In this document: positions 1-64,000 of the stretch, in pieces | How the letters are laid out: every line of letters starts with the position of its first letter | Position numbering within the stretch: position 1 is the first letter of the stretch | Virus record (IMG/VR): IMGVR_UViG_2791355118_000001 | Coordinates: 11,865 to 75,864 of that record | Length of the DNA stretch: 64,000 nt | Origin: a virus | Lineage: Duplodnaviria; Caudoviricetes | Reading direction: 5' to 3' (one strand) | Made by a program: the position numbers and the translations under genes | The notes under the pieces: generated by a model | Database searches by the model: none | What the model saw: the letters and a program-made list of their open reading frames with translations, nothing else | Told to the model about the DNA's origin: nothing

Positions 1-506
1 ACCCTGTAAGGGAACCAGTAAGAGAACCTCCAGGGCGCGCTGACGCGCCGGGCGGAGGGGATTTCGATATGCTGTGGTCCTCATGGCCAGAGAAGATGCG
101 ACCGGACAGCCGGGAAGCGGCTGCGAAGACGTTCGCAAGCCTTGAAGCTGACGGCAAGGCGCTGGCGATTGCGACGGCGGAGACCTATCGAACGACCATG
201 ATCCTTCGGAAGGAAAAGCCCCTAATGATCCCCTTCCTGAAAAAGCAGCTCTTCCTCGAGTTCCATGGCGCGCCACCCATCGACAAGGACGGGGATTTCG
301 TGATCACGCCCGAGCGGCCCGAGTGGGGCGCATGGCTGGGCTCGATCCGCCGCCACTATGGTGAGCCGGGCGTGCAAAGCACGATTAAGTGTCGTCGCAT
401 CCTACGCAAAACACGGTGGCCGAGCGATCTTTCGCTTGCCCAAAGTGTAACCAAAATGGCAACATCTGGAACCGTAACGGATACTGCTTCGGCGGGTCGT
501 GCATGA
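1..506 (+). CDS. Phage replication initiation protein, C-terminal part (5' truncated by window edge)
   Basis: Frame is open from nt 3 (PVREPVREPP...GDFDMLWSSWP), a linker pattern typical of HTH-type phage replication proteins. Confidence 0.55.
   Translation, partial: PVREPVREPPGRADAPGGGDFDMLWSSWPEKMRPDSREAAAKTFASLEADGKALAIATAETYRTTMILRKEKPLMIPFLKKQLFLEFHGAPPIDKDGDFVITPERPEWGAWLGSIRRHYGEPGVQSTIKCRRILRKTRWPSDLSLAQSVTKMATSGTVTDTASAGRA
446..464. promoter_or_regulatory. Operator-like palindrome TGTAACC-N5-GGCAACA
   Basis: Matches the repeated TGTAACC-N5-GGTTACA motif; lies ~40 nt upstream of the ATG at 503. Confidence 0.5.
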
Positions 507-1207
507 TGAAAATGAAGCGCCTTTTCCTCGATACGCCCGCCGAGCTGGAGAAGCGGATTGACCGCTTCATCGAGCACATGCGGCATGCCGAGGACATCTT
601 CTTCACCAAGAACAAGCGTGGCCTGCCCACACCGCGCGACCTGCTCTGGATACTGTTTGCCGACGCCGTCGACACGGCCCGAAACATGCCCGACGTCGAA
701 CGCCGCATGGTCTCCAAGGTCGGATCGGCCATGCCGTCGTCGCGAGAGACCGAGCATCAAGCCTATGTGCGCGAGCTGTCGCGCATGGCCGACGGAATGC
801 CACAGTACGACACCACGGAAGTTCGCATCGTGGTTCACCAGTCGGCCGCCGACCGTATGGTCGACATCATGGACCTTCTCCGCTTCGTGCGGGCAGGGCG
901 GCAAGGGCAGGATGCGCAGCGCTACAAGCGCACGTTCTTGGCGCATGCCGGCGGCCACGGTGTCAAGTTCTGCACGCGCGTCTGGGACCGGCACCGCGTC
1001 GAGGTCATGTCGCGGCAGGCGCTGCACGACGTCAAGAGCCGGGTCCTGGGCCAAATCCTAGTCGGCATCGAAAAGGAGTTCGGCCTGGTTCGCACCAGCC
1101 GCAGTTTCCGGCGCAAGACCGTTCGGGAGATCGACCAGCTTCGAAGGGAACGCAAGCGCGAGGAAAAACGTCGCCGGCGCGAGGAGCAGGAAAACAATGC
1201 CGGTTGA
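503..1207 (+). CDS. Hypothetical protein, DUF6362-like, possible late-transcription regulator
   Basis: ATGA overlap with the upstream gene; segments DAVDTARNMP...AADRMVDIMDLL and a C-terminal HTH-like region; position follows replication gene. Confidence 0.45.
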   Translation: MMKMKRLFLDTPAELEKRIDRFIEHMRHAEDIFFTKNKRGLPTPRDLLWILFADAVDTARNMPDVERRMVSKVGSAMPSSRETEHQAYVRELSRMADGMPQYDTTEVRIVVHQSAADRMVDIMDLLRFVRAGRQGQDAQRYKRTFLAHAGGHGVKFCTRVWDRHRVEVMSRQALHDVKSRVLGQILVGIEKEFGLVRTSRSFRRKTVREIDQLRRERKREEKRRRREEQENNAG

Positions 1208-1622
1208 CATCGCGATGCCGCGGAACCTGGTCGATCGGCGCAAGAACGCCGGCCATGCCGCGATCTGCGCCGTCGGCTTTGAGGCTGACCCGGGCGTCTT
1301 CCGGCTTGCGACGGCCGAAAACATCGAGGCGCATCTCCCGCAGCTCCAGCCCGGCCGGTGGGAGAGGCTTCATTTCGCGCACGTCGTCTGGACGCCGGGG
1401 CTCGCCGTGGCGCGCACCATCGTGCTGGGTGCCGAGCGGACTCTCGCCAACTGCCATCTTGGCCAGCACTGGTACCGGGCAAGTCTCGACGTGCTTCACG
1501 GCCTGATCCTGGCCGAGGCCGCATCCCTTAGGTCTCCCGTTTGGTCGCAATCCGAGATGATGCACATGCTCGTAGGTCAAGCCATTCGCGCTGCCGACCG
1601 CTTTGCGGCGGGGATCATCTGA
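1197..1622 (+). CDS. Phage hypothetical protein
   Basis: 141-aa ORF, SD-like AGGA upstream, coupled to neighbours. Confidence 0.65.
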   Translation: MPVDIAMPRNLVDRRKNAGHAAICAVGFEADPGVFRLATAENIEAHLPQLQPGRWERLHFAHVVWTPGLAVARTIVLGAERTLANCHLGQHWYRASLDVLHGLILAEAASLRSPVWSQSEMMHMLVGQAIRAADRFAAGII

Positions 1623-1930
1623 TGTTCCCGACAGCCGACCAGATCGCCCTTGCCATCGTTATGGCCTGCCGGCCGCACCGAGAGGACCCGTTTGCTCTGT
1701 GCGCCGGCGAACTCGGCATGCGCTCGCGGCATATCGCCATGGAAGCGTTGATGATCGGCTTTCCTGATGCACGTCGAGTCGGGCTCGGCAAATGTTTGGC
1801 CTACCGCGCTCCGCGCTCGGCGCAGGGCCAGGTGATCGGCGCCAAGAAAGGCAAGTGGTGGAGCGACGACTACGTCGACGAGATCGTCGGCGTCATCGTC
1901 GCCGAGCAATACGGCGAGCAAGCGCAATGA
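1622..1930 (+). CDS. Phage hypothetical protein
   Basis: TGATG overlap; MFPTADQIALAIV..., in the frame of track ORF 1541..1930. Confidence 0.7.
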   Translation: MFPTADQIALAIVMACRPHREDPFALCAGELGMRSRHIAMEALMIGFPDARRVGLGKCLAYRAPRSAQGQVIGAKKGKWWSDDYVDEIVGVIVAEQYGEQAQ

Positions 1931-2020
1931 TCGCCCGCCTCTCCCGTTTCATCCGCCGTCTTCGCGGCCGCGCAATTCCGCGCGTGTCGTGTCGCGGCAT
2001 CTACCTGAGGATCAACTGAA

Positions 2021-2356
2021 ATGGACATGCCAGCAGTGCAAACGCCCCTAGTGACTGAGGAGGATATTTCGAGCGCCCTGGAGGAACAGCTGGAGCAGGA
2101 CGCTCCGCCGTCGGTCCGCTCGATGATCGCCAACACAGGCAAAACGCTCAAGCGCTTCGTCGATCAGATGCGGCGCAAGGAAACCGAGCTGGAGGGGGTG
2201 AAGGCGGCCGCCACGGCAGAGTTTGAGCGCGTCGTCGCTCTCGCGAAGATGGTACGCGATAACTGCCACGCTGAAACCGACGCGGATCTCCACCAGATCA
2301 GGACGACACTCGAGGTGCTCGATCCGGCCCGGGCCAAGCTGTCCGAAATGGCGTAA
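2021..2356 (+). CDS. Phage hypothetical protein (coiled-coil-like)
   Basis: 111-aa ORF with upstream GAGG and strong GC3 bias. Confidence 0.7.
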   Translation: MDMPAVQTPLVTEEDISSALEEQLEQDAPPSVRSMIANTGKTLKRFVDQMRRKETELEGVKAAATAEFERVVALAKMVRDNCHAETDADLHQIRTTLEVLDPARAKLSEMA

Positions 2357-2359
2357 CCC

Positions 2360-3499
2360 ATGGAGGCGGTTGTCCCCTTGGACGATTCCGGACTCGCTCA
2401 TGTCATCGAGCGAGCTCGGATGCTGTTCGACGACGGCGACGTCGCATCGGCGCGCATGCTGGCCGCTGGCGCCTATGACCAGGCGAAGGCGGCAGGGAGC
2501 TACGCCACCCGCTTCCATGCCGGCGAGCATCTGATCCGAAAGGCGCGCCGGCTCCAGGGTGACGCGCTGCTGATCGAAACGCGCGCGAAGATCACGATTG
2601 CCACCGAATGGACTGCCGCCCAGGAAAGAGGGGAAGCTTCGAAGGGCGGCAGACCGAAAACCGTTCCAGAGGGGAACGGTTTCACCGCAGCTGAAGCCGG
2701 GCTCACCCGCAAGGAAATCCACGACGCGCGCAAGCTGGCCGATGCCGAGCGGCGGGATCCTGGGATCGTGGAGCGCGCGATCGCCGGCCGCGTGGCCGCC
2801 GGGCTCGAGCCGAGCCGGGCCAACTTGCGCGTGGCGATCGGCACGGACACCGCCACGGCCGCCGAGCGCGGCAACAATCTCTACGAGACATGCCCGGAGG
2901 CGATGCATGCGCTGCTCGCGCTCGAGTCGTTCTCGCCTACGGTGAAGGCCTGCGGCCGCGGCGCCATCGTGAAGATGCTCGAGGCGGCCGGCTACGAGGT
3001 CGAGATTTCCGACCTGGTGGACTATGGAACCGTGACCGCGTTGGGCGTTTTGCAGCGCGTCGAGGATTTCCTGACGAGCACGCCCGAAGTTCTCGCGAGC
3101 GAGCTGGGCGGCGGTGGCTGGTATACTTTCGGACCCGACATCGCGACAAATCCGCCCTATGGCCCTGCGCTCAACGCCTTCGTCGCGCATGCGCTGCGCG
3201 ATCGTCCGCGCAAGATGGCGCTGCTGCTCAACCTGAATTTCTTCTGCGGCTTCGATGATGCCGACCGCAATTACGCAATGGACGAATGCAAGCCGGCCCG
3301 GGTCTACGCTTTCACGCGGCGCCTTCCGATGATGCATCGCGACGGCTGGGACGGCAACGAGTCCAGCAGCCGCATGAACCTGGCATGGTTCGTCTGGGAG
3401 ATGGACCAGAATGGCAGTTACGCCGGGCCGACCATCACAATCCGCGTCGACTGGAAAGACTATCTGCTCGCATCCAATCGTCAGGAGAGCATGCTTTGA
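2360..3499 (+). CDS. SAM-dependent DNA amino-methyltransferase with N-terminal DNA-binding-like region; motif I looks damaged
   Basis: NPPY catalytic motif. Motif I reads VKACGRGAI, lacking the usual EP of EPACGxG. C-terminal 'AWFVWE'. Confidence 0.75.
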   Translation: MEAVVPLDDSGLAHVIERARMLFDDGDVASARMLAAGAYDQAKAAGSYATRFHAGEHLIRKARRLQGDALLIETRAKITIATEWTAAQERGEASKGGRPKTVPEGNGFTAAEAGLTRKEIHDARKLADAERRDPGIVERAIAGRVAAGLEPSRANLRVAIGTDTATAAERGNNLYETCPEAMHALLALESFSPTVKACGRGAIVKMLEAAGYEVEISDLVDYGTVTALGVLQRVEDFLTSTPEVLASELGGGGWYTFGPDIATNPPYGPALNAFVAHALRDRPRKMALLLNLNFFCGFDDADRNYAMDECKPARVYAFTRRLPMMHRDGWDGNESSSRMNLAWFVWEMDQNGSYAGPTITIRVDWKDYLLASNRQESML

Positions 3500-3777
3500 A
3501 CCATTTCGCGGGCTTCACCGTTCCGGTCGCTGGCGGGCACCACGCGATGCTGCGCTTTGCCGAGGATGGCAAGGCCGAGCCGGTACTCGGCGACAAGGGC
3601 CATCCGAAGGTGTTTGAGACCGAACTGGAGGCGCAGAAGGCGGTCACGGATCACCTGTTGCGCTACTTCAATGGGCATTTAAGGCGGGACGGCGAAACCA
3701 TCTCCACGGCCCGCGACGCGGCCGAGCGCATCTTCCGCAAGGGCCGAATGATACCGGTGGAAAGGCGTGTGCCATGA
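3496..3777 (+). CDS. Phage hypothetical protein
   Basis: TTGA overlap with upstream stop, SD AGGAG; LNHFAGFTVPVAGGHHAMLRF... Confidence 0.6.
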   Translation: MNHFAGFTVPVAGGHHAMLRFAEDGKAEPVLGDKGHPKVFETELEAQKAVTDHLLRYFNGHLRRDGETISTARDAAERIFRKGRMIPVERRVP

Positions 3778-4037
3778 CCATCACGCCGACACTGAAAGGC
3801 TTCCGCGAAGGTTGGGCGCGCAAAGCCTTCGAAGGGAGCAAAGCCCACTTCTTCCGGCGCGAGGGCGCAGGGCTCGCGACCTCACTCTGCGGGAGCCAGG
3901 ATGCGCCGGCGGGATTCCTGTTCGATGCAGGATGCAACGAGCGCTGCGCCCGGTGCGCAAAATTGAGGGAAAGCGAGATCGCGAATGAGGCGGCAGCGGC
4001 CACAGAGGACGGTCAGGACGCGTGCGGCAAGGTGTAG
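3774..4037 (+). CDS. Small Cys-containing phage protein (CxxC)
   Basis: ATGA overlap; SLCG...RCARC. Confidence 0.6.
   Translation: MTITPTLKGFREGWARKAFEGSKAHFFRREGAGLATSLCGSQDAPAGFLFDAGCNERCARCAKLRESEIANEAAAATEDGQDACGKV
3930..4028 (+). repeat. Imperfect direct repeat, copy 1 (~100 bp)
   Basis: ggatgcaacgagcgctgc...gcgaatgaggcggcagcggccacag...caggacgcgtgcggc; second copy at 5532-5628. Confidence 0.85.
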
Positions 4038-4083
4038 AATTGCCGGGGGCGACTTCCCCCGACGGTGATCTGAGGATCACAGG

Positions 4084-5391
4084 TTATTTGAGCAATCTTT
4101 GCAGGTTTTCTTTAGCTTTTGCGACGCCAAGTGCGGCCGACCTTCTGTACAGTTCGAGTGCTTTCGAACGGTCCGCTTCTACCCCCAAACCTTTCTCGTA
4201 GAGATTACCCAAGTCGTTAAGCGCGACTGCATTGCCCAAGTCGGCGCTTTTCTTCAGCCAGGCAAAGGCCTCCGGGAAATTGACAGCAGTGCCACGACCC
4301 GTCGCATACATGAGTCCCAAATTGTGCTGGGCTCCAGCATGATTTTGCTCGGCCGCCTTTCTAAACCAAAAAAAGGCCTCGGTGTCGCTCTGTGGGACGC
4401 CCTTTCCGTTCAGGTAGCTGACCCCGAGATTCTGTTGCCCTTGGGCCTCTCCCTTTTCCGCCGCGACTTCAAACAACCTAACGGCACGCTGATAATCCTG
4501 GACGACGCCGCGACCGGAGGCGTAGAGGGCGCCAAGATTGGTATTGGCCGCAGGTAGTCCTTGCGCTGCCGCCTTTGCGAACCAAATGGCGGCCTGTGCG
4601 GCATCGGGTGCGACGCCTTTACCGCTGTCATAAAGTCCGCCTAGATTGTTTTCCCCGATGGGGTTGCCTACCGCGGCGGCAGCCCGATACCAGCGCATGG
4701 CAGCGACGAAGTCCTGTGGGACACCCCGGGCATACTCATACAAATAGCCAATTGCCGCCAGCGCCGTGGGATCGTTCTGGGCTGCCGCTTTCTGATACAA
4801 CATCATCGCTTGCGCATAATCTCTCTCAATGCCTTCGCCGCTCTCATAGACTGCGCCGAGCTGAAATTGGGCAGGGGCAAACCCTTGGCCCGCCGCCTGG
4901 CGGAGGAGTTCGACGGCCCGGACCGGATCCTTTGGTCCTACTTGGCCATTCCGATACATTGTGGCCAGGCTCAATTCCGATTGAGCAAATCCCTTGGCCG
5001 CCGACTTGGTATACCATGCAAAGGCGAGAGCGCTGTTTTGAGCCACGCCGATGCCGCCCTTATCATAGAGGTAGCCCAGATTGTGTTCCGCTTGCGCGTC
5101 GCCCTTGTCGGCGGCCTGCTCAAGGTATTCCCTTCCGCGCTCCGCGTCCTGCTTCACGCCGCACCCCATCAGGTACAAAAACCCGAGATTGTTGAGCGCC
5201 GACGGCTTGCCTAAGGTAGCGTCATTTTCCCATTCCTGTCGCTTCGCGGCGAGATCACCGACTGCTGCACACGTCTCTTGCTCTGTTATAATGAAATCGC
5301 CTGCAAGCGCGTGGGAAAAGGAAGTTGCAATTGATATTCCGGCGCAGGTTGCAGCCAGTATTATTACTTTGTGCCTTTCCGGATTAGTCAT
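4084..5391 (-). CDS. Secreted Sel1-like repeat (SLR) protein, ~10 repeats (moron)
   Basis: Hydrophobic N-terminus ending in ALA; repeated A-x-x-NLG-x-x-Y-x-x-G-x-GV motifs. Confidence 0.92.
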   Translation of the reverse strand: MTNPERHKVIILAATCAGISIATSFSHALAGDFIITEQETCAAVGDLAAKRQEWENDATLGKPSALNNLGFLYLMGCGVKQDAERGREYLEQAADKGDAQAEHNLGYLYDKGGIGVAQNSALAFAWYTKSAAKGFAQSELSLATMYRNGQVGPKDPVRAVELLRQAAGQGFAPAQFQLGAVYESGEGIERDYAQAMMLYQKAAAQNDPTALAAIGYLYEYARGVPQDFVAAMRWYRAAAAVGNPIGENNLGGLYDSGKGVAPDAAQAAIWFAKAAAQGLPAANTNLGALYASGRGVVQDYQRAVRLFEVAAEKGEAQGQQNLGVSYLNGKGVPQSDTEAFFWFRKAAEQNHAGAQHNLGLMYATGRGTAVNFPEAFAWLKKSADLGNAVALNDLGNLYEKGLGVEADRSKALELYRRSAALGVAKAKENLQRLLK

Positions 5392-5531
5392 TTCAGGCCG
5401 TCCATATTGGCTGATCGCCTCTCTGCGGAATGTCAAGGCCAGTTCAAAAACGATGCTCGGTGAATGAGCGCAAGACACAAGTATTTGACCGGTCGCCATC
5501 GCTCAGCGCGCAGGTCGGTTCCCGCCGTTAC

Positions 5532-5628
5532 GGATGCAACGAGCGCTGCACTCGGTGCGCAAATCAGGGATGCCAAGATCGCGAATAAGGCGCCAGCGGC
5601 CACAGGGCTAGCCAGGACGCGCGCGGCG
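5532..5628 (+). repeat. Imperfect direct repeat, copy 2
   Basis: Aligns by eye with 3930-4028. Confidence 0.85.
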
Positions 5629-5744
5629 GGGTTGGGGAGTAGGGTCGCTTCCACGGGCCGCTACGCAAAAAACGGCCGCCGCGAGGACCAGTCGCGACGG
5701 CCTCCCTACCAAGTCGGCCGAGGGGGAAGCGGCCGACCCGGATT

Positions 5745-7136
5745 CTACATCAGCATGGTGCGGGCATGTGCCTGGCGCAGCTGCGACTCCATCGAACGGA
5801 TGGAGCGCGACGCCGCCGCCAGCGTGTCCGCCCATTTGTCGGCCTTGGTGGGATCGACCGACTTCAAGACGATGCACTCGCCGTCCTTGAAGCCGCCGGC
5901 GATCGCGGCGATGATCCGCTCGACCGTCTTCTCCATCCTGCTCATGGCGGCGATATCGTCCTTCGACGGCTCCGGCCTGTCGTCGTCGAACATGCAGCCC
6001 TGCTCGATCCTGTCGCGGACGGCTTGCGCCGCCGCCTTGATGCTCGACCAGTCTTTCAGCTTGCCGCTGGAGAACAGCTTCACGATGTTGACCTGATCGG
6101 CCGTGGGGAGGTCGACGAGGTCGTTTGCATGGCCGAGCGGGAAGGCACCGCTATCGACCAGCTTCTGGATCGTCTCGTCCAGATTAAGCAGCGCCGTGCG
6201 GGCCTTGATGCGCGTCGGCTGGACGCCGATGTCCTTCGCCAGCTGCTCGACCGTCCAGCCGCGGTCGATCATCGCGTGAAACGCCCGCGCTTCCTCCAGC
6301 GGCTTGATGTCGGCGCGGGCGAGGTTTTCCACGATCGCCTGCAGCGCCATCTCGTTGTCGTCGATCTTGACGACCTCGCACAGAATGTCGGCCGCCTCGA
6401 TCAGCTGGTGAGCGCGCCAGCGGCGCTCCCCACCGACGATCTCATAGACCGCCCGGCGGCTTGGCGAGGCCGAGGGCTCGACGTTGTCGGACGCTTGTAG
6501 CGCTTCGTCTGAGCTGTTCGCCGATCCAGTCGTCGTGCCGCCACCATTGATCTCCGAGAAATTTGATTTCCTCCGGCGACCACCGGCACCGATGCCCGTT
6601 GTTGAGGAAGTCGTTGACTCTAACTCCGACTTGCTCTGCCGCGCTTCGTTTGACGTGGAAGTAGGGAAGGCAACAATCGATGACGTGCTTGACCTCTCTC
6701 GCCGCCGCGACGGTCCAGAACTATTGCTCCCAGGTTTTCCCGTGAAAGACTCGGTGTGATGGAGCGACGGTGCCGACGCACCATGCGTCTCGCAACCATC
6801 GGCAGATCGTTGCGCCGTCGTTTGTGACTGACTGGCTGACGACGACGCGGAACCGGTTGCCTTTGACGCTGATCGTTCCCTCTCCGTCGATGAAGCCGAC
6901 CGTGTAGGCGACGACTTCGATTGGAGGTCGAGCAAAGTGTTCCATTCTGCGATGTTCTCCGATGTGATTTCTTCGATTCGACCGTCGGTCAGGAAAACCG
7001 GGCGAACCGTGATGGCCTGGATAAGGCCGCGCTCGCGGATCGATTCAGCCAGCTCGCGAAGCTTCACCGGGTCGAAATGCTTGCGCGGCTGGTCGAGGTT
7101 CGGGATAACAAGGTTGAGGGGGATGCGCTTCTTCAT
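5745..7136 (-). CDS. ParB/Spo0J-family protein with a ~180-aa Ser/Thr-rich in-frame insertion
   Basis: QPRKHFD...LAESIRERGLIQAITVRP, then insert, then YEIVGGERRWRA and ENLARADIKPLEEA plus HTH; ATG at 7136 preceded by CCCTACCACGGAG. Confidence 0.88.
   Translation of the reverse strand: MKKRIPLNLVIPNLDQPRKHFDPVKLRELAESIRERGLIQAITVRPVFLTDGRIEEITSENIAEWNTLLDLQSKSSPTRSASSTERERSASKATGSASSSASQSQTTAQRSADGCETHGASAPSLHHTESFTGKPGSNSSGPSRRRERSSTSSIVAFPTSTSNEARQSKSELESTTSSTTGIGAGGRRRKSNFSEINGGGTTTGSANSSDEALQASDNVEPSASPSRRAVYEIVGGERRWRAHQLIEAADILCEVVKIDDNEMALQAIVENLARADIKPLEEARAFHAMIDRGWTVEQLAKDIGVQPTRIKARTALLNLDETIQKLVDSGAFPLGHANDLVDLPTADQVNIVKLFSSGKLKDWSSIKAAAQAVRDRIEQGCMFDDDRPEPSKDDIAAMSRMEKTVERIIAAIAGGFKDGECIVLKSVDPTKADKWADTLAAASRSIRSMESQLRQAHARTMLM
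6442..6945 (-). pseudogene. LAGLIDADG homing endonuclease with C-terminal HTH-like domain, nested in -1 frame of parB; one internal TAG (6721-6723)
   Basis: AYTVGFIDGEGTI motif. Reading through the TAG gives FWTVAAAREVKHVIDCCLPYFHVKR...WSPEEIKFL...IGEQLRRSATSVRQRRALGL. SD GGAG upstream of ATG 6945. Confidence 0.85.
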
Positions 7137-7143
7137 GGTCGGG

Positions 7144-7205
7144 CTCCGTGGTAGGGAATTTCCTAGCAACATCAATAACTTAGTATGTAACCGATATGGA
7201 TACAA
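7144..7205 (-). promoter_or_regulatory. Cassette head: TTGTAT-17-TAAGTT promoter, operator (7186-7204), RBS motif CCCTACCACGGAG (7144-7156)
   Basis: Same architecture recurs at 10.3, 11.9 and 14.0 kb. Confidence 0.75.
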
Positions 7206-7356
7206 GTGGTTACTAAGAAAAGTTCCGATCAGCGGGCCCCCCGCTTGCGCGCGCGACCGCCAGCAACGAAGCCGTGCAAAATGGTAATCCTGCCTCGGCG
7301 TCTGATGATCAGGGAAGCGGAAGCATGGCTGGTATCAAAGTTTCCAACAACAGCGG

Positions 7357-8250
7357 TCAAGGGAGCGGCAGCGGTGCATCACTCAAGGTCCGCAGGTAGG
7401 CAATGAGGTCCGCCCGCTTGTTTCCCTCCTTCAAACCCGGGAAAGACATGTCCGTACCGGGCAACGTGAGCGAGGGATTCGAGATGAAGAGATTGAGCTC
7501 CTCAAAGGTCCATTTGCCGCCAGCGTCTTTCAGAGCCGCCGAATACTGGACATCGCTTTGGGATCCTTTCTCGCGCCCGACGATGCCCCACAGATTGACC
7601 TTTTTGGGCACCTTGACGCCCGGCGAAAGATGACAGGCGACGCAGGTGCTGTCGTATATCTCTTTGCCCGATTGAGCGTTTGCTGATGCAAGGAGTGCGG
7701 AAATCGGCGCGATGGCCGGTCTTGCGGCGCCATGATCGCGCAAGTACGCCGCGACGTCCTCGTGGCCTCCGACCTTGGCCAGATGTATCGGCGGACTTCC
7801 ATTCGACGTCAGGGCGTTGACGTCTGCTCCGGCGCCGACAAGGTGGATAACGCACTCAAGGCAGCCATTTTCGGCAGCAACATGCAGCGGCGTCTGCGCT
7901 TTCGCCACCCGATTTGGATCGGCCCCGTTGTCTAGCAGCAGCTTGACGATGGCAGCATGCCCACCCTTATTGGCGGCGTAGAGTGGCGTTCTTTGCCAAC
8001 TGACAGGCAGGTTGACGTCTGCCCCACGCTTGATCAGCAGCGCTGCCAACTCGACATTTCCACGTTCGGAGGCGATGTAGAGCGCCGTAACACCGTCGAT
8101 TTCGTTGACATCTGCGCCTTTGTCCAAGGCGGAGGTCACGGCCGCGACGTCGCCATCCTTGACCAAATCCCCCAAGCTGCTCGCTTGCGCGGGCAGGGCC
8201 AGGAGGGCGCACGAAACCCACAGCGTCCACATGCGTCCCGGCTTGATCAT
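7357..8250 (-). CDS. Secreted ankyrin-repeat / cytochrome c fusion protein (moron)
   Basis: Signal peptide (AQA); ~4 ankyrin repeats (TALYIAS, TPLYAAN, TPLHVAA, PPIHLAK); CVACH heme motif and PGTDMSF axial-Met region of c2-type cytochromes. Confidence 0.9.
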   Translation of the reverse strand: MIKPGRMWTLWVSCALLALPAQASSLGDLVKDGDVAAVTSALDKGADVNEIDGVTALYIASERGNVELAALLIKRGADVNLPVSWQRTPLYAANKGGHAAIVKLLLDNGADPNRVAKAQTPLHVAAENGCLECVIHLVGAGADVNALTSNGSPPIHLAKVGGHEDVAAYLRDHGAARPAIAPISALLASANAQSGKEIYDSTCVACHLSPGVKVPKKVNLWGIVGREKGSQSDVQYSAALKDAGGKWTFEELNLFISNPSLTLPGTDMSFPGLKEGNKRADLIAYLRTLSDAPLPLP

Positions 8251-8384
8251 TGCACCCCTCTAGGCTGCTCGTATCTCACCCTGCAATTTAACCGAACGCA
8301 GAGAGTTAGTACACGCTAATATATGAAGAGGGGACGACGATCGGCTGGACGGTGGTGGTGTGTCGATGTTCATGCCGGCCACCC

Positions 8385-8906
8385 TCAGTCTATATTGCAG
8401 TGAACGAGCGCGGCCGCGTAGTCGACGCCGGTCTCTTCGGCATAGATTGCGGCCTGATCGCCGGGACGATTGGTGGCGGCCGCCGTCGGCTCGGCCTTGG
8501 CAATGGCTTCGGTCACCATCGCATTGCTTTTCAGGCTTGGGTCTCGGATGACGCAGAGTTTGAGCGCCGCAAGGATGTCCGGCCGCGCCTGTTCGCGCGG
8601 GATCGCGGCGCGCAAGCTGGCCAGGATGTCACCGACGCCCTTCTGCAGCGGATCACTCTCGAAGCCGGAAATGAACGACTCGGCCTGAGTCAGAGCGTCG
8701 ACGGTGTTGCTGGCGTGGTCGAAGGCCAGCCTTTCGACGAGCTCGTCGCGAAGCGTGGCGGCGGACTCGAGCGTGAGGGTTTCACACGCCCGCGACCCTC
8801 CCTTCGGGCCGTAGAACGAAAGCACGACTTCGCCCTTGCCTCGCGCGGCGCTGTTCAGCGATTCCATCGTGCCCTTGGCGGCGATGCTGATGTAAATCGC
8901 GTCCAT
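8385..8906 (-). CDS. Phage hypothetical protein
   Basis: TGATG overlap with upstream gene; MDAIYISIAAKG... Confidence 0.65.
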   Translation of the reverse strand: MDAIYISIAAKGTMESLNSAARGKGEVVLSFYGPKGGSRACETLTLESAATLRDELVERLAFDHASNTVDALTQAESFISGFESDPLQKGVGDILASLRAAIPREQARPDILAALKLCVIRDPSLKSNAMVTEAIAKAEPTAAATNRPGDQAAIYAEETGVDYAAALVHCNID

Positions 8907-9406
8907 CACATTTCCCCTTCGAGCTTGTCGGCCAAGGGCGAAATGACCTCGTCCCAGATCGCATTGCAGATTTCGTTGTCGGCATGGTCGGACACGACAT
9001 CGTAGCCCGAATTGCCATAGATCAGCTGGAACCAGCCGAGCTTGTCGCCGGTGGGACTTCGCAGATGGATGCCATCCTCGTCGGTCGAAAACAGCGCCAG
9101 CATGATTGCCGCCTTGTCGTCGGAACGCCTCACCACCCAATCCTCGCTGTCGTAGACGGAAATCAGGTAGCCCCGGTCGAGGCAGGCCTTCACCAGGGCG
9201 CGGGCGATGCGGCGTTCGGCGCGGATGCGGTTCGCGGTGTCGTGCGACCGGCGCGCCAGCGCCTTCTCGATCGCTTCGTCGAAGCCGGTCTTCGGCTCGC
9301 CCATCTCGGCATCCTCGGCCAGCCGGGCGGAAAGCGCCTGGTTGCCCGAGGCGGCGAGAGCATTGCAGATCGCCAGCATCTCGGCCGGCGTCACGTTGAT
9401 GGTCAT
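8906..9406 (-). CDS. Phage hypothetical protein
   Basis: ATG at 9406 follows the RBS motif at 9414-9426; MTINVTPAEM...FQLIYGNSGYDVVSDH. Confidence 0.75.
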   Translation of the reverse strand: MTINVTPAEMLAICNALAASGNQALSARLAEDAEMGEPKTGFDEAIEKALARRSHDTANRIRAERRIARALVKACLDRGYLISVYDSEDWVVRRSDDKAAIMLALFSTDEDGIHLRSPTGDKLGWFQLIYGNSGYDVVSDHADNEICNAIWDEVISPLADKLEGEM

Positions 9407-9453
9407 TGTCTTTCTCCGTGGTAGGGGGTTGGGTCTCGAGGAAGGCGCGGGGA

Positions 9454-10056
9454 TCAACCCCACGTCAGTCCCCAGCGCTTGGCGCAAACCGGCCCGTCGC
9501 CGACATCGATGGAGCGGTGGTCGGTCAGCTCGATCGCGCAGAAACAGCAGTTGCCGGTGCGCTTGCCGTGGGCGGCGCCGGCCTTCGAAGGGTTCTCGGC
9601 CAGAGCGGTCAGAGCCGAGACCGGGCCGTCGGGACCGGGCGACCGACGCGAGCGGGTGAACTCGCCCTTGCGGTCGATGCGGCCGTACCAGTCGCGGCTC
9701 TCGAACGAGCCCGGCGACGAGACGTTGATCTGGCCGGCGTGAGAGGAACGCTCCCCAGCGAGAGCAAGGACGACCGTCTCGCCGTTGACGTCGAAACGGA
9801 TCTTCGGATGCTTGAGCTTGTTGGCGATCGCCGTGTCGAACAGCGCGATCAGGCCATCCATCGAGCCGACCTTGGCCTTTGGCGCCGCGGGCTCGCCGGC
9901 TTGTGCGCGCTGGGTCAAAGTCGCCACCCAGGGCCACTGCCGCTCCGAGAGACTCGAGCGGCTGTCATACTGGTGCAGGAGGGATGCGGCGAACTCCGCG
10001 TCGCGGCCGTGCAGCTTCGGGGCTGACTGGCGCAGAGCTTCGATTTCGAGGTTCAT
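9454..10056 (-). CDS. DUF6011-type zinc-finger phage protein
   Basis: C-terminal CCFCAIELTDHRSIDVGDGPVCAKRW; RBS motif at 10064-10076. Confidence 0.75.
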   Translation of the reverse strand: MNLEIEALRQSAPKLHGRDAEFAASLLHQYDSRSSLSERQWPWVATLTQRAQAGEPAAPKAKVGSMDGLIALFDTAIANKLKHPKIRFDVNGETVVLALAGERSSHAGQINVSSPGSFESRDWYGRIDRKGEFTRSRRSPGPDGPVSALTALAENPSKAGAAHGKRTGNCCFCAIELTDHRSIDVGDGPVCAKRWGLTWG

Positions 10057-10272
10057 GTCTGGTCTCCGTGGTAGGGATTTCCCAGATCGGTGCGGCTCCG
10101 GCGGTTATGCTAGGCCTGGCCCGTCCCCGGTTCGATTTCACTCGGCCGGTCAGTTTGACGAGAAGTCACCAATCGCCGGCCCGTTGCTGAAAGGGGAGTT
10201 CCGGCGAAGGCTGCAGCGGTGAAAGGAAACGGCTTTCTGCTGCACCGATCTGAATTTCTAAGTTACTTCAAT

Positions 10273-10301
10273 AACTTAGCCTGTTACCAAATCGGTTACA
10301 A
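10273..10301 (-). promoter_or_regulatory. Promoter TTGTAA-17-TAAGTT with overlapping operator TGTTACC-N5-GGTTACA (10282-10300)
   Basis: Seen directly in an AT-rich intergenic gap. Confidence 0.7.
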
Positions 10302-10349
10302 GTGGGCATAAGCCAAAAAGCCGAATAATTTCAAGTACTTCGGCGGTGG

Positions 10350-10946
10350 TCAGTTCACCTGCTTGAAGCGGGATTCCAGGACGGCGCCGGAAATCGAGAG
10401 CTGGTCGTCGCCGGATTGCACGATTGCCTGATCGACGTGTTCCGGGTTGATGCCGATCACCTTCCAGACGCGGCCCTGGCGGTCGGGCGCCTCGGCGCCG
10501 AGGTAGGACGCGACCTGGAGGGGCTGCGGCGGCTGGCGGAGGCGGTATTGCGCCGGCAGCTTGGGATGGTGCCAACCGCAGCCCTCGGCCTCCAGGCCAT
10601 GTTCGAACACTTCGAGCCGGAGCTTTTCTTTCAGCCAGACCGAGATGTAGGCGCGATGGCAATACTGGTTGTCGGTCGGGGCCTCGTAGCAGAGCAGGGC
10701 GACGTCCCTGCCGCCCGAGAGGTCTTCCATCTTGGCGACGATCCGGCCAGGATGGAGCCTGTCGAGGCCTTCGAAGTAGAGCTGCTTATACTCGCGCTCG
10801 CTGGCGGTCTTGAACCATTCGCCTGGGGCGAGTTCGGGCATTTTGCGGTAGCCCGCCGGATATCCTCGCGGCGTGCCCCTCGACACTCCGATTTTCTGGA
10901 TTTCGGGCGGGAGCTTGGTGAGCCAGGAGCTGGTGAAAATGCGCAT
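10350..10946 (-). CDS. DUF488-family protein
   Basis: MRIFTSSW...IGVSRGTP...ELAP...LLCYE...CHR motifs; RBS-motif variant at 10959-10969. Confidence 0.75.
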   Translation of the reverse strand: MRIFTSSWLTKLPPEIQKIGVSRGTPRGYPAGYRKMPELAPGEWFKTASEREYKQLYFEGLDRLHPGRIVAKMEDLSGGRDVALLCYEAPTDNQYCHRAYISVWLKEKLRLEVFEHGLEAEGCGWHHPKLPAQYRLRQPPQPLQVASYLGAEAPDRQGRVWKVIGINPEHVDQAIVQSGDDQLSISGAVLESRFKQVN

Positions 10947-11052
10947 CTTCGACTCTTTCGGTGGTAGGGCTTTGGACAGGTCCAAATGTAAATCCGGTGA
11001 ACTTCTCAAGCAACCAAGATGACACTGTGTGTTACCATTTTGGTACGTTGCC

Positions 11053-11502
11053 TCACCCGTACATCTGCATTAGGTATGGGTTCTCTCCAGCGCCTTCGGG
11101 CGCTGTCCTGTGGTAGGGATGGAGAGGAGGGCCGATCAGGGGCAACCCGGTCGGCCTTTGATATTTCCGGCGCGGCTGCGGCGCCTCGAAGCGCACTTCG
11201 GGATAATTGACCCACGCCGTCACCGTCTCGAAACTGATGGCGCGCGGCAAGCTCTTGACGTCGTCGAGCAGCGTTCGTCCTGCCAGGATCCCATTGCCCG
11301 CGAACTCGGCGCCCGAGCGGAAAAACTGGAACGTCCTTCGCCATGGTCCGGTTGAGAGCCAGAGGTCCAGGCCCGGCGCCAACTCCACGCGGTCGAGGCT
11401 GTCGCTCTCAAGAAGTTCGCAGAAGAGCTGGTGCCCCAGAGGGCGCGGCGTCTGGTAGTCGATGGCGCGCCGGAGTGTGGCATCGATCAGGATGAAGCGC
11501 AT
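11053..11502 (-). CDS. Phage hypothetical protein
   Basis: MRFILIDATLRRAID...FAGNGILAG; overlaps the end of the upstream gene. Confidence 0.55.
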   Translation of the reverse strand: MRFILIDATLRRAIDYQTPRPLGHQLFCELLESDSLDRVELAPGLDLWLSTGPWRRTFQFFRSGAEFAGNGILAGRTLLDDVKSLPRAISFETVTAWVNYPEVRFEAPQPRRKYQRPTGLPLIGPPLHPYHRTAPEGAGENPYLMQMYG

Positions 11503-11843
11503 TGCAGTTCTCGTGCCTCGAGGCGTTGGTTGATGGTGGGGAGCGTCTCGCTGGCAAACAATTCGAGCCACCACTTGATCAGCTCGGCCTGGTAGCGGTC
11601 GTCGGCCGCACGATGGCGGGGCTCGCGTAGCTGTCGCTCGATCCAGTCAAGCCGGTCGCGAAGCTCCGGCCGGTAGAGCAGATTGCGGAATGCATCTGCG
11701 AGCCGCATGTCCAGGGCGTAATCCCCGGTGCAGCCGAGGGGCGACCAGTCGCTATGCCAGGACGACCACATGTCGAGGGCCTGGCTGATGGTGGGGAGCC
11801 GGCGCCGCCGCTCCTCCTCGTCTTCTGGTAACGGGCGAAACAC
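11487..11843 (-). CDS. Phage hypothetical protein
   Basis: GTG start 7 nt after the RBS motif at 11851-11863. Confidence 0.7.
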   Translation of the reverse strand: MFRPLPEDEEERRRRLPTISQALDMWSSWHSDWSPLGCTGDYALDMRLADAFRNLLYRPELRDRLDWIERQLREPRHRAADDRYQAELIKWWLELFASETLPTINQRLEARELQCASS

Positions 11844-11850
11844 TTTTGGA

Positions 11851-11898
11851 CTCCGTGGTAGGGATAACGATCCTATGATGTAACCAATTTGGTTACAA
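11851..11898 (-). promoter_or_regulatory. Cassette head: perfect operator TGTAACC-AATTT-GGTTACA (11879-11897), TTGTAA-17-TAGGAT promoter, RBS motif
   Basis: Directly visible. Confidence 0.8.
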
Positions 11899-11908
11899 TA
11901 TGGTCAAG

Positions 11909-13480
11909 CTAAAAGTAATTTCTGCGGCCGTCCTTCCATAGCTTGACCGTGACGGTGTTCACGTAGGTCCCGACCTCGGCGAAGGATCCGTGCGGCAGAT
12001 CGCGGAACTGGCCGTTCAGCTTCTCGATCAAGGCCCGGAAAGCGATGGCCTTGCGAGTTTCGCGAAACTCGGTGCCGGCCGACATGATGGCCGCGAGGCA
12101 CCCGCCGTCTTCCAGGAAGTCGAGGGCGTGCACGACATGGTCGATATCGCGCTCCATGTCGAACGGCGGGTTCATGATGATGCGATCGTATTTTCCCGTC
12201 ACGGAGGGGCGCAGCGCCAGGAAGTCGGCGGCGTACACCTTGCGGTATTTGCCCTGCGCCTCGAGCGCGGCGGCAAGCGCTGGCTGTAGCTCCACGCAAT
12301 CGACCTGGTTGTCGAAGCGGTATTCCTTGCGCCAGCGGTCCATCCGGGCCTCGTCCCCATATCCGTAATGATCGGCGAAATCTTCGATGCCGGTCAGGCA
12401 GCGGCGCGCCAGATTGCCGGTGCCGGCGCTGGGCTCCAGGATCCGAAGGCGCGGCTTCTCGATAGGCTGGAGAAGGGGAATGCTCTTAAGCAACTCCTCG
12501 GCCGCGGCGTCGGGCGTCGGGAAGAAACCGAAGTTCTTAGCCGGCGTGGTCTTCCGGTTGCGGAAAAGGTCGTCGGGTTCCTGGGTCTGCCCGTCGCCGA
12601 TCACCTCGCCGTAGTATTCGGCGAGCATCTTGTTGACCCTTTCCACCAGGTCGTCACGCGTGAACCAGAGATGGGCATTGCCGTTCTTGTAGGCGACGAT
12701 CCTGAAATACTCGCCGTGATGTTCGGACTGCTGAGGCTGAAAGCCCCTGCGCTCGGCTCGCACCTGGTTCTCGATGCTGTTGTAGGTCGGCTTCTTGCCG
12801 TCGAGGATTGAGAACGTCCGCTCGATATCGCGCACCGTCTCCCATGTTCCGCCCCACGTTACGTTGCCGTGGTCGCGGTCAAAGGCGTAGGGCAGGATCA
12901 TGCGGCTGCCGACCTTGAAGCCGTCGTGCGAACGGAAACGGCGATCGAGCTTGGAAAACGCCGTGGCGATGCCCCGGCGGAAGATCATTTCGGATTCGCC
13001 GGCCCACTTGTCGATCGTGGCGTACACGTTGTCGACGGTCACCGGCGGGATCCCCATGATCTCGTCGAGATTGACCAGTTCCTTTCCGTTGCCGTGCCGG
13101 TGGTCGTAGCGCTCCGGCACCCACCTGAGAGTGTCGCGCAGCTCGTCCTTGGCCTGCTTGTCCATCAGGATCTCGAGGTCGGTCATCTGGACCAGGTAAT
13201 GCCAGCACGAGATATCGATCAGGCGGATTGCTGTGCGCTTCCACTGCTCGGCGTCTGGCAAATCGACGGCTTCGAAAAATGCCCTGACCTCGTGGTTGTC
13301 GCGGTCTCCGTATCGAGAGCAGGCATGATCTCCGGCGGCCGCTTTCCAGAGCGCCGCCGCCTTCTTCAATTCCCGGTCGGCTTGCTCCATTGAGGCGAAC
13401 GCCCCGTGATAGGCCGCGACCGCGGCGTCCCGATAGGCGACGATCTGCTCGATCGTGTTGCGCGGGATGAGCGCGTTCAT
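11909..13480 (-). CDS. DUF4942-like domain fused to DNA amino-methyltransferase
   Basis: FFPTP, ILEPSAGTGNL (motif I), IIMNPPF (motif IV); N-terminal region with FRSHDGFKVG and YKNGNAHLWF. Confidence 0.85.
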   Translation of the reverse strand: MNALIPRNTIEQIVAYRDAAVAAYHGAFASMEQADRELKKAAALWKAAAGDHACSRYGDRDNHEVRAFFEAVDLPDAEQWKRTAIRLIDISCWHYLVQMTDLEILMDKQAKDELRDTLRWVPERYDHRHGNGKELVNLDEIMGIPPVTVDNVYATIDKWAGESEMIFRRGIATAFSKLDRRFRSHDGFKVGSRMILPYAFDRDHGNVTWGGTWETVRDIERTFSILDGKKPTYNSIENQVRAERRGFQPQQSEHHGEYFRIVAYKNGNAHLWFTRDDLVERVNKMLAEYYGEVIGDGQTQEPDDLFRNRKTTPAKNFGFFPTPDAAAEELLKSIPLLQPIEKPRLRILEPSAGTGNLARRCLTGIEDFADHYGYGDEARMDRWRKEYRFDNQVDCVELQPALAAALEAQGKYRKVYAADFLALRPSVTGKYDRIIMNPPFDMERDIDHVVHALDFLEDGGCLAAIMSAGTEFRETRKAIAFRALIEKLNGQFRDLPHGSFAEVGTYVNTVTVKLWKDGRRNYF

Positions 13481-13743
13481 GGGCTGATCCCTTCTGCGAT
13501 GCAAAGAGTCTTCCAATCGACGTATGCAATCGACACACCGCAGCGCGTGAAATGGCTGTCTCTCTGTTCCCAACCTGCGGCTCGGGCGGCGGTCTCCCAT
13601 AGGTCGGGCGCGTCCACCGGCTTGAAGGATCGCGCCTTGTGCATGCGCTGGAAGGCGAACGCGTCGCCAAGCTCGCTCACGAACTCGTAGCGCTTGCTGC
13701 CGTCGAGCAGGGTGAACTCGTATTCAGTCATCTTGTCGGTCAT
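13477..13743 (-). CDS. Phage hypothetical protein
   Basis: RBS motif variant at 13754-13766; ATGA overlap with the methyltransferase. Confidence 0.7.
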   Translation of the reverse strand: MTDKMTEYEFTLLDGSKRYEFVSELGDAFAFQRMHKARSFKPVDAPDLWETAARAAGWEQRDSHFTRCGVSIAYVDWKTLCIAEGISP

Positions 13744-13823
13744 GGTCTCTGGTCTCTGTGGTAGGGGTTGGTGGGCGACGGGACTTCCTCCCGCCGCCCT
13801 ATCGAAGGGATTGTTTGCCTCTC

Positions 13824-13976
13824 TCAGTGCATCGCGCCTCCTTCTGCTGGTGCGTCAGCTTCCATGTCCGCTTCGGCCGCCTGGAGGTCGGCGAGCCGGT
13901 CGCGGCAGGAAGAGCAGCGGCAGCTTTCACTGCTGTCGAAGGGAAAAGGGGTTAGGCAGTCGTCGCAGTAGGGCAT
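13824..13976 (-). CDS. 50-aa zinc-finger-like small protein (not in ORF track)
   Basis: MPYCDDCLTPFPFDSSESCRCSSCRDRLADLQAAEADMEADAPAEGGAMH; follows motif CCCTACCACGG at 13984-13994. Confidence 0.65.
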   Translation of the reverse strand: MPYCDDCLTPFPFDSSESCRCSSCRDRLADLQAAEADMEADAPAEGGAMH

Positions 13977-13983
13977 CTTTCAA

Positions 13984-14043
13984 CCGTGGTAGGGAAAAAC
14001 CTTGTAACCACAGTAACTTAGTCAGTTACCAATTTGGTTACAA
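13984..14043 (-). promoter_or_regulatory. Cassette head: TTGTAA-17-TAAGTT promoter, operator AGTTACC-AATTT-GGTTACA (14024-14042), extra half-site at 14003
   Basis: Directly visible. Confidence 0.75.
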
Positions 14044-14491
14044 TGCAACCACGGACAAAAAATCGTGTTCGCCCAGTGCAGTTGTCAGGATGCGGCCCTA
14101 GCGGTCGCGATCGCGCTAGTCGCGCTGCTCGCGCTTGTAGTAGATGGCGCCCCAGACCGCGCCGGGGGCGACCAGCACGCCCAAGATGCGACTGCTGTAG
14201 AAGGCCCATGATGAGCACGCCTGCAAGCGCGCCGGGCGATGTTGCCCGGCCGTCGACAGGGTGGGCGACCGCCAAACTCGCCTAACCAGGCGAACTGCGA
14301 GCAAGCCAATCCGGCTCAAGTTGCAATGCTTCAATCTGACGTCGAGGGCTTGGCTCGTGTGAGCAGCATCAGAGCGCCAAAGCCGAGCGCGCCAGCCTGG
14401 CCGCGGGACCAGCTTTTCCAATTGCTCTTGCGCAATTCTGGGAGTCGATATCAACTGAGCAGCGTGTCGCCGGAGCTGCCGGAGGTCAGTT

Positions 14492-15754
14492 GTGGCTGAA
14501 GAAGCCATCGTTTCTGCCGATCCCCTTTATCTGACTGCGCTCGCAAGCCTCGGCGCAAGCGTGCCAGAACGTCTGACGGCCTTTGTCCCCAATAACAGTA
14601 TCGCCGTCCTTCCTTTCGTGAACATAAGTGGCGAGACCGCTGAGGAGCAGTTCACCGACGGCCTGACCGAAGACATCATAACGGACCTATCAAATGTCTC
14701 GGGCTTTCTCGTCATCGCACGCAATTCAACGTTCGCATACAAAGGCAAATCCGCTGATGTTCGTGAGATCGCTCGCGACCTAGGTGTCAAATACATACTT
14801 GAAGGTAGCGCCCGGCGATCCGACAAACGCCTTCGCATCAATGTGCAGCTTATCGACGGTGCAGACCGGGGCAATCACGTCTGGGCCGAACGCTTTGATC
14901 GGGAACTATCTGATATTTTTGAGCTGCAAGACGAAGTTACCCGACGAGTTGTGGAAGCGATTTCCGGCAAGATAGGCGTAAAAAACATTTCTTCGCGGTC
15001 AAAGCCATCCAATCTCGAGGCCTATGACCTTTGCGTTAGGTCGCGAGGAAAATGGGACATTTCGAGATCAGACACCAATGAGGCGTCTGCTGATCTGGAG
15101 CGTGCTGTCTCGCTGGACCCAAATTATTGCGAGGCCCACAGCAATCTTGCCGTCTCACTGCTACACGGCTGGATGATTTGGGGAGGGCCGCAGATGCCCG
15201 GCCGCGCCAAGGCTCTGGTGCACGCGCGACGAGCGGTGGAAATCGACCCGGATGATTCTCACGCTCGCGCGATTCTAGCTTACGTTCAGCTTTATGAGCG
15301 CAATTGGGATGAAGCAAAGCTCCAACTAGATGCTGCGGTTCGGCTAAATCCCAACGACGCACATGCGGTTGCGTTGAAAGGTGAGCTTCAATTCTACTTA
15401 GGCAATCCGCAAGCGGCGCTGGTGGCTTGTGCGGAGGCACTGCGTTTGAATCCTCGTCCGCCGGGTGGGTATTTCTGGATCATGGGAATGGCGCAAATAT
15501 CCTCCGGTCAGTACGAAGAAGCTGTAGTGTCCTTGAGCCGGGAAGAAACCTATGGGACGGGTTCGAGAGAGTCTCTGATTGCCGCGCTTGCCCTTTCCGG
15601 TCGCCTCTCTGAGGCACAGGAGGAAGCTCGTCTATTTCTTACGGTCAATCCAAATTGGAGGTTCGGTGATCTGGCGGCGAACTCACCCTTCAGAGAGGTG
15701 AGCATTGGGCAGCCATTCATTGGTGGTTGGCGTTTGGCGGGCCTACCAGAGTAG
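14492..15754 (+). CDS. TolB-like + TPR protein (C-terminal architecture of rhizobial class III adenylate cyclases, no cyclase domain)
   Basis: SIAVLPFVNIS...DGLTEDIITDLS...VIARNSTF...WAERFDR followed by TPRs; start uncertain. Confidence 0.8.
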   Translation: MAEEAIVSADPLYLTALASLGASVPERLTAFVPNNSIAVLPFVNISGETAEEQFTDGLTEDIITDLSNVSGFLVIARNSTFAYKGKSADVREIARDLGVKYILEGSARRSDKRLRINVQLIDGADRGNHVWAERFDRELSDIFELQDEVTRRVVEAISGKIGVKNISSRSKPSNLEAYDLCVRSRGKWDISRSDTNEASADLERAVSLDPNYCEAHSNLAVSLLHGWMIWGGPQMPGRAKALVHARRAVEIDPDDSHARAILAYVQLYERNWDEAKLQLDAAVRLNPNDAHAVALKGELQFYLGNPQAALVACAEALRLNPRPPGGYFWIMGMAQISSGQYEEAVVSLSREETYGTGSRESLIAALALSGRLSEAQEEARLFLTVNPNWRFGDLAANSPFREVSIGQPFIGGWRLAGLPE

Positions 15755-15855
15755 GCAACGCGGGTCCTCTCGCAAACATCGAAAAAGCGCCTCGGATAAG
15801 CTCCCGGCCTCTTCCCATTGACAGGCACTACAACACCCGTAAACTCGAATGGTGG

Positions 15856-17229
15856 ATGAAAGTAGCTTTCGTTATGCCCGACGAAAAGCCAACGCTTACG
15901 CTTCCCCTAGTGGGCATAGACCCGCTTCTGTTAGACGCGTTCTCGCAATATGAAGGGCCATCCCAACAAAACTCACTGAGACAAGATCGAACCTCTACCG
16001 GCGCTGGGGCGAAGATCGTCGACAGGATGGGCGCAGGACTGGAGCTCGATGCTCCGCCACACGCGCCGGTCCCAATTTTCGCATCTATCGCGGTACTTCC
16101 ATTCTCCGACGTCGGGGGCGGATCGGATCACGCGTATTTCGCCGAGGGAATATCCGAGGACATCCTGACCGAACTTTCGCGATTTAGAGGCTTGTTGGTC
16201 ATCGCGAGAAATTCGTCATTCGCGTTCAAGGGTGAAAACGTCGATATCAGGGCCGTCGCAAAAGAGCTGAACGTCGACTACGTCGCGACGGGCAGTGTGC
16301 GGCGAGCGGGGAGCAGGGTCCGGGTGGCTGTTCAACTGACCTATGCTCCTACTGGGCATGAAGTTTGGGCCGAGCGCTATGATCGCGATGTCGTAGACAT
16401 ATTCGCCGTGCAGGACGACATTGTCAGGACGGTTGCGGTGACGCTTGAAGCGCGCCTCGGGCAGGCAATAGCAAGTCACGCGGCCCCTCGGAGTGTTCCG
16501 ACGTTGGCCGCGTATGAATGTATCCTGTTGGCGCGAAAGTACGATGAGTTGCATGATTCAGCCCGCGCCAGGCCCTTTGCAGAGAGGGCGCTCGCCCTTG
16601 ATCCAAGTTCATCGCAAGCTCATTCCGCAATGAGCTATTGTGCCTACATCGATTGGTTGCAAGAACCCGATGACGAAACCCTCGAAAAGATGGTCGCGTA
16701 TGCGAATGCCGCCGTGCTGCTCGATAGGGGGGACGCTTCTGCTGAAGCACTTTTGGGCATGGCTCTGACATGTCAGCAGAAGTATGACGAAGCGGGCTCT
16801 CATCTCCAGCGCGCTCTAAGCCTTAATCCGGGTGAAACGAAAGCGCTGGCCTATTATTCAGAGTGGCTCGTTCGCACGGGCGACGCCGAAGAGGCTCTGC
16901 GGAACATGGACGAGGCCCTTTTGCGAGACCCTATTCCGCCGCCATGGCATTGGGAGATCCGCGGAATGGCGTTCTTAGTGCTGGAAAGGTACGCCGAAGC
17001 CATTCAAGCTTTCGCCCGTCAGACGAGGCAATTCTGGTACATCGCCGCCTACCTTGCGATCTGTTTCGCTAGGCTTGGCAGGATGAATGAAGCTACAGCC
17101 GAACTGAATAAGGCGCTACAGGTTGTACCTGATCACGAAACTCTTCGCATTCAAGTTGTGAACGAGTTTGTCAGCCAGGGCACCCGCGATAAACTTTCTT
17201 ACGGGCTTTCCCTCGCCGGGCTCGACTAA
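15856..17229 (+). CDS. Second TolB-like + TPR protein
   Basis: SIAVLPFSD...EGISEDILTELSRF...VIARNSSF...WAERYDR followed by TPRs; start uncertain. Confidence 0.8.
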   Translation: MKVAFVMPDEKPTLTLPLVGIDPLLLDAFSQYEGPSQQNSLRQDRTSTGAGAKIVDRMGAGLELDAPPHAPVPIFASIAVLPFSDVGGGSDHAYFAEGISEDILTELSRFRGLLVIARNSSFAFKGENVDIRAVAKELNVDYVATGSVRRAGSRVRVAVQLTYAPTGHEVWAERYDRDVVDIFAVQDDIVRTVAVTLEARLGQAIASHAAPRSVPTLAAYECILLARKYDELHDSARARPFAERALALDPSSSQAHSAMSYCAYIDWLQEPDDETLEKMVAYANAAVLLDRGDASAEALLGMALTCQQKYDEAGSHLQRALSLNPGETKALAYYSEWLVRTGDAEEALRNMDEALLRDPIPPPWHWEIRGMAFLVLERYAEAIQAFARQTRQFWYIAAYLAICFARLGRMNEATAELNKALQVVPDHETLRIQVVNEFVSQGTRDKLSYGLSLAGLD

Positions 17230-17286
17230 GGCGAGGAGTCTTGCGCAACGGGACGGTCTGAGTGCCTAACCTTATCGCAGTGGGGG

Positions 17287-17658
17287 ATGCCAATGGCGAT
17301 TCACGAAGAACTGCAGCGTTTCTGGGAAGCCTATGTCGCTGCCTATCGTGCCGCCGACGCTTCAGCATTAGGAGCGATGTTCACTCCCGACGCCGAGGTG
17401 CATTCGCCCTATGCACCCCCAGCTCGCGGCCGTGATGAGATTGCGGCCCTCCATGCAGCTTGGACACAGGGCCACGGAGAAGCAGGCGACAAGACGATGA
17501 GGGTCATACAAGCAGGTATGTCGGGCGAATTGGCTTGGAGTCTCGCAAGCTATTCGGAAGGTCTTGAGACCGGAAACGGTACGTCGGTCTCTATCTTCGA
17601 GCAACAAGGCAACGGTTCGTGGCTGATACGAATGTGCTCCCTCAATAGCACCGATTGA
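17287..17658 (+). CDS. NTF2/SnoaL-like (DUF4440-type) protein
   Basis: YVAAYRAADA...FTPDA...GRDEI...GSWLI pattern. Confidence 0.75.
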   Translation: MPMAIHEELQRFWEAYVAAYRAADASALGAMFTPDAEVHSPYAPPARGRDEIAALHAAWTQGHGEAGDKTMRVIQAGMSGELAWSLASYSEGLETGNGTSVSIFEQQGNGSWLIRMCSLNSTD

Positions 17659-17762
17659 CCTCTTCCCGCGAAGTGGGCGCGACCCCGCCGAGGGCGTGAA
17701 TTGCCCGGATCATTGACTGCAACATTCAGGTCCTTAAGCTATCGCTAAAAGGCCGGGCGCGC

Positions 17763-18344
17763 GTGGATTGGATCATAAACTACCAAGGTATTTTGGGCCC
17801 GCTAGTTGCTCTCTTCGCGGCGTTGATCGGCTTCGGAGGAGTAATCTATTCGCAAAGGGCGCTGGCAAAGGAATCCGCTAGGCGGCGGTCGCACGAAGAG
17901 GCTCTCGCCAAAGCCGATGCCGAGGCGGACCGCCGACAAAAGCTCGCGTCTGTCGTCAACGCAATTCTTGGCGAAGTGCAGGCACTTGGGTTGGCGCTTG
18001 CGGACGCATCGCGCTTATTGACCGCACAAATCCAGATCGCCGAGGCTATCGCCAAGGAAAGCGGAGACAAGAAAACGCGGCCACGCATCTCCTTCCGATT
18101 CGAGACACCGATTTTCAACGCTTACGTTGCGAGCATCGGGTTGCTTGAACCGGAAATGGCCTTCAAGGTTGCCAACTTCTACGGCCGCCTGATGTCGCTC
18201 GGAGTACATGATTCTGCGGAAGCGCCCGAAATGGTAGCGAGCTTAGCCGTGCGGGTAATGCGTTCAGTGGAGGTGACTCTATCGACAGTCCAGTCTGAGG
18301 CTGACGGCCTCGTCGATCTGCTCAAGTCCCACAAGCTCAGGTAG
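17763..18344 (+). CDS. Hypothetical protein with N-terminal transmembrane helix
   Basis: GILGPLVALFAALIGFGGVIY followed by a helical domain. Confidence 0.7.
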   Translation: MDWIINYQGILGPLVALFAALIGFGGVIYSQRALAKESARRRSHEEALAKADAEADRRQKLASVVNAILGEVQALGLALADASRLLTAQIQIAEAIAKESGDKKTRPRISFRFETPIFNAYVASIGLLEPEMAFKVANFYGRLMSLGVHDSAEAPEMVASLAVRVMRSVEVTLSTVQSEADGLVDLLKSHKLR

Positions 18345-18385
18345 CCAGAACAAATGCCTACCGATTTCTGAGATGCCCGCCGAGT

Positions 18386-18419
18386 CTCCGTGGTAGGGAT
18401 TGTTGCCAAAACGGTTGCA
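18386..18419 (-). promoter_or_regulatory. Orphan cassette head (operator TGTTGCC-N5-GGTTGCA + RBS motif) with no start codon downstream
   Basis: CCCTACCACGGAG at 18386-18398 is followed by ACTCGGCGGG, with no ATG/GTG at the usual spacing. Confidence 0.6.
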
Positions 18420-18503
18420 AAACACACTTGACAAAAAGCCAGGGGAGCAGGCAGAAATCGCGCAGCCTGATATTGCTTTGCGATTCGGCCGGTCCCTGAA
18501 AAA

Positions 18504-18755
18504 TCAGTTGGTGTTGAAGCGGTCCGGCGATGGCTGAATGCCGGCCTCTTTCGCCACAAAGCCCACGACGTCGAGCACGTCATCAGAGCTTAGTTTCTCG
18601 ATGGATTCGGCAAAGCGCCGCTTGAAATAGGTCTGGTGCTCGGCGCCGGCGTAGCGGGCCATGCCGATGGCAGCGGCGAAGGTGATCGCTTCGAGGCGCG
18701 CGCCGCCGAAGCCGGACTTCTGATGGAGGCTGGCGGCGAGGTCGTTGAGGGTCAT
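18504..18755 (-). CDS. Phage hypothetical protein
   Basis: ATG after motif variant CCCTGCCACGGA (18766-18777); operator AGTAACC-GTTCT-GGTTACA at 18778-18796. Confidence 0.7.
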   Translation of the reverse strand: MTLNDLAASLHQKSGFGGARLEAITFAAAIGMARYAGAEHQTYFKRRFAESIEKLSSDDVLDVVGFVAKEAGIQPSPDRFNTN

Positions 18756-18852
18756 TGGTCGGTCGTCCGTGGCAGGGAGTAACCGTTCTGGTTACAAATA
18801 TCTTATTCGGTTACACCCCCGATGCAAGAGAAAAAGCGAGGCCCTTGCCGTT

Positions 18853-20166
18853 ATGTTTCAAGGCGTTGTGCCGAAGGAGTGCATCGCGCAAATCCTTCGC
18901 GTCTCTGAGGTCGACAAGTGGGGACGGGTCTATAACTGCTGCTCCGGAACGTTCCGGTTCGAGCAGATCACCCTCGCCACTTTCCCCGGCGTCGAGATGC
19001 ATTCCAACGACGTCAGCCTCTACTCGTCAGCCATCGCCGGCTACGTGCTGGGCAAGCCGATAGACTATGAGTTTCACGGCGCGCTCGACTTCGTGAACGA
19101 GTTCAATTTTCGGGAGCCCGATCAGCGCCTCGCCGCGTTGGCCGTCGGGTTCAATCTCGGCCGCTTCGCTGGCGGCAAGGCGAACGCCTACAAGACCAGC
19201 CATCGCGAGCACCTGGTTGAGAACTTCGGCAGCTATGTCGAGCGCACCCTGGAGAAGGTCCGCAAGCTTCCGGGCATGATCCCGATCAAGAGCTATTCGC
19301 CGCGCGACTGGATCCTGCATCTCGAGGAGGCGATCGACCGCAAGGCCGCGATCTTCTCCTACCCGCCGTTCTACAAAGGCGGCTACGAAAAGATGTTCGA
19401 GTTCCTGGCCGAGAACATCAAATGGGGAGCTCCCCGATATGAGCTGTTCGACCCCAAGGCGCTGCGCGGTCTCATCGAGCGCGTGCGGCAGGCGGGCGTC
19501 CCCTACTGCATCCTCTCGGACCAGATTTACGACGATCTGAAACCGGAGCTGGAATTCGTCTCCGGGCGCGGCCATCCGCACTACTGCTACGTGTCGACAG
19601 GCAAGTCGTCCTACCTGCAGCTCGTGCCGCGGTCGGCGCCGTTCCGCTACAAGCCGATCGACATCGACAAGATCAAGCCGGATTCGGTCGTGACGATTGG
19701 CCGGGCCGATGCCGCCCAGATGACGTTCCTCAAGGACGTTTACCTCAAGAAGGGCATCACCCACACGCCCGGCATGGTGAACTATCTGGTGCGGGTCGAC
19801 GACATGCTGGTCGGCGGCCTGATCTACAACCTCGACAAATTCGCGAAGCGGTCGATCTACCTGCTGTCCGACTTCGCCATCTCGCGCGAGGGCAGGCTGT
19901 CAAAGCTAGTCACCAGGCTCGCCTGCAACGGCGAGCTGCTGCGCGACATGGGCAAGCGCTTCATCGACCGTTTCGACAAGGTGCAAACCTCGGCGTTCTC
20001 GGATCATCCCGTCTCGATGAAATATCGCGGCATCTTCGAGCAGACCAAGCGCGAAGAGATCGACGAGCCGGAAGGCAAGTTCCGCCTGCATTACGTCGGC
20101 GCCCGCATCGACGAGACGCCGCAACAAGCGTTCGAGTGGTGGTATGGCAAGCACTTCAAGCGTTGA
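18853..20166 (+). CDS. Putative DNA-modification protein: Dam-like methyltransferase fold plus C-terminal possible GNAT/Mom-like domain
   Basis: MFQGVVP N-terminus, CCSGTF (motif I-like), HSNDVS, SYPPFYKGGYE (motif IV-like); C-terminal VDDMLVGGLIY...YLLSDF...RLSKLV...SMKYRG. Confidence 0.65.
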   Translation: MFQGVVPKECIAQILRVSEVDKWGRVYNCCSGTFRFEQITLATFPGVEMHSNDVSLYSSAIAGYVLGKPIDYEFHGALDFVNEFNFREPDQRLAALAVGFNLGRFAGGKANAYKTSHREHLVENFGSYVERTLEKVRKLPGMIPIKSYSPRDWILHLEEAIDRKAAIFSYPPFYKGGYEKMFEFLAENIKWGAPRYELFDPKALRGLIERVRQAGVPYCILSDQIYDDLKPELEFVSGRGHPHYCYVSTGKSSYLQLVPRSAPFRYKPIDIDKIKPDSVVTIGRADAAQMTFLKDVYLKKGITHTPGMVNYLVRVDDMLVGGLIYNLDKFAKRSIYLLSDFAISREGRLSKLVTRLACNGELLRDMGKRFIDRFDKVQTSAFSDHPVSMKYRGIFEQTKREEIDEPEGKFRLHYVGARIDETPQQAFEWWYGKHFKR

Positions 20167-20884
20167 CTGGAAGGCCCTTGATATCGAGGCGCGCCAGGTT
20201 GATCCGAACACGCTCCGCCGCCGCGAGAAGAACGCGCACTACATGGCACCGGCCATGTTCAAGCGCCTTGTCGAGAACGTCAAAATCGATGGCCGCCTCA
20301 CCACCACGGTCCTGGCGTGCGAGAACAAGGACGGCTCTCTCGAGATCCTGTCGGGACATCATCGCACGGCCGCGGCGATCGAGGCCGGCTTGCCGATGGT
20401 CGACGCGCTCGTGATCACCACCCCGTTGAGCGAAAAGCGCAAGGTGGCGATCCAGCTCAGCCACAACTCGATCAACGGCGAGGATGACCAGTCGCTGCTT
20501 GCCCAGCTCTACGCCTCGCTCGACATTGATGCGAAGAAGTTCTCCGGTCTCGATGACAGCGTGCTCTCTGGTGACAAGGGACCAGGTGCGACAGCGCTCG
20601 GCGGGGCGAACATCAAATACGACGAGCTGCTGTTCTCCTTCCTGCCGGAAGACCGCGTGCGTTTCGAGGTAGAGCTGGAGGCACTCGCCAAAAGGGCCAA
20701 GCGCTTCCGCATCCATGCCGCGCCGCAGTCGAAGTTCGACGAGTTCTTCGACGCCATCGTGCGCACCAAGAGCCAGCTCAACATCGTCAATTCGGGCATC
20801 GCCCTCTCGGTCATGGCGCGCCTTGCCGGCGAGCGGCTGGATCAACTCGAAGCGGAAGCGGAGGACAAATCCGATGCGGCATGA
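20144..20884 (+). CDS. ParB/Srx N-terminal-domain protein, terminase-associated
   Basis: KNAHYM...LVENVK...EILSGHHR motif. Confidence 0.8.
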   Translation: MASTSSVDWKALDIEARQVDPNTLRRREKNAHYMAPAMFKRLVENVKIDGRLTTTVLACENKDGSLEILSGHHRTAAAIEAGLPMVDALVITTPLSEKRKVAIQLSHNSINGEDDQSLLAQLYASLDIDAKKFSGLDDSVLSGDKGPGATALGGANIKYDELLFSFLPEDRVRFEVELEALAKRAKRFRIHAAPQSKFDEFFDAIVRTKSQLNIVNSGIALSVMARLAGERLDQLEAEAEDKSDAA

Positions 20885-21023
20885 ACTGCCCAGCTTGCGC
20901 GGCTCGTTTCCCAAGCCCGAAGCGCCCATCGCCGGCCCGCCATTCGGCACCCCGTTTATCGTGGTGCTCGCCATCCTGTCGTTCACCTTCGTCATGTGCC
21001 TCGCACGCGTCCTCCTTCCATGA
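20874..21023 (+). CDS. Small membrane protein (49 aa)
   Basis: SD GGAGG; hydrophobic C-terminus FIVVLAILSFTFVMCL. Confidence 0.5.
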   Translation: MRHELPSLRGSFPKPEAPIAGPPFGTPFIVVLAILSFTFVMCLARVLLP

Positions 21024-21273
21024 TCCAGATGCATTCGTGTGTGTGTAACGTAGTGCCGGTGGTTAGCGTGGCCGCAGCGTCAAGCATTATGGGTCAGTTT
21101 GCATTTCGGCGCATGTTTGCAGACCTTATGCCCAGCAAGGCTTTGCGGCCCGATTTGACCAGCACAATCGCATTCGGTTCGGCTCGCGGCATGATGTCCA
21201 TGCGTTGCGGGATGGGTGGCAAAAAAAAGAGCCATCCCGAACATTCCGAACACTCGCACGCGCGAGTCGTCCG

Positions 21274-21909
21274 GTGATCAAGACCACGACCAGCGTGACG
21301 ACATCGAAGCCGAAGGCCAAGGCCAAGGCTGAAGCGGCCACAGCGAAGCCGAAAGCCGAGCCGAAAAAAAAGCCGGCGCGCGGCAAGAACAAGCCGGCCG
21401 GCAAGGCATCGCCCCCTGTGGCGCCGAAGCCTGCTCCCAAACCTGAGCCGACGCCACTGCCGAAGCCGGCGGAAGGCAACCGGGGCGGGGCATCGCCGAA
21501 GCTGACCGAGCGCGATGTGCCGCGCGTGATCGCGATGCTGCGTCAGTGCGGCGGCATTAAGACGGTCGCGGCGGAGAAGCTGAACGTCGGCCGCACCACG
21601 CTCTACGCCTTCCTGAACGAGCATCCTGAAATCCAGGAGGCCGATTCCGAGATCGCCGACGAGCTGCTCGACGTTGCCGAGGGCCAGGTGGTGATCGCGC
21701 TTCGCTCTGGCGATTTGCAGACCGTGCGCTGGTACCTGGAGCTCAAAGGCAAGGACCGGGGCTATGTGCGCCGCGTCGAGCAGACCGGCAAGAACGGCGG
21801 TCCGGTCGAGACGCAAGCACGGGCGAACCCGAAAGACTACACCGACGAGGAGTTGGACGTCCTGATTGCGGCAGCGCAACGACGGAAGGCCGCCGAAGCG
21901 CAAGGGTGA
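21274..21909 (+). CDS. Terminase small subunit-like protein (Lys/Pro/Ala-rich N-terminus, HTH)
   Basis: IKTVAAEKLNVGRTTLY HTH; KDRGYV...EQTGKNGGPVE tail typical of small terminases; start uncertain. Confidence 0.75.
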   Translation: MIKTTTSVTTSKPKAKAKAEAATAKPKAEPKKKPARGKNKPAGKASPPVAPKPAPKPEPTPLPKPAEGNRGGASPKLTERDVPRVIAMLRQCGGIKTVAAEKLNVGRTTLYAFLNEHPEIQEADSEIADELLDVAEGQVVIALRSGDLQTVRWYLELKGKDRGYVRRVEQTGKNGGPVETQARANPKDYTDEELDVLIAAAQRRKAAEAQG

Positions 21910-21914
21910 ATTGA

Positions 21915-23564
21915 ATGGCGCAGAAGTCTGCCGCCGCCCGCGCGCCGCTCATTGCCCCCGACCTCGAAGACCTGCTGATCGAGCGAGACCGGCGCAAGGC
22001 CAAGGGATCGTTCGCCGAGTTCGTTAAGATGGCCTGGCTCGAACTCGAGCCAGAGACGCCGCTGGTATGGAACTGGCACATGCAGGTGGTTTGCGACCAT
22101 CTGCAAGCGCTGGTCGAGGGCAAGTTTCTCGAGCTGGGCCTCCGCAACCGCCTCGTCATCAACGTGCCGCCCGGCACATCGAAATCGCTTCTCGTCTCGG
22201 TGCTGTTGCAGGCCTGGGAATGGGGACCGGCCGGCCGGCCCGGCATGCGGTATCTGTCGACAGCGTATAACGACGGGCCGGTGAATCGCGACACCCGCAA
22301 ATGCCGCGATCTGATCCTGTCGCGCTGGTACCAGGATCGCTGGCCCGAGGTTTATCTCAGCCGAAGGGCCGAGACCTCGTTTGCCAACAACAGCACCGGC
22401 ACCCGCGAGGGCGTGGCGTTTGGCTCGCTCACCTCGCAGCGTGGCGATCGCCTGATCATCGACGATCCGCACTCGACCGAGACGGCGGAATCGGCGACCG
22501 AGCGCACCGCCACAACCCGCAAGTTTCGCGAGGGCGCGCAAAACCGCCTGAACGACCAGAAGCGCAGCGTGATCATCGTCATCATGCAGCGCCTGCACGA
22601 GGCCGACGTCACCGGCGTCATCCTCGACGGCAAGATGGATTATGTTCATCTCTGCCTGCCGATGCAGTTCGAGCCGGACCGTTGCTGCTACACCCCGGTC
22701 AAGGTTTCCAGCTCCGTCGGCGAGCCGATCCTGGCGCGCTATGACGCGAGCAAGCAACACTGGTACGGCGAGAACGACAATCTGCCAGACGAGCGTCGCG
22801 CCGAGATCGAGGCGATCAAGCTCCAGCTCGTCTGGCGGCAGGATCCTCGCACCGTCGACGGCGAGATCCTCGATCCGATCCGCTTCCCGCCTGATGAGCT
22901 GAAACAGCTCTACAACGACATGACGTCGTATGCCGTCGCGGGCCAGTATCAGCAGCGCCCAGCGCCGCGCGCCGGCGGCATGTTCCAGCGCGCCTGGTTC
23001 GAGGGGCGCATCGTCAGGGCAGCGCCGAAGGGTACGATCTGGGTCCGCCATTGGGACTTGGCCGGGACTCGAGGCGGCACTGGCGCGCGCACCGCCGGCG
23101 TCAAGCTCGGCCGCGATCCCGAGGGCCGGTACTATGTCGGCCATGTCGTGACGCTTCGCGAGGAAGGCAAGTCGGTCCGCAAGACCATCGAGACGCAGGC
23201 CGCGCTCGACGGGAAGACGGTCCACATCAGCCTGCCGCAAGATCCTGGTCAGGCTGGCAAGGCGCAGGTGCAGGATTTCGTCGCCCAGCTCGCCGGCTAC
23301 AAGGTGCATGCCGAGGGCGAGACCGGCGACAAGGTCACGCGCGCCGAGCCGTTCGCCGCTCAATGCGAGCACGGCAACGTCTACATCGTCGAAGGTGAGT
23401 GGAACACGCTCTACCTCGACGAACTCTGCCTGTTCCCAGCCTCCAAGCTGATGGACCAGGTCGACGCATCTTCCGGAGCCTTTACGAGGCTGCTCAACAT
23501 CAAGGGGGCCATGGTGATCAGCGACGACGTTCTTCGGCGCGCTGCCCAGCCGGGGCCGCGATGA
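21915..23564 (+). CDS. terL: Terminase large subunit
   Basis: INVPPGTSKS Walker A, LIIDDPH Walker B, IMQRLH, YQQRP, HWDLA nuclease motif, DQVDA. Confidence 0.95.
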   Translation: MAQKSAAARAPLIAPDLEDLLIERDRRKAKGSFAEFVKMAWLELEPETPLVWNWHMQVVCDHLQALVEGKFLELGLRNRLVINVPPGTSKSLLVSVLLQAWEWGPAGRPGMRYLSTAYNDGPVNRDTRKCRDLILSRWYQDRWPEVYLSRRAETSFANNSTGTREGVAFGSLTSQRGDRLIIDDPHSTETAESATERTATTRKFREGAQNRLNDQKRSVIIVIMQRLHEADVTGVILDGKMDYVHLCLPMQFEPDRCCYTPVKVSSSVGEPILARYDASKQHWYGENDNLPDERRAEIEAIKLQLVWRQDPRTVDGEILDPIRFPPDELKQLYNDMTSYAVAGQYQQRPAPRAGGMFQRAWFEGRIVRAAPKGTIWVRHWDLAGTRGGTGARTAGVKLGRDPEGRYYVGHVVTLREEGKSVRKTIETQAALDGKTVHISLPQDPGQAGKAQVQDFVAQLAGYKVHAEGETGDKVTRAEPFAAQCEHGNVYIVEGEWNTLYLDELCLFPASKLMDQVDASSGAFTRLLNIKGAMVISDDVLRRAAQPGPR

Positions 23565-25138
23565 TCAAGAAACTTTGGGGCGCATTGCGCCGTCGTTGGA
23601 CATGCGGACCAGTCGCCGACGTCCCTGCGTCGGCGCCGCCGGCAGCGGTTCCTCCAGGAGCGCGTCCTCCCACGCGCATCTCGGATGCGATGCTGTCGGC
23701 GATCCGCGCGCAAGCGGCCGCACCGAAGCAGCCGGTGCCGGTCTTCACCCTGCCCAAGCACCCGGATGGCGTGCTCCCGTCGGGCAACACGGGGCTTGCC
23801 ATGGACAGCGCCGTCGGCGCGGTTCAGAGCTGGGCGAACGCCTTCGCGCTGAGCGGCTACTTCTCGGAGGGGATCACCTTCCTCGGCTACGCCTACCTCT
23901 CGGAGCTGGCTCAGCGCCCGGAATACCGGGTGATCTCCGAGACCATCGCGACCGAGATGACGCGCAAATGGATCCGCTTCACCTCGAACGACGGCGAGGA
24001 TAAGGCCGACAAGATCGCGGAGCTGGAGGCCGAGTTCAAGCGCCTCAACGTGCGCGACATCTTTTGCCGCGCCGCCGAGCAGGATGGCTTCTTCGGCCGT
24101 GGTCACATCTACATCGACACCGGTGACACTGACGACTCGGACGAGCTGCAAAAGCCGATCGGCGACGGCTGGGACAAGCTCAGCGTCACCAAGTTCTCCA
24201 AGAAGCCGATCAAGGCGCTGCGCACCGTCGAGGCGGTCTGGTGCTATCCGACCAACTACAACTCGAGCGATCCGCTCAAGGACAACTGGTATCGGCCCGA
24301 CAGCTGGTATGTGCAGGCCAAGATCGTCCACACTTCACGCCTCATCACGTTGATCGGGCGCGAAGTGCCCGACCTGTTGAAGCCGACCTATTCGTTCGGC
24401 GGCTTGTCGCTGTCGCAGATGTGCAAGCCGTATGTCGACAACTGGCTGGAGACGCGCCAGTCGGTGAACGACATCATCTCGATGTTCAGCGTTTTCCTGC
24501 TCGCCACCAATCTCGGCGAGACACTGCAGGCGGATGGCGACCAGCTCTTTCGGCGCGCTGAACTTTTCAACTTGGTCAGGTCCAATCGCGGCTTGATGAT
24601 GATCGATAAGGATAGCGAGGACTTCAAGAACGTCGCGGCTCCGCTCTCCGGGCTCGACGTGCTCCAGGCGCAGGCGCAAGAGCACATGGCGTCGGTGAGC
24701 CACATTCCGCTGGTGAAGCTGCTCGGCACGCAGCCAGCGGGCCTCAACGCCTCATCGGAGGGCGAAATCCAGGTCTTCTACGACTACGTGCACTCGTTCC
24801 AGGAACACCTGTTCCGGCAGCCGCTGCACCGCCTTCTCGGCCTGGTGATGATCTCGCTTTGGGGCGAGACCGACCCCGGCATCGACTTCGAGTTTGAGAA
24901 GCTCGAAGAGACCAACGAGAAGGAAGCGGCCGAGGTTGAAAAGATCAAGGCCGAGCGCGACGTCATCCTGATTGACGGCGGCGTGATCTCGCCCGAGGAA
25001 TCGCGCCAGCGCGTTGGCGGCGATCCCGACTCTGACTTCTCCTCGATCGATGTCGAGGACCTGCCCGACCTTCTCCAAGAGGAGGAGGAAGGCCTGGTGG
25101 TCAAGGGCGCGTCGGAGGAACAAAACGAGGCGGCATGA
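23561..25138 (+). CDS. Portal protein, DUF1073 family
   Basis: Follows terL; FLGYAYLSELAQRPEY...IPLVKLLG-QPAGLNASSEGE motifs. Confidence 0.88.
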   Translation: MIKKLWGALRRRWTCGPVADVPASAPPAAVPPGARPPTRISDAMLSAIRAQAAAPKQPVPVFTLPKHPDGVLPSGNTGLAMDSAVGAVQSWANAFALSGYFSEGITFLGYAYLSELAQRPEYRVISETIATEMTRKWIRFTSNDGEDKADKIAELEAEFKRLNVRDIFCRAAEQDGFFGRGHIYIDTGDTDDSDELQKPIGDGWDKLSVTKFSKKPIKALRTVEAVWCYPTNYNSSDPLKDNWYRPDSWYVQAKIVHTSRLITLIGREVPDLLKPTYSFGGLSLSQMCKPYVDNWLETRQSVNDIISMFSVFLLATNLGETLQADGDQLFRRAELFNLVRSNRGLMMIDKDSEDFKNVAAPLSGLDVLQAQAQEHMASVSHIPLVKLLGTQPAGLNASSEGEIQVFYDYVHSFQEHLFRQPLHRLLGLVMISLWGETDPGIDFEFEKLEETNEKEAAEVEKIKAERDVILIDGGVISPEESRQRVGGDPDSDFSSIDVEDLPDLLQEEEEGLVVKGASEEQNEAA

Positions 25139-25408
25139 GCGAGGGCCCGCGAAATCCGGCTTCGGCTGGTCGAGCTGGTGGGCGCAAGCACGTCGGGCGA
25201 GATAGACCCCGACAAGTTCTTCAAAACCGTTCTCGTGTTGGAACGGTTTATCTGGGATGCAGGTGTTGCCAAGCCCGAGGAGCCGGCAGATAGTGCGGCT
25301 CCCGCCAGGATAACGCCGGCACCGCTTGATCACGCTCAACCTCTGGGAACTCCTCAAAGCACAGACGCCCGACGATCGCGAGATCGCCGAGACGCTGAGG
25401 GATCGTGA
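25135..25408 (+). pseudogene. Small hypothetical gene with +1 frameshift at the 4th codon
   Basis: ATG AGC GAG G GCC CGC GAA: removing one G gives MSEAREIRLRLVELVGASTSGEIDPDKFF..., coupled ATGA/GTGA on both sides. Confidence 0.55.
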
Positions 25409-26229
25409 TGTCCAGCCTGCAAAGTCGTCGGACGGCCAAGCGCAACGAAAAGGTGCTTCGCCCCGTCCGGCCCAACGTCGGGATTGAGACGGCCTATGGG
25501 GGCCGGCTGACGCGCTTGATCGACGTCATGAGCGACAGCGTGATCTACTGGCTCAAAGCCTCCTACCGGGCCAATACGCCCCGCTTGGCGCAGGACGAGA
25601 CGCCGGCGGATGCGCTGCGCCGAGCGATCCGCAAGCTTGCCGCGCAGTGGATCAAGCGCTTCGACGTCGCGTCCGAGCAGCTGGGCGACTATTTCGCGCT
25701 CTCGGTCGAGAAACGTTCGAGCGCGGCGCTACGCAAGATCCTGCGCGATGGCGGCATCTCGGTCGAGTTCAAGATGACGGCGGCGATGCGCGACGTTGTC
25801 GACGCGACGATCCACGCCAATGTGGCGCTGATCAAGTCGATCCCATCTCAGTATTTCGACCAGGTCGAAGGCGCGGTGATGAGGTCGGTCCAGACCGGCC
25901 GCGACCTCGCCGGCCTCGTGCAGGACCTGGAGCGCTATTCCGGGATCACGAAGCGCCGCGCCGCGTTCATCGCGCTCGACCAGAACAACAAGGCGACATC
26001 GGCCTTCAACACGGCGCGCCAGCTGGAACTCGGTATCGATGAAGCTGAGTGGCACCACAGCGGCGGCGGCAAGGAACCTCGGCCCACGCATGTACAGGCC
26101 GGCCGTGAGAAGGTCCGCTACAAGATTTCGACCGGCTGGTATGACCCGGCCGTCAAGCGTTTCATCCGGCCGGGCGAGGAACCCGGTTGCCGATGCGTCG
26201 GGAAGCCGATCATCAAGGGCTTCTCCTAA
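25405..26229 (+). CDS. Minor head / MuF-like head morphogenesis protein
   Basis: IALDQNNKA...W.HS...PRPTH...PGEEPGCRC. Confidence 0.88.
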   Translation: MMSSLQSRRTAKRNEKVLRPVRPNVGIETAYGGRLTRLIDVMSDSVIYWLKASYRANTPRLAQDETPADALRRAIRKLAAQWIKRFDVASEQLGDYFALSVEKRSSAALRKILRDGGISVEFKMTAAMRDVVDATIHANVALIKSIPSQYFDQVEGAVMRSVQTGRDLAGLVQDLERYSGITKRRAAFIALDQNNKATSAFNTARQLELGIDEAEWHHSGGGKEPRPTHVQAGREKVRYKISTGWYDPAVKRFIRPGEEPGCRCVGKPIIKGFS

Positions 26230-26230
26230 G

Positions 26231-26263
26231 GAAAAGCGCGTGATCGTACGGGATCACGCGCTT
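26231..26263 (-). terminator. Intrinsic terminator hairpin between convergent genes
   Basis: aagcgcgtgatc-gtacgg-gatcacgcgctt with a U-tract on the minus strand. Confidence 0.7.
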
Positions 26264-26284
26264 CAGTGCGCCCGTTTTGCCGGT

Positions 26285-26536
26285 TCAGCGTCTGAACATT
26301 CGGGCAACGGCGATCAAAATACATGCGCCAATGAAGCCGGCGACGAGATAGCCAAGCCATCCGGTCAATGATACGCCCAGCAATCCGAGAAGGAGGTTAG
26401 CGACGATGGCGCCGACAACCCCCAAAAGGATGTTCATGAGCACGCCCATATTGCTCTTCATGAACATCTCGGCGAGCCAGCCGGCGATCCCGCCGATGAC
26501 GATAGCCGCTATCCAACCGACACCTGCAGTTTCCAT
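26285..26536 (-). CDS. GlsB/YeaQ/YmgE-family stress membrane protein (moron)
   Basis: GWIAAIVIGGIAGWLA...NILLGVVGA...GFIGACIL. Confidence 0.9.
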   Translation of the reverse strand: METAGVGWIAAIVIGGIAGWLAEMFMKSNMGVLMNILLGVVGAIVANLLLGLLGVSLTGWLGYLVAGFIGACILIAVARMFRR

Positions 26537-26575
26537 GTTTCCCCTTTCCTAGAACCGAAATTGGTTCGGCGGGAA

Positions 26576-26601
26576 AACGTGCGGTAAACGAATAAAGTTC
26601 C
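26576..26601 (-). promoter_or_regulatory. EcfG/RpoE2-type promoter GGAAC-N17-CGTT
   Basis: Consensus match upstream of the GlsB-like gene. Confidence 0.7.
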
Positions 26602-26643
26602 TCGGGTGCGTGTGTGAACGGTCGCCGTGCTCTCGATAACGGC

Positions 26644-26958
26644 TCAGGCGGCAGCATGCAGCGTCGGGATGGCCTCGATCTCGGCGCTGAGGGCCTTCTC
26701 GGCCTGCTCCAGATCATAGTTGCGCTGGAGGTTGAGCCAGAGCACCGGACCGTTGCCGACCAGCTTTCCAATGCGGAGAGCCATCGCGACCGTGATGGGC
26801 TGCTTTTCGTCCAGGATGTCGTAGAGCGTGCGGCGCGAAATGCCGAGCAGCTTCGCGATCTCCGACTTCGGCTTGTCGAGCGCCGGAAGCACGTCTTCGC
26901 GCAGAAGCTCGCCGGGATGCATTGCGGGCAGGCTGCGCTTGATGTGTGGAGTGTTCAT
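26644..26958 (-). CDS. higA: HigA-family antitoxin (HTH-XRE)
   Basis: MHPGELLREDVL...ISRRTLYDIL...MALRIGK...WLNLQ.YDL. Confidence 0.92.
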   Translation of the reverse strand: MNTPHIKRSLPAMHPGELLREDVLPALDKPKSEIAKLLGISRRTLYDILDEKQPITVAMALRIGKLVGNGPVLWLNLQRNYDLEQAEKALSAEIEAIPTLHAAA

Positions 26959-27236
26959 CAGTGGTAATCCTCTAGATGGATGTCGGTAGCGTCTTCGCCG
27001 TCCCAACCGAAGGTGATGCGCCAGTTTCCGGTCACCCGAACAGAATAGCGGCCTTTGTCTTGGCCGGCGAGTCCGTGGAAATGATAGCCGGGCAGGTCCA
27101 TGTCCTGAGGCCGCGCTGCCGCTTCCAGAGCCCGCAAGATGCGAGCGACACGCTTGTCATCCTGAACGCTAAGGCCGCGTGCTTTGCCGGTCTCGAAGAA
27201 GCGTTGCAGGGCCTTCCTTTTGAATGACTTGATCAT
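26958..27236 (-). CDS. higB: HigB/RelE-family toxin
   Basis: MIKSFKRKAL...YSVRVTGNWRITF...LEDYH; toxin precedes antitoxin. Confidence 0.92.
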   Translation of the reverse strand: MIKSFKRKALQRFFETGKARGLSVQDDKRVARILRALEAAARPQDMDLPGYHFHGLAGQDKGRYSVRVTGNWRITFGWDGEDATDIHLEDYH

Positions 27237-27242
27237 GCCGAA

Positions 27243-27296
27243 AGTGTAAGGCGCTGCCTCACATAAGTCAACCAGAATGTGAGGCTACGCCTTACA
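27243..27296 (-). promoter_or_regulatory. higBA sigma70 promoter TTGACT-17-TACACT with two palindromic operators
   Basis: TGTAAGGC-GCT-GCCTCACA (27245-27263) and TGTGAGGC-TAC-GCCTTACA (27278-27296). Confidence 0.8.
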
Positions 27297-27317
27297 GTTT
27301 AACGGAAAGTCTGACCG

Positions 27318-29309
27318 ATGCCAGCCACCTCTGAGGCCCAGCGCCGCGCCATGTACGCAGCGGCCGAGGGTCGGGGCGTGCTCGGCATCCCGAAGGCGGT
27401 CGCAGAAGAGTTCATCGGCAAGGACAGCGCGGGCCAGGCGGCCTCGTTGATGCTGGTCGCCCCCGATGGCGACGTCCTGGTGCTCAGGCGCTCGTCGACC
27501 GACACCAGCTGGCCCGGCCATTGGTGCTGGCCCGGTGGCAAGTCGGACGAGGGCGAAACGGCACTCCAGACCGCCCAGCGCGAGACCGAGGAAGAAGCCA
27601 CGGGACCTGAGCTGTTCCTGGAGACCGGCCCCGCTCAGCTGCTCGACGTGCGCCCGACGCCGCAAGGCTGGCTGCACTACACCTATGCCCAGCCGGTGGT
27701 CGAAAAGTTCGCGCCGAAGCTGTCGGCCGAGCATTCCGGCTATGCCTGGGCTCCCCTGCGCTCGCTGCCCGAGCCGCTGCATCCCAGCCTGCGCGACATG
27801 CTGGGCGAGCGGCTTGGTATCGCGGCCGACATGTCGGCCGAAGCATGGGACTCGCTGCGGTCCAACTTCGTGAAGTGGACGAGGGGCGAAGACATCGTGA
27901 TCGAGGGCGCTTGCCCGATTTGCGGCGGCACCGGTGAAGTCGCTGGATCTGGGATCGTGTGCGACGAATGCCGCGGCGCGGGCGCGGTGGCGCAGGCCAA
28001 AGACGCCCTCGCCATGGATCGCAACAGCGTGCGCTCGTTCGACCAGGACGGCCATCTGCGCGTCGAGATGACGCCGATCTCGAAGGCCAACATCTGCCCC
28101 TACTATGGCCGCGAGATCCCGGGCTTCGAGGCGCTGGGGCTCGATCCCGAGCGCATCTATCGCCTCTACCGCGATGCGGACGAGCTCGCGAAAGCCGCCC
28201 CGACCTTCGTCGGCAAGCCGCTCTTGCTCAAGCACATTCCGATCAGCGCCAAGGAGCACCCGCGCGAAGCCGTGGTCGGCGCGCTCGGCGACGCCGTCGA
28301 GTTCCATGCCCCGTATCTCATGGCGCCGCTCAGCATCTGGGACGGCGCTGCAATCGCGCTGATCGAATCCGATCGGCAGAAAGAACTTTCGAGCAGCTAT
28401 CGCTACCGGGCCGACATGACGCCCGGCAGGCTGGCTGGAGAATCCTATGACGGCGTGATGCGGGACATTTCCGCCAATCACGTCGCCTTGGTTGAGGAAG
28501 GCCGCGCCGGGCCTGATGTTGTTGTCGGCGACAGCAAAATGGAGATCATCACGATGAAGAAAACAGCACTGCTGTCGCGCATGGCGTCCGTCGCCCACGG
28601 CGCGATCCTTGCCCACGTCATGCCCAAGCTCGCCAGCGATCAGAAGATCGAATTCAGCGCGGCTCTCGCGGGAGTTACCGCCGAAAACTTCAAGGCCAAG
28701 CGCCCGGCCATCCTCAAGGCAGTCGGCAAGGCCGCCGAGGGCAAGCTCTCCGCCGACGAGAAGCTCGACGGTCTCGAGGCGGTTCTCGTCGCGCTCGACG
28801 AGGTCGAGGTCCAGGAAGCGATGGACGAAGACGACGAGGAGGAGGAGGACAAGAAAAAGAAAGCCGAGGACTCCGAAGAGGAGGAGGACGAGGACGAGAA
28901 GAAGAAAAAGGCCGAGGACGGCGACGAGGACGATGATGACAAGGTCGACAAGAAGGCCATGGACGCGGCAATCGCCGCGGCTGTGGCGCAGGCCAAGACC
29001 GAGGTCCGCGCCGAGATGCTCAAGTCGGCCGCCGAAGTGCGCGCCGCCGAGGAGGCCGTTCGTCCCTACATCGGCAAGCTCGCCATGGCCCATGATAACG
29101 CGGATGCCGTCTATCGCACCGCGCTCACCTCACTCGGCGTCAACATCGATGGTGTCCATCCCTCGGCACTGCCGGCCATTCTCAAGGCCCAGCCGCTACC
29201 TAGCGTCGGCGCACCGAAGAAGCCGGTCGTCGCCCTGGACGCTGCCGGGGTGAACTCGTTCTACGAACTTTTCCCAGCCGCCAAGACCCACATCGTCAAG
29301 TCGCTCTAA
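27318..29309 (+). CDS. NUDIX hydrolase + Zn-finger + DUF2213 (prohead protease/scaffold) fusion
   Basis: Nudix box GGKSDEGETALQTAQRETEEE; CPICGGTG/CDECRGAG; DUF2213 motifs ELSSSY and NHVALVEEGRAG; acidic scaffold region. Confidence 0.85.
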   Translation: MPATSEAQRRAMYAAAEGRGVLGIPKAVAEEFIGKDSAGQAASLMLVAPDGDVLVLRRSSTDTSWPGHWCWPGGKSDEGETALQTAQRETEEEATGPELFLETGPAQLLDVRPTPQGWLHYTYAQPVVEKFAPKLSAEHSGYAWAPLRSLPEPLHPSLRDMLGERLGIAADMSAEAWDSLRSNFVKWTRGEDIVIEGACPICGGTGEVAGSGIVCDECRGAGAVAQAKDALAMDRNSVRSFDQDGHLRVEMTPISKANICPYYGREIPGFEALGLDPERIYRLYRDADELAKAAPTFVGKPLLLKHIPISAKEHPREAVVGALGDAVEFHAPYLMAPLSIWDGAAIALIESDRQKELSSSYRYRADMTPGRLAGESYDGVMRDISANHVALVEEGRAGPDVVVGDSKMEIITMKKTALLSRMASVAHGAILAHVMPKLASDQKIEFSAALAGVTAENFKAKRPAILKAVGKAAEGKLSADEKLDGLEAVLVALDEVEVQEAMDEDDEEEEDKKKKAEDSEEEEDEDEKKKKAEDGDEDDDDKVDKKAMDAAIAAAVAQAKTEVRAEMLKSAAEVRAAEEAVRPYIGKLAMAHDNADAVYRTALTSLGVNIDGVHPSALPAILKAQPLPSVGAPKKPVVALDAAGVNSFYELFPAAKTHIVKSL

Positions 29310-29338
29310 GGCGAGCGGCTTCCCCTTCCAAGCCCGTC

Positions 29339-29364
29339 GAGCCGGCCAGCGAGCCGGCTCTTTT
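29339..29364 (+). terminator. Intrinsic terminator within head operon
   Basis: gagccggc-cagcga-gccggctc-tttt. Confidence 0.6.
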
Positions 29365-29381
29365 CATTTAGGAGATCGCCC

Positions 29382-30332
29382 ATGTCTGGGTTTCAGACGC
29401 AGGTTGCCTACAATCCCGCCCCCGCTGTCGAGGGCGATTTCGCTTCCACCAACCCTCGCTCTACAGTCCTTGCCGCCGCTGGCGCGCTGGTCTGCGGCGC
29501 GCTAGGTGCTGTCATCGGCCGCTTCGCCTGGCTGAATTATGCCCTAGCCGACAGCGACAATGCGCCGGCCGTGGTCAACACCTTCGGCACCGGCCCGGTT
29601 GCCGGCTTCGTCCATCGCGAACAACAGGGCCTCATCGAGCAGTATCTGCAAGAATCAACCATGCTGGTTCCTGCAGGCTTCCCGATCACCATCTTCGATG
29701 CGGGCGATTTCTGGGTGAAGAACAACGGCGCTACGCCGGCGCAGTATGGCATGAAGGTCTATGCCAACTACGCGGATGGAACGGCAACCGCCGCGCCCAC
29801 CGGCACGCCAAATGGCGCGACCGCTTCTGCAGGCTCTATCGCGGCCGCTACCAGTGGCCTCGTCGGCTCGATCAACGGTAATGTATTGGCCGTCACCGCG
29901 CTCAATTCCGGCACGATCTATCCCGGCACAACGATCTCGGGCACCGACGTCGTCTCCGGCACCAAGATCGTACAGCAGCTCACTGGCACCCCCGGCGGTG
30001 TGGGCACGTATGCAGTCAACATCCCCGACCAGGACGTCGACCCCGGTACAGTGATTTCCGGCAACTATGGCGTGTTCACGGCGGGCGGCGCGATCGCAGG
30101 CGTCTTCGGCGTCGGCGACACGCTGACCGGGGCTGGCATCACCGCCGTCACCACGATCACCCAACAGCTCAGCGGCCCGGCCGGCGGCGCTGGCACCTAT
30201 GCCGTCGATGTCAACACCGTCGTCAACGCGGCGGCGCTCACCGCGGCCACCAATGTCGAGACCAAGTGGACCGTGCGTTCCTTCGCGCAGCCCGGCGAGC
30301 TGATGAAGATCAGCTCTTGGCCTCAGGGCTAA
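29382..30332 (+). CDS. Head decoration/cement protein with inserted beta-rich domains
   Basis: Lies between protease and capsid genes; MSGFQTQV...GDFASTNP...GDFWV...ETKW. Confidence 0.75.
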   Translation: MSGFQTQVAYNPAPAVEGDFASTNPRSTVLAAAGALVCGALGAVIGRFAWLNYALADSDNAPAVVNTFGTGPVAGFVHREQQGLIEQYLQESTMLVPAGFPITIFDAGDFWVKNNGATPAQYGMKVYANYADGTATAAPTGTPNGATASAGSIAAATSGLVGSINGNVLAVTALNSGTIYPGTTISGTDVVSGTKIVQQLTGTPGGVGTYAVNIPDQDVDPGTVISGNYGVFTAGGAIAGVFGVGDTLTGAGITAVTTITQQLSGPAGGAGTYAVDVNTVVNAAALTAATNVETKWTVRSFAQPGELMKISSWPQG

Positions 30333-30392
30333 ACCCGCCCGTCAATCTCGAAACCATGCGCCGCAAGCCGGCGATCTGCGAGGATAACCACC

Positions 30393-31487
30393 ATGAAATT
30401 TCACGACTTCGATCAGGCCGCTGCGGCGTGGGCTCAGCATCGCTCGATGTTCGAGCAGGCCGGTATCTACCTTCCCGATGCACGCGCATACATCGTCGAG
30501 GCGTTCCGCACCAATCACCTCGCGATGGATGCACAACCTCAGCTAGCGACAGCACCGAACGCCGGCATTCCGGCGTTCCTCACCACGCTTGTGGATCCTG
30601 AGGTCTACCGCATCCTTTTCGCCCCAACCAAAGCTGCCGAAATCTTCGGCGAAATTCGAAAGGGCACCTGGATCGACCAGACGGCGATGTTCCCCGTCGT
30701 CGAGCAGACCGGCGAAGTGTCGAGCTATGGCGACTACAACGACAACGGCCGAGCCGGCGCCAACATGAATTGGCCGCAGCGCCAGTCGTATCTGTTCCAG
30801 ACGATTTCCGAGTATGGCGAACTGGAGATCGAGCGCGCCGGCCTTGGCCGCGTCAATTGGGTTGGCGAAGTGGATGGCGCCGGCGTCACCGTGCTCGCAC
30901 GATTCCTCAACACGACCTACTTCAAGGGCGTGCAGGGTTTGCAGAACTATGGCCTTCTCAACGACCCGAACCTGGCGGCTCCGATCACCCCGGCGCCGAA
31001 GGCTTACGGCGGTGTGAAATGGATCAACAACGGCCAGATCGTCGCCACCGCGAATGAGATCTATTCCGACCTCCAGTCACTGTGGCTGCAGCTCGTTACC
31101 CAGACAGCCGGCCTGGTCGACCAGAACACCAAGATGACACTGGCCATGTCGCCGGAATCGCAGCTTGCCATGACCGCGACCAATTCGTTCAACGTCAATG
31201 TCGAGGACCTGCTCAAGAAAAACTTCCCGAACCTTCGCGTCGTTTCAGCGGTGCAATATAGGGCGAAGACAGCGATCAACCCGACGGGCATATCAGCCGG
31301 CAACGTGGTTCAGTTCATTGCCGACGGCATCGATGGTCAGCAGACCGGCTATTGTGCGTTCAACGAAAAGCTCCGCGCTCATCCAATCGTGCGCGCGCTC
31401 TCCTCATGGAAGAAGAAAATGTCCAGCGGCACCTGGGGTGCGATCATCCGCCAGCCGATGGGCATCTCTCAGATGCTGGGCGTCTAA
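30393..31487 (+). CDS. Major capsid protein, DUF2184 family
   Basis: AMDAQP...YGDYNDNG...RQSYLFQT...YGLLNDPNL...GTWGAIIRQP. Confidence 0.88.
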   Translation: MKFHDFDQAAAAWAQHRSMFEQAGIYLPDARAYIVEAFRTNHLAMDAQPQLATAPNAGIPAFLTTLVDPEVYRILFAPTKAAEIFGEIRKGTWIDQTAMFPVVEQTGEVSSYGDYNDNGRAGANMNWPQRQSYLFQTISEYGELEIERAGLGRVNWVGEVDGAGVTVLARFLNTTYFKGVQGLQNYGLLNDPNLAAPITPAPKAYGGVKWINNGQIVATANEIYSDLQSLWLQLVTQTAGLVDQNTKMTLAMSPESQLAMTATNSFNVNVEDLLKKNFPNLRVVSAVQYRAKTAINPTGISAGNVVQFIADGIDGQQTGYCAFNEKLRAHPIVRALSSWKKKMSSGTWGAIIRQPMGISQMLGV

Positions 31488-31621
31488 CGATCCTACAACG
31501 CTTGGTGCCGGATCGTAACCGTTCTGGCACCAAAGCGTGAAGCGGGGTGGAGCAGCCCGGTAGCCCGCCTGGTCGAATCGGACCCCAGGCTGCGCGAAAC
31601 TCGGCCACGGCTAGGAAGACG

Positions 31622-31646
31622 GGAACCATGCGGGCATTCGGCGGTT
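31622..31646 (+). promoter_or_regulatory. Possible EcfG-type promoter GGAAC-N16-GGTT
   Basis: Upstream of the HWE kinase gene. Confidence 0.45.
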
Positions 31647-31719
31647 TACCGTTCACCCATGCTGAAGGTCGGTTGTTTGGGCCGCGGGGTGCGTGCCGGC
31701 CATGTGCCGGAGGCCACGC

Positions 31720-33122
31720 GTGCAAAACGGTGACAAACAAGACGAAAAAGGCGAAGGTCAGCGGCCGCTCAGTGATAGCGACCTGTTGCAGCTCATCTTT
31801 GACAGCGCGACCGACTTTGCGATCTTCACCATGGATCCCAACGGCATCACCACGAGCTGGAACGTGGGTGCCGAGCGCGTGCTCGGCTATGCCGATGAGG
31901 AGATCATCGGGAAGTCTGCCGATGTAGCCTTTCCTCCCGAGGAGGGCGGAACGAGCGCAGCCGCGGAGGAGCGCCGGATCGCACTCGCGGAAGGGCGAGC
32001 CGAGGACGAGCGCTGGCAGATGAAGAAGGACGGCACGCGGTTCTGGGCGTCGGGGCTGATGATGCCGCTCGGGGACAGAACCCGAGGTTACGTCAAAATC
32101 CTACGCGACCGGACCGCCCAGCACCGTGCTGAAGTGCAGCTTCAGCAGAGCGAAGAGTTATTCCGGCTCCTCGCAACCAATATCCCGCAGCTAGTCTTCC
32201 GCTCGAAGGTGAACGGTGACCGGACGTGGGGTAGTCCACAGTCACGGGCTTGGCCTTTGCCGAGAGCGTCGGCTTCGGCTGGCTCGATGCCGTCCATCCT
32301 GAGGATCACGACGCGACGATGACGGCATGGGCTGAGGCGCCGAGCAAAGGCGAATACTATTGCGAGCACCGCATCCGCCGATCGGCCGATGGCGAGTATC
32401 GCTGGCACCAGACCCGTGCCGCCCCCCTGGACGACGCCGGCGGGGCCGCACTCGAATGGGTCGGAACCTCCTCCGACATCCATGACCTGCGCACGCTCAA
32501 AGACCAGCAGAAGGTGCTTTTGGCCGAGCTTCAGCACCGCACGCGCAACCTGATTGCGGTCGTCCAATCACTCGCACGGCAGACGATGCGGTCAAGCGCG
32601 TCGCTGGAGGAGTTTGCGGAGGATTACGAGAGCCGGTTACGCGCGCTTTCGCGCGTCCAAGGATTGCTCGCGCGCGCCGACCATCAGCCGATCGACCTGC
32701 GCGAACTGATCCAAGGCGAGCTCCACGCGCACGGCGACGGAAGCGTGGACGGGGGCAACGTCACGATCGAAGGCCCCGCGACCTCGTTGCCGGCCATCTC
32801 CGCGCAATCCGTAGCGCTCGCGCTGCACGAACTCGCGACGAACGCGGTGAAGTACGGCGCTCTTCACCAACCGTCGGGCCGGCTCACCGTCAGGTGGAAC
32901 ATAGAGCACGACGGGTCGAAGCCACGCGCGAGACTTGAATGGCGCGAGAGCGGCGTCACCATGCCGGAGGGCGGACCCACGCGGAGGGGCTACGGCAGCG
33001 AACTGATCGAGCGGGCGCTTCCCTACCAGCTCGGCGCTAAGACGAAGTTCGAGTTCGGATCGGACGGGGTGCGCTGCGAGATCGTCGTACCGGTGACCAA
33101 GGATGAGAAGCAATATGGATGA
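31720..33122 (+). pseudogene. PAS-PAS-HWE histidine kinase, frameshifted near 32242
   Basis: PAS motifs (SWNVGAERVLGY; GWLDAVHPED), ELQHRTRNL H-box, LHELATNAVKYGAL, LEWRESG. Frame changes right after WGSPQ, where several residues appear deleted. Confidence 0.85.
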
Positions 33123-33486
33123 GCCGCAACCCGATGCCCTGCGGGGCCGCCGTCTTCTTGTGGTTGAGGACGAGTACATGATCGCTGCTGACCTCGCCCG
33201 CGATCTGGAAGACAGAGGCGCGAACGTAATCGGCCCGGTGGGCTCAATCGAGGATGCGCTTGAGCTGCTCGGGGCGGAAGACCGGATCGACGGCGCCGTG
33301 CTCGACCTCAACCTGCGCGGCGAACGCGCCTTCCCTATCGCGGACGCGCTTCGCGAACGTGAAGTGCCCTTCATCTTTGCCACGGGTTACGATGCCTGGT
33401 CCATTCCTGAAGCGTACGCCGAAGTGCCGCGCATCGAGAAGCCGATCGACACCCGAGCGCTCGCACGCCTTCTATCGCTGGGCTAG
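33115..33486 (+). CDS. Single-domain response regulator
   Basis: LLVVEDE...AVLDLNL...FIFATGY...EKP. Confidence 0.9.
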   Translation: MDEPQPDALRGRRLLVVEDEYMIAADLARDLEDRGANVIGPVGSIEDALELLGAEDRIDGAVLDLNLRGERAFPIADALREREVPFIFATGYDAWSIPEAYAEVPRIEKPIDTRALARLLSLG

Positions 33487-33782
33487 TGGTCGGGGAGAAC
33501 ATAATGCCTATCCACTTAGCTCTTCACGGATAGTAGTTTGCGGATGCTGCTTGCGAGGGTGCCTGTTCCACAGGCGCTGAGCCAGGCGTGACACCTGGGA
33601 TCCGCTGCAATCTCGCTATCCGAACTTGATCTTGATGATCTTCCACACGCCTACCAGCAGCGCGCTGATCGGCCAGCTAAAGCGTCAGGCCCCCAGTCTG
33701 AAAACCTCTCCCGTGCCGCCCTCTCGAGGCAGGGGGCCGGCATCGGCGACTTGAACCGCTTTCCACCAACCGGAGCAAATCG

Positions 33783-34214
33783 ATGTCCACCACTGTCACC
33801 GTCGCCTGCAAGCTGCCGCACGGCCTAATCCTGCGCCTTCACGAGATGGTCGAGCAGAACGAACCGACCGCCGGCGGCAGCTTCCGCAAGGTGAAACGCG
33901 CCCAGGTGATCGGCGAGCCGGTCGTCCTGAAAGGCTATCTGCGCCGCTTCGACCGCCGCAAAGAGCCCGCCCCGATGGCGCAAGACAGCGACTACGCCCT
34001 GACCTATGGGGTCGATGCCGATTTCTTTAAGAAGTGGCTCGAGCAGAACAAGGACCTCGACGCGGTCAGGAACAACCTCGTCTGGGCGCACGTCGAGACC
34101 GACATGGTCGAGGACTTTATCAAAGAACATGAGGCACAGAAGTCGGGTCTCGAACCGATCGATCCGAACAACCTGCCGCGCGGCATCCAGGCCTTCAAGA
34201 AGGAAGAAGCCTGA
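33783..34214 (+). CDS. Phage structural-module hypothetical protein
   Basis: VTVACKLPHGL...GLEPIDP; SD GGAG; post-capsid position. Confidence 0.75.
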   Translation: MSTTVTVACKLPHGLILRLHEMVEQNEPTAGGSFRKVKRAQVIGEPVVLKGYLRRFDRRKEPAPMAQDSDYALTYGVDADFFKKWLEQNKDLDAVRNNLVWAHVETDMVEDFIKEHEAQKSGLEPIDPNNLPRGIQAFKKEEA

Positions 34215-34247
34215 GCCAGGTGACGCCGGCGAACACGGGAGGTCCGC

Positions 34248-34673
34248 ATGGGCGTCATTGTCGCTTTCAGCTATGAGGACTTCATAGCCATCTACCCGCA
34301 GTTCGCGACGCTCAGCCAGCCGCAGGTTTTGCAGGGCGCGCTGCCGGTCGCGGTTCTCTATTGCCGCAATGATGGCGGTGGCCCCGTCACCAAGGCCGAG
34401 ACGCAGACTACGCTGCTCAATCTCATGGTGGCTCACATCTGCCAGCTCATGTACGGCGCCAACGGTCAGGCGCCGGCCGGGATCGTGGGACGCGTCTCAA
34501 ATGCTACCGAGGGCAGCGTATCGGTACAGGCCGACTTCCCCGTAACGCCAAACAACGCCTGGTTCATGCAAACCCCATTCGGCGCGGCCTACCGGCAGGC
34601 CACTGCCGCCTACCGGACCATGCGCTACATGCCCGGGCCGCGCCGCGCGTTCAACCCGTGGCTCAATCAGTAA
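34248..34673 (+). CDS. Head-tail connector, DUF4054 family
   Basis: F...YPQF...LMVAHI...GRVSNATEGSVSV...QTPFG. Confidence 0.85.
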   Translation: MGVIVAFSYEDFIAIYPQFATLSQPQVLQGALPVAVLYCRNDGGGPVTKAETQTTLLNLMVAHICQLMYGANGQAPAGIVGRVSNATEGSVSVQADFPVTPNNAWFMQTPFGAAYRQATAAYRTMRYMPGPRRAFNPWLNQ

Positions 34674-34685
34674 AGGACATCGTCC

Positions 34686-35057
34686 ATGGACCTCCTCCAG
34701 CAATTGCAGCGCGAGTTCCGCGCCTTCCGCAAGCACGCCGAAGATCGCATCCAGACCCTTGAGCGCAGCCTGCGCCTCGCTTCCCAGGCACCTCTTGTGG
34801 ATCCGCCGGAGAGGCCCGCCACCTCCACGGCGGCCGCAGATTGCGCGCCCGGCGCGACCGGCGCGACCGCGACCACTGGTGCCACCGGCGCCACCGGCGC
34901 GGCGGTTGAAAGCGGAGCGACGGGTTCCGCGGCCGACGCCGGCGCGACTGGTGTCACCGGAGCGACCGGCCCCGCCGATCCCGCCGTTGATGCGAAGGGA
35001 AAGGCAAAGGCGAAAGCCGCCGATCAGCCCGCCGATCAGAGCGCACCTGGCGCGTAA
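34686..35057 (+). CDS. Short collagen-like (G-A-T repeat) protein
   Basis: Repeated GATGAT triplets after an N-terminal coiled coil. Confidence 0.65.
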   Translation: MDLLQQLQREFRAFRKHAEDRIQTLERSLRLASQAPLVDPPERPATSTAAADCAPGATGATATTGATGATGAAVESGATGSAADAGATGVTGATGPADPAVDAKGKAKAKAADQPADQSAPGA

Positions 35058-35061
35058 AGCG

Positions 35062-35505
35062 ATGGTGAAGCTTTCCGGCGGCGATAAGCTCGCCGCGAAG
35101 CTGGCCGAGATCGCGAAGAACCTCCAGAAAGCCGTGTCGGTCGACGTCGGCTTCCTGGAGGGCGCGACCTATCCTGACGGCACCTCCGTCCCGCTAGTTG
35201 CAGCGCTGAATGAATTTGGCACCCGCGACACGCCGCCCCGCCCGTTCTTCAGGGGCATGATCGCGGACAAGAGCCCCGAATGGCCCGACGCCGTGAGGGA
35301 CCTCCTGGCCGCGAACGGCTACGACGCCGAAAAGACGCTGGGCCAGACGGGCGAGGCCATCAAGGGCCAGTTGCAGGCGGCGATCACCGCCTATGACGGC
35401 CCGCCGCTGCAGCCCGCCACCATCGCCCGCAAGGGCAACGACAAGCAGCTCGTCGACACCGGCCACATGCTGGCGTCGGTCGACTATGCCGTCAAGAAAT
35501 CCTGA
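35062..35505 (+). CDS. Neck/tail-completion protein (virion morphogenesis family)
   Basis: VGFLEGATYP...NEFGT...PPRPFFR...LVDTGHM. Confidence 0.8.
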   Translation: MVKLSGGDKLAAKLAEIAKNLQKAVSVDVGFLEGATYPDGTSVPLVAALNEFGTRDTPPRPFFRGMIADKSPEWPDAVRDLLAANGYDAEKTLGQTGEAIKGQLQAAITAYDGPPLQPATIARKGNDKQLVDTGHMLASVDYAVKKS

Positions 35506-35522
35506 ACCCGGAGACCACCACG

Positions 35523-36104
35523 ATGAGGGCCGTCCTTTTTTCGAGCAACCTCGGCGACATTCCAGCCGACCTTGCATTCAAGAACAACTTCGCGGCCGTG
35601 ACCGATCCAGCCGCCGCTAACGACTCGAGCGAGGGTTATCAGGTCGGTTCGGCCTGGGTGAACACCGCGACCGACACCGCGTTTGTCTGCGTCGATGCGA
35701 CCCCTGGCGCGGCCATCTGGACGGCCACCGCACAGGTCGGCAGCACGCAGGGCGCCCCGGCAGCGCACACCGTCTCCGGCACGCTCACGCCCGCCGATCT
35801 GCTCACGCGCATCATCACCATCCAGCAGGGCGCCGGCGCTGCCTCAGTGCAGCAGCTCCCGACCGGTGCAGCGCTCCAGGCAGCGCTGCCGGCCGACTTT
35901 GAGGCCAACGAATCCTTCGACGTCTCGGTGATCAACACCTCCATCGTCGATGCCGAGGATGCCACCATCACCACCAACGCCGGCATGACGCTGGTCGGTT
36001 CGATGGACTTCCCGGCGCATAGCAGCGCCACGATCCCGTCGAGCGGCATCCTGCGCTTCCGCAACACGGGCGCCGGCACCTTCACGGTCTACCGCGTCGG
36101 CTGA
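35523..36104 (+). CDS. Putative virion decoration/fibre protein
   Basis: Ala/Thr-rich beta protein in the neck module; DSSEGYQVGSAWVN motif. Confidence 0.6.
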   Translation: MRAVLFSSNLGDIPADLAFKNNFAAVTDPAAANDSSEGYQVGSAWVNTATDTAFVCVDATPGAAIWTATAQVGSTQGAPAAHTVSGTLTPADLLTRIITIQQGAGAASVQQLPTGAALQAALPADFEANESFDVSVINTSIVDAEDATITTNAGMTLVGSMDFPAHSSATIPSSGILRFRNTGAGTFTVYRVG

Positions 36105-36110
36105 TCGACC

Positions 36111-36503
36111 ATGAACCTGCACGGGATCGTCTCGGCGGCGATCGGGACGGTGAACCCGTTCGTGACCGCCACGCTGAAACGGTCCAGCGGCTACACCACG
36201 GCGGCCGACGGCACGCGCACCCCGAGCTTTGTCGACGTGCCCGGCGTCTCTCTGCAGGCGCAGTCGCTTACCTACAACGATCTGCAGCTGCTCGACGGGC
36301 TCAACATTCAGGGCGTGCGCCGCGCCGTCTACCTCAACGGTTCGGCCCTCGGCGTGGTGCGAGAGCTGCAAGTCGGCGGCGATCTCTTTGTCTTCCCCGC
36401 CGGCACTTTCCCGGAAGGCGACACCTGGCTCGTAGCACTCGTGCTCGAGTCGTGGCCCGACTGGTGCAAGTGCGCCCTGACCCTGCAAATGGATGGAGCC
36501 TGA
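36111..36503 (+). CDS. Head-tail adaptor/closure protein
   Basis: MNLHGIV...GGDLF...WLV..VLESWPDW. Confidence 0.75.
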   Translation: MNLHGIVSAAIGTVNPFVTATLKRSSGYTTAADGTRTPSFVDVPGVSLQAQSLTYNDLQLLDGLNIQGVRRAVYLNGSALGVVRELQVGGDLFVFPAGTFPEGDTWLVALVLESWPDWCKCALTLQMDGA

Positions 36504-36504
36504 T

Positions 36505-36777
36505 ATGGCGAACGGAACCTTCATGGTGCCATGCCCCGCCGGCCAGTGGACTAAGGTCGCCGACGGGGCCAACTATTCATCGGCGCTGTTGCAGGTGACC
36601 AGCATAGGCGGCGTGATGGCAGCGATCGCCGACAGCCAGCCGGCGGCGGATGCCTCGAATTGCGTCCTGCTCTCCCAGAGCTTCGTTCCGTTCCCGCTCG
36701 CGGCCGGCGACCAGGTGTGGTGCCAGCCGGTCGGCGCCGGCGAGGCCACGGTGCGCGGGATCGGCACCAGCGTCTGA
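36505..36777 (+). CDS. Small virion protein
   Basis: SD GGAG; coupled (TGATG) to the next gene. Confidence 0.6.
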   Translation: MANGTFMVPCPAGQWTKVADGANYSSALLQVTSIGGVMAAIADSQPAADASNCVLLSQSFVPFPLAAGDQVWCQPVGAGEATVRGIGTSV

Positions 36778-37508
36778 TGAGCGGCCCGGTCCCCAGCCAG
36801 TCTGGCATCCAGACGGTCCTGCGCGGCTTTCTGCTGCAATACCTGCCTGCCGGCGTCGAAGTGATATCGGCGCAAGACGACCGGGTCCCGGAGCCGGCTG
36901 GCGATTTCGTCACAATGACCGTGAGCCATCGCGGTCGCCTCTCGACCAACGTCGACACCTATCAGGACTGCGCCTTTGAGGCCTCGATCGCGGATACGGT
37001 GATGACCGTCACTCAGGTCGCGTTCGGCGCGCTGCTGGTGGGGGCGACCGTCTTCGGAACACAGGTGACTGCCGGCACGCTCGTCAGCGAGCAGACGAGC
37101 GGCACGCCGGGCGGCATTGGATCCTACACGGTCACGCCGGCGCAGACCGTGGCGGCGCAGACGCTCTCGAGCGGCGCCGAGACCATCACGCAGCCGACCG
37201 ACGTCGTCATCCAGCTCGACGTGCACAGCGCCTCGGATGGCAGCGCTTCCGACATGGCGCAGACGATCGCCACGCTGATCCGCGATGAGCGGGCGACACG
37301 ATACTTCGCCGACGCCGGCCTGGATGGCGCGCCGCTCTATGCCGACGATCCCAAGCAGGTCCCGTTCTTCAACGGCGAGCAGCAATACGAGACCCGCTAT
37401 GTCGTCGACGTGCATCTGCAGGCCAACCAGGCAATCGGCCTGCCACAGCAATTCGCCGACCAGGCCGTGGTCGACGTCGCCAACGTCGAAGCGACCTTCC
37501 CGGCCTGA
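36777..37508 (+). CDS. Tail terminator/neck protein with inserted beta-domain
   Basis: Immediately before sheath; PLYADDPKQ...EQQYETRY. Confidence 0.75.
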
Positions 37509-37539
37509 CCCCTCAATCGAAACAGAAAGGACCTGGTCC

Positions 37540-39498
37540 ATGACGACCATTCCGGCCTCGCAGCTTGTGAACGTCATCCCGAACGTTCTCAACGCCGGCG
37601 GCAAGGCGCTCGTGATGAACGGCCTCGTGCTGACCCAAAACACCCGCGTCCCGATTGGGCAGGTGCTGTCGTTCCCGAACGACGGCAAGTCGGTCTCGAA
37701 CTTCTTCGGCGCATCGGCCGAGGAGACCGAGATCGCGGCCGTCTATTTCAACGGCTTCAACAACTCGACGCAGAAGCCCGCGACCATCCTCTTCACGCAG
37801 TATCCCTCGGCGGCGGTCGCGGCCTATCTGAGGGGCGGCAAGGCCAATCAGCTTTCGCTGGCGCAGCTCCAGGCTTTGAGCGGCACGCTCTCGGTTGATG
37901 TCGACGGCTATGTGCGCACCGCGAACGCGATCGACCTTTCGAGCGCGAACAGCTTCTCGGCCGCCGCGGCGCTGATCCAGACCGACCTGAATGCCAGCTT
38001 GCCGCAAGCCGCATCCGTGACTGGCGCAATCGCCGCCACGACGGCCTCGGTGACTGCGTCCATCGCCGGCAGCGTCATGTACGTGACCGGCGTCACGTCG
38101 GGCGTGCTGGTCGCTGGCGCTGCGCTTTCCGGCTCTGGCGTCTCGGCCGGAACGCAGATCACGACCCAGCTGTCGGGCACGCCGGGCGGCATTGGCGAGT
38201 ATGCGGTGTCGATCGAGCAGGTGGTGCCGAGCGGGGCGATCACGGCGACCTATGGTACGCTCACGGTCAGCGCCGTCGCGTCCGGCACCCTGGCAGTCGG
38301 CCAGACGCTGGCCGGGGTCGGCGTGACAGCCGGCACGCACATCACGCAGCTTGGCACCGGCGAGGGCCTGGCCGGCACATACTTCGTCGACCAGACACAG
38401 ACTGTGGCGAGCGAGACCATCACGGCCGCGCCCACGCCGCTGGAGGTCTCCTACGACTCGGTCGCCGGCCGCTTCGTCATCACCTCTGGCGTTGCCGGCG
38501 CGGCCTCTTCCGCTGCCTTCGCCACCGGTTCGGTTTCGGACGGTCTCTTCCTGACGCAGGCTACCGGCGCGACCCTCTCCCAGGGCGCCGATGGAACGAC
38601 GCCTGCCGCTTTCATGGCCGGGATCACCCAGATCACCCAGAATTGGGCGACCTTCATGACGATCTTCGATCCCGATGGCGGTTCGGGCAACGCGCAGAAG
38701 CTGGCTTTCGCCGAATGGGTCAACAACACCAACAAGCGCTTCGCCTATATCGCATGGGACACGGACATCACGCCGACCGAGGGCAACGATGCGACGTCCA
38801 GCTTCGGCAACATCCTCAAGAGCGCCAATCTCGACGGCACCTGCGCGATCTACCAGCCTGCCGGTGGCATGACGACGCCCGAGCAGATCGCCGCCTTCAT
38901 CTGCGGCGCGGCGGCCTCGATCGACTTTCAGCAGACCAACGGCCGCATCACCTTCGCATTCCGAGGGCAGGATGGGCTGGTGGCTGGCGTCACCACGGCG
39001 ACGGTCGCGAGCAACCTGATCGCCAACGGCTATAACTTCTATGGCGCCTACGCGACGGCCGCGCAGCAGTTCCTGGAGTTCCAGAACGGCACGGTGTCGG
39101 GCGAGTTCGAATGGCTGGACAGCTACATCAACCAGATTTGGCTGAACAACCAGCTCCAGCTTGCCCTCATGGAGCTGCTCCAGAACATCAACTCGGTACC
39201 GTACAACGCGGCCGGCTTTGAGCTGATCAAGGCGGCGTGCCTCGACCCGATCAACCAGGCGCTCAACTTCGGCGCCATCCGCGCCGGCGTGACGCTGTCG
39301 GCGCTCCAGATCGCGCAGATCAACTCGGCGGCTGGCCTCAAGGCGAGCGACACCCTCCAGCTGCAAGGCTGGTATCTCCAGGTGAAGGATGCCACCCCGC
39401 AGGTGCGCCAGGCCCGCCAGAGCCCGCCGATCAACTTCTGGTACATGGATGGCGAGTCCGTCCAGGTGATCGAGCTCACCTCGACCCTCGTCCAGTAA
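37540..39498 (+). CDS. Tail sheath protein, DUF3383 family
   Basis: [12 protein letters not shown]...QNWATF...[11 protein letters not shown]...PYNAAG...QGWYLQ...WYMDG. Confidence 0.88.
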
Positions 39499-39533
39499 GC
39501 GGCAACCCCATTCCCCTTCAAGGAGCTTAGATC

Positions 39534-39965
39534 ATGTCGTCTCTGACGGCCGCGAACGCGGTCATTACGCTTGCGGTGGCGAACCTCTTCCCGACACCGG
39601 TCCAACTGCAAGGCTTCGCGGCCGACAACATCTACGACCTGGATAGCGTCGACCAGGTCGAGACCGCCATGGGCGTCGATGGCATCCTGTCGGGTGGCTT
39701 CGTCTACAACCCGATCAACCAGACGTTCGTGTTGCAGGCCGATTCCCCGTCGATCGCCTTCTTCGAGACCTGGGCCGCGACGCAGATCCAGGCGAAGGAC
39801 GTCTATACCGCGAACGGCAGCACGACCCTGCCGTCGGTAGGCCGCTCCTACATCTCGACCAAGGGCTTTCTGGTCAGCCTGCCGCCGATGCCAGCAGCCG
39901 CCAAGATCCTGCAGCCGCGCCGTTTCGCGATCCGCTGGCAGAGTGTTCAAAGCGGACCGAACTGA
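39534..39965 (+). CDS. Tail tube protein
   Basis: Follows sheath; LQGFAAD...MGVDG.LSGG...LQADSPS. Confidence 0.8.
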   Translation: MSSLTAANAVITLAVANLFPTPVQLQGFAADNIYDLDSVDQVETAMGVDGILSGGFVYNPINQTFVLQADSPSIAFFETWAATQIQAKDVYTANGSTTLPSVGRSYISTKGFLVSLPPMPAAAKILQPRRFAIRWQSVQSGPN

Positions 39966-39974
39966 GGGTAAGTC

Positions 39975-40487
39975 ATGGCGCGTAAAGAGATCGACGTCAC
40001 GATCCCCGATGAGGGTCGTGATCAGGGCAAGACCTTTCACATCCGGGAGATGCCGGCGACGCGCGCGGAGAAATGGGCGATGCGCGCTCTGCTCGCCGTG
40101 GCGCGCTCCGGCGTCGAACTCCCCGACGACTTCGCCGGCATGGGCATGCAGGGCATCGCCATCGTGGGCATCCGGGCGATCACCAAGATCGATTTCGAGG
40201 ATGCCGAGCCGCTGCTCGACGAGATGATGGAATGCGTCACCATCAAGCCCGATCCCCGCAACCCGGCCATCCAGCGCCCGCTTATCGAGGGTGACGTCGA
40301 GGAGATCGCGACGCTGATTCAGCTCCGGCAGGAGGTCTTCAACCTTCACGTCAGTTTTTTTACAGCCGGCGGCCAGTCGAAATCGATCTCGACACAGTCG
40401 CCGGCGTCCGCCTCCTCGAATACGGCAACGTCTCCCGAGCCATCGGTCAGGTTCTCTCAAAGGGCAAAACCTCGCTCCGCGAGCTAG
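39975..40487 (+). CDS. Tail assembly chaperone (gpG-like); -1 frameshift product extends to 40597
   Basis: GRDQGKTFHIREMPA motif; slippery T TTT TTT at 40355-40361. Confidence 0.8.
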   Translation: MARKEIDVTIPDEGRDQGKTFHIREMPATRAEKWAMRALLAVARSGVELPDDFAGMGMQGIAIVGIRAITKIDFEDAEPLLDEMMECVTIKPDPRNPAIQRPLIEGDVEEIATLIQLRQEVFNLHVSFFTAGGQSKSISTQSPASASSNTATSPEPSVRFSQRAKPRSAS

Positions 40488-40580
40488 ACGAGTGGTTGTC
40501 GATCGAGGACGTCCACGACCTTCTCGAGGTGGCGATGGTCGACGCCCACAACCTGATGCTGCTGAAAAAGAGGGGCGCCA

Positions 40581-42701
40581 ATGGGCACGATCATTGATGA
40601 ACTGATCGTCCGCCTGAATCTCGATCCAAAGAATTTTGAAGATGGCCGGAAGAAACAGACCGAGGCCTGGCTAAAGTCGCGCGATGAATTCCGCAAGGGC
40701 GGGAAGGAGATCGAGGACAGCTCGAAGAAGGCGGCCGAGACCGTCAACCTGATCACGCGGCGCGTGCTCGAACTCTTCGCCGTCATCACCGGCAGCCAGG
40801 CGCTCAGCGACTTTGTTCGCAAGCTCACCAATGCGGATGCCTCGCTGGGCCGCTTCGCGTCGAGCCTTGGGGAATCGCCCCAGCGCATCGCGGCCTGGGA
40901 GAATGCGGCCGAACGCTTCGGCGGCTCGGCCGACGCCACCGCGTCGACCCTGGAGCGCGTCAACAAGCAGCTCTACAACCTCAACAAGAACGGTGAGGCG
41001 CTGCCGCGCGAATTCTCGCAATTGCAGGCCTGGACCGGCATGCGGATCGACCCCAACCATGGGCTCGATCGCTATCTGTCCGATGTCGCGGCGGCTTTGC
41101 AGAGGTTGCACCAGATCGACGCCGGTGCGGCTCACAATGTCGCGCAGGCGCTGGGGATAGACCCGGCGACCGAACAGCTCATGTACAAGATGGGCGCCGG
41201 CATCGACGTCTATCTGGGGAAACTGGAGAAGAGCCTTTCGCCCAGCAATGAGGCGATCAAGGCGGCGCAAAAGCTCCAGGCTAGCTGGAACGAATTGCTC
41301 CAGCACATCATCGCACTCGCCAACGCCATCTATGACAAGCTCGGCCCGGTCTTGGTCGACGCGGCCGACAGGATGACGACCTGGATCGAAAAGAACCAGG
41401 ACTGGATCCGGACCGGCATTGTCGACGCGGTGAAGAAATTCATCGACTGGCTCGAAAGGATCGACTGGAACGCCGTCGAGACGGGCATGCAGAATTTCGC
41501 GCACGGCGCGAAAGAGGTGGTCGACGGGGTCGGCGGCATTGTCCATGCCACCGAGATCCTGTTCGGCCTGTGGCTCGGCGCAAAGTTTCTCCGGGTTCTT
41601 GCCAATATGCGCATGCTCGCGGCGGGAGGAGCAGGTGGCGGTGTCGCCGCAGGCGGTGCTCGCGCGGGCCTGGGGTTCCTCGGCACGATTTCGACGGGCG
41701 TTGGAATGCTTCTTGCCGGCGCGGCCGCGATCAAATGGGGCGGGTCGCACCTGCGCTCCGATCCTCACGCTGCCGATCACGGCACGATCGGCAATTGGCT
41801 CATGGCGCATCTGCGCAGAGGGCCTGGAAGCCATCCCGGTAAGGATGCCGACGACAAGATCGCCGTCGACGGCAAGCCGATCTCGAGGAGCAATCCGGTT
41901 CCGGTCACGATGGCCGAGCAAAGCAACTCTGGCGGCGGCTTCTGGAGCAACCTCCTCAGTGGCATCGGCGCTGCGTTCGGCGGCGGCAGCGCATCGTCCA
42001 AGGCCGGCGGCCTTGTCGGCGGCATGGTGGGCGGCACCGGTTCTACTGGCCCCCAGCACGCCTCTGGTGGCACCCGGGGCTGGTGGACGCCCGAACGGCA
42101 ATCGCAGGCTTACCAGACCCTCACGGGCGGCGGCCTATCAGATGCCGGCGCGCGCGGCCTCATCTCGCGCTGGATGAATGTCGAGGCGGCCGGCGGTCCC
42201 TCGACCGTCAACGGCATCGGCGCGTCTGGTGTGGCGCAATGGCTGGGCTCGCGAAAGGCGCGCCTCATGGCCTTCGCGAAGGCGCGCGGCAAAGACTGGA
42301 ACGATGCCGACACGCAGTATCAGTTCGCTCTGTCCGAACTGAACGGCCCCGATAGCCGGGCCGGCAGCATGCTGCGCAATGCCAAGACCGACGCGCAGGG
42401 CGCTACCGGTGCATCGATGTTCGAGCGCGCCGAGGGCTACAATGCCTGGAACGGCATGGACAACTACACCGGCCGAACCTATCGGGGCATGAAGGCGATC
42501 AACACCGGCGCCGCGTCGGCAGCGCTGTCGAACATCTCCAGCACGCACACGGCCACGACGTCGACCAGCTCGGTCGAGGCCCATATCGGCAAGGTCGAGG
42601 TTCACAGCCAGGCCACCGATGCCAACGGCGTTGCGGCCGACATCAATGACGCGCTCAGCCGGCGTCTCTTCACCGCGCAGGCAAATAGTGGATTGGCGTG
42701 A
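40581..42701 (+). CDS. Tape measure protein with C-terminal lysozyme-like domain
   Basis: MGTIIDELIVRL; long helical region; GASGVAQWLGSRK...FERAEG muralytic motif. Confidence 0.85.
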   Translation: MGTIIDELIVRLNLDPKNFEDGRKKQTEAWLKSRDEFRKGGKEIEDSSKKAAETVNLITRRVLELFAVITGSQALSDFVRKLTNADASLGRFASSLGESPQRIAAWENAAERFGGSADATASTLERVNKQLYNLNKNGEALPREFSQLQAWTGMRIDPNHGLDRYLSDVAAALQRLHQIDAGAAHNVAQALGIDPATEQLMYKMGAGIDVYLGKLEKSLSPSNEAIKAAQKLQASWNELLQHIIALANAIYDKLGPVLVDAADRMTTWIEKNQDWIRTGIVDAVKKFIDWLERIDWNAVETGMQNFAHGAKEVVDGVGGIVHATEILFGLWLGAKFLRVLANMRMLAAGGAGGGVAAGGARAGLGFLGTISTGVGMLLAGAAAIKWGGSHLRSDPHAADHGTIGNWLMAHLRRGPGSHPGKDADDKIAVDGKPISRSNPVPVTMAEQSNSGGGFWSNLLSGIGAAFGGGSASSKAGGLVGGMVGGTGSTGPQHASGGTRGWWTPERQSQAYQTLTGGGLSDAGARGLISRWMNVEAAGGPSTVNGIGASGVAQWLGSRKARLMAFAKARGKDWNDADTQYQFALSELNGPDSRAGSMLRNAKTDAQGATGASMFERAEGYNAWNGMDNYTGRTYRGMKAINTGAASAALSNISSTHTATTSTSSVEAHIGKVEVHSQATDANGVAADINDALSRRLFTAQANSGLA

Positions 42702-43276
42702 TGGCCGGCATTCTTGAACTTCTGACCCAGGATGCCTTCGGGTTGCTGTCGAACGCGTTCGGCCTGCAACCCTGGGGCATCTACTTCGGCGGTGTGCCGG
42801 TGATCATCGCCGATAACATCGTGGAGGTGCAGTATCGCCAGCAATGGTCGATCTCTGACTTCCCGGTCGAGCAGGGGGCCTTTCAGAGCTACGACAAGGT
42901 CCAGGTACCCTACGATGCTCGGCTCCGCTTCACCGCCGGCGGATCGGCCGCAAACCGCGCCGCGATGCTGGCGTCGATCGCGGCCGTCGCCGGCGACACC
43001 AACCTCTATGACGTGGTGACGCCGGAGGCGGTCTACCTCTCCTGCAACATCACCCACTACGACTATAGCCGGCGCTCGAATGAGGGGATGGGGCTTCTGT
43101 CGGTCGATATCTGGCTGATCGAAGTGCGCCAGGCCGTCAGTGCCGCCATGTCGAACACCCAGGATCCGAGCGGCGCTTCTCAGATTAACGGCGGCACTGT
43201 CCAGACCGCGCCGGCGAGCAGCGCGCAGCTCGCGCAATTCCAGACATCGTCTGGGCTGCCGGCCGGAGGCTTCTGA
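42698..43276 (+). CDS. Baseplate/tail tube initiator protein
   Basis: ISDFPVEQGAFQSYDKV...YDVVTPE. Confidence 0.75.
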   Translation: MMAGILELLTQDAFGLLSNAFGLQPWGIYFGGVPVIIADNIVEVQYRQQWSISDFPVEQGAFQSYDKVQVPYDARLRFTAGGSAANRAAMLASIAAVAGDTNLYDVVTPEAVYLSCNITHYDYSRRSNEGMGLLSVDIWLIEVRQAVSAAMSNTQDPSGASQINGGTVQTAPASSAQLAQFQTSSGLPAGGF

Positions 43277-43584
43277 TGGTCATCATCCCACTGCAGGCGG
43301 TGCCAAACCAGGCGGTCGGCGTGACGCTGGACGGTCAGGTCTCGCAGATCAGCCTCTACCAGAAGAACCCCGGCCTGTTCATCGACCTCTATGTCGACAA
43401 CGTGCTCGTGATAGGCGGCGTGATCTGCCAGAACCTCAACCGGATCGTCCGGTCGCTTTACCTTGGCTTCTCTGGCGATCTCATCTTCATCGACAACCAG
43501 GGCGACACCGACCCGTACTATACCGGGCTGGGCACGCGCTACAGCCTCGCCTATGTGTCGGCGAGCGAGCTTCCGGCGCGCTAG
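43276..43584 (+). CDS. Small baseplate protein
   Basis: IPLQAVPNQ...GDLIFID.QG..DP.Y.GLGTRY. Confidence 0.75.
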   Translation: MVIIPLQAVPNQAVGVTLDGQVSQISLYQKNPGLFIDLYVDNVLVIGGVICQNLNRIVRSLYLGFSGDLIFIDNQGDTDPYYTGLGTRYSLAYVSASELPAR

Positions 43585-43776
43585 GAAATCAGTGGATTTT
43601 AATCAAATGAGGTATCGAGGTGTGGATGCTAATTTAGGCTCGCCCTCAGCCGGCTCTGTCCCCTACACCGAGAGCCGGTCAGGCCCGGCAGTTCGACCGA
43701 ACGCACCCCAACGCGGAACTGTCGGGCCGCTGCTTCTAGCCCACGCCCGCTCCGATCGGCGAAATGATCTGTGGGC

Positions 43777-44244
43777 CTAGCACCCTTCCGCCCTTAAAGA
43801 CCGGACCATGCGAACTATAACCGGATCGTAGGGCACTTTTTCGTCACGGCTGTAGTTGATCGTAAACAGCGCCGCGCGGTCGGCGCATACTTGGATGGCG
43901 CGAACATACCTGATCTGACCGTCTTTGATCCCCGAATAGCTGGCCCAATTCGGCGTCAGGCGTTTATACGTCAATTTCCAACCGTCTTTTTCGTCCTGCC
44001 CCATGCGATGCTCGATCTCGGCTTCGAAACTGGCTTTGCCCAGCCGAGCACCCCACACGGCTAGGAACGCGTGCCTTTCGCCTTCAAAAGCTGCGCCCTG
44101 ATCCGAACGCTGAGCCAGCGCGAACCCGGGTGGCACATCAAAGATGAAACCAAATTCCTTGACCCCGAAATGCTGCCACGGCTTTGCCTGGACCAAGGCA
44201 GTGGAGCACAGAATGCAAACGCAGGCCAAAATCGTACGACGCAT
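43777..44244 (-). CDS. Secreted hypothetical protein (moron)
   Basis: Signal peptide MRRTILACVCILCSTALVQA; opposite strand; GGAAC-N16-AGTT upstream at 44323-44347. Confidence 0.7.
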   Translation of the reverse strand: MRRTILACVCILCSTALVQAKPWQHFGVKEFGFIFDVPPGFALAQRSDQGAAFEGERHAFLAVWGARLGKASFEAEIEHRMGQDEKDGWKLTYKRLTPNWASYSGIKDGQIRYVRAIQVCADRAALFTINYSRDEKVPYDPVIVRMVRSLRAEGC

Positions 44245-44377
44245 TAGCGTTACTCGTTCAAGGTGCCCGGACTTGCGCTCCACGCCTCCCGACAAAGCGT
44301 GAGCGAATCCATGCCCCCATCCAACTTGTTGGCGGAGCGAACGTTCCATTAGCTCAGGCGATGGCGGTCGGCCTCAA

Positions 44378-44644
44378 CTAATCAGCTCGGCAGCGTTGGA
44401 ACCGGTCGCCGGCAAAGCAAGTGTAGAGTTGCTTCAGCTGCGCCGCCACCGCCTCTCGCTGATCGCACGCCTTGATCGTGTCGGGATCATCGCCCGAGCC
44501 GCCGCGGCACTGCTCATTGAGGTCGAGATAGGTCTTTTCGAGCGCGGCCTTGTTCGGCTTCGCCAGCGCCGGCGCGACGGTGAAAAGCAGGAGGGCGGCG
44601 CTCGCGGCGGCAAGGACTTTCGGCATGGGCGTAACTTTCTTCAT
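44378..44644 (-). CDS. Small secreted Cys-containing protein (moron)
   Basis: Signal peptide ending in ALA; CRGGSGDDPDT..AC. Confidence 0.7.
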   Translation of the reverse strand: MKKVTPMPKVLAAASAALLLFTVAPALAKPNKAALEKTYLDLNEQCRGGSGDDPDTIKACDQREAVAAQLKQLYTCFAGDRFQRCRAD

Positions 44645-44661
44645 GTGAGGCGGTGATCGAG

Positions 44662-45525
44662 ATGGCGTTTAGCCAGAAGCGAATTTCCGTCGAGTTCGAG
44701 CTGGCAAACGGTCAGTTTGAAGGCGGCGGCAACACCGCGGAGGTATTCGGGCTGCGCGTCGCCTGCAACATCGTCAACGCCGGGCAAGGCTCGGGGCAAG
44801 CGGAAATTTCAATCTGGGGCCTGCCTCTGGCTCTGATGAACCAGCTATCCACCGTCGGTTCACAGTATCTCCAGATGTACAAGAACGGCATTTCGGTGCT
44901 CGCTGGAGACGACGAGACCGGCCAGAACGTCGTGTGGACTGGCACCATCGTTTACGCCTATGTCGACGCGCAGGCGATGCCCGACGTGTGCTTCCGGATC
45001 AGCTCGCTCCCGGGCGTCTTCCATGCCGCAAAGCCGATCCCGCCGCTCTCCATCAAGGGCTCCGGCGACGCCTCGCAGATGATGAAATCTCTCACGGGGC
45101 AGATGGGCCTGGCGTTCGAAGACGCCGGCGTCAAGGTGAAGTTCGCCAACCCCTACTATCCGGGCACCGCGTGGACGCAGATGCTGGCGATCGCGCGTGA
45201 CGGCGGCTTCGACGTCGGCATCGATCGCGGCACGATGGTCATCACGCCGCCCGGCAAGGCGCGAAACAGCGACACGGTGCTGATTTCGAAAGACACCGGC
45301 ATGGTCGGCTACCCGTTCTTCCAGCAGGCCTTCGTGCTGGTCCGCGCGCTCTACAATCCGGCCGTGAAGTACCAGGGCAAGGTGCAAATCCAGAGCGACC
45401 TGACGCCGGCCAATGGCACATGGAAGGTCAACCGTCTTGAGTATCAGTTGGAGGCAATGATGCCCCACGGAAAGTGGTTCATGCTCCTCGAATGCATCGC
45501 CGTTGATGCCTCGGCGCCGGCATGA
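44662..45525 (+). CDS. Baseplate hub protein
   Basis: ISIWGL...LAGDD...ISKDTGMVGYP...ANGTW. Confidence 0.8.
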   Translation: MAFSQKRISVEFELANGQFEGGGNTAEVFGLRVACNIVNAGQGSGQAEISIWGLPLALMNQLSTVGSQYLQMYKNGISVLAGDDETGQNVVWTGTIVYAYVDAQAMPDVCFRISSLPGVFHAAKPIPPLSIKGSGDASQMMKSLTGQMGLAFEDAGVKVKFANPYYPGTAWTQMLAIARDGGFDVGIDRGTMVITPPGKARNSDTVLISKDTGMVGYPFFQQAFVLVRALYNPAVKYQGKVQIQSDLTPANGTWKVNRLEYQLEAMMPHGKWFMLLECIAVDASAPA

Positions 45526-46184
45526 GCGGCCAAGGCTATTTCGGTCAGCAGACCACGTCTGACGACACCGCCGAGATCAACCGGCTGCGCTTCCTCATCC
45601 GCCAGGAGCTGGCGCAGGCACGCACGGGCATCCCGGTCAAGGTCGTCGCAGTGCATGGTGGCGGCGTCGGCGCGCCGCCCACGGTGGATGTGATGCCGCT
45701 GATCAATCAGACGGACGGGCAGGGCAACCAGACGCCGCATGGCATCATCTACGGCATCGCCACGATGCGGAATCAGGGCGGCACGAACGGCATCATCAAC
45801 GATCCCAAAGTCGGCGATATCGGCCACATGGCCATATCCGACCGCGACATCTCGGCGCTGAAAGCCAATGGCGGAGCCCAATCAAACCCGGGCAGCTTTC
45901 GCCGCGGCAACATGTCGGACGGCGTCTACATGGGCACCATCGTCAACCCGGCAAACCAGGACCAGGCCGTCCAGTTTACCGAGAGCGGCATCAAGCTCTT
46001 CGACAAGAACGGGCAGATCATTGAGTTTGCGGCCGGCTCCATCACCATCACCACCGCGCAGCTGCGCGTGACGGGCGACGTCATCGCGGGATCGGGCGGC
46101 GAGAACATCAGCCTCCTCAACCACCTCCACACCAACGTCCAGCCTGGCGGCGGGACGTCTGGCCCACCGGAGCCCGGAACATGA
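45522..46184 (+). CDS. Baseplate central spike (gpV/gp45-like)
   Basis: VDVMPL...DPKVGDIG...SDG; C-terminal ISLLNHLH metal-binding tip. Confidence 0.85.
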   Translation: MSGQGYFGQQTTSDDTAEINRLRFLIRQELAQARTGIPVKVVAVHGGGVGAPPTVDVMPLINQTDGQGNQTPHGIIYGIATMRNQGGTNGIINDPKVGDIGHMAISDRDISALKANGGAQSNPGSFRRGNMSDGVYMGTIVNPANQDQAVQFTESGIKLFDKNGQIIEFAAGSITITTAQLRVTGDVIAGSGGENISLLNHLHTNVQPGGGTSGPPEPGT

Positions 46185-46531
46185 AGACGCTCCTTCTCGA
46201 CACCGACACATGGGACCTGATGTCCGACGCGTCGGGCAACATCGCCGTCGCCGACGAGCCCTATGCGCTGGCGCAGGACGCCGCGAGCGCGATCAGGCTT
46301 TTCGCGGGCGAGCTCTACTACGACACCACACAGGGCATTCCCTTTTTCGACCAGATCCTGGGCAGGGCTCCGCCGGTCTCGCTCATGAAGCCGTACTTCA
46401 ACCGCGCCGCCCTAAGTGTGCCCGGCGTGGTCTCGGCGCAGACCTTCATCCAGTCCTGGACCGATCGGACTGTCACCGGCCAAGTGCAGGTGACGGACGG
46501 GGCCGGCAACACCACCGCAGCGAGCTTCTAG
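46181..46531 (+). CDS. Baseplate wedge/sheath initiator (gpW/gp46-like)
   Basis: LLLD...WDL...GNIA...LFAGELYYDTTQGIP. Confidence 0.8.
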   Translation: MKTLLLDTDTWDLMSDASGNIAVADEPYALAQDAASAIRLFAGELYYDTTQGIPFFDQILGRAPPVSLMKPYFNRAALSVPGVVSAQTFIQSWTDRTVTGQVQVTDGAGNTTAASF

Positions 46532-46534
46532 CAC

Positions 46535-47971
46535 ATGGTCGACACCACCAACGTTCCCCCGCCGCAGTGGACGGACAGGGGGTTCCTGATCCCGTCGGCC
46601 GCGGAGGTGCTGGCGGGCGTGACCGAGGACATCAACGGCGCGTTCGGCGGCGTCCTCAATCCCGCGCTGAACACGCCGCAGGGGCAGCTCGCCAGCAGCG
46701 AGACGGCGGTCATCGACGAGGTCAACTCGATGTTCCTCTATTTCACCAACCAGGTCGATCCCGCCTATGCGACCGGCCGGATGCAGGATGCGATCGCGCG
46801 CATCTACTTCATCGAGCGCAACCCGGCCCAGCCGACGGTCGTGCAGGCGCTTTGCAGTGGCTTGCCGGGCGTCGCCATCCCGACGGGCTCGTTGGCCCTT
46901 GCCGAAGATGGCAACCAGTATCTGTGCACCGAGGATGGCGTCATCGGCGTCGACGGCACTGTCACCTTGCCGTTCGAGTGCCTGGTGGTCGGGCCGATCC
47001 CATGCCCTGCCGGAAGCCTCGACCAGATTTTTCGAGCGATCCCCGGATGGGATTCGATCACGAACCCGGATGACGGCGTGCTGGGCAACAATGTCGAGAG
47101 CCGGTCGGCTTTCGAGGCCCGCCGTGCTGCCTCCGTCGCGTTGAATTCGCAGGGCTCGCTTCCGTCGGTCCTGGGCGCGGTGCTGGCGGTGCCGAACGTC
47201 ATCGACGCGTTCGTGACAGAGAACGCCAGCAATGACGTCCAGACCATTGGCGGCGTCTCGATCTATCCGAACTCGCTCTATGTCGCGGTGGTCGGCGGCG
47301 ACGCTGACGATGTCGCGCAAGCGATCTGGTCGCGCAAAGCGCCCGGCTGCGCATACAACGGCAATACGACGGTCACGGTCTACGACCAGAGCCCCGGCTA
47401 TGTCCCACCGTACCCTGCCTATCGGGTGAGCTTCGAGATCCCCGATCCCTTGGCGATCCTGTTCGCGGTCAACATCGTCAACACGCATCTCGTCCCCGCC
47501 GATGCCGCGACGCAAATCCAGAATGCCATCGTCAGCGCCTTTGCTGGCGGCGATGGTGGGCCGCGCGCGAAGATCGGCACCACGCTATTTGCGAGCCGTT
47601 TCTACGCGCCCGTGGCTGCCCTTGGCTTGTGGGCGCAGATCATCTCGATCGAGGTAGGCTCGAACAACAACCCCAGCGCCGTCTTCACGGGCCAGATCGC
47701 CGGAACGATACTGACGGTCTCCGCCGTTGCGTCGGGTGCGCCGGCGGTCGGGCAGATCATTTCCGACACCACCGGCGCGCTGACCGTCGGCACCACCATC
47801 ACCGCGCTCGGCACCGGCTCGGGCGGCACCGGTACCTATGTCGTCTCGAACAACAAGAACGTGTCAATCGAGACCATGACGGCCGCGATCCCCAATCGCT
47901 TCGACATCGCCGTCGACATCGACCAGGTGCCGACGATCTCCCCCAACGACATCTTCGTCACCCTGACCTGA
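46535..47971 (+). CDS. Baseplate J/gp47-family protein
   Basis: TPQGQLA...GRMQDAI...GWDSITN...[10 protein letters not shown]...IWSRKAPG. Confidence 0.88.
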
Positions 47972-47977
47972 TCGATC

Positions 47978-48727
47978 ATGGAAGACACAGGACCTCCCTA
48001 TCCCAGGCCACCGGCCGGGATACCGAACGGCTTTGGCCAATTCGCCATTGGCATCAGCCCGATCGGCGATTTCCCGCCTTTCGACGTTTGGCGCACTGTC
48101 ATCAGCCAGTATGCGAATGCGCCCACGCTGACGCAGCTGATCGGGAACATCTTCTCGTATCTCGACCAGACGGCCAACTTCGATGCGTTCTTCGACTACA
48201 TCTGGAACGTCGACACGGCGCAGGGCTATGGGCTCGACGTCTGGGGCCGCATCGTCGGCGTCAGCCGGGTTTTGCAGGTCACGACCGGGGACTGGTTCGG
48301 CTTCGACGAGGCGAGGCCAGGAGCCGATCCGTTCGGGCAAGGCGCGTTCTATTCCGGCGCTCCGCTGACCTCGAATTTCGCGCTGTCGGACGAGGCATAC
48401 CGCCGGCTCATCTTCGCCAAGGCGGCAGCCAACATCACTAACGGCTCGATCCCCGCGATCAACCAGATCCTGCTCAGCCTCTTCCCTAATAGGGGCAACG
48501 CCTACGTTACCGAGGGCGGCAATTACGGAACATGGTTCGGCTTCGAGGAATCGCTGAACTCCGTCGGCTTCAACCAGGCATCGTTCTACGCGGGCTCGTC
48601 GATCGAGACGATGACGATGACCTACACCTTCGCATTCCAGCTGACTCCTGTCGAACTCGCGATCGTCCAGAACTCCGGCGTCTTGCCGAAGCCGACCGGC
48701 GTCAAGGCGTCGGTCGTCATCATCTAA
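47978..48727 (+). CDS. Baseplate wedge protein, DUF2612 family
   Basis: SQYANAP...DTAQGYGLDVWGRIVG...LSDEAYR...LPKPTGV. Confidence 0.88.
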   Translation: MEDTGPPYPRPPAGIPNGFGQFAIGISPIGDFPPFDVWRTVISQYANAPTLTQLIGNIFSYLDQTANFDAFFDYIWNVDTAQGYGLDVWGRIVGVSRVLQVTTGDWFGFDEARPGADPFGQGAFYSGAPLTSNFALSDEAYRRLIFAKAAANITNGSIPAINQILLSLFPNRGNAYVTEGGNYGTWFGFEESLNSVGFNQASFYAGSSIETMTMTYTFAFQLTPVELAIVQNSGVLPKPTGVKASVVII

Positions 48728-48737
48728 GGATCCTTCC

Positions 48738-50213
48738 ATGAAGCTTTCCGCCTTGCCTGCCAAGTTCCCCGTAGCTTGGGGAGCTTCGGCGAGCCCGAGC
48801 TACATCCGCTCCATCCCGCTCGGCTCGCAGATCGGGATTGTGAATGGCGCGGCCTCCCTGACCGACGGCTTTCCGCCACTCAACTTCCTGCCGGTCGGAT
48901 CGGGCGGCGTGCCGCCATTCGGCCAGGACATGAACGGCATTCTGCAGCAGATCACGCAATGGTCGCAGTGGCAGAATGCAGGCGGTCTGGTTCCCTACGA
49001 TCCGGCCTTCTCGGCAGCGATCGGCGGGTATCCCAAGAGCGCGTTGCTGGCCGGCGCGGCGACCGGTGTCGTTTGGCTGAGCACGGCCGACGACAATACG
49101 TCCGACCCTGATACGGGCGGCGCGAATTGGGTCAACATCGGAGCCGCATCCGCGCCCATCATGGTCGGTACCGACGCGGGCTCGGCCAATGTCTGCACCG
49201 CCGCGGTCCTGCCGGCGCCGAGCGCTTATGTCGACGGCCAGATTTTCGTCGTCCAGAAGGCCGCCTTCGACAACAACGGCGCCATGACGGGCAACATTGA
49301 CGGTCTGGGCACCCATCCGATCGTCAACATGGACGGCACCGCGCTGACGGCAAAGCAATGGCCGGCCAGCGCCATGGGCATCCTTGAGTTCAACAACGCG
49401 ACGACGTCGTTCCGTCTGCTCAACCCTGCTGTGACCGTGGCCGCCAATGCGGGCCTTGCCGCGACCGATCAGCAGGTCCTTTCGCTGAGCATCACGAGTT
49501 TGCCGGCACCGACCGGCGCACTTTCCTTGAACGACAGCCTTCCGCTGCATGTGGTGTCGGACGGTGCGGACCGCGAGGTCACGCTCTCCGCGCTCGCCGC
49601 AATTCTCCCTGGCGCGATGAAGGCCATGCGCGTCATGACCGCGAGCGGAACCTACGTGCCGACGGCCGGTGCCAAGAGCATGCTCGTCTTTGTCACGGGC
49701 GCAGGCGGCGCAGGCGGCGGCAATGCCACGACAAACGGCTTCACTGGCGGCGGCGGAAGCGCGGGCGGAACGGCGGTCTATTTCGGTCCGGTCTCGCAGC
49801 AGACCGTCACCATCGGTGCCGGTGGCGTCCCCAATCCATCATCCGGTTCCGATCTCATCGGCGGTACCGGCGGAACAACCTCTTTCGGCGCTCTTGCCGT
49901 CGCTACCGGCGGCATTGGCGGTTCTTCCAGCGGCACCAACTCATTTGGAGCGGGCGGGCAAGGGGTGGGGACCGGAACCGCCGGAACCCTCTTGATCCCC
50001 GGCGGTGCCGGCTCGCCCGGTTCAGGCCATGACGGCGGTTGCGGGGGCACCTCGTTCTGGGGCGGCGGCGGCTACGGCGGCGCAACTCCTTCGACCGGTG
50101 TCCAGGTGCCCGGCGGTCCGGGCTCTCTCGGCGGCGGCGGTGGTGGTGGCGACGGCGGCGGCTCCGGCGGGGCCGGCGGCAACGGTGTGGTCGTCATCTT
50201 CGAATTCGACTGA
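48738..50213 (+). CDS. Tail fibre protein 1 with Gly-rich C-terminal domain
   Basis: GFPPLNF...GGVPPFGQDMNGIL N-terminal baseplate-anchor motif; Gly-rich tail. Confidence 0.8.
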   Translation: MKLSALPAKFPVAWGASASPSYIRSIPLGSQIGIVNGAASLTDGFPPLNFLPVGSGGVPPFGQDMNGILQQITQWSQWQNAGGLVPYDPAFSAAIGGYPKSALLAGAATGVVWLSTADDNTSDPDTGGANWVNIGAASAPIMVGTDAGSANVCTAAVLPAPSAYVDGQIFVVQKAAFDNNGAMTGNIDGLGTHPIVNMDGTALTAKQWPASAMGILEFNNATTSFRLLNPAVTVAANAGLAATDQQVLSLSITSLPAPTGALSLNDSLPLHVVSDGADREVTLSALAAILPGAMKAMRVMTASGTYVPTAGAKSMLVFVTGAGGAGGGNATTNGFTGGGGSAGGTAVYFGPVSQQTVTIGAGGVPNPSSGSDLIGGTGGTTSFGALAVATGGIGGSSSGTNSFGAGGQGVGTGTAGTLLIPGGAGSPGSGHDGGCGGTSFWGGGGYGGATPSTGVQVPGGPGSLGGGGGGGDGGGSGGAGGNGVVVIFEFD

Positions 50214-50271
50214 TCGCGGCATCGCCGCCCTCGCGTAAGCCAACCACTCACACACATTCGGATTGGGACAA

Positions 50272-52257
50272 ATGAATCCCTTCAGCTACGGCAATGTCCT
50301 GACCGCTGGCCAGTGGAGCTATCTGTTCTCGCAGAAGCAGGACGCGCTCGGCTATACCCCCGTGAACCGGGGCGGCGACACGATGCAAGGGCCGCTCAAC
50401 ACCCAGGCCTCTACGTCCAACGGCGCGGGATTCAGCATCCCTCCTGGCGCTGCCCCGGGAGTGCCGGTCGATGGCCAGATCTGGATGACCATCTTTGGGC
50501 TCTTCTTCCAGATCGGCGGGAAAACAATCGGACCGATCGCCAACGGCACCATCGTTGGGCCTTCGACCTCCGTGGTGGGCGATATTCCAGTTTTCTCCAC
50601 GATCGGCGGCACTGCCCTCGCGGACAGCGGGATCTCGCTCGCTTCGCAGTTCCCCAACCTCATTCTGGCTACTCCAGCCTTCGGAAGCGGAGTGCCCGCA
50701 TTCCGAGCGCTGATCGGGGCTGACCTACCCACGCCGCAGCCCGTGGCCCTCGGTGGCGTGAAATCTGCGGCGGCTCCACCCCATCAGTTCGGGACCGGAG
50801 TCGACACCAGCGGCAACCCGACGTTCGCTCAGCCGGCGATCGGCGACGTCTCGGGCCTTGCCGCGAACATGCTGGCCTTTCTTGCCGGCGGCACGAGCGC
50901 CCAGCTCGCCGCGGCGATGGTCGACGAGACCGGCAGCGGTCCGCTTGTCTTCGCCACGAACCCGACCGTCGCCCTTGGCTCGGCCTCGACCGCCGTCACG
51001 CAGACGCCCGGCGACAACTCGACCAAGTTGGCCACGACGGCCTATGTGCAGGCAGCGATATTCGCCACCACGACGCTGCCGGCGACCAGGCTGGCCACGA
51101 CCACCGCGCTTCCGGCGGTCACCTATGCCAATGGAGCATCCGGCGTCGGTGCCACGCTCACCGCTTCTGCCAACGGTGCCTTGACGGTCGATGGCGTAGC
51201 CGCGAACCTCAACGACGTGATCCTGGTCAAGAACCAGGCCTCGTCGTTCCAGAACGGCATCTATACGGTCACGGCGACCGGTAGCGCGGGCGCGCCTTTC
51301 GTCCTGACGCGTGCGACCTACTACAATCTCTCTGCCGACATCGATCTTGGCGACCAGACGTTCGTGACGGGTGGAGCGACGCAGGGCGCCACGACCTGGA
51401 CGCAGAATGCCAAGGAAAACCCGGTCATTGGTACCGACCCGATCACGTTCGCCCAGACGGCGGGCGTCGGTTCATACACGGCCGGCAATGGCCTTATCCT
51501 GGCGGGCACGCAGTTCTCGATCGACACTACGATCACCGCTGACCTAACTTCGGCGCAGTCGCTCTCCAACAAGACGCTGGTGAGCCCGGCACTCAGCGGC
51601 GTGCCCACCGCGCCGACTGCAGGGGCCGGCACGAGCAGCGCGCAGATCGCCACCACGGCATTTGCGGCGGCCGCTGCAGCAGCCGCCGCGGCCGGGACGC
51701 TTGTCAACGTCCAGGTAAAGACTGCCTCGGGCACCTATATGCCGACCGCAGGCGCAAGTCGCGCACTCGTCTTCGTCACTGGCGGCGGCGCGGGTGGCAC
51801 GACCGGCACGGGCAGCGGCAGTGAAAGCGGCGGCGGCGCTGGTGGCACGGCCATCTTCTTCATGAACGGTGTCTCGGCACAGACCGTTACAATTGGCTCG
51901 GGCGGCGCTGCCGGCGCCGCAGGTGGATCATCCGCATTCGGCACTGTTACGGCGAACGGCGGCTCTGCCGCAGCCTCTCAGAACATCGGCGGCCGGGGCG
52001 GCACGGCAGCCAACGGCTACATGAATATTGCTGGCGGCGACGGCGGCTCCGGCACCAATGCGACCGGCAACTCCCAAGGCGGCGAGGGCGGCGCCAGCTT
52101 TTGGGGCGGCGGTGGCGCGGGCGGCCAGACCGCTAACAGCCACAATGCCGGCGCGGCCGCGCAGGCATACGGCGCTGGCGGCGGCGGCGGTTCGTACAGC
52201 GCTGGCGCTGGCGGCGCTGGCGCGCCCGGCGTCGTTCTCATACTCGAGTTCAAATAA
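50272..52257 (+). CDS. Tail fibre protein 2 with Gly-rich C-terminal domain
   Basis: STKLATTAYV, ILVKNQ...QNGIY, PTAPTA...QIATTAF fibre motifs; Gly-rich tail. Confidence 0.8.
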   Translation: MNPFSYGNVLTAGQWSYLFSQKQDALGYTPVNRGGDTMQGPLNTQASTSNGAGFSIPPGAAPGVPVDGQIWMTIFGLFFQIGGKTIGPIANGTIVGPSTSVVGDIPVFSTIGGTALADSGISLASQFPNLILATPAFGSGVPAFRALIGADLPTPQPVALGGVKSAAAPPHQFGTGVDTSGNPTFAQPAIGDVSGLAANMLAFLAGGTSAQLAAAMVDETGSGPLVFATNPTVALGSASTAVTQTPGDNSTKLATTAYVQAAIFATTTLPATRLATTTALPAVTYANGASGVGATLTASANGALTVDGVAANLNDVILVKNQASSFQNGIYTVTATGSAGAPFVLTRATYYNLSADIDLGDQTFVTGGATQGATTWTQNAKENPVIGTDPITFAQTAGVGSYTAGNGLILAGTQFSIDTTITADLTSAQSLSNKTLVSPALSGVPTAPTAGAGTSSAQIATTAFAAAAAAAAAAGTLVNVQVKTASGTYMPTAGASRALVFVTGGGAGGTTGTGSGSESGGGAGGTAIFFMNGVSAQTVTIGSGGAAGAAGGSSAFGTVTANGGSAAASQNIGGRGGTAANGYMNIAGGDGGSGTNATGNSQGGEGGASFWGGGGAGGQTANSHNAGAAAQAYGAGGGGGSYSAGAGGAGAPGVVLILEFK

Positions 52258-52268
52258 GGATCGCATTC

Positions 52269-52659
52269 ATGCAACTGGCAGTCATCCAAGGCACCGAAGT
52301 CGTGAACCTCATCGAGGGCGACCCGACCTTCACACTCGACGGGTTCACCATCGTCCCGCTCGCGGAGCCGGGGTATATCGGCGGCACCTATAGCAATGGC
52401 GTGTTCAGCGCTCCCCCGGCACCGCCTGCCGTTGCCGGAAAGCGTGTCGGCTCGGCAATTCCACCTCCAGCTAAGCGTTGCCGGTTTGCGCGCCCAGGTC
52501 ATCGCCTGGATCGGAACGCAGCCTGTCGAGGTGCAAGACGCCTTCGAATACAGTGGAAGCTTCGTGCGCAACGAGCCGATGATGGAATCCGGCTTCGCCG
52601 CGCTCGGCTACACGTCGGCCCAGATCGACGCGTTCTTCACGGCCGCCGCGCTGCTCTGA
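52269..52659 (+). pseudogene. Tail fibre assembly chaperone, frameshifted near 52430
   Basis: Frame 1 gives MQLAVIQG...IGGTYSNGVFSAPPAPP; the next frame gives PESVSARQF.LQL...LGYTSAQIDAFFTAAALL. Confidence 0.75.
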
Positions 52660-52710
52660 CGGCCGCCCACCGTCGGGCTCGACCATCCCCTCTTTCCGAA
52701 AGGAACTGTA

Positions 52711-53481
52711 ATGCGTCTCGTCCCTGACGTGCGTCGCGTGGTGCTTTTGTCTCTGAGCTTCTGGATGCAGGTTTTCGGCCTCGCCGTGCTCATCGTGCCT
52801 GAGCTTTGGTACGGCTGGACCGGCCAGGACTATGATCCGAACATCGCATGGTGGCTCGCTGTCGGCCTTCTGCTTGCCGGCATCATCGGCCGAGTCTTCC
52901 AGCAGGGAATTTCCCCGTGGAAGGAATGGCTGCGCATCGCCGCCGTCGCGGCAATCGTCTTTGCGCTGGCGCTTCTGCTCGCATGGCCGTCCAGCGCCGC
53001 AAGCCTTCCAGATGGTCCGGCGACCGAGGCGCAGACGCTGGCGATCGCGGTGCCGTTCATCGCTAAGGAAGAGGGCAAGAGCAACCGCGCTTACCGTGAT
53101 GCCGTCGGTATCTGGACGATTTGCTACGGCTCGACACGCGACGTCCGCGCCAACATGGTGCTGACCGACCAGGAGTGCCTCGACCTTCTCAAGATCGAGG
53201 TGGCCCAGCATCGCACCGGCCTGCACCGCTATTTCACGCCGTCGACAATCGACATTCGCCTGCCGGCGACACGGGACGCGGCCTACACGTCGCTTGCCTT
53301 AAACGTCGGTCCCGCCGGCGCGGGAAAGAGCACCGCAACGCGCCGCCTCAACGCTGGTGATGTCGCCGGCGGCTGCGATGCGCTCACCTGGTTCGATAGA
53401 GCCGGCAAGCGCGTGCTGCGCGGCCTGTTCGAACGGCGCCAGCGTGAGAAGGCGCTCTGCATGATTGGCGCAAGCCGATGA
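52711..53481 (+). CDS. Endolysin (GH24 lysozyme) with three N-terminal hydrophobic segments
   Basis: E-x8-D-x5-T triad (EGKSNRAYRDAVGIWT), NVG...KST..RRLNAG, LRGL..RR..E..LC. Confidence 0.88.
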   Translation: MRLVPDVRRVVLLSLSFWMQVFGLAVLIVPELWYGWTGQDYDPNIAWWLAVGLLLAGIIGRVFQQGISPWKEWLRIAAVAAIVFALALLLAWPSSAASLPDGPATEAQTLAIAVPFIAKEEGKSNRAYRDAVGIWTICYGSTRDVRANMVLTDQECLDLLKIEVAQHRTGLHRYFTPSTIDIRLPATRDAAYTSLALNVGPAGAGKSTATRRLNAGDVAGGCDALTWFDRAGKRVLRGLFERRQREKALCMIGASR

Positions 53482-53960
53482 TGCTCGCTTTCCTCGCACC
53501 GGTTCTGGCCCTCCTCGGCCCGGTCTGGAATTTCTGCACCAGCCGTATCGGCCTGCCGCTGGTCCTGGCCGGCGGCATCATCCTCTTTTACGAGGGCCTG
53601 CCGCTCGGCCCGGTCCGCGACATCCCCTATGTCGGGCCGGCCCTGGCCGGCTTGGTCGACGGCCGCGTCGATCGACAATATGCCGCCGGCCAAAAGGCGG
53701 AGGACGCGCTGTGGCAGGAGAAGATCAAGCTCGCCGCCATCGCTCAAGCGGCCGACAACAAGACGCGGCAGCAGGACATCGATGCCGCGGCACAAGCCTA
53801 CATCGACAGGCAGCATAGCGACGCCGGCCGCATCGGCCAGCTGGTGCGCGCGCAGAAGGACCAAGACAATGCACCGCCCGTTTCGACCAATCCTTCTGGC
53901 TGCAAGCCTGATGGCATCTCTGCAGGGGTGTCAGAGCGCCTCGACGCCATCGGTCGATAG
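53478..53960 (+). CDS. Inner-membrane spanin (Rz-like)
   Basis: N-terminal hydrophobic segments then coiled coil; follows endolysin. Confidence 0.7.
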   Translation: MMLAFLAPVLALLGPVWNFCTSRIGLPLVLAGGIILFYEGLPLGPVRDIPYVGPALAGLVDGRVDRQYAAGQKAEDALWQEKIKLAAIAQAADNKTRQQDIDAAAQAYIDRQHSDAGRIGQLVRAQKDQDNAPPVSTNPSGCKPDGISAGVSERLDAIGR

Positions 53961-54153
53961 CCTGGTGACCAAGCCGACGGCACACGTCGATCCAAGCGTG
54001 ATGCAGGATTGCGTCGGCGTGGTCGATATCCCCCATCGCTTCGTCTCGACGGAGGAGGAAGCCCGGCTGCACGCGGAAGATCGCCGCCGTCTCGGGGACT
54101 GCGTTCGCCTCAACCACGCCAAGGGCGATACCATCCAGGCGCTCGTGAAATGA
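53869..54153 (+). CDS. Outer-membrane spanin lipoprotein (Rz1-like)
   Basis: MHRPFRPILLAASLMASLQGC lipobox; overlaps the Rz-like gene in another frame. Confidence 0.75.
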   Translation: MHRPFRPILLAASLMASLQGCQSASTPSVDSLVTKPTAHVDPSVMQDCVGVVDIPHRFVSTEEEARLHAEDRRRLGDCVRLNHAKGDTIQALVK

Positions 54154-54458
54154 GCGGAGGGTTCCCCCAGCGCCTTCGCGAACTCGACCCGGAAACGATC
54201 CTCTGGCTCGATCGCCTCGACAGCAAGCAGCGCGAGGCCCTCATCTGGGCCGGCCGCCTGAAGCCCGAACAGCGGGACCGGCTCGATGATTTCCTCGATA
54301 TGGACGAGGATCACTTCCAAGCGGGATTCGCTGTGGTGAAGCTCTGGACGCGGTTGCGCTGGCTGGGCTCCACATCGATGTGGATCATTCTTACGGTTGC
54401 GGGGTTGTTACTGGCATTGACGCAGATCATCGACCAGTTGAAGGGATCCAAGCTGTGA
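54150..54458 (+). CDS. Membrane protein in lysis cassette
   Basis: ATGA overlap; C-terminal TM helix. Confidence 0.65.
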   Translation: MSGGFPQRLRELDPETILWLDRLDSKQREALIWAGRLKPEQRDRLDDFLDMDEDHFQAGFAVVKLWTRLRWLGSTSMWIILTVAGLLLALTQIIDQLKGSKL

Positions 54459-54565
54459 GGCTGCCGCGCACCGCTTCCGAAGTTCTGACCGGTCTGATTT
54501 TCCTCTTGGCCGGGGCTCTCGGGGTGCTGCTCTACCTGCAGATCGCACAGGCGCTCACCCTGTAA
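54455..54565 (+). CDS. 36-aa membrane peptide
   Basis: GTGA overlap; VLTGLIFLLAGALGVLLYLQIA. Confidence 0.45.
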   Translation: MRLPRTASEVLTGLIFLLAGALGVLLYLQIAQALTL

Positions 54566-54590
54566 TTCCCTGCACATCACTTCCAGTCTC

Positions 54591-54621
54591 CCCATCGGCT
54601 TCGGCCGGTGGGTTCTTTTTT
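54591..54621 (+). terminator. Intrinsic terminator ending the late operon
   Basis: cccatcggc-ttcg-gccggtggg-ttctttttt. Confidence 0.8.
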
Positions 54622-54719
54622 GCGCTCTCGGCTCGCCGCGCCGGCTGGGATTCATCTGAAGGTTTTTATCAGCTATTGTGCGCAATCATGCCGCGCAGGA
54701 CCGCCGAGGAGGACTTCAT

Positions 54720-55481
54720 ATGGCTGACACCACGATCGAATGGACGGACGCCACTTGGAACCCGGTCGCCGGGTGTACGATCCTTACCGCAGGCTGCACG
54801 AATTGCTACGCCATGAGAATGGCCGCTCGGCTGGAAGCCATGGGAATGGAGAAATACCATGGCCTCACTCGCAAAAGCGGGGGCCGTGCGAAGTGGACCG
54901 GCAAGGTGGTAATCGACCCGAAGTCACTCGCTATACCCGCAGCCTGGTCAAAGCCGCGCCGGGTGTTTGTGAATTCTATGTCAGATCTGTTCCATATTGA
55001 TGTGCCCCCGGACTTCATCCGGCAGGTCTGGGCGGTGATGGAGCAAACGCCCCGGCACACCTATCAAATCCTTACGAAGCGACCAGAGGTGATGGCAGAA
55101 ATCCTGTCGCGAGGAGACTTCCCGGTGCTCTCAAACGTGTGGCTCGGGACCAGTGTTGAGGATAGCCGCGTGCTCGATCGTCTCGACGATTTGCGACGTG
55201 CCCCTGCGGCCATCCGCTTCGTGTCACTCGAGCCGCTGATAGGTTCAGTGGCAGGTGCCAATCTTTCGAATATCGATTGGGCAATCGTTGGGGGTGAATC
55301 CGGACCTGGCGCGCGAGATATGGACCCACGGTGGGTCGACGAGATCGAAGCCATGTGCCGAAGGAGCGGAACCGCGTTCTTCTTCAAGCAGTGGGGCGGC
55401 CGCAATAAAAAAGCGACCGGACGGACCCTCAACGGGCGGACCTACGATGAAATGCCAATCGGGCCCTCTCTCGCCCTTTGA
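54720..55481 (+). CDS. DUF5131 (Gp37Gp68) three-Cys radical-SAM-like protein
   Basis: IEWTDATWNPVAGC-x6-C-x2-CYA; FVNSMSDLFH; LTKRP; IVGGESG; FFKQWGG. Confidence 0.92.
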   Translation: MADTTIEWTDATWNPVAGCTILTAGCTNCYAMRMAARLEAMGMEKYHGLTRKSGGRAKWTGKVVIDPKSLAIPAAWSKPRRVFVNSMSDLFHIDVPPDFIRQVWAVMEQTPRHTYQILTKRPEVMAEILSRGDFPVLSNVWLGTSVEDSRVLDRLDDLRRAPAAIRFVSLEPLIGSVAGANLSNIDWAIVGGESGPGARDMDPRWVDEIEAMCRRSGTAFFFKQWGGRNKKATGRTLNGRTYDEMPIGPSLAL

Positions 55482-55584
55482 TTGTGGGTGTCAAGACGTC
55501 TCTCTAGACCGGATTGGTCATTAGGCACTAATGTTTCCCGGCGAGTCGACTTCTGCCTGACGCGCTGGTTGCGGGGAATCTCAA

Positions 55585-56763
55585 GTGCAAGACATATATT
55601 TTGGCCGTGAACAGACTGCTGCGAAGCATTTCATCCTGCGAAAATACTTACAGTCTCTGGCGTTTAAGGTGCTGCTCGGAGGATATCCGACATTGACTTA
55701 TGTGGACGGGTTCTCTGGCCCCTGGGAGACCCGCACCACGGACTATTCAGATACATCTTTCATGATAGCCATTCAAATGTTGAAAGACGCCCAGCTTCAG
55801 ATGAAGCGGCAAGGCAAGTCCAAAACCATTCAATGCTTCTTTGTTGAAGCGGATCGGGCAGCCTTTGCAGAACTAGACCGCGCGGTGAAGGCGCACCACG
55901 ACCCGTCAAACAACTTTCACGTCCACAGTTTTTGTGGCCGGTTTGAAGATGCCGTCGACCTCATAATGAAGGTGGTCGGTCCGTCGTTTGCGCTCACTTT
56001 CATAGATCCTACTGGTTGGACGGGGTACGAGTTCGGCAAGGTCAAGCCAATCATGCAGCACCGACCGGGAGAGGTGCTGTTGAATTTTATGTTCGATCAC
56101 GTGAACCGGTTCACCGCTTGGGACGACGCAAAAATCATTGCGTCCTTCGATGGGATACTAGGTGCGAACTGGAAAGAGAGACTAGACGCTCGCCTAGCTA
56201 GAGAGGTGGCAATCCAAGCTCTGTTTTCAGAGGAATTTCGAAAGTCTGGTGGGTTTCAGCATGTGCTGTTGACGCCGATCGAAAAACTGGCAGAGCGAAC
56301 GTTCTTCTGCATCGCATACGGAACCAGGAATTCGAAAGGCCTGGAGACCTATAGAGAGGTCGAGTTCGCGGCCTTAAAGGACCACGGACTTCGGCGGATC
56401 GAAGCGCGCCAATCGATCGAGACAGAAAGAACCGGGCAAACAGATATTTTCAAGCTGGCAGGGTTTAAGGACGTGCCAGCTGTGGAACGGCAACTCCCGG
56501 GTATTCGGGCTGATGCACAGCAATGGCTCTTATCCAAACTTCGGGCACACGACATAGCCTTGCCTTTTTCTCAGATTTGGCCCGAGATGATGGAAACGTT
56601 TATGTTGCGAATGAAAGATGCAAAACAAGTCTGCGCCGATCTGGCCACGGACGATTTGATCCGTGCATCGTGGCGGGAGGGGGGATCCAGACGTCGCACT
56701 CCAAGCGATGACGACCCCATCGAATTAACGCCAAAGGGCAAGGGAGACATCGGGCTCGCCTAG
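55585..56763 (+). CDS. tcmP: Three-Cys-motif partner protein (methyltransferase-like fold)
   Basis: TAAKHFILRKYL...YVDGFSGP...FIDPTG...EVLLNF; adjacent to DUF5131. Confidence 0.85.
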   Translation: MQDIYFGREQTAAKHFILRKYLQSLAFKVLLGGYPTLTYVDGFSGPWETRTTDYSDTSFMIAIQMLKDAQLQMKRQGKSKTIQCFFVEADRAAFAELDRAVKAHHDPSNNFHVHSFCGRFEDAVDLIMKVVGPSFALTFIDPTGWTGYEFGKVKPIMQHRPGEVLLNFMFDHVNRFTAWDDAKIIASFDGILGANWKERLDARLAREVAIQALFSEEFRKSGGFQHVLLTPIEKLAERTFFCIAYGTRNSKGLETYREVEFAALKDHGLRRIEARQSIETERTGQTDIFKLAGFKDVPAVERQLPGIRADAQQWLLSKLRAHDIALPFSQIWPEMMETFMLRMKDAKQVCADLATDDLIRASWREGGSRRRTPSDDDPIELTPKGKGDIGLA

Positions 56764-56830
56764 AATGTCCGGAACCATTCGAGCACGGGCAAATTGAATC
56801 GCCTGTAGTGGCGTCAAGAGTTCGGCGTTC

Positions 56831-57058
56831 ATGAGCAGTCCGATAACCAGCCAGAATTTAAAGCGCGCCGCAGTCCGTAAGGCGCTCGACCGCCACAAGG
56901 TCTACATCACGGCGCAGCGTTTCTCCGGAGGCTCCTACGAGGCTCGCGTGCTGGTCGACGGCGAGGTCTATTGGGTCGATGAATTACGGCTGAGCCAGCT
57001 GCGCGCAGGCATATCGCCTTCGGAGCTGGAGTGGATACCGGCAGGAGAAGATAGCTGA
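56831..57058 (+). CDS. Small hypothetical protein
   Basis: 75-aa ORF; GGAAC-N16-AATT upstream at 56771-56795. Confidence 0.65.
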   Translation: MSSPITSQNLKRAAVRKALDRHKVYITAQRFSGGSYEARVLVDGEVYWVDELRLSQLRAGISPSELEWIPAGEDS

Positions 57059-57440
57059 TCGCTCCGCCGTTCCGATAGCGTGACGCTTGCCCGAGCGTCC
57101 GTTGCGTTAACCGCTCGCTCCACAATTTTCGGGGGAACCGGCCGCCACTAACATTTGTTATAGGCGGAATGCAGAAACCAGAAGCCAAATCCGACACAAT
57201 TCCGGTCGCCCTCGTGCTTGCAGCCATCCGGCTCCAGGTCGCGATCGACAGGCGCCAAGCGGAACAGAGGCGAGGCGCCGAAAAATAGTCCGTGCCTGAA
57301 GGCTCCGGAACTTAAGCCCCGGAAAAGCATTGCCTTTCCATGTTCAGTGACAAAGAAACAATCATCTTAGAAGCTTGTTTGCTGGTGGCCGTGCCTCTGT
57401 CGGTTGGCATGTCCGTCCTCTCGGCCGTCCTATTCCATTG

Positions 57441-57662
57441 ATGAGCACACGGGGTGTAAATTTCCTCGACAAATGGATGGCAGAGCACCTGCCGAACGCG
57501 ATGACTGATGATCCCGTCGCAGTGAGCGACTTGGCCGACCAGCTCATGGGAGCGGCCGACCGAGAAGGCATCCCGGCCGCCGAGATCAACGAGGAAGTCG
57601 AAAGCGTCTACGGAGTGATCTTCGAACCCCTGGCGAACCGCGAAGGAAGCTTGGCGGGGTAG
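57441..57662 (+). CDS. DUF768-family protein
   Basis: MSTRGVNFLDKWMAEHLP...AADREGIPAAEINEEV. Confidence 0.8.
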   Translation: MSTRGVNFLDKWMAEHLPNAMTDDPVAVSDLADQLMGAADREGIPAAEINEEVESVYGVIFEPLANREGSLAG

Positions 57663-57780
57663 ACCGCGAATAACGCATACTACATACAAATTCGCTAAAA
57701 TGCCCGGAACCGATGGGCCGCGGACGGCTTGAATCGCGTTTGGAGAGTTCGGGTGCATGCGTAACGCCAGAGAGCGGTTG

Positions 57781-58643
57781 ATGTTCATCAAGCCGCTTGA
57801 GCCTATCCAGGTCGAGACGCCGCCGGTCAGCGACGACTGGCTGCACGAGATCAAATATGACGGCTTCCGCACCCAGCTCGTCCGCGATTGGGCAGGTGTT
57901 AGGGCATTCTCACGAAACGGGCATGACTGGTCTCAGCGCTACTGGCCGATCGTCACCGCGGCAGAAAAGCTGCCGGCGGAATCGTTTATCATCGATGGGG
58001 AGATGATCGCGCCCGATCCCGATGGCCGGCCGAACTTTCACCAGATGCATTCTCGGATGGTGTGGAATGCCGAACAACTCGCCTTCGTTGCTTTCGATAT
58101 CTTGCATCTGAACGGCCAGGATCCCCGATCCCTGCCGCTGATCGAGCGCAAGGCCAAGCTCTGGAACCTGATCCGGCCGGCCAGGGACATCATTCAATAC
58201 AGCGACCATGTTGAGGGCAACGGCGTCGCGTTCTTCGAGGCCGTCGAGCAGATGGGCCTTGAGGGCATGGTCTCGAAACGACGCGAGAGCCTCTATCGAA
58301 GCGGGAAGGTCGATTCCTGGGTCAAGTGCAAGTGCTGGGATGTCGGCGACTTCGAGCTTCTCGGCATTAGACGCGAGCCTGGGAAGCCCGCTGCGGCGAT
58401 CGTGGCGCGCGGTGGTGATATGCCGGCACAGCGTTCATAACGCTGCCCAGCGGCCTCAGGGAAAGGCTGTGGCAGCGCGTCGAAGCGGTTAGGGCCTCGA
58501 AGCCTTCCCAGCCTGTCCCCAGCGCCTTCGCCGATGATGTCGAATGGCTGAGGCCTGGCATCACCGGCCGGGTAAGGTTCCTTCGTGGCGAGCACACGCT
58601 ACGCCATGCGACACTGCAGGACTTGGAGGAAGGAACCAAATAA
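57781..58643 (+). pseudogene. ATP-dependent DNA ligase (LigD ligase-domain type), 1-nt frameshift near 58418
   Basis: HEIKYDGFR, IIDGE, AFDIL, EGMVSK, WVKCK; after the shift, YAGTAFITLP...VEWLRPG...LRHATLQ. Confidence 0.85.
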
Positions 58644-58668
58644 GGTGGCCTCCCAGCTTGAGGTCAGC

Positions 58669-58795
58669 ATGAGCGCGCGGGCTTTGAAATTTCTGGACCG
58701 ATGGATGGCAGAACATCTGCCAAAGGTGAGCACCGACGACTCAGGAACCATTGCCGATCTCGTCGTTGAACTCCTGGCTTCTGCCGGCCGGCTGA
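58669..58795 (+). pseudogene. Second DUF768-family gene, 3' truncated
   Basis: MSARALKFLDRWMAEHLP...; similarity to the 57441 copy stops where the dispersed repeat begins. Confidence 0.6.
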
Positions 58796-58801
58796 GACTC
58801 A

Positions 58802-59092
58802 ACAGATGCCTGCCACCCCAGGCAACGGGATGACGGGCATCTATCCACTCTCTCATGCCGCCGAACGAAGGGACACATGTTCGCCGGCTCTATCAAATGT
58901 ATGCAGTGGGATGTAGGTTTCGGGACAGGGACCAAAGCGTCATTCTCTACGACTTCTGTCTGAATTGGGAACATCCCGACGGGATGCGAATATGGCCTCG
59001 GCGGCACGGGTAGTTCCGGCATTCTATCCGAGCCGCCTGAAAGGCAAAGCATGGAGCCCGCTCGCACTCCTTCTCTCACGAGCGGGCTCTTG
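58802..59092. repeat. Dispersed structured repeat, copy 1 (~290 bp)
   Basis: Shares acagatgcc..gggcatctatccactctctcatgccg..tcgccggc.ctatcaaatg..gggaccaaagcg..ggagcccg..cgagcgggctcttg with 63324-63615. Confidence 0.75.
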
Positions 59093-59111
59093 CCCGCCGC
59101 GCTGAGGACCT

Positions 59112-59519
59112 TTACGTCACGCTCCGCTTGGTTGCCTTCTTCGCCGGCTTAGCTGCAGCCTTCCGCTGAAAGCCAAACCCCTTCGCCAACGCCGATCGCC
59201 GCTCCGCATAGTTCGGCGCCACCATCGGATGGTCTGCCGGCAGGTTCCATTTCGCGCGATACTGCTTTGGTGTAAGACCGTGATCGGTCATCAGGTGCCG
59301 CTTGAGCGACTTGAACTCCTTGCCGTCCTCCAGGCAGATGATGTGATCGGGGAAGATCGAGCGCTCCGGGTCGACGGCAGGCTCCTGCTTTGGCAGCAGG
59401 GCTGCGCCAGTGAGCGAGTAATACACCGACGCGATCAAATCCGCCAAGTCGGTTACCGAGACGAGATTATTGCTAACATAAGCGGAGACGATGTCGGCGG
59501 TGAGGTCCACTAGTGACAT
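59112..59519 (-). CDS. mucR: Ros/MucR-family transcriptional regulator
   Basis: [13 protein letters not shown]...[16 protein letters not shown]...YRAKWNLP...PMVAPNYA. Confidence 0.92.
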
Positions 59520-59616
59520 GCGAAATCTCTTTTGTCTGACAAAGCTCTCTATTTGAGCGCATCTGCTAATAAAATGAAATCCAGCCAAAAGGCCGAGCTC
59601 GCCTTGCATCGCAGCA

Positions 59617-59852
59617 TGATGGCTGGACTCAAGAGCTTATCGACGCTGGCATGTCACGGGCGGCTGCCTGGATTGCCATCGTCATCAAAAGCTCGATCTG
59701 CCGGCGCTCCGCGACCGCTTCGGCGCTATGCTCCGGCGATGGAGTGGGACCTCAAGCCGAAGATGAAATGCGCCGTCTGTGGCGGCAAGCGGATCACGCT
59801 GGCCTATTCGCCTGACACCCGCCCGAAAGACCTTCACCGCAAAGGAGTGTGA
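59617..59852 (+). pseudogene. Degenerate small zinc-ribbon gene
   Basis: C-terminal PAMEWDLKPKMKCAVCGGKRITLAYSP; the N-terminal CxxC...KLDLPAL part is in a different frame. Confidence 0.4.
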
Positions 59853-60294
59853 GGTTTCTAGGGCGTGCGTTTCGGATCCCAGACCCATGGCAGCTGCTGC
59901 ATGTCACCGTCACCCCAGAGCATCCCTGGCGATGTGTCCCGGCCGGGCAGCACGTGCCGGTAGACTGCTCCCATTTGTTGCACATGAATACCCTGCCACT
60001 TCCCTGGCATGCAGCGCATGTGTTTTTCCTGAAGTCCGCCATCTCGCTTCGCTCACCCCGATCGCCGTCTTAGCGAGAGCTAAAGTGCTGATCAAGGGCT
60101 GTCATTGAGAGCGAAATTCTCAGAGACGTGCCTATCTCCAGGGTTTCCGCAGCCTCACGCCAGCGCCGCCGCCGTTGTCCGGGATAAACTCGACGCCCGC
60201 CGGGCGCGGCAACCCCGCGTTTGTGGCGCACAACCAGCTTCCAGCATACAATGACGCCACACACCTGAACTCTCCAAGTTGGGGTTCTCTTTTG

Positions 60295-60323
60295 GCCCGG
60301 CTGCTTCGGTGGCCGGGCTTTTT
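60295..60323 (+). terminator. Intrinsic terminator
   Basis: gcccggctgc-ttcg-gtggccgggc-ttttt. Confidence 0.7.
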
Positions 60324-60406
60324 AGCAATCGCGAATGTGTGATGTGCATTTGAACCGGATCGCGAGTTAGAGTGACCTGCGTCACCTAAATTACTCCATG
60401 GATCCG

Positions 60407-60440
60407 GCCCGGAGGCTTCGGCTTCCGGGTCTTTCTGTTT
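60407..60440 (+). terminator. Intrinsic terminator
   Basis: gcccggaggc-ttcg-gcttccgggt-ctttctgttt. Confidence 0.6.
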
Positions 60441-60506
60441 GCCATCCCGTCCTGCCCATATTTGTGACTGGACGGAGCGCTGGAAGCCCGTTCACGTTAT
60501 AGGCCT

Positions 60507-60800
60507 ATGGAATCCCCACCTCCAGACGGTCCCCGTCGAGAACATCGCCCGCGCGTGTTGAAGGGCGCAACGATTATCACTGGTTTCCAAAACTCGGAAA
60601 TCAGTTGTTCTCTACGCAATCAGCACTCCCAAGGAGCCGAACTGAGGTTGGCCGCAGACATTCAGATTCCAGCACGCTTTGTGCTCTACGTTCCCGTCGA
60701 CGAGATCGCTTACAAAGCTGTCGTTCGATGGCGAAGGAATGACCGCGTAGGCGTCGAATTCGAGGGTACCGAGCCAAAGCCGAAGTTCCATTACGGTTGA
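60507..60800 (+). CDS. PilZ-domain protein
   Basis: RREHR (RxxxR), NQHSQGA variant of the D/NxSxxG motif, VRWRR...GVEF. Confidence 0.8.
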   Translation: MESPPPDGPRREHRPRVLKGATIITGFQNSEISCSLRNQHSQGAELRLAADIQIPARFVLYVPVDEIAYKAVVRWRRNDRVGVEFEGTEPKPKFHYG

Positions 60801-60870
60801 ATGCCGCAAGGGACTTAGAGGGCAACCAACGGATAGGAGTGAACGTCCGAGGTGATGATTGGAGGGCGGG

Positions 60871-61164
60871 TCAGGCGTTACCTTCGACCGCACTCTCGTC
60901 GTCCAGCGCGTAGGGCACCGGCAGGTAGGCGTTAGCCATCAGCCATTCACCGACGATCGTTCTGACCAGCTCCGGCTTGGATAGCCCCATTTCCGCGGCG
61001 GCCAGGCCTGCCAACGCTTCCTCGACCTTCGGATGGACGAGCCCCGTCACATTCCTCAACATTAGGGCGGCCCTGCGGAGCATCACCTGAAGGTCGGCTC
61101 TCGAGATCTCTGCAATCTGATCGGCTGCCTCTTCCAGGTCGGTTGCTATCGTCTCACGTATCAT
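60871..61164 (-). CDS. Hypothetical protein with ribbon-helix-helix-like C-terminus
   Basis: GLSKPELVRTIVGEWL. Confidence 0.65.
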   Translation of the reverse strand: MIRETIATDLEEAADQIAEISRADLQVMLRRAALMLRNVTGLVHPKVEEALAGLAAAEMGLSKPELVRTIVGEWLMANAYLPVPYALDDESAVEGNA

Positions 61165-61415
61165 GATGTGCCTCTGCTACAGGTAGCGTTCCCCCTCCCC
61201 ACGGTGCTCAAAGCAAAACCAGTGAGATGGCTTCCTCGGGCGAGCAAAGCCCCAGCCCGCGTCTTTCGCACAACCCTTGTGCTCGCAGGCGTGGCCGAGA
61301 GGCCCGCGCTCGCGCGTTTGCACAGGCTCACCAGGGCGTGTCGGCTCGTCGCTCATGACGAAAAGATTTCATATGCCCGCTTGACGTTCAAGTTTTTTGT
61401 TCTTTTTCTGTTCTC

Positions 61416-61709
61416 ATGGCGCATGAGATGATCGACACGCTGGGCAAGGCGACCCGGCACAACATGCTTTTGAAGCTGGAGTGCGCCTGCGGGAACGTGC
61501 GCTACTGCCGGTCGGCTGACCTCATGATGGTCTACGGCGGGGGCGCCAATCCCTTCCGCCTGAGGTTCGACTGCAGCCGCTGCAAGCCGGAGATCAAGGT
61601 GACGCTCGTCGAGGTTCACCCCGAGCATCTGCCGAGGAAGCTTGTGATCCACAAGCCCATGAAGGTCGACGGCAAGATCGTCTGGCACACGGAAAGGTTC
61701 CGGCCCTGA
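61416..61709 (+). CDS. Hypothetical zinc-binding protein
   Basis: CACG...CSRC; TTGACG-type -35 element upstream. Confidence 0.7.
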   Translation: MAHEMIDTLGKATRHNMLLKLECACGNVRYCRSADLMMVYGGGANPFRLRFDCSRCKPEIKVTLVEVHPEHLPRKLVIHKPMKVDGKIVWHTERFRP

Positions 61710-62031
61710 GCAGCGCTGGTGCGTCGTTGCTCACATTTGTTGCATTGCTCTGGAACAAGAAGACGACCGCCGAGCGGGGCGGGGGACCTGGGTGTGTCGA
61801 CGGTCGTCGGAGGACAGGGGGCCATAGAGTCAGCAAACTGCGTTGCGATCGGCCCTGGCTCAACATGTCATTGATTCAACCCGCATAAAATAACAAATGT
61901 TGTGGTTCTCTCCAAAGCCTGTCGACACACGGCGGACTTTACCCGACGCCCCCTTCTCGCGAGCGGCGGTATCTCAACAGCCGGCGTTGAAAGAGCGCCG
62001 CCCCTCTCACACGGCTCCACCCGACATACCT

Positions 62032-62274
62032 TCAACCCTGAGGCGCCTCATTGCTTCCCGACCTTAGAGGAGATCTTCTCGCACCTTTTTCTCGCGAGTG
62101 GCGGCAATATCTAAGCGCGGCCCTAAATGCCGCGGCTGCCAAGTCGCATTTGCGCTTGGATGGACCATTGCTCTGAATGACAATTTCAGCCTGCCTGGTT
62201 GTCAAACCGTGCTTTGCCGCGAACTCGTCTGGGTCGTAGGTGTCCGTCCAGCGCGACCGCTTCACACCTTGCAT
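62032..62274 (-). CDS. Hypothetical protein
   Basis: SD GGAGG; YDPDEFAAKHGLT...SNGPSK. Confidence 0.55.
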   Translation of the reverse strand: MQGVKRSRWTDTYDPDEFAAKHGLTTRQAEIVIQSNGPSKRKCDLAAAAFRAALRYCRHSREKGARRSPLRSGSNEAPQG

Positions 62275-62878
62275 CTTACCTCCGCGGTAACGAAATCGTG
62301 AGAAGCAAACGCGGGGCCGTTCATAAGGTTTCAGATGAATGTCGGAAGCCTCAACTCGGCTGGGCACCAGAGCCGGCTTTCTCCTCGGCGGCTTATAGGG
62401 TGGTCACCACGCTCTTGGTCTCTTTTCGTTCTGCACTCTCGAATGGCGGGCAACTTACATAGCCAGGGCTATGGCCTCGGCTAGAACCCTGCCGCGCTCA
62501 CGGGCCTGGAGGCTGTAGAACGGCCCGGCAGCCATCTTGCTTCGGGGTGAAGTGGTGACGCACCGCCGGGCCGAGGTGGTCCGGAAGTGGGTAGCCAAAA
62601 CCCCGGACGGCGCTAACGATAGCGTCATGGCGGGCGATAGCAATTGTTGTTTTGGTGAGCGTCAAATCAAGGACCAAAGCGCGTCGCCTGAGTCCGCTCC
62701 TCGGGACGCGCCGCACAAACTGGCGTTTCTACCCACCGGCTTGATACTGTGGTATGTAGATGCCGCAACTCCATTGGTGGGACCACGGATATTCCGCTCT
62801 ACCGTGCAGGCCGCCCCAGCGCAGCTGGCGTGGTGCGGATCGTCCGGCGCAAATGACGATCGATCAGGGAGGACTGCC

Positions 62879-63259
62879 ATGCGCGCAATCGCAATTTTCA
62901 TCGCCTCGTCGGCCACGATCTTCCTTGCAAGCCCATCGCGGGCGCAGGATGCCGCCGCAGGCGAGAAGGTCTTCACCAAGTGCAAGGTCTGCCACATTGC
63001 CGACCAGGACCAGAACAAGGTCGGCCCGTCTCTGCACGGCGTCATCGGGCGCACCGCGGGCACGCATCCCGGTTTCACTTATTCCATGGCCATGACCGAG
63101 GCCGGAAAATCCGGCATCAAATGGGATGAGCCTACGCTGACGAAGTATCTTCAGGACCCGAGGGGGATGGTCAAGGGGACGAAGATGGCGTTTCCCGGCC
63201 TCAAGAACGATCAGGACGTAGCCAACGTCATCGCTTACCTGAAACAGTTTTCCAAGTAA
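62879..63259 (+). CDS. Cytochrome c2-family protein
   Basis: Signal peptide, CKVCH, GPSLHGVIGR, GTKMAFPG. Confidence 0.93.
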   Translation: MRAIAIFIASSATIFLASPSRAQDAAAGEKVFTKCKVCHIADQDQNKVGPSLHGVIGRTAGTHPGFTYSMAMTEAGKSGIKWDEPTLTKYLQDPRGMVKGTKMAFPGLKNDQDVANVIAYLKQFSK

Positions 63260-63323
63260 GCGGGCCCTTCCAGGCGCCCTGTCGGCGGCAGCGTCGCGGG
63301 ACGGCGGCTTGGCGGGTTAGATA

Positions 63324-63615
63324 GACAGATGCCCGCCACTCCTGGCAGAAACGGCGGGCATCTATCCACTCTCTCATGCCGACGATGAAGGGGACATTGC
63401 TCGCCGGCCCTATCAAATGATGCAGAGAACGCGAAGGTTTCAGGGTTGGGACCAAAGCGGCAGCTCCTCCGACTTCGGTCGCAATCTGGCGGAAGGGAAC
63501 ATTCGATCAACCATCCCGTTGGGTGTCGCGGCGTGTGTCCCGGCCAAGGTTCACCGCGCCGCGCGGGGGCATTCCCCGGAGCCCGTTCGACCTCCCTCAG
63601 GCGAGCGGGCTCTTG
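63324..63615. repeat. Dispersed structured repeat, copy 2
   Basis: Aligns by eye with 58802-59092; contains GGAAC-N16-CGTT at 63496-63520. Confidence 0.75.
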
Positions 63616-63635
63616 TTTGAGACGGAGATAGGGCA

Positions 63636-63818
63636 GTGAAGGACGGCGACGGCAAGCCGAACGGGTCGCGCACGGACAAAAATACCCGCCTTTTGGCAGC
63701 GCGGTTGGCAAAAGAGACTAGCCTATCCGAGGAGGAGGCGCGGGAGCTGATCCGGCTGATCGGCACGGATTGGAATTCGCTGGTGCGGGAAGCGAAATTT
63801 CTCAAGCGCCGCCATTGA
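63636..63818 (+). CDS. Small hypothetical protein
   Basis: GTG start with GGAG; LAKETSLSEEEARELIRLIG.DWNSL.REA. Confidence 0.65.
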   Translation: MKDGDGKPNGSRTDKNTRLLAARLAKETSLSEEEARELIRLIGTDWNSLVREAKFLKRRH

Positions 63819-64000
63819 GGCGCCTGGCAGGGAGACCGAGCTTACGGTTTGGGTTTCCTATCCACCGTGGCAAACAGCGCCGCCTCGTCTGTCGCCCCGT
63901 TCTGGAAGGCCGTGATCAACAGGCTGCCCAGCCATTCCCTTTCGGCGGCGTCCGCACCTGCGGGTAATAGCTTCTGGAGCACTCTTTCAAGCATCGCCAT

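What the first reader, a model, noticed from the sequence alone, without database searches (positions are those of the whole stretch)
6442..6998. Homing endonuclease hidden in an overlapping frame inside parB, with neither intron nor intein
Seen: ParB motifs ITVRP and YEIVGGERRWRA, normally only a short loop apart, are separated by 552 nt (6447-6998). In the ParB frame this reads as an uninterrupted Ser/Thr-rich low-complexity stretch. In the -1 frame the same DNA encodes a 167-codon protein (ATG 6945, own GGAG SD, TGA 6442-6444) with a LAGLIDADG helix (AYTVGFIDGEGTI), the typical downstream W.V...LPYFHVKR segment and a C-terminal HTH/Myb-like unit (WSPEEIKFL...IGEQLRRSATSVRQRR). Its stop codon is borrowed from the host TAT-GAG (Y-E) codons exactly at the insert boundary. 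One TAG (6721-6723) kills only the endonuclease and leaves ParB open. Knowledge: LAGLIDADG genes are usually made harmless by group I/II introns or inteins, or sit between genes. Here there is no intein Cys/Ser...His-Asn signature and no room for a ribozyme core. Inference: this is a splicing-free selfish element that avoids harming its host by keeping the host frame open as a tolerated disordered loop (or is skipped by ribosomal bypassing), now decaying in the endonuclease frame only.
Basis: partly seen in the sequence, partly recalled or inferred. Interest (0 to 1): 0.9.

Follow-up and report, generated by a model that had tools for sequence, protein, structure and literature searches.

The report
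Hidden homing endonuclease inside parB
A selfish DNA-cutting-enzyme gene sits one base out of step inside a ParB gene of a Mesorhizobium mobile element, and ParB is apparently read straight through it without any splicing, a trick first published in 2025 for a different nuclease and a different host gene.

Summary
parB (7136->5745, minus strand) carries a 549-552-nt insert with no stop in the ParB frame. In the -1 frame the insert encodes a 167-codon I-CreI-like LAGLIDADG endonuclease with a C-terminal helix-turn-helix unit, broken by one TAG.

The layout is not chance. Every close relative of the endonuclease that I could place (4 of 40 viral/genome loci, 18 of 80 metagenome loci, GC 0.41-0.72) lies at the same point of a ParB-type gene. 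In each, the same other frame (+1 of the nuclease) is open across the match. None of 98 distant LAGLIDADG loci shows this.

Codon periodicity follows the nuclease frame. NTG codons, which would make TGA in the host frame, are avoided. The ParB flanks stay under purifying selection (pN/pS 0.06-0.14). The insert is 98-99% identical in ParB alleles that differ at 16-21% of synonymous sites, which is a homing footprint.

I found no intron or intein signal. The TAG is private to this allele.

The design was published in 2025 for HNH nucleases in mycobacteriophage methylases (ShiLan/Pacc40), and this scan already met this same element elsewhere (e1-5972823). I rate it a new variant of a known kind.

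One extra point: most relatives, but not this window, conserve a host-frame P-C-G-H ... C-P-x-C motif.

The parts
5745..7136 (-). parB reading frame, open from ATG 7136 to the stop at 5745-5747 straight through the insert (463 codons)
   Evidence: Pfam ParB_N (2 stretches) and HTH_ParB; the model matches CTP-binding ParB/Noc structures
6996..7136 (-). ParB_N domain, first part (codons 1-47, ending ITVRPV); Pfam profile positions 4-49
6447..6995 (-). the insert (F48-V230 in the ParB frame, 549 nt). It replaces 5 codons of the insert-free allele, a net gain of 180 codons. The boundaries are ambiguous by a few bases.
6946..6995 (-). leader that codes only in the ParB frame (FLTDGRIEEITSENIAE). 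It holds the Shine-Dalgarno-like GGAG (6957-6960), 11 nt before the nuclease ATG. T-D-G-R stands where relatives have P-C-G-H.
6442..6945 (-). homing-endonuclease gene in the -1 frame of parB: 167 codons plus TGA, a pseudogene in this copy
6721..6723 (-). TAG at nuclease codon 75 (TGG, Trp, in all relatives seen). It reads as Ser in the ParB frame.
   Evidence: 4 of 4 runs laid read TGG
6601..6921 (-). LAGLIDADG core of the nuclease (residues 9-115; motif AYTVGFIDGEGTI)
6466..6594 (-). C-terminal three-helix helix-turn-helix / Myb-like unit of the nuclease (residues 118-160)
   Evidence: helices 124-132, 138-145 and 149-159; weak match to a Myb-like domain, E 0.17; HTH Pfam hits in relatives
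6432..6445 (-). junction letters shared by all three insert-bearing alleles and different from the insert-free allele (a short co-conversion tract); they include the nuclease stop codon
5745..6446 (-). rest of parB (YEIVGGERRWRA..., second part of ParB_N, HTH_ParB, C-terminal region)

Best explanation
This is a 'hidden', out-of-frame homing-endonuclease cassette. A single-motif, I-CreI-like LAGLIDADG endonuclease gene with an extra C-terminal helix-turn-helix unit has been copied by homing into the codons between strands ITVRP and YEIV of the ParB N-terminal domain.

The cassette has no intron or intein. Its length is a multiple of three, and its codons are chosen so that the ParB frame (+1 relative to the nuclease) contains no stop.

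Shown:
- the anatomy of the insert;
- the homology of the nuclease;
- the fixed insertion site and fixed frame relation across deep relatives;
- stop avoidance in the host frame;
- purifying selection on the ParB flanks;
- the homing footprint;
- the private TAG.

Inferred:
- Ribosomes that start at the parB ATG read straight through and make a ParB of 463 instead of about 283 residues, with a mostly disordered Ser/Thr-rich loop of about 180 residues on a surface hairpin.
- Ribosomes that start at the internal GGAG-ATG make the nuclease.
- The nuclease cuts insert-free parB alleles, and repair copies the cassette in.

In this window the nuclease has just been inactivated (TGG->TAG) while ParB stays whole.
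For: (1) Nuclease identity. 404 relatives at E<=1e-3 and 33 at E<=1e-10. A profile of 32 relatives hits I-CreI/I-MsoI/I-CvuI. The model (pLDDT 96) matches them at probability 1.00. D20-G21-E22-G23, Q38 and K99 are invariant in 13 of 13 sequences.

(2) Fixed architecture. Frame +1 is open across the whole nuclease match in 4 of 40 viral/genome loci and 18 of 80 metagenome loci. These are exactly the close relatives (E<=2e-16). It is open in 0 of 36 and 0 of 62 distant LAGLIDADG loci. One nested locus has GC 0.42.

(3) Same host fold and same site. ParB_N is split at profile position 48/49|50 in the window and in 7 of 10 host frames. The other 3, plus L010, match phrog_2159 'ParB-like' at E 1e-39 to 1e-65.

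(4) The nuclease stop lies 4-16 nt before the I/L-V-x-G codons in 13 of 14 sequences.

(5) Stop avoidance. All 12 intact genes have 0 stops in frame +1 and 0-9 in frame +2. For the window, P(0 stops) = 0.027 under the window's codon usage, with 0 of 19 Val codons GTG.

(6) Substitutions fall as nuclease codon position 3 > 1 > 2 in the closely related pairs (nt identity 0.69 and above).

(7) ParB is still under selection. Flanks of insert-bearing alleles give pN/pS 0.06-0.14.

(8) Homing footprint. The insert differs by 7-13 nt between alleles whose flanks have pS 0.16-0.21. The window's flanks agree with the insert-free allele L007 at 60 variable columns against the other carriers. Letters shared by all carriers cluster at the junctions.

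(9) Protein-level selection in the host frame. In relatives, P-C-G-H is kept with free third positions; the two Leu codons of LPYL are NTG in 9 of 10 and the Pro is CCC in 10 of 10, giving C-P-x-C. That only makes sense if that frame is translated.

(10) No intron family in the window region or in 10 nested loci. No intein/Hint hit.

(11) The AlphaFold model of the window's ParB has pLDDT 84-95 for the ParB parts and below 50 for residues 79-222. It matches ParB/Noc structures.
Against: - There is no direct evidence of expression, protein size or absence of splicing.
- Within-gene synonymous permutation is weak for single GC-rich genes (P(0 stops) 0.03-0.38), so the case rests on the combination of lineages.
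- In GC-rich controls the other frame (+2) is sometimes open by chance (L019, L093, nearly L043).
- L059 has frameshifts in both frames, and the N-terminal ParB part of L063 is not recognisable. 'Always open' is therefore 12 of 14 distinct sequences clearly whole, with L056 cut by its contig end.
- Pfam's own LAGLIDADG models miss this protein.
- AlphaFold gives residues 48-78 of the 'loop' pLDDT 68-89 on an alignment only 4 near-identical sequences deep there. I cannot explain this.
- The insert sits two residues before the CTP-binding GERRxR motif (role recalled), so tolerance is assumed, not shown.
Confidence: 0.8

Rival explanations
1. The insert is removed by a splicing process that present models do not detect: either an unknown ribozyme, or an unorthodox protein-splicing or self-cleaving element in the host frame that uses the conserved Cys of P-C-G-H at the upstream junction. 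Mature ParB would then lack the loop.
For: In most relatives a Cys stands within about 8 residues of the upstream junction and is conserved at protein level. Inteins with out-of-frame endonucleases exist (bioRxiv 10.64898/2026.09.14.751524, abstract and passages; 10.1101/2025.01.02.630785, passages).
Against: - No Rfam family at E<=1 in 5000-8500 or at E<=0.1 in 10 nested loci.
- An intron gives no reason to keep 180-235 host-frame codons free of stops.
- No Hint/intein Pfam hit in 11 host frames.
- The residue after the insert is Y, F, E or I, never Cys/Ser/Thr, and no His-Asn precedes it.
- The nuclease ORF fills 504 of 549 nt, leaving no room for splicing blocks outside the overlap.
- This window's copy has no Cys at the junction at all (T-D-G-R).
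Confidence: 0.08
2. The open ParB frame is a by-product of GC-rich DNA, and parB is a dead gene disrupted by a free-standing endonuclease gene.
For: The window is 62% GC, and long spurious ORFs are common in it. Frame +2 is open by chance in a few GC-rich control loci. The single-gene permutation test is not significant for L003 (0.38).
Against: - The same frame is open in a 42%-GC locus (P 0.03 even by the conservative test) and in all close relatives, against 0 of 98 controls.
- ParB flanks give pN/pS 0.06-0.14 among carriers.
- Codon choice is skewed against NTG.
- There is host-frame amino-acid conservation in relatives.
Confidence: 0.03
3. ParB is made by translational bypassing or programmed frameshifting over the insert, as in T4 gene 60 (recalled).
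For: None specific.
Against: Bypassing does not need an open frame or a length divisible by three, yet both are conserved. A hop of about 550 nt would be far beyond the 50 nt of gene 60 (recalled).
Confidence: 0.02

Closest known systems
ShiLan domain and the Pacc40 insertion: out-of-frame HNH endonucleases hidden in in-frame insertions of mycobacteriophage DNA methylase genes (Arsenault, Gosselin, Gogarten 2025, Genes 16:178, PMC11855218; I read the abstract, search passages and the whole Discussion)
   Same: An insert with no stop in the host frame sits between conserved host codons. The nuclease ORF lies in another frame of the same strand, starts a few codons into the insert and has its stop in the last bases of the insert. 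No intron or intein is detectable. The distribution is patchy with insert-free alleles. The host-frame insert is predicted as a loop.
   Different: - The nuclease family differs (LAGLIDADG, I-CreI-like, not HNH), as does the host gene (ParB-type, not methylase) and the bacteria (Mesorhizobium and soil metagenomes, not Mycobacterium phages).
- Here a Shine-Dalgarno-like site precedes the nuclease start; the paper proposes leaderless initiation.
- Here the layout is conserved across lineages with saturated synonymous sites, with codon-level evidence for stop avoidance and for selected host-frame residues.
- The paper's text does not contain 'ParB'. Its LAGLIDADG mentions concern a separate, 'lone' insertion. 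I could not see its supplements.
Inteins with an out-of-frame or antisense homing endonuclease (cyanobacterial dnaX intein, bioRxiv 10.64898/2026.09.14.751524; actinophage inteins, bioRxiv 10.1101/2025.01.02.630785)
   Same: A LAGLIDADG-type nuclease is read in a shifted frame while the host frame stays open and is disordered there. Purifying selection follows the nuclease frame. A Shine-Dalgarno motif lies before the internal start (passages).
   Different: Those elements keep intein splicing domains on both sides and are excised from the protein. Here no splicing domain or junction nucleophile is present.
I-CreI / I-MsoI / I-CvuI, homodimeric single-motif LAGLIDADG endonucleases of algal group I introns
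   Same: Same fold and motif. The acidic residue of the motif is conserved (E22).
   Different: Those genes sit in self-splicing introns of rRNA genes (recalled). This one has an added C-terminal helix-turn-helix unit (1-3 copies in relatives) and sits in a protein-coding frame without an intron.
Free-standing homing endonucleases of T-even phages (seg, mob genes; intronless homing; recalled, titles seen in the listing)
   Same: Mobility without an intron or intein, with co-conversion of flanking markers.
   Different: Those genes lie between genes or split them. This one lies inside a gene that stays whole.

Membership tests
LAGLIDADG homing endonuclease (single-motif, I-CreI-like) | LAGLIDADG helix ending in an acidic metal-binding residue | tested here: met
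   AYTVGFIDGEGTI in the window. D20-G21-E22-G23 are invariant in 13 of 13 relatives. The equivalence of E22 to I-CreI D20 is recalled.
LAGLIDADG homing endonuclease (single-motif, I-CreI-like) | alpha-beta-beta-alpha-beta-beta-alpha fold like the solved enzymes | tested here: met
   AlphaFold pLDDT 96, elements H9-22 E23-28 E31-39 H44-55 E59-67 E70-79 H82-95. Foldseek hits I-CvuI, I-CreI and I-MsoI at probability 1.00, E 4e-8. The model is of the intact relative P0003, which is 97% identical.
LAGLIDADG homing endonuclease (single-motif, I-CreI-like) | significant sequence match to family models | tested here: inconclusive
   Pfam LAGLIDADG_1/_3: no hit for P0001 or P0003, and only 2 of 32 relatives hit each. 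A profile of the 32 relatives against PDB sequences gives I-CreI-type chains at E about 1e-8. PHROG 5046 matches at E 5.8e-7 but is labelled 'HNH endonuclease'.
LAGLIDADG homing endonuclease (single-motif, I-CreI-like) | homodimer that cuts a long site in the insert-free allele | not testable with these tools
Cleavage needs a bench assay.
LAGLIDADG homing endonuclease (single-motif, I-CreI-like) | evidence of homing: the same element in diverged host alleles, with co-converted flanks | tested here: met
   The insert is 98-99% identical, against flank pS of 0.16-0.21. The window's flanks are L007-like, and carrier-specific letters cluster at the junctions.
Hidden out-of-frame endonuclease insertion (ShiLan/Pacc40 type) | insert free of stops in the host frame, length divisible by three | tested here: met
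Hidden out-of-frame endonuclease insertion (ShiLan/Pacc40 type) | nuclease ORF in a shifted frame of the same strand, nearly filling the insert, with its stop at the 3' junction | tested here: met
   504 of 549 nt. The stop lies 4-16 nt before the host motif codons in 13 of 14 sequences.
Hidden out-of-frame endonuclease insertion (ShiLan/Pacc40 type) | no detectable intron or intein | tested here: met
   Rfam; Pfam; junction residues
Hidden out-of-frame endonuclease insertion (ShiLan/Pacc40 type) | HNH nuclease in a DNA methylase gene, as first described | tested here: not met
   LAGLIDADG nuclease in a ParB-type gene. I therefore file it as a variant, not as a member of the ShiLan family itself.
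Intein | Hint splicing domain; Cys/Ser at the first residue; His-Asn at the end; Cys/Ser/Thr after the insert | tested here: not met
   No Hint/intein family at E<=1 (window) or at E<=1e-3 (10 host frames). The residue after the insert is Y, F, E or I.
Group I / group II intron | ribozyme core | tested here: not met
   No Rfam match at E<=1 in 5000-8500, and none in 10 nested loci at E<=0.1 apart from a stray mir-15 hit elsewhere. An unknown ribozyme class cannot be excluded.
ParB/Spo0J family (the host gene) | ParB_N domain with the GERRxR motif, plus the ParB HTH domain | tested here: met
   ParB_N E 2.6e-20 and HTH_ParB E 8.7e-15. GGERRWRA is present. Foldseek hits CTP-bound ParB and Noc.

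The most novel reading that the evidence does not exclude
The 'filler' frame is itself functional. In most relatives the host-frame reading of the cassette carries a selected Cys-x-His ... Cys-Pro-x-Cys set, which could be a zinc site. Part of it is encoded in the nuclease's leader, and part is written over the nuclease's most conserved motif (LPYLRVK) by forced codon choice. The cassette would then be a true two-frame gene. Its second product would be a zinc-clamped module that makes the 180-235-residue loop harmless to the ParB fold, or that gives ParB a new property. This window's lineage has lost it (T-D-G-R, F-P-T-S) and tolerates a plain disordered loop.
Probability: 0.35. Interest if true: 0.75.

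Novelty: new variant of a known kind. Interest (0 to 1): 0.55.

Why it matters
Textbooks list two ways for a homing endonuclease gene to live inside an essential coding region without harm: a self-splicing intron or an intein. A 2025 paper proposed a third for HNH nucleases in phage methylases, which is simply to be translated through as a loop while the nuclease hides in another frame.

This locus and its relatives extend that idea in three ways.
- The solution also arose, or was taken over, in the LAGLIDADG family, in ParB-type genes of soil bacteria and their mobile elements.
- It is ancient and stable. The frame relation and the site are kept across lineages whose synonymous sites are saturated.
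- It leaves measurable codon-level signatures.

There are practical consequences. Gene callers mis-annotate such genes: public records call this ParB either as 456-487 residues read through, or as 270-286 residues starting inside the insert. Hidden nuclease ORFs are easily missed. ParB hairpin loops seem able to accept very large insertions, which is useful for protein engineering. The family also offers new compact meganucleases with an extra DNA-binding unit.

Tried and rejected
- Pfam on the nuclease frame gave nothing. I moved to a profile of relatives and to a structure model.
- tblastn of the nuclease against the phage collection found no match.
- The Mesorhizobium genus search found the nuclease in only 1 of 202 species genomes, and a close ParB in only 2 of 202. 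Genus-level sampling was therefore too thin for a phylogeny.
- The within-gene synonymous permutation test is underpowered for single GC-rich genes. I added a null built from the window's own codon usage and the control loci.
- Expression: no RNA holder was listed for 6300-7200, so nothing can be said about transcripts or splicing from public reads. The four DNA runs laid showed no joint, that is, no insert-free form in those runs. This says nothing about absence elsewhere.
- A dimer prediction for the nuclease was not possible.
- Gene neighbourhoods of the 33 closest database relatives could not be fetched. I used collection scans instead, which return only what the peptide pattern finds.
- I considered a target-site palindrome (GTCGAC in the empty site) but could not define the cleavage site.
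- I considered that 'DGRIEEI' after the upstream junction is a degenerate copy of 'DGRYEIV'. The similarity is too weak to claim.
- Literature searches for an out-of-frame LAGLIDADG in ParB found no such report in the held library. Supplements were not opened, and the ShiLan paper's survey tables may list more hosts.
Full report
WHAT IS IN THE WINDOW

The window is part of a 75.9-kb record that IMG/VR classes as a provirus. Close relatives lie in Mesorhizobium genomes.

On the minus strand an ORF runs from ATG 7136 to the stop at 5745 (463 codons). Pfam finds ParB_N in two stretches, plus HTH_ParB. The strand ITVRPV ends at 6996 and YEIVGGERRWRA begins at 6446. Between them lie 183 codons (6995-6447) with no stop. 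They are 35% Ser+Thr, against 9% in the ParB C-terminal flank, and 59% GC, against 64% in the flanks.

THE SECOND FRAME IS A REAL LAGLIDADG ENDONUCLEASE GENE

Pfam does not recognise it. PHROG 5046 does, at E 5.8e-7, although that family is labelled 'HNH endonuclease'.

An intact version exists: 168 residues, 97% identical, with Trp at the TAG position. An exhaustive HMMER search with it found 404 cluster representatives at E<=1e-3 and 33 at E<=1e-10, mostly 160-230 residues long and matched end to end.

A profile of 32 of them hits I-CreI, I-MsoI and I-CvuI at E about 1e-8, and a single-chain I-CreI at 6.9e-18. AlphaFold2 with that alignment gives pLDDT 96. Foldseek puts I-CvuI, I-CreI and I-MsoI on top at probability 1.00.

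Beyond the nuclease core (residues 9-115) there are three more helices (124-159). These match a Myb-like domain weakly (E 0.17), and in relatives they match assorted helix-turn-helix families. Some relatives carry two or three copies of this unit.

INSERT-FREE AND INSERT-BEARING ALLELES

ParB homologues of 283-293 residues without the insert are common. The nearest are 92-94% identical in the flanks (P0006, L007).

At DNA level the empty site reads ...CGCCCGGT CGACGG CAAG TTC ATG ATC GTC.... The filled site reads ...CGCCCGGT TTTCCTGAC CGACGG TCGAATC...GGTC TAT GAG ATC GTC.... The exact borders are therefore ambiguous by a few bases. The net gain is 180 codons.

Carriers with an intact nuclease are L003 (a viral contig) and L004 (Mesorhizobium sp. 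WSM3860). ParB is open in both.

Four public DNA runs laid on 6300-7200 all read TGG instead of TAG. All four also carry three extra bases behind 6484, an indel that preserves both frames. The TAG is therefore private to this allele.

THE LAYOUT IS A FAMILY TRAIT, NOT CHANCE

I scanned viral contigs and metagenome contigs with alignments of the nuclease family. For every locus I asked which frames are open across the whole match.

- Viral and genome loci: of 40 loci, frame +1 relative to the nuclease is open in 4 (L003, L004, L009, L010), and these are the four closest relatives. It is open in 0 of the other 36.
- Metagenome loci: of 80 loci, frame +1 is open in 18 (L047-L064), which are exactly those with tblastn E<=2e-16. 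It is open in 0 of the other 62.
- The nested loci span GC 0.41-0.72.
- Controls with GC of about 0.6 or more never have frame +1 open. Frame +2 is open by chance in L019 and L093, and nearly so in L043.

Several of the 18 appear to be duplicates: L060 and L061 are on L009's contig, and L047/48, L050-52, L054/55 and L057/58 share the same spans. About 14 distinct sequences remain, in some nine lineages that share only 44-55% of their nucleotides.

The host frame is a ParB-type protein every time.
- ParB_N plus HTH_ParB, or ParB_N alone, in 7 of 10 host frames scanned, always split at profile position 48/49|50 as in the window.
- phrog_2159 'ParB-like partition protein' at E 1e-39 to 1e-65 for L009, L010, L062 and L063. 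These are of the type that follows a PAPS-reductase-like gene.

The nuclease stop lies 4-16 nt before the I/L-V-x-G codons in 13 of 14 sequences. A GGAG/AAGGAG-like site lies 8-11 nt before the nuclease start (read).

EXCEPTIONS

- L059 has at least three frameshifts. Both genes are broken there, or the assembly is poor.
- The N-terminal ParB part of L063 is not recognisable.
- L056 is cut by its contig end.
- In L064, as in the window, only the nuclease is broken while the host frame is whole.
- I saw no case of an intact nuclease in a broken host.

SELECTION SIGNATURES

- All 12 intact nuclease genes have 0 stops in frame +1, but 0-9 in frame +2. Permuting synonymous codons within each gene gives P(0 stops) of 0.03-0.38. 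This is conservative, because the codon usage has itself been shaped.
- Back-translating the window's protein with the codon usage of 13 long high-GC3 ORFs of the window gives 3.0 expected stops and P(0 stops) = 0.027. The gene uses GTC 18 times, GTT once and GTG never, although GTG is 31% of Val codons in the window. It uses no CTG among 8 Leu codons, against 39% in the window. NTG followed by A is what would create TGA in the host frame.
- Substitutions fall as nuclease position 3 > 1 > 2 in the closely related pairs (nt identity 0.69 and above), for example 9, 2, 0 for L003/L004 and 51, 33, 21 for L050/L053. The amino-acid constraint therefore lies in the nuclease frame.
- ParB itself is not decaying. 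Among the three carriers the flanks give pS 0.16-0.21 and pN 0.012-0.022, so pN/pS is 0.06-0.14.

HOMING FOOTPRINT

The insert differs at only 7-13 positions among the three carriers (98-99% identity), while their ParB flanks differ at 16-21% of synonymous sites.

The window's flanks are closest to the insert-free allele L007 (pS 0.074). At 60 variable columns the window agrees with L007 against L003 and/or L004. The positions where all carriers agree against L007 cluster at the junctions: 6996, 6978-6981, 6442-6445 and 6432, with a few further out.

This is what recent copying of one cassette into different parB alleles, with short co-conversion tracts, would leave.

NO SPLICING DEVICE FOUND

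Rfam at permissive thresholds finds nothing in 5000-8500. It finds nothing relevant in 10 nested loci.

No intein or Hint family appears in 11 host frames. The residue after the insert is never Cys, Ser or Thr, and no His-Asn precedes it. The nuclease ORF fills 504 of the 549 nt.

An intron or a ribosomal hop would also not explain why the frame is kept open.

STRUCTURE OF THE READ-THROUGH ParB

AlphaFold2 on a 54-sequence alignment gives pLDDT 84-95 for the ParB parts and below 50 for residues 79-222. The model matches CTP-bound ParB and Noc structures at probability 1.00, with alignments that bridge the insert.

Residues 48-78 (strand 53-56, helix 62-75) unexpectedly score 68-89. The alignment is only four near-identical sequences deep there, so I leave this unexplained.

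AN EXTRA OBSERVATION IN THE RELATIVES

Just after the upstream junction, before the nuclease start, 9 of the 15 sequences printed have P-C-G-H in the host frame, and two more have P-C-G-V or P-C-G-D. Third codon positions vary freely there (CCC/CCT/CCA, TGT/TGC, GGA/GGT/GGC/GGG, CAT/CAC), so selection is on the peptide.

Further on, the nuclease's most conserved motif, LPYLRVK, is spelled so that the host frame reads C-P-[IT]-C. The two Leu codons are CTG/TTG in 9 of 10 representatives, although conserved Leu codons elsewhere are CTC in about 8 of 10. The Pro is CCC in 10 of 10, although another invariant Pro uses CCT, CCA and CCG.

This supports translation of the host frame. It also suggests a Cys-x-His ... 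Cys-x-x-Cys metal site.

The window's lineage has T-D-G-R and F-P-T-S instead. L064 has P-D-G-R.

WHAT IS KNOWN

That note pointed to Arsenault, Gosselin and Gogarten (2025, PMC11855218). I read the abstract, search passages and Discussion of that paper.

The paper describes the ShiLan domain and the Pacc40 insertion. [quoted passage not shown] The design is therefore published. The paper does not mention ParB, and it does not describe an out-of-frame LAGLIDADG without an intein.

Two preprints from the same group describe inteins with out-of-frame endonucleases.

Six literature searches found no report of this LAGLIDADG/ParB form. Other notes of this scan report further out-of-frame nucleases in other host genes; I did not test those.

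VERDICT

I class the element as a new variant of a known kind.

Read-through translation, nuclease activity and the proposed metal site remain inferences, and they need the experiments listed.

Noticed in passing
L047, L049, L050, L053, L054, L056, L057, L009, L062 (also L010 and L063 in part); host frame just after the upstream junction and over the nuclease's LPYLRVK motif: The host-frame motif P-C-G-H is conserved with free third codon positions. A host-frame C-P-x-C is created by forced NTG Leu codons and a fixed CCC Pro codon. Together they could form a zinc site in the 'filler' frame. The motif is absent from the window's lineage and from L064.
   Followed up: partly
window 7186-7204 (+), and also 446, 10282, 11879, 14024, 18778: The palindrome TGTAACC-N5-GGTTACA occurs 6 times with up to 2 mismatches, against 0 expected.
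   Followed up: partly
L009 2245-2772 (+): A second, free-standing LAGLIDADG-like ORF (motif LAWLAGLWDGEGSI) lies between the PAPS-reductase-like gene and the ParB-like gene that already holds the nested nuclease.
   Followed up: no
L059 2200-3467; L064 834-2339: These are decayed copies. L059 has at least three frameshifts that affect both the nuclease and ParB. L064 has a broken nuclease but an intact 501-codon host frame, like the window.
   Followed up: partly
public protein clusters of the insert-bearing ParB: Annotation is inconsistent. The same alleles are called as 456-487 residues (read through) in some records and as 270-286 residues starting inside the insert in others.
   Followed up: no
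window 7068-7124, in run X1 only: One plant-metagenome contig (depth 15) shows +1, -3 and -1 indels within 56 nt of the parB 5' part. This is either a locally compensated frameshift or a divergent allele.
   Followed up: no
window 4084-5499, 7357-8250, 11909-13600, 14492-17229: The neighbours of parB are a Sel1-repeat protein, an ankyrin-repeat plus cytochrome c fusion, a DUF4942 protein and two TPR proteins. No tRNA gene is found in the whole window. None of the nine neighbouring ORFs I scanned matched a phage family in Pfam, despite the 'provirus' label.
   Followed up: no
P0002 residues 48-78 (window 6903-6995): AlphaFold gives the first 30 residues of the insert pLDDT 68-89 (a short strand and a helix), while the rest of the insert is below 50. 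The alignment is only four near-identical sequences deep there.
   Followed up: no
L093 2497-3123; L019 2817-3332: In two GC-rich control loci, frame +2 of a distant LAGLIDADG gene is open across the match. This is probably chance, but I did not examine it.
   Followed up: no

Follow-up and report, generated by a model that had tools for sequence, protein, structure and literature searches.

A two-gene set encoded just ahead of the packaging genes of a Mesorhizobium-type prophage, comprising a Dam-like/GNAT-like fusion protein and a ParB-like partner, most likely marks the phage DNA chemically, and the tRNA-Gly genes that accompany the set in related phages hint that this mark is built from glycine. 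Mu Mom glycylates adenine from Gly-tRNA-Gly and relatives of the module carry their own tRNA-Gly, and we therefore arrive at a Mom-like reading, to which we give roughly even credence: a Gly-tRNA-dependent DNA hypermodification whose GNAT is not related to Mom, is joined to a Dam-fold module and has an obligate ParB-like partner.

The window, the 64-kb stretch of DNA analysed here, carries the genes in the order fusion gene, ParB-like gene, terS, terL and portal (Table 1). The preliminary description of this DNA had reported a 437-aa ORF with the motifs CCSGTF, HSNDVS and SYPPFY and an extra C-terminal domain, overlapping a ParB-domain gene and situated directly upstream of the small and large terminases. 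The motifs are present and lie where the family is most strongly conserved, the C-terminal extension is a separate alpha/beta unit of ~160 aa, and the following gene, which encodes a ParB/Srx fold, overlaps by 23 nt (the partner starts with an ATG at 20144, and the TGA of the fusion gene ends at 20166). Family matches place terS and terL directly downstream. A longer start for the fusion ORF is possible (TTG at 18745); ATG 18853 was taken as the matching start because homologues begin MFxGxVP. The portal gene would start at the ATG overlapping the terL stop codon, its ORF being open from 23399.

Table 1. Features of the module and its surroundings in the window
Feature	Coordinates	Strand	Basis
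Dam-like/GNAT-like fusion protein, 437 aa	18853..20166	+	PF22555 + PF22559; PHROG 7858
Dam-fold domain, residues 2-254	18856..19614	+	Pfam, VIA-align, conservation
GNAT-fold domain, residues 278-434	19684..20154	+	Pfam, Foldseek, VIA-align, conservation
ParB/Srx-fold partner, 246 aa	20144..20884	+	PHROG 7405, E 4e-58; fold comparison
Small terminase subunit candidate, terS	21205..21909	+	HTH_8; weak phrog_309 match
Large terminase subunit, terL	21915..23564	+	Terminase_6C, TIGR01630, phrog_38
Portal protein	23561..25138	+	Phage_portal_3; putative start
DUF488-N3a protein	10350..11009	-	PF22751 E 3.9e-8; neighbourhood-derived family HMM E 3.5e-35
Canonical ParB_N + HTH_ParB protein	5745..7205	-	Domain matches

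Both Pfam models of the family occur in one polypeptide, PF22555 (DAM-like-phage1) with E 6e-53 and PF22559 (GNAT-phage-like) with E 5e-45; at 180.3 and 153.7 bits, where the cut-offs stand at 27, these matches are, at the level of sequence, strong and not due to chance. PHROG 7858 matches residues 4-435 with E 2.2e-71. It and the PHROG of the partner, 7405, both carry the label 'unknown function', and one UniRef name is 'putative antirestriction adenine methyltransferase'. Among phage proteins in which PF22555/PF22559 is accompanied by ParB-like and DUF488-N3a proteins, the window protein ranks as full length and is alike in partner gene and DUF488 subfamily. It shows no essential difference from them, its DUF488 and canonical ParB genes lying 7.8-13 kb off and its module being without a tRNA gene. 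The comparison covered 243 related loci; conservation was scored over 153 sequences with <80% identity, and lineages (n = 48) were defined at 50% identity. The module is present in at least 562 IMG/VR contigs, was matched in 253 stretches of one-genome-per-species GTDB genomes from many phyla, and is also known from cultured phages of Mycobacterium, Gordonia and Faecalibacterium. A search for longer fusions gave no match among proteins of 766-2185 aa, which is a weak test. The family itself is already catalogued in Pfam and PHROGs, and what appears to be new here is the link to module tRNA-Gly. Three papers from the Aravind laboratory probably describe these families. In the literature on PF22555 and PF22559 we found no experimental study of the Dam-like/GNAT-like phage family.

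The AF2 model of the 437-aa protein has a pLDDT of 88.7 and a pTM of 0.63, so the relative placement of its domains is uncertain. Structure searches with both halves, suggested in the preliminary description together with the two fold assignments, recovered a methyltransferase fold for the N-terminal half and a GNAT fold for the C-terminal half, in agreement with the Pfam models. For residues 1-251 of the AlphaFold model, Dam-family structures are top-ranked by Foldseek and VIA-align, with VIA-align Z scores of 14.1 for M.CbeI (7m6b), 12.5 for DpnM, 12.2 for E. coli Dam and 12.1 for T4 Dam; 180-207 residues align to 1q0s, 2ore, 2dpm and 7m6b, and generic methyltransferases reach approximately Z 10. 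The domain is predicted to combine the class I methyltransferase fold with a Dam-type helical target-recognition insert, and both are common to it and the alpha-class D12 DNA amino-methyltransferases just named (Z 12-14). By topology, the likeness would extend to a glycine-containing motif I after strand 1 (C30-S-G-x-F34-R35), an acidic motif II ending strand 2 (N52-D53) and a PP after strand 4, and we infer from its place after strand 4 of the model that Y170-P171-P172-F173, followed by K-G-G-Y178-E179, is motif IV. D12 enzymes have (D/N/S)PP(Y/F/W) at this motif, whereas the family consensus is [F/Y]PP[F/T], with position 170 being F in 127, Y in 20, S in four, and N and W in one each of the 153 sequences. 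Inteins are inserted directly after FPPFxK in three proteins (P0008, P0010 and P0031). Motifs I and II, which bind the cofactor, do not vary in the family (conserved C30, G32, F34 and D53), and over both domains C30, D53, D152, P172, W191, G321, R392 and Y414 are invariant in the 153 sequences; judged from the alignment, both domains are under selection. The invariance of motifs I and II points to a SAM-type ligand, which the glycyl-transfer model does not require.

For residues 278-420, GNATs are top-ranked at a Foldseek probability of 1.0, phage Mu Mom among them, with VIA Z scores of 11.2 for 1y9k and 10.7 for Mom (8bv8_B, rmsd 3.6, 141 residues aligned), the Mom score being tied with those of ordinary acetyl-CoA GNATs. 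The comparison with Mom made earlier holds at the level of the fold and fails in sequence: Mom belongs to a separate Pfam family, PF25680, to which the window protein has no match and Mom itself matches at E 2.4e-75, and hhalign of the window family against Mu Mom gave a probability of 0.15%. Mu Mom was recently shown to be a GNAT that moves glycine from Gly-tRNA-Gly to N6-adenine of dsDNA, and TacT acetylates Gly-tRNA-Gly (PMC13219725). Mom (PDB 8bv8), which yields 6-NcmdA, and the window protein share the GNAT fold, are encoded by late phage genes and are both presumed to modify dsDNA post-replicatively, and the Gly-tRNA-Gly co-substrate of Mom parallels the glycine-tRNA link in relatives of the window module. 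Unlike Mom, a stand-alone dimer with a DNA-binding HTH-like insertion, the window GNAT occupies a compact domain of 160 aa that is joined to a Dam-fold module, and it has a ParB-like partner gene and a putative donor and product. Its invariant residues are D340, K390-Y391-R392-G393, Y414 and W430, and K351 is K in 152 of the 153 sequences. The loop R345-E-G-R348-L-S350-K351 has the consensus R99, x, x, R89/K61, x, S115/A36, K152 (counts out of 153), and relative to acetyl-CoA motif A, Q/R-x-x-G-x-G/A, it has a basic residue in place of Gly at the fourth position, in a putative register not fixed by superposition. The motif-B-like K-Y-R-G and the R-x-x-[KR]-x-[SA]-K loop could also serve acyl-CoA.

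The glycine part of the proposal comes from the tRNA genes of the 243 loci: 45 of 48 module-internal tRNA genes are tRNA-Gly, as against one of 34 outside the module. Module tRNA-Gly genes occur in 44 loci and 17 of the 48 lineages (lineage-level Fisher p = 1.3e-6), with UCC, CCC, ACC or GCC anticodons whose wobble position varies even inside one 50%-identity lineage. Most unique sequences (39/41) begin GCG, U73 is present in all 37 that were parsed, and the T loop carries TTC in 29/41 and a UGC triplet in 4/41. The tRNA-Gly gene of the cultured actinophage Jeon abuts the fusion gene, and in FP_Brigit a tRNA-Lys(CUU) takes the usual place of the tRNA-Gly. That the module tRNAs are prophage att sites was rejected: they lie on the coding strand between the DUF488 and enzyme genes, and the genome of cultured phage Jeon contains one of them. 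A motif IV that has lost D/N, together with module tRNA-Gly in relatives, fits the earlier suggestion of a modification beyond simple m6A. In staphylococci, non-proteogenic tRNA-Gly is used by Fem transferases, and the UGC T-loop triplet has been named as its mark (PMC7826273). Dedicated tRNA-Gly genes there feed a GNAT-fold transferase outside translation, to which we propose a parallel in the module; the Fem target, however, is a peptidoglycan precursor as opposed to the putative DNA target of the module, and most module tRNAs keep the TTC T loop. There are no tRNA genes in the 64-kb window, and module tRNA-Gly is absent from the window's lineage (13 loci) and from the largest alphaproteobacterial lineage (52 loci). 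For the window, the glycine inference is therefore carried over from other lineages; the invariant enzyme residues are identical in lineages with and without a module tRNA.

The best-surviving alternative, although unlikely, is a two-cofactor hypermodification without tRNA, in which the GNAT acylates the base or a base adduct from acyl-CoA, the Dam-fold domain alkylates with SAM or an analogue, and the tRNA-Gly of relatives is cargo. The top Foldseek/VIA GNAT matches are indeed acetyl-CoA enzymes (Naa50, RimI, 1y9k), the invariant Y391 of K-Y-R-G would sit at the position of the motif B general-acid Tyr, the Dam-fold motifs I and II are invariant, a SAM synthetase gene lies 2 kb upstream of the module in FP_Brigit, and the window lineage does without a module tRNA. 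However, cargo is hard to credit when module tRNAs are so predominantly Gly, with a drifting wobble position, across 17 lineages; the same residues are invariant whether or not a lineage has the tRNA, and the canonical Q/RxxGxG/A loop would not be kept, the putative fourth position being K/R.

It is improbable that the protein is an ordinary orphan m6A/m4C methyltransferase with a non-catalytic or regulatory GNAT appendage, targeted by the ParB-like protein after the pattern of the common ParB-methyltransferase fusions that phages encode beside their terminase genes. The ranking of M.CbeI as best structural match, with DpnM, Dam and T4 Dam next in line, would suit such an enzyme, as would the UniRef name cited above and the frequency of ParB-methyltransferase fusions in phages (PMC12704722). 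Yet the motif IV position is D in none and N or S in only five of the 153 sequences, and a motif IV without Asp throughout makes a plain m6A methylase unlikely. Unlike the D12 enzymes, the window Dam-fold domain is joined to a GNAT domain and has no sequence match to PF02086 (MethyltransfD12; residues 1-260, up to E 10) or to any PDB chain, either with the window protein alone or at E 10 with a 30-sequence profile. The hhalign probability of the family against E. coli Dam was 0.2%, in a weak test with a single sequence as template, and a phmmer search of the 243 loci with E. coli Dam as query recovered no canonical Dam. The many invariant polar residues of the GNAT domain are at odds with a passive appendage.

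Structure comparison agrees with the ParB-fold call made for the partner in the preliminary description. Its best fold matches are the pNOB8 ParB N-domain (5k5d_B, Z 11.6, 116 residues aligned), PadC (6ryk_B, Z 10.5), KorB-CTP (8qa8_A, Z 10.0) and 6ky4_A (Z 9.1), and PHROG ParB-like matches reach E 1.7e-10. No Pfam family, PF02195 (ParB_N) included, matches at E 0.01. The NTP-binding-type N-domain contains N30-A-x-x-M34, G71-x-H73-R74 and Q104-L-x-H107-N108, and is followed by a C-terminal helical region in which no HTH was recognised, helices 168-245 giving only unspecific matches (Z <6). All of 36 partner sequences keep G71, H73 and R74, and G71-x-H73-R74 probably corresponds to the Box II (GxxR) phosphate-binding motif. 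The ParB-like gene is next downstream on the same strand in 83/83, 74/75 (loci with room) and 80/80 cases in three tallies, just one locus with room among the 243 having no ParB-like gene following, and enzyme and partner are naturally fused in two forms (P0079 and L082). A precedent is offered by the 5mYOX176/ParB176 thymine dioxygenases, where a ParB-like protein that lacks a DNA-binding domain activates the phage 5mYOX on dsDNA (PMC13229309). There too a base-modifying enzyme is encoded beside a cognate ParB-fold protein, and ParB176 shares with the window partner a nucleotide-binding domain, a C-terminal helical part and no evident DNA-binding domain. The enzyme classes differ, Fe/2OG dioxygenase versus Dam-fold/GNAT, as do the ParB families, GERR in the ParB176 system versus GxHR in the window partner, and the partner dependence of the window enzyme is presumed.

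The neighbourhood analysis proposed earlier thus yielded a near-obligate ParB-like gene, a frequent DUF488 gene and a place ahead of packaging or head genes. DUF488-N3a (PF22751) is encoded in 41/56, 47/69 and 44/54 loci with upstream room, or two thirds to four fifths. The window DUF488-N3a gene, 7.8 kb upstream, belongs to the same subfamily as the DUF488-N3a genes flanking the module elsewhere among phages, and its product retains C107, E109 and C117-H118-R119; TPR, SnoaL and DUF4942 genes lie between the module and the window's DUF488 and canonical ParB genes. Of 31 lineage representatives, 14 have a canonical ParB_N + HTH_ParB gene close to the module. We found nothing in the literature on the function of DUF488, and an assignment as SGNH hydrolase was discarded, as it concerns a different family, DUF4886 (PMC9487903). 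Window-type terS/terL genes are downstream of the module in 26/75 loci; in most other lineages the largest ORF downstream encodes a terminase, portal or capsid protein that belongs to a different family. This constant place directly before terS, terL or portal genes of several unrelated terminase families, and the frequency of DUF488, would be consistent with a role in packaging control or DNA-end processing rather than DNA protection, with marking of pac/cos sites or termini and DUF488 acting on nucleic-acid ends. DNA-end processing was reportedly predicted by Burroughs and Aravind in 2023 for phage members of the RapZ-C/DUF488/DUF4326 clade, which would favour such a role. We nevertheless assign it little probability: the place may reflect late timing alone, ordinary phage methylases being similarly located; the module is found with both headful-type and lambda GpA-type terminases, which make unlike ends; and a base-flipping Dam fold suits internal sites. 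Least probable of all is a non-DNA target. The GNAT would then acetylate or otherwise modify (Gly-)tRNA or protein in the manner of GNAT toxins such as TacT, whose substrate is Gly-tRNA-Gly (PMC13219725), and the tRNA-Gly genes inside the module, which could encode a target instead of a donor, would supply substrate or decoy. Against this, the GNAT shares a polypeptide with a Dam-fold domain that carries a helical target-recognition insert, the ParB-fold partner is obligate, the location is in the late operon and no antitoxin-like partner was seen.

To the observed folds, conserved residues and gene linkage, the Mom-like reading adds a chemistry that we infer at every step. The set would be a post-replicative base-hypermodification module expressed with the late (packaging) genes of the prophage. 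The Dam-fold part, with motifs I and II kept and an aromatic residue in place of the catalytic D/N of motif IV, would bind DNA and flip the base, and the GNAT part would act as an acyl/aminoacyl transferase taking glycine from charged tRNA-Gly, supplied by the host for the window copy and by the module itself in many relatives. The acceptor of the glycine would be the exocyclic amine of the base that the Dam-fold domain presents, probably an adenine, and the product an adduct derived from glycine, as with Mom. The SAM-type pocket still present may serve a further step or accommodate the aminoacyl-adenosine terminus of the tRNA. As with the ParB-dependent thymine dioxygenases, the enzyme would have an obligate helper in the ParB/Srx-fold protein, which would load it onto double-stranded DNA or activate it there, and DUF488-N3a would be a frequent third enzyme, possibly acting on tRNA or on a nucleic-acid terminus. 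The likely benefit would be that packaged DNA is shielded from host nucleases. More tentatively, and with rather more doubt than belief, the module could represent another class of enzymes for tRNA-dependent DNA hypermodification, independent of Mom in its evolution, that would glycylate DNA from Gly-tRNA-Gly and be defined by a Mom-unrelated GNAT, a rebuilt Dam-fold motif, an obligate ParB/Srx partner, DUF488 and, in many phages, a private tRNA-Gly. In the boldest form of this second-class reading, the Dam-fold pocket that once took SAM would bind the glycyl-adenosine end of the tRNA. A tRNA-Gly reserved for DNA chemistry, if that is what it is, would explain the wobble drift, the ACC anticodons and some of the UGC T loops.

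If a glycine-derived DNA base is indeed the product, tRNA-dependent DNA modification would be a widespread phage strategy and not a peculiarity of Mu, and some phage tRNAs would serve enzymes as co-substrates instead of aiding translation. ParB-fold proteins, too, would be seen for a second time at the service of enzymes that modify DNA. Cultured actinophages that carry the module, e.g., Jeon, make the glycine hypothesis directly testable.

The enzyme, a 437-aa ORF, overlaps the gene of its ParB-like partner by 23 nt, the partner start preceding the enzyme stop, and the pair lies ahead of the terminase genes as the preliminary description had it. A TTG at 18745 could lengthen the enzyme ORF, but this start is disfavored because homolog N-termini open with MFxGxVP, in agreement with the ATG at 18853. 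Residues 2 to 254 match Pfam PF22555 (DAM-like-phage1, E 6e-53), residues 278 to 434 match PF22559 (GNAT-phage-like, E 5e-45), and PHROG 7858, labeled "unknown function", covers the whole length. The partner matches PHROG 7405 (E 4e-58), which is likewise labeled unknown function, as well as several ParB-like PHROGs at approximately 1e-10, with no Pfam family at E 0.01. The family is already catalogued in Pfam and PHROGs. We guess from their names and neighboring accession numbers that the two Pfam families perhaps stem from Burroughs and Aravind 2023. With that work and Iyer et al. 2009 and 2013 outside the search, no paper on PF22555 or PF22559 was found.

Coordinates of the enzyme and partner genes and of neighboring features in the window
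Feature	Position	Strand	Remark
ParB-HTH (canonical ParB_N+HTH_ParB) gene	5745-7205	-	upstream of pair
DUF488 gene	10350-11009	-	upstream of pair
Two TPR-repeat proteins	14492-17229	+	between DUF488 and pair
SnoaL-like protein	17287-17658		between DUF488 and pair
Dam-like/GNAT-like enzyme	18853-20166	+	ORF, 437 aa; Pfam and PHROG matches
ParB-like partner gene	20144-20884	+	PHROG 7405 match
terS	21205-21909	+	downstream of partner gene
terL	21915-23564	+	downstream of terS

Among the matches listed in one-genome-per-species GTDB genomes, the nearest genomic relatives of the window are prophages in Mesorhizobium sp. WSM3862 and WSM3860 (98% protein identity). The window DUF488 protein matches a neighborhood-derived profile (E 3.5e-35) and retains the conserved residues C107, E109, and C117-H118-R119. 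A DUF4942 methyltransferase-like gene, as well as the TPR and SnoaL-like genes, separates it from the pair. The distance from the DUF488 gene end to the enzyme start is 5,970 nt in WSM3862 and 7,369 nt in WSM3860, and the TPR/SnoaL stretch is therefore variable cargo. The set of DUF488-N3a, enzyme, and partner genes (the module) is an ordinary, intact-looking family member in the window.

Several other features were observed. The 563-aa DUF4942 protein (11909-13600, minus strand) has a weak match to the methyltransferase small domain and PHROG "DNA methyltransferase" hits, making it a candidate second DNA methylase. The short divergent gap that separates the enzyme gene from an 83-aa ORF on the minus strand (18504-18755) contains a possible operator (18781-18815), namely a palindrome, GTAACC-N5-GGTTAC, with a third GGTTAC 13 nt downstream. 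After terL come a portal, a Mu-F-like head protein, and then approximately 30 kb of head and tail genes. Within the head-gene block, two small overlapping minus-strand ORFs of 92 and 120 aa (26644-27236) resemble, judged only by eye, a HigB/HigA-type toxin-antitoxin pair, and a 663-aa plus-strand protein (27318-29309) has an N-terminal NUDIX domain and DUF2213. Farthest along the phage block (54678-58440, plus strand), the encoded products are a DUF5131 protein (phrog_2045), a 392-aa protein that matched no family, and a protein resembling ATP-dependent DNA ligases (phrog_114).

Co-occurrence with ParB-like, DUF488, and terminase genes, proposed beforehand as a check, was surveyed in 243 related loci and was borne out. 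The loci comprise three cultured phages (set 1), the best 80 of at least 532 confirmed relatives among IMG/VR contigs nearest the window (set 2), 80 contigs from one-genome-per-species GTDB genomes (set 3), and the best 80 of at least 562 confirmed relatives among IMG/VR contigs nearest a distant Dehalococcoidia member (set 4). A partner profile match lies directly downstream on the same strand in all 83 loci of sets 1 and 2. The partner gene is also downstream in 80/80 loci of set 4, 77 of them within 700 nt by crude ORF calls, and in 74 of the 75 genome loci with at least 800 nt of room, the partner profile finding no match only in L095. Two fused forms of enzyme and partner were detected, L082 and the 674-aa P0079, which was found independently in both protein searches. 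The coupling is as tight as gene coupling gets. Where more than 3 kb of sequence was available upstream, 41 of 56 loci have a DUF488-N3a gene (PF22751), and the other sets gave 47/69 and 44/54. Most proteobacterial lineages have it in divergent orientation, and the others have it co-directional. The canonical ParB_N+HTH_ParB gene accompanies the module in 14 of 31 lineage representatives.

In Mycobacterium phage Jeon (L002:4893-4964), an annotated tRNA-Gly(UCC) abuts the enzyme gene. ARAGORN detected 82 tRNA genes in the 243 loci. Within the module, whose limits were set 1.2 kb before and 3.4 kb after the enzyme start, 45 of 48 tRNAs are tRNA-Gly, against 1 of 34 outside. When lineage/amino-acid pairs are counted once, the module holds 17 Gly and 3 others, against 1 Gly and 16 others elsewhere (Fisher p = 1.3e-6). 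The three non-Gly calls are a tRNA-Lys(CUU), an uncalled tRNA with an xCC loop, and an opposite-strand tRNA-Met in L095, which is also the locus without a partner. The tRNA-Lys(CUU) takes the place of tRNA-Gly in Faecalibacterium phage FP_Brigit (L003:4660-4736), where an S-adenosylmethionine synthetase is annotated 2 kb upstream, and may reflect a variant donor amino acid. Most module tRNA-Gly genes are on the coding strand between the DUF488 and enzyme genes, 20 to 230 nt upstream of the latter, and a few directly follow the ParB-like gene. Such genes were found in 44 loci (L002, L131, L124, and 41 more; 1/3, 1/80, 5/80, and 37/80 in sets 1-4). With lineages drawn at 50% enzyme identity, 17 of 48 have them, and at 70%, 22 of 94, including Actinomycetota phages, Alphaproteobacteria, Planctomycetota, and Chloroflexota. 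In the 243-locus set, ARAGORN found no module tRNA in the window's own lineage or in the largest alphaproteobacterial lineage, and there is no tRNA gene within the 64,000 nt of the window. The invariant enzyme residues are the same in lineages with and without a module tRNA.

The anticodons of the 37 tRNA-Gly genes no more than 600 nt upstream of the enzyme gene are UCC (19), CCC (9), ACC (8), and GCC (1), and a single 50%-identity lineage of 26 loci contains UCC (9), CCC (8), ACC (6), and GCC (1). Glycine tRNAs with A34 are unusual in bacteria. The bacterial GlyRS identity set consists of G1-C72, C2-G71, G3-C70, U73, and C35-C36. GCG starts 39 of the 41 distinct module tRNA-Gly sequences, and among 37 read by a simple parser, U73 is present in all and CCA is encoded in 27. 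GlyRS-type features are kept while the wobble base drifts, suggesting that glycine charging is conserved and decoding is not. [quoted passage not shown] Judged from these sequences, the module tRNA-Gly fits better as a co-substrate than as a translational tRNA.

An AlphaFold2 model of the enzyme (30 homologs; mean pLDDT 88.7, pTM 0.63) was searched against 48,161 PDB representatives, both halves having been marked for such a search in the preliminary description. Its methyltransferase assignment held for residues 1 to 251, where the top match is 7m6b "Mcbe1" (Z 14.1, 207 aligned), which we take to be the N4-cytosine methylase M.CbeI, followed by DpnM (12.5), E. coli Dam (12.2), and T4 Dam (12.1), with generic Rossmann methyltransferases at approximately 10. 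Its tentative GNAT call was likewise confirmed: residues 278 to 420 match GNATs, with 1y9k at the top (Z 11.2) and phage Mu Mom (8bv8_B) second (Z 10.7), level with many other GNATs. By sequence, no link was found from the enzyme to solved structures in the PDB, to the Pfam Dam family, or to Mom. Mom takes glycine from Gly-tRNA-Gly and attaches it to adenine N6 in dsDNA, after which the adduct rearranges to 6-NcmdA; the authors of that work emphasize that the co-substrate was unpredictable from structure, and their paper mentions neither DUF488 nor ParB (PMC13219725). No paper tying tRNA-Gly to a ParB/GNAT system other than Mom was found, Burroughs and Aravind 2023 being outside the search. 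We consider it rather unlikely that the enzyme uses acyl-CoA and SAM chemistry with no tRNA; such a reading would suit the tRNA-free window, and it leaves the glycine tRNAs of relatives aside.

Conservation was assessed in 153 family members below 80% identity. Invariant or nearly so are, in the Dam-fold domain, motif I C30-S31-G32-x-F34, motif II N52-D53, D152, P172, Y178-E179, and W191, and in the GNAT domain, G321, S339-D340, K351, M389-K390-Y391-R392-G393, Y414, and W430. On this pattern, both domains are under selection and look functional. The stretch that follows strand 4, [F/Y]170-P-P-[T/F]173-[Y/F]-K-G-G-Y-E, corresponds by position to motif IV, (D/N/S)PP(Y/F/W), of amino-methyltransferases. 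Residue 170 is F in 127 sequences, Y in 20, S in 4, N in 1, and W in 1, and D in none; on this alignment, the residue that positions the target amine in amino-methyltransferases is gone from the family. A plain methylase with a passive GNAT domain would agree with the Dam-type fold, and in view of these residues we think it improbable. Inteins favor functionally critical sites as insertion points. Seven of the top 120 homologs are 688 to 724 aa long, and the three that were read (P0008, P0010, and P0031) have an intein exactly after FPPFxK. Inteins of this kind, of approximately 275 to 285 aa with a Hint domain, were seen at loci L013, L074, and L087, and one of the intein-bearing homologs is from Pseudaminobacter salicylatoxidans.

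Window-type terS/terL genes are present in 26/75 loci. In 18 representatives of the remaining lineages, counted per family and not per member, the largest ORF within 3 kb downstream mostly encodes a portal (DUF4055, Portal_Mu), a terminase (Terminase_6N, TerL_ATPase, GpA), or a capsid/protease protein; irrespective of terminase family, therefore, the module is positioned before the packaging genes. Burroughs and Aravind 2023 reportedly predicted DNA-end processing for phage DUF488-clade enzymes. Control of packaging or end-processing would accord with both points, and we hold it to be as improbable as the plain methylase. A target other than DNA, e.g., tRNA, would bring in the linked tRNA genes, and beside the Dam-type fold it is the least probable reading.

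The partner model (pLDDT 85.3) matches, over residues 9 to 132, pNOB8 ParB-N (Z 11.6), CTP-binding PadC (10.5), KorB-CTP (10.0), and sulfiredoxin (9.1); the structure search returned nothing specific for its C-terminal helices, and no HTH was recognized. A subclass of phage thymine dioxygenases requires a cognate ParB-like protein for dsDNA activity; this protein combines a nucleotide-binding domain with a C-terminal domain, and no DNA-binding domain is evident in it (PMC13229309). In phages, ParB-CTPase folds often occur as methyltransferase fusions and can take CTP, ATP, or GTP as ligand (PMC12704722).

The interpretation in the preliminary description is supported as far as sequence and predicted structure reach, and the module probably carries out DNA base modification of some kind. 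We are evenly divided on its glycine-tRNA version, in which the enzyme would act on DNA post-replicatively, the Dam-fold domain recognizing the site and flipping the base, perhaps with a SAM-dependent step as well, and the GNAT domain would draw on Gly-tRNA-Gly as donor, a host tRNA in the window's copy. The partner would let the enzyme work on duplex DNA, and DUF488 may work at an RNA or DNA terminus. The tRNA-Gly linkage in relatives raises the interest of the family, replacing an unknown DNA modification with a concrete hypothesis that can be tested.
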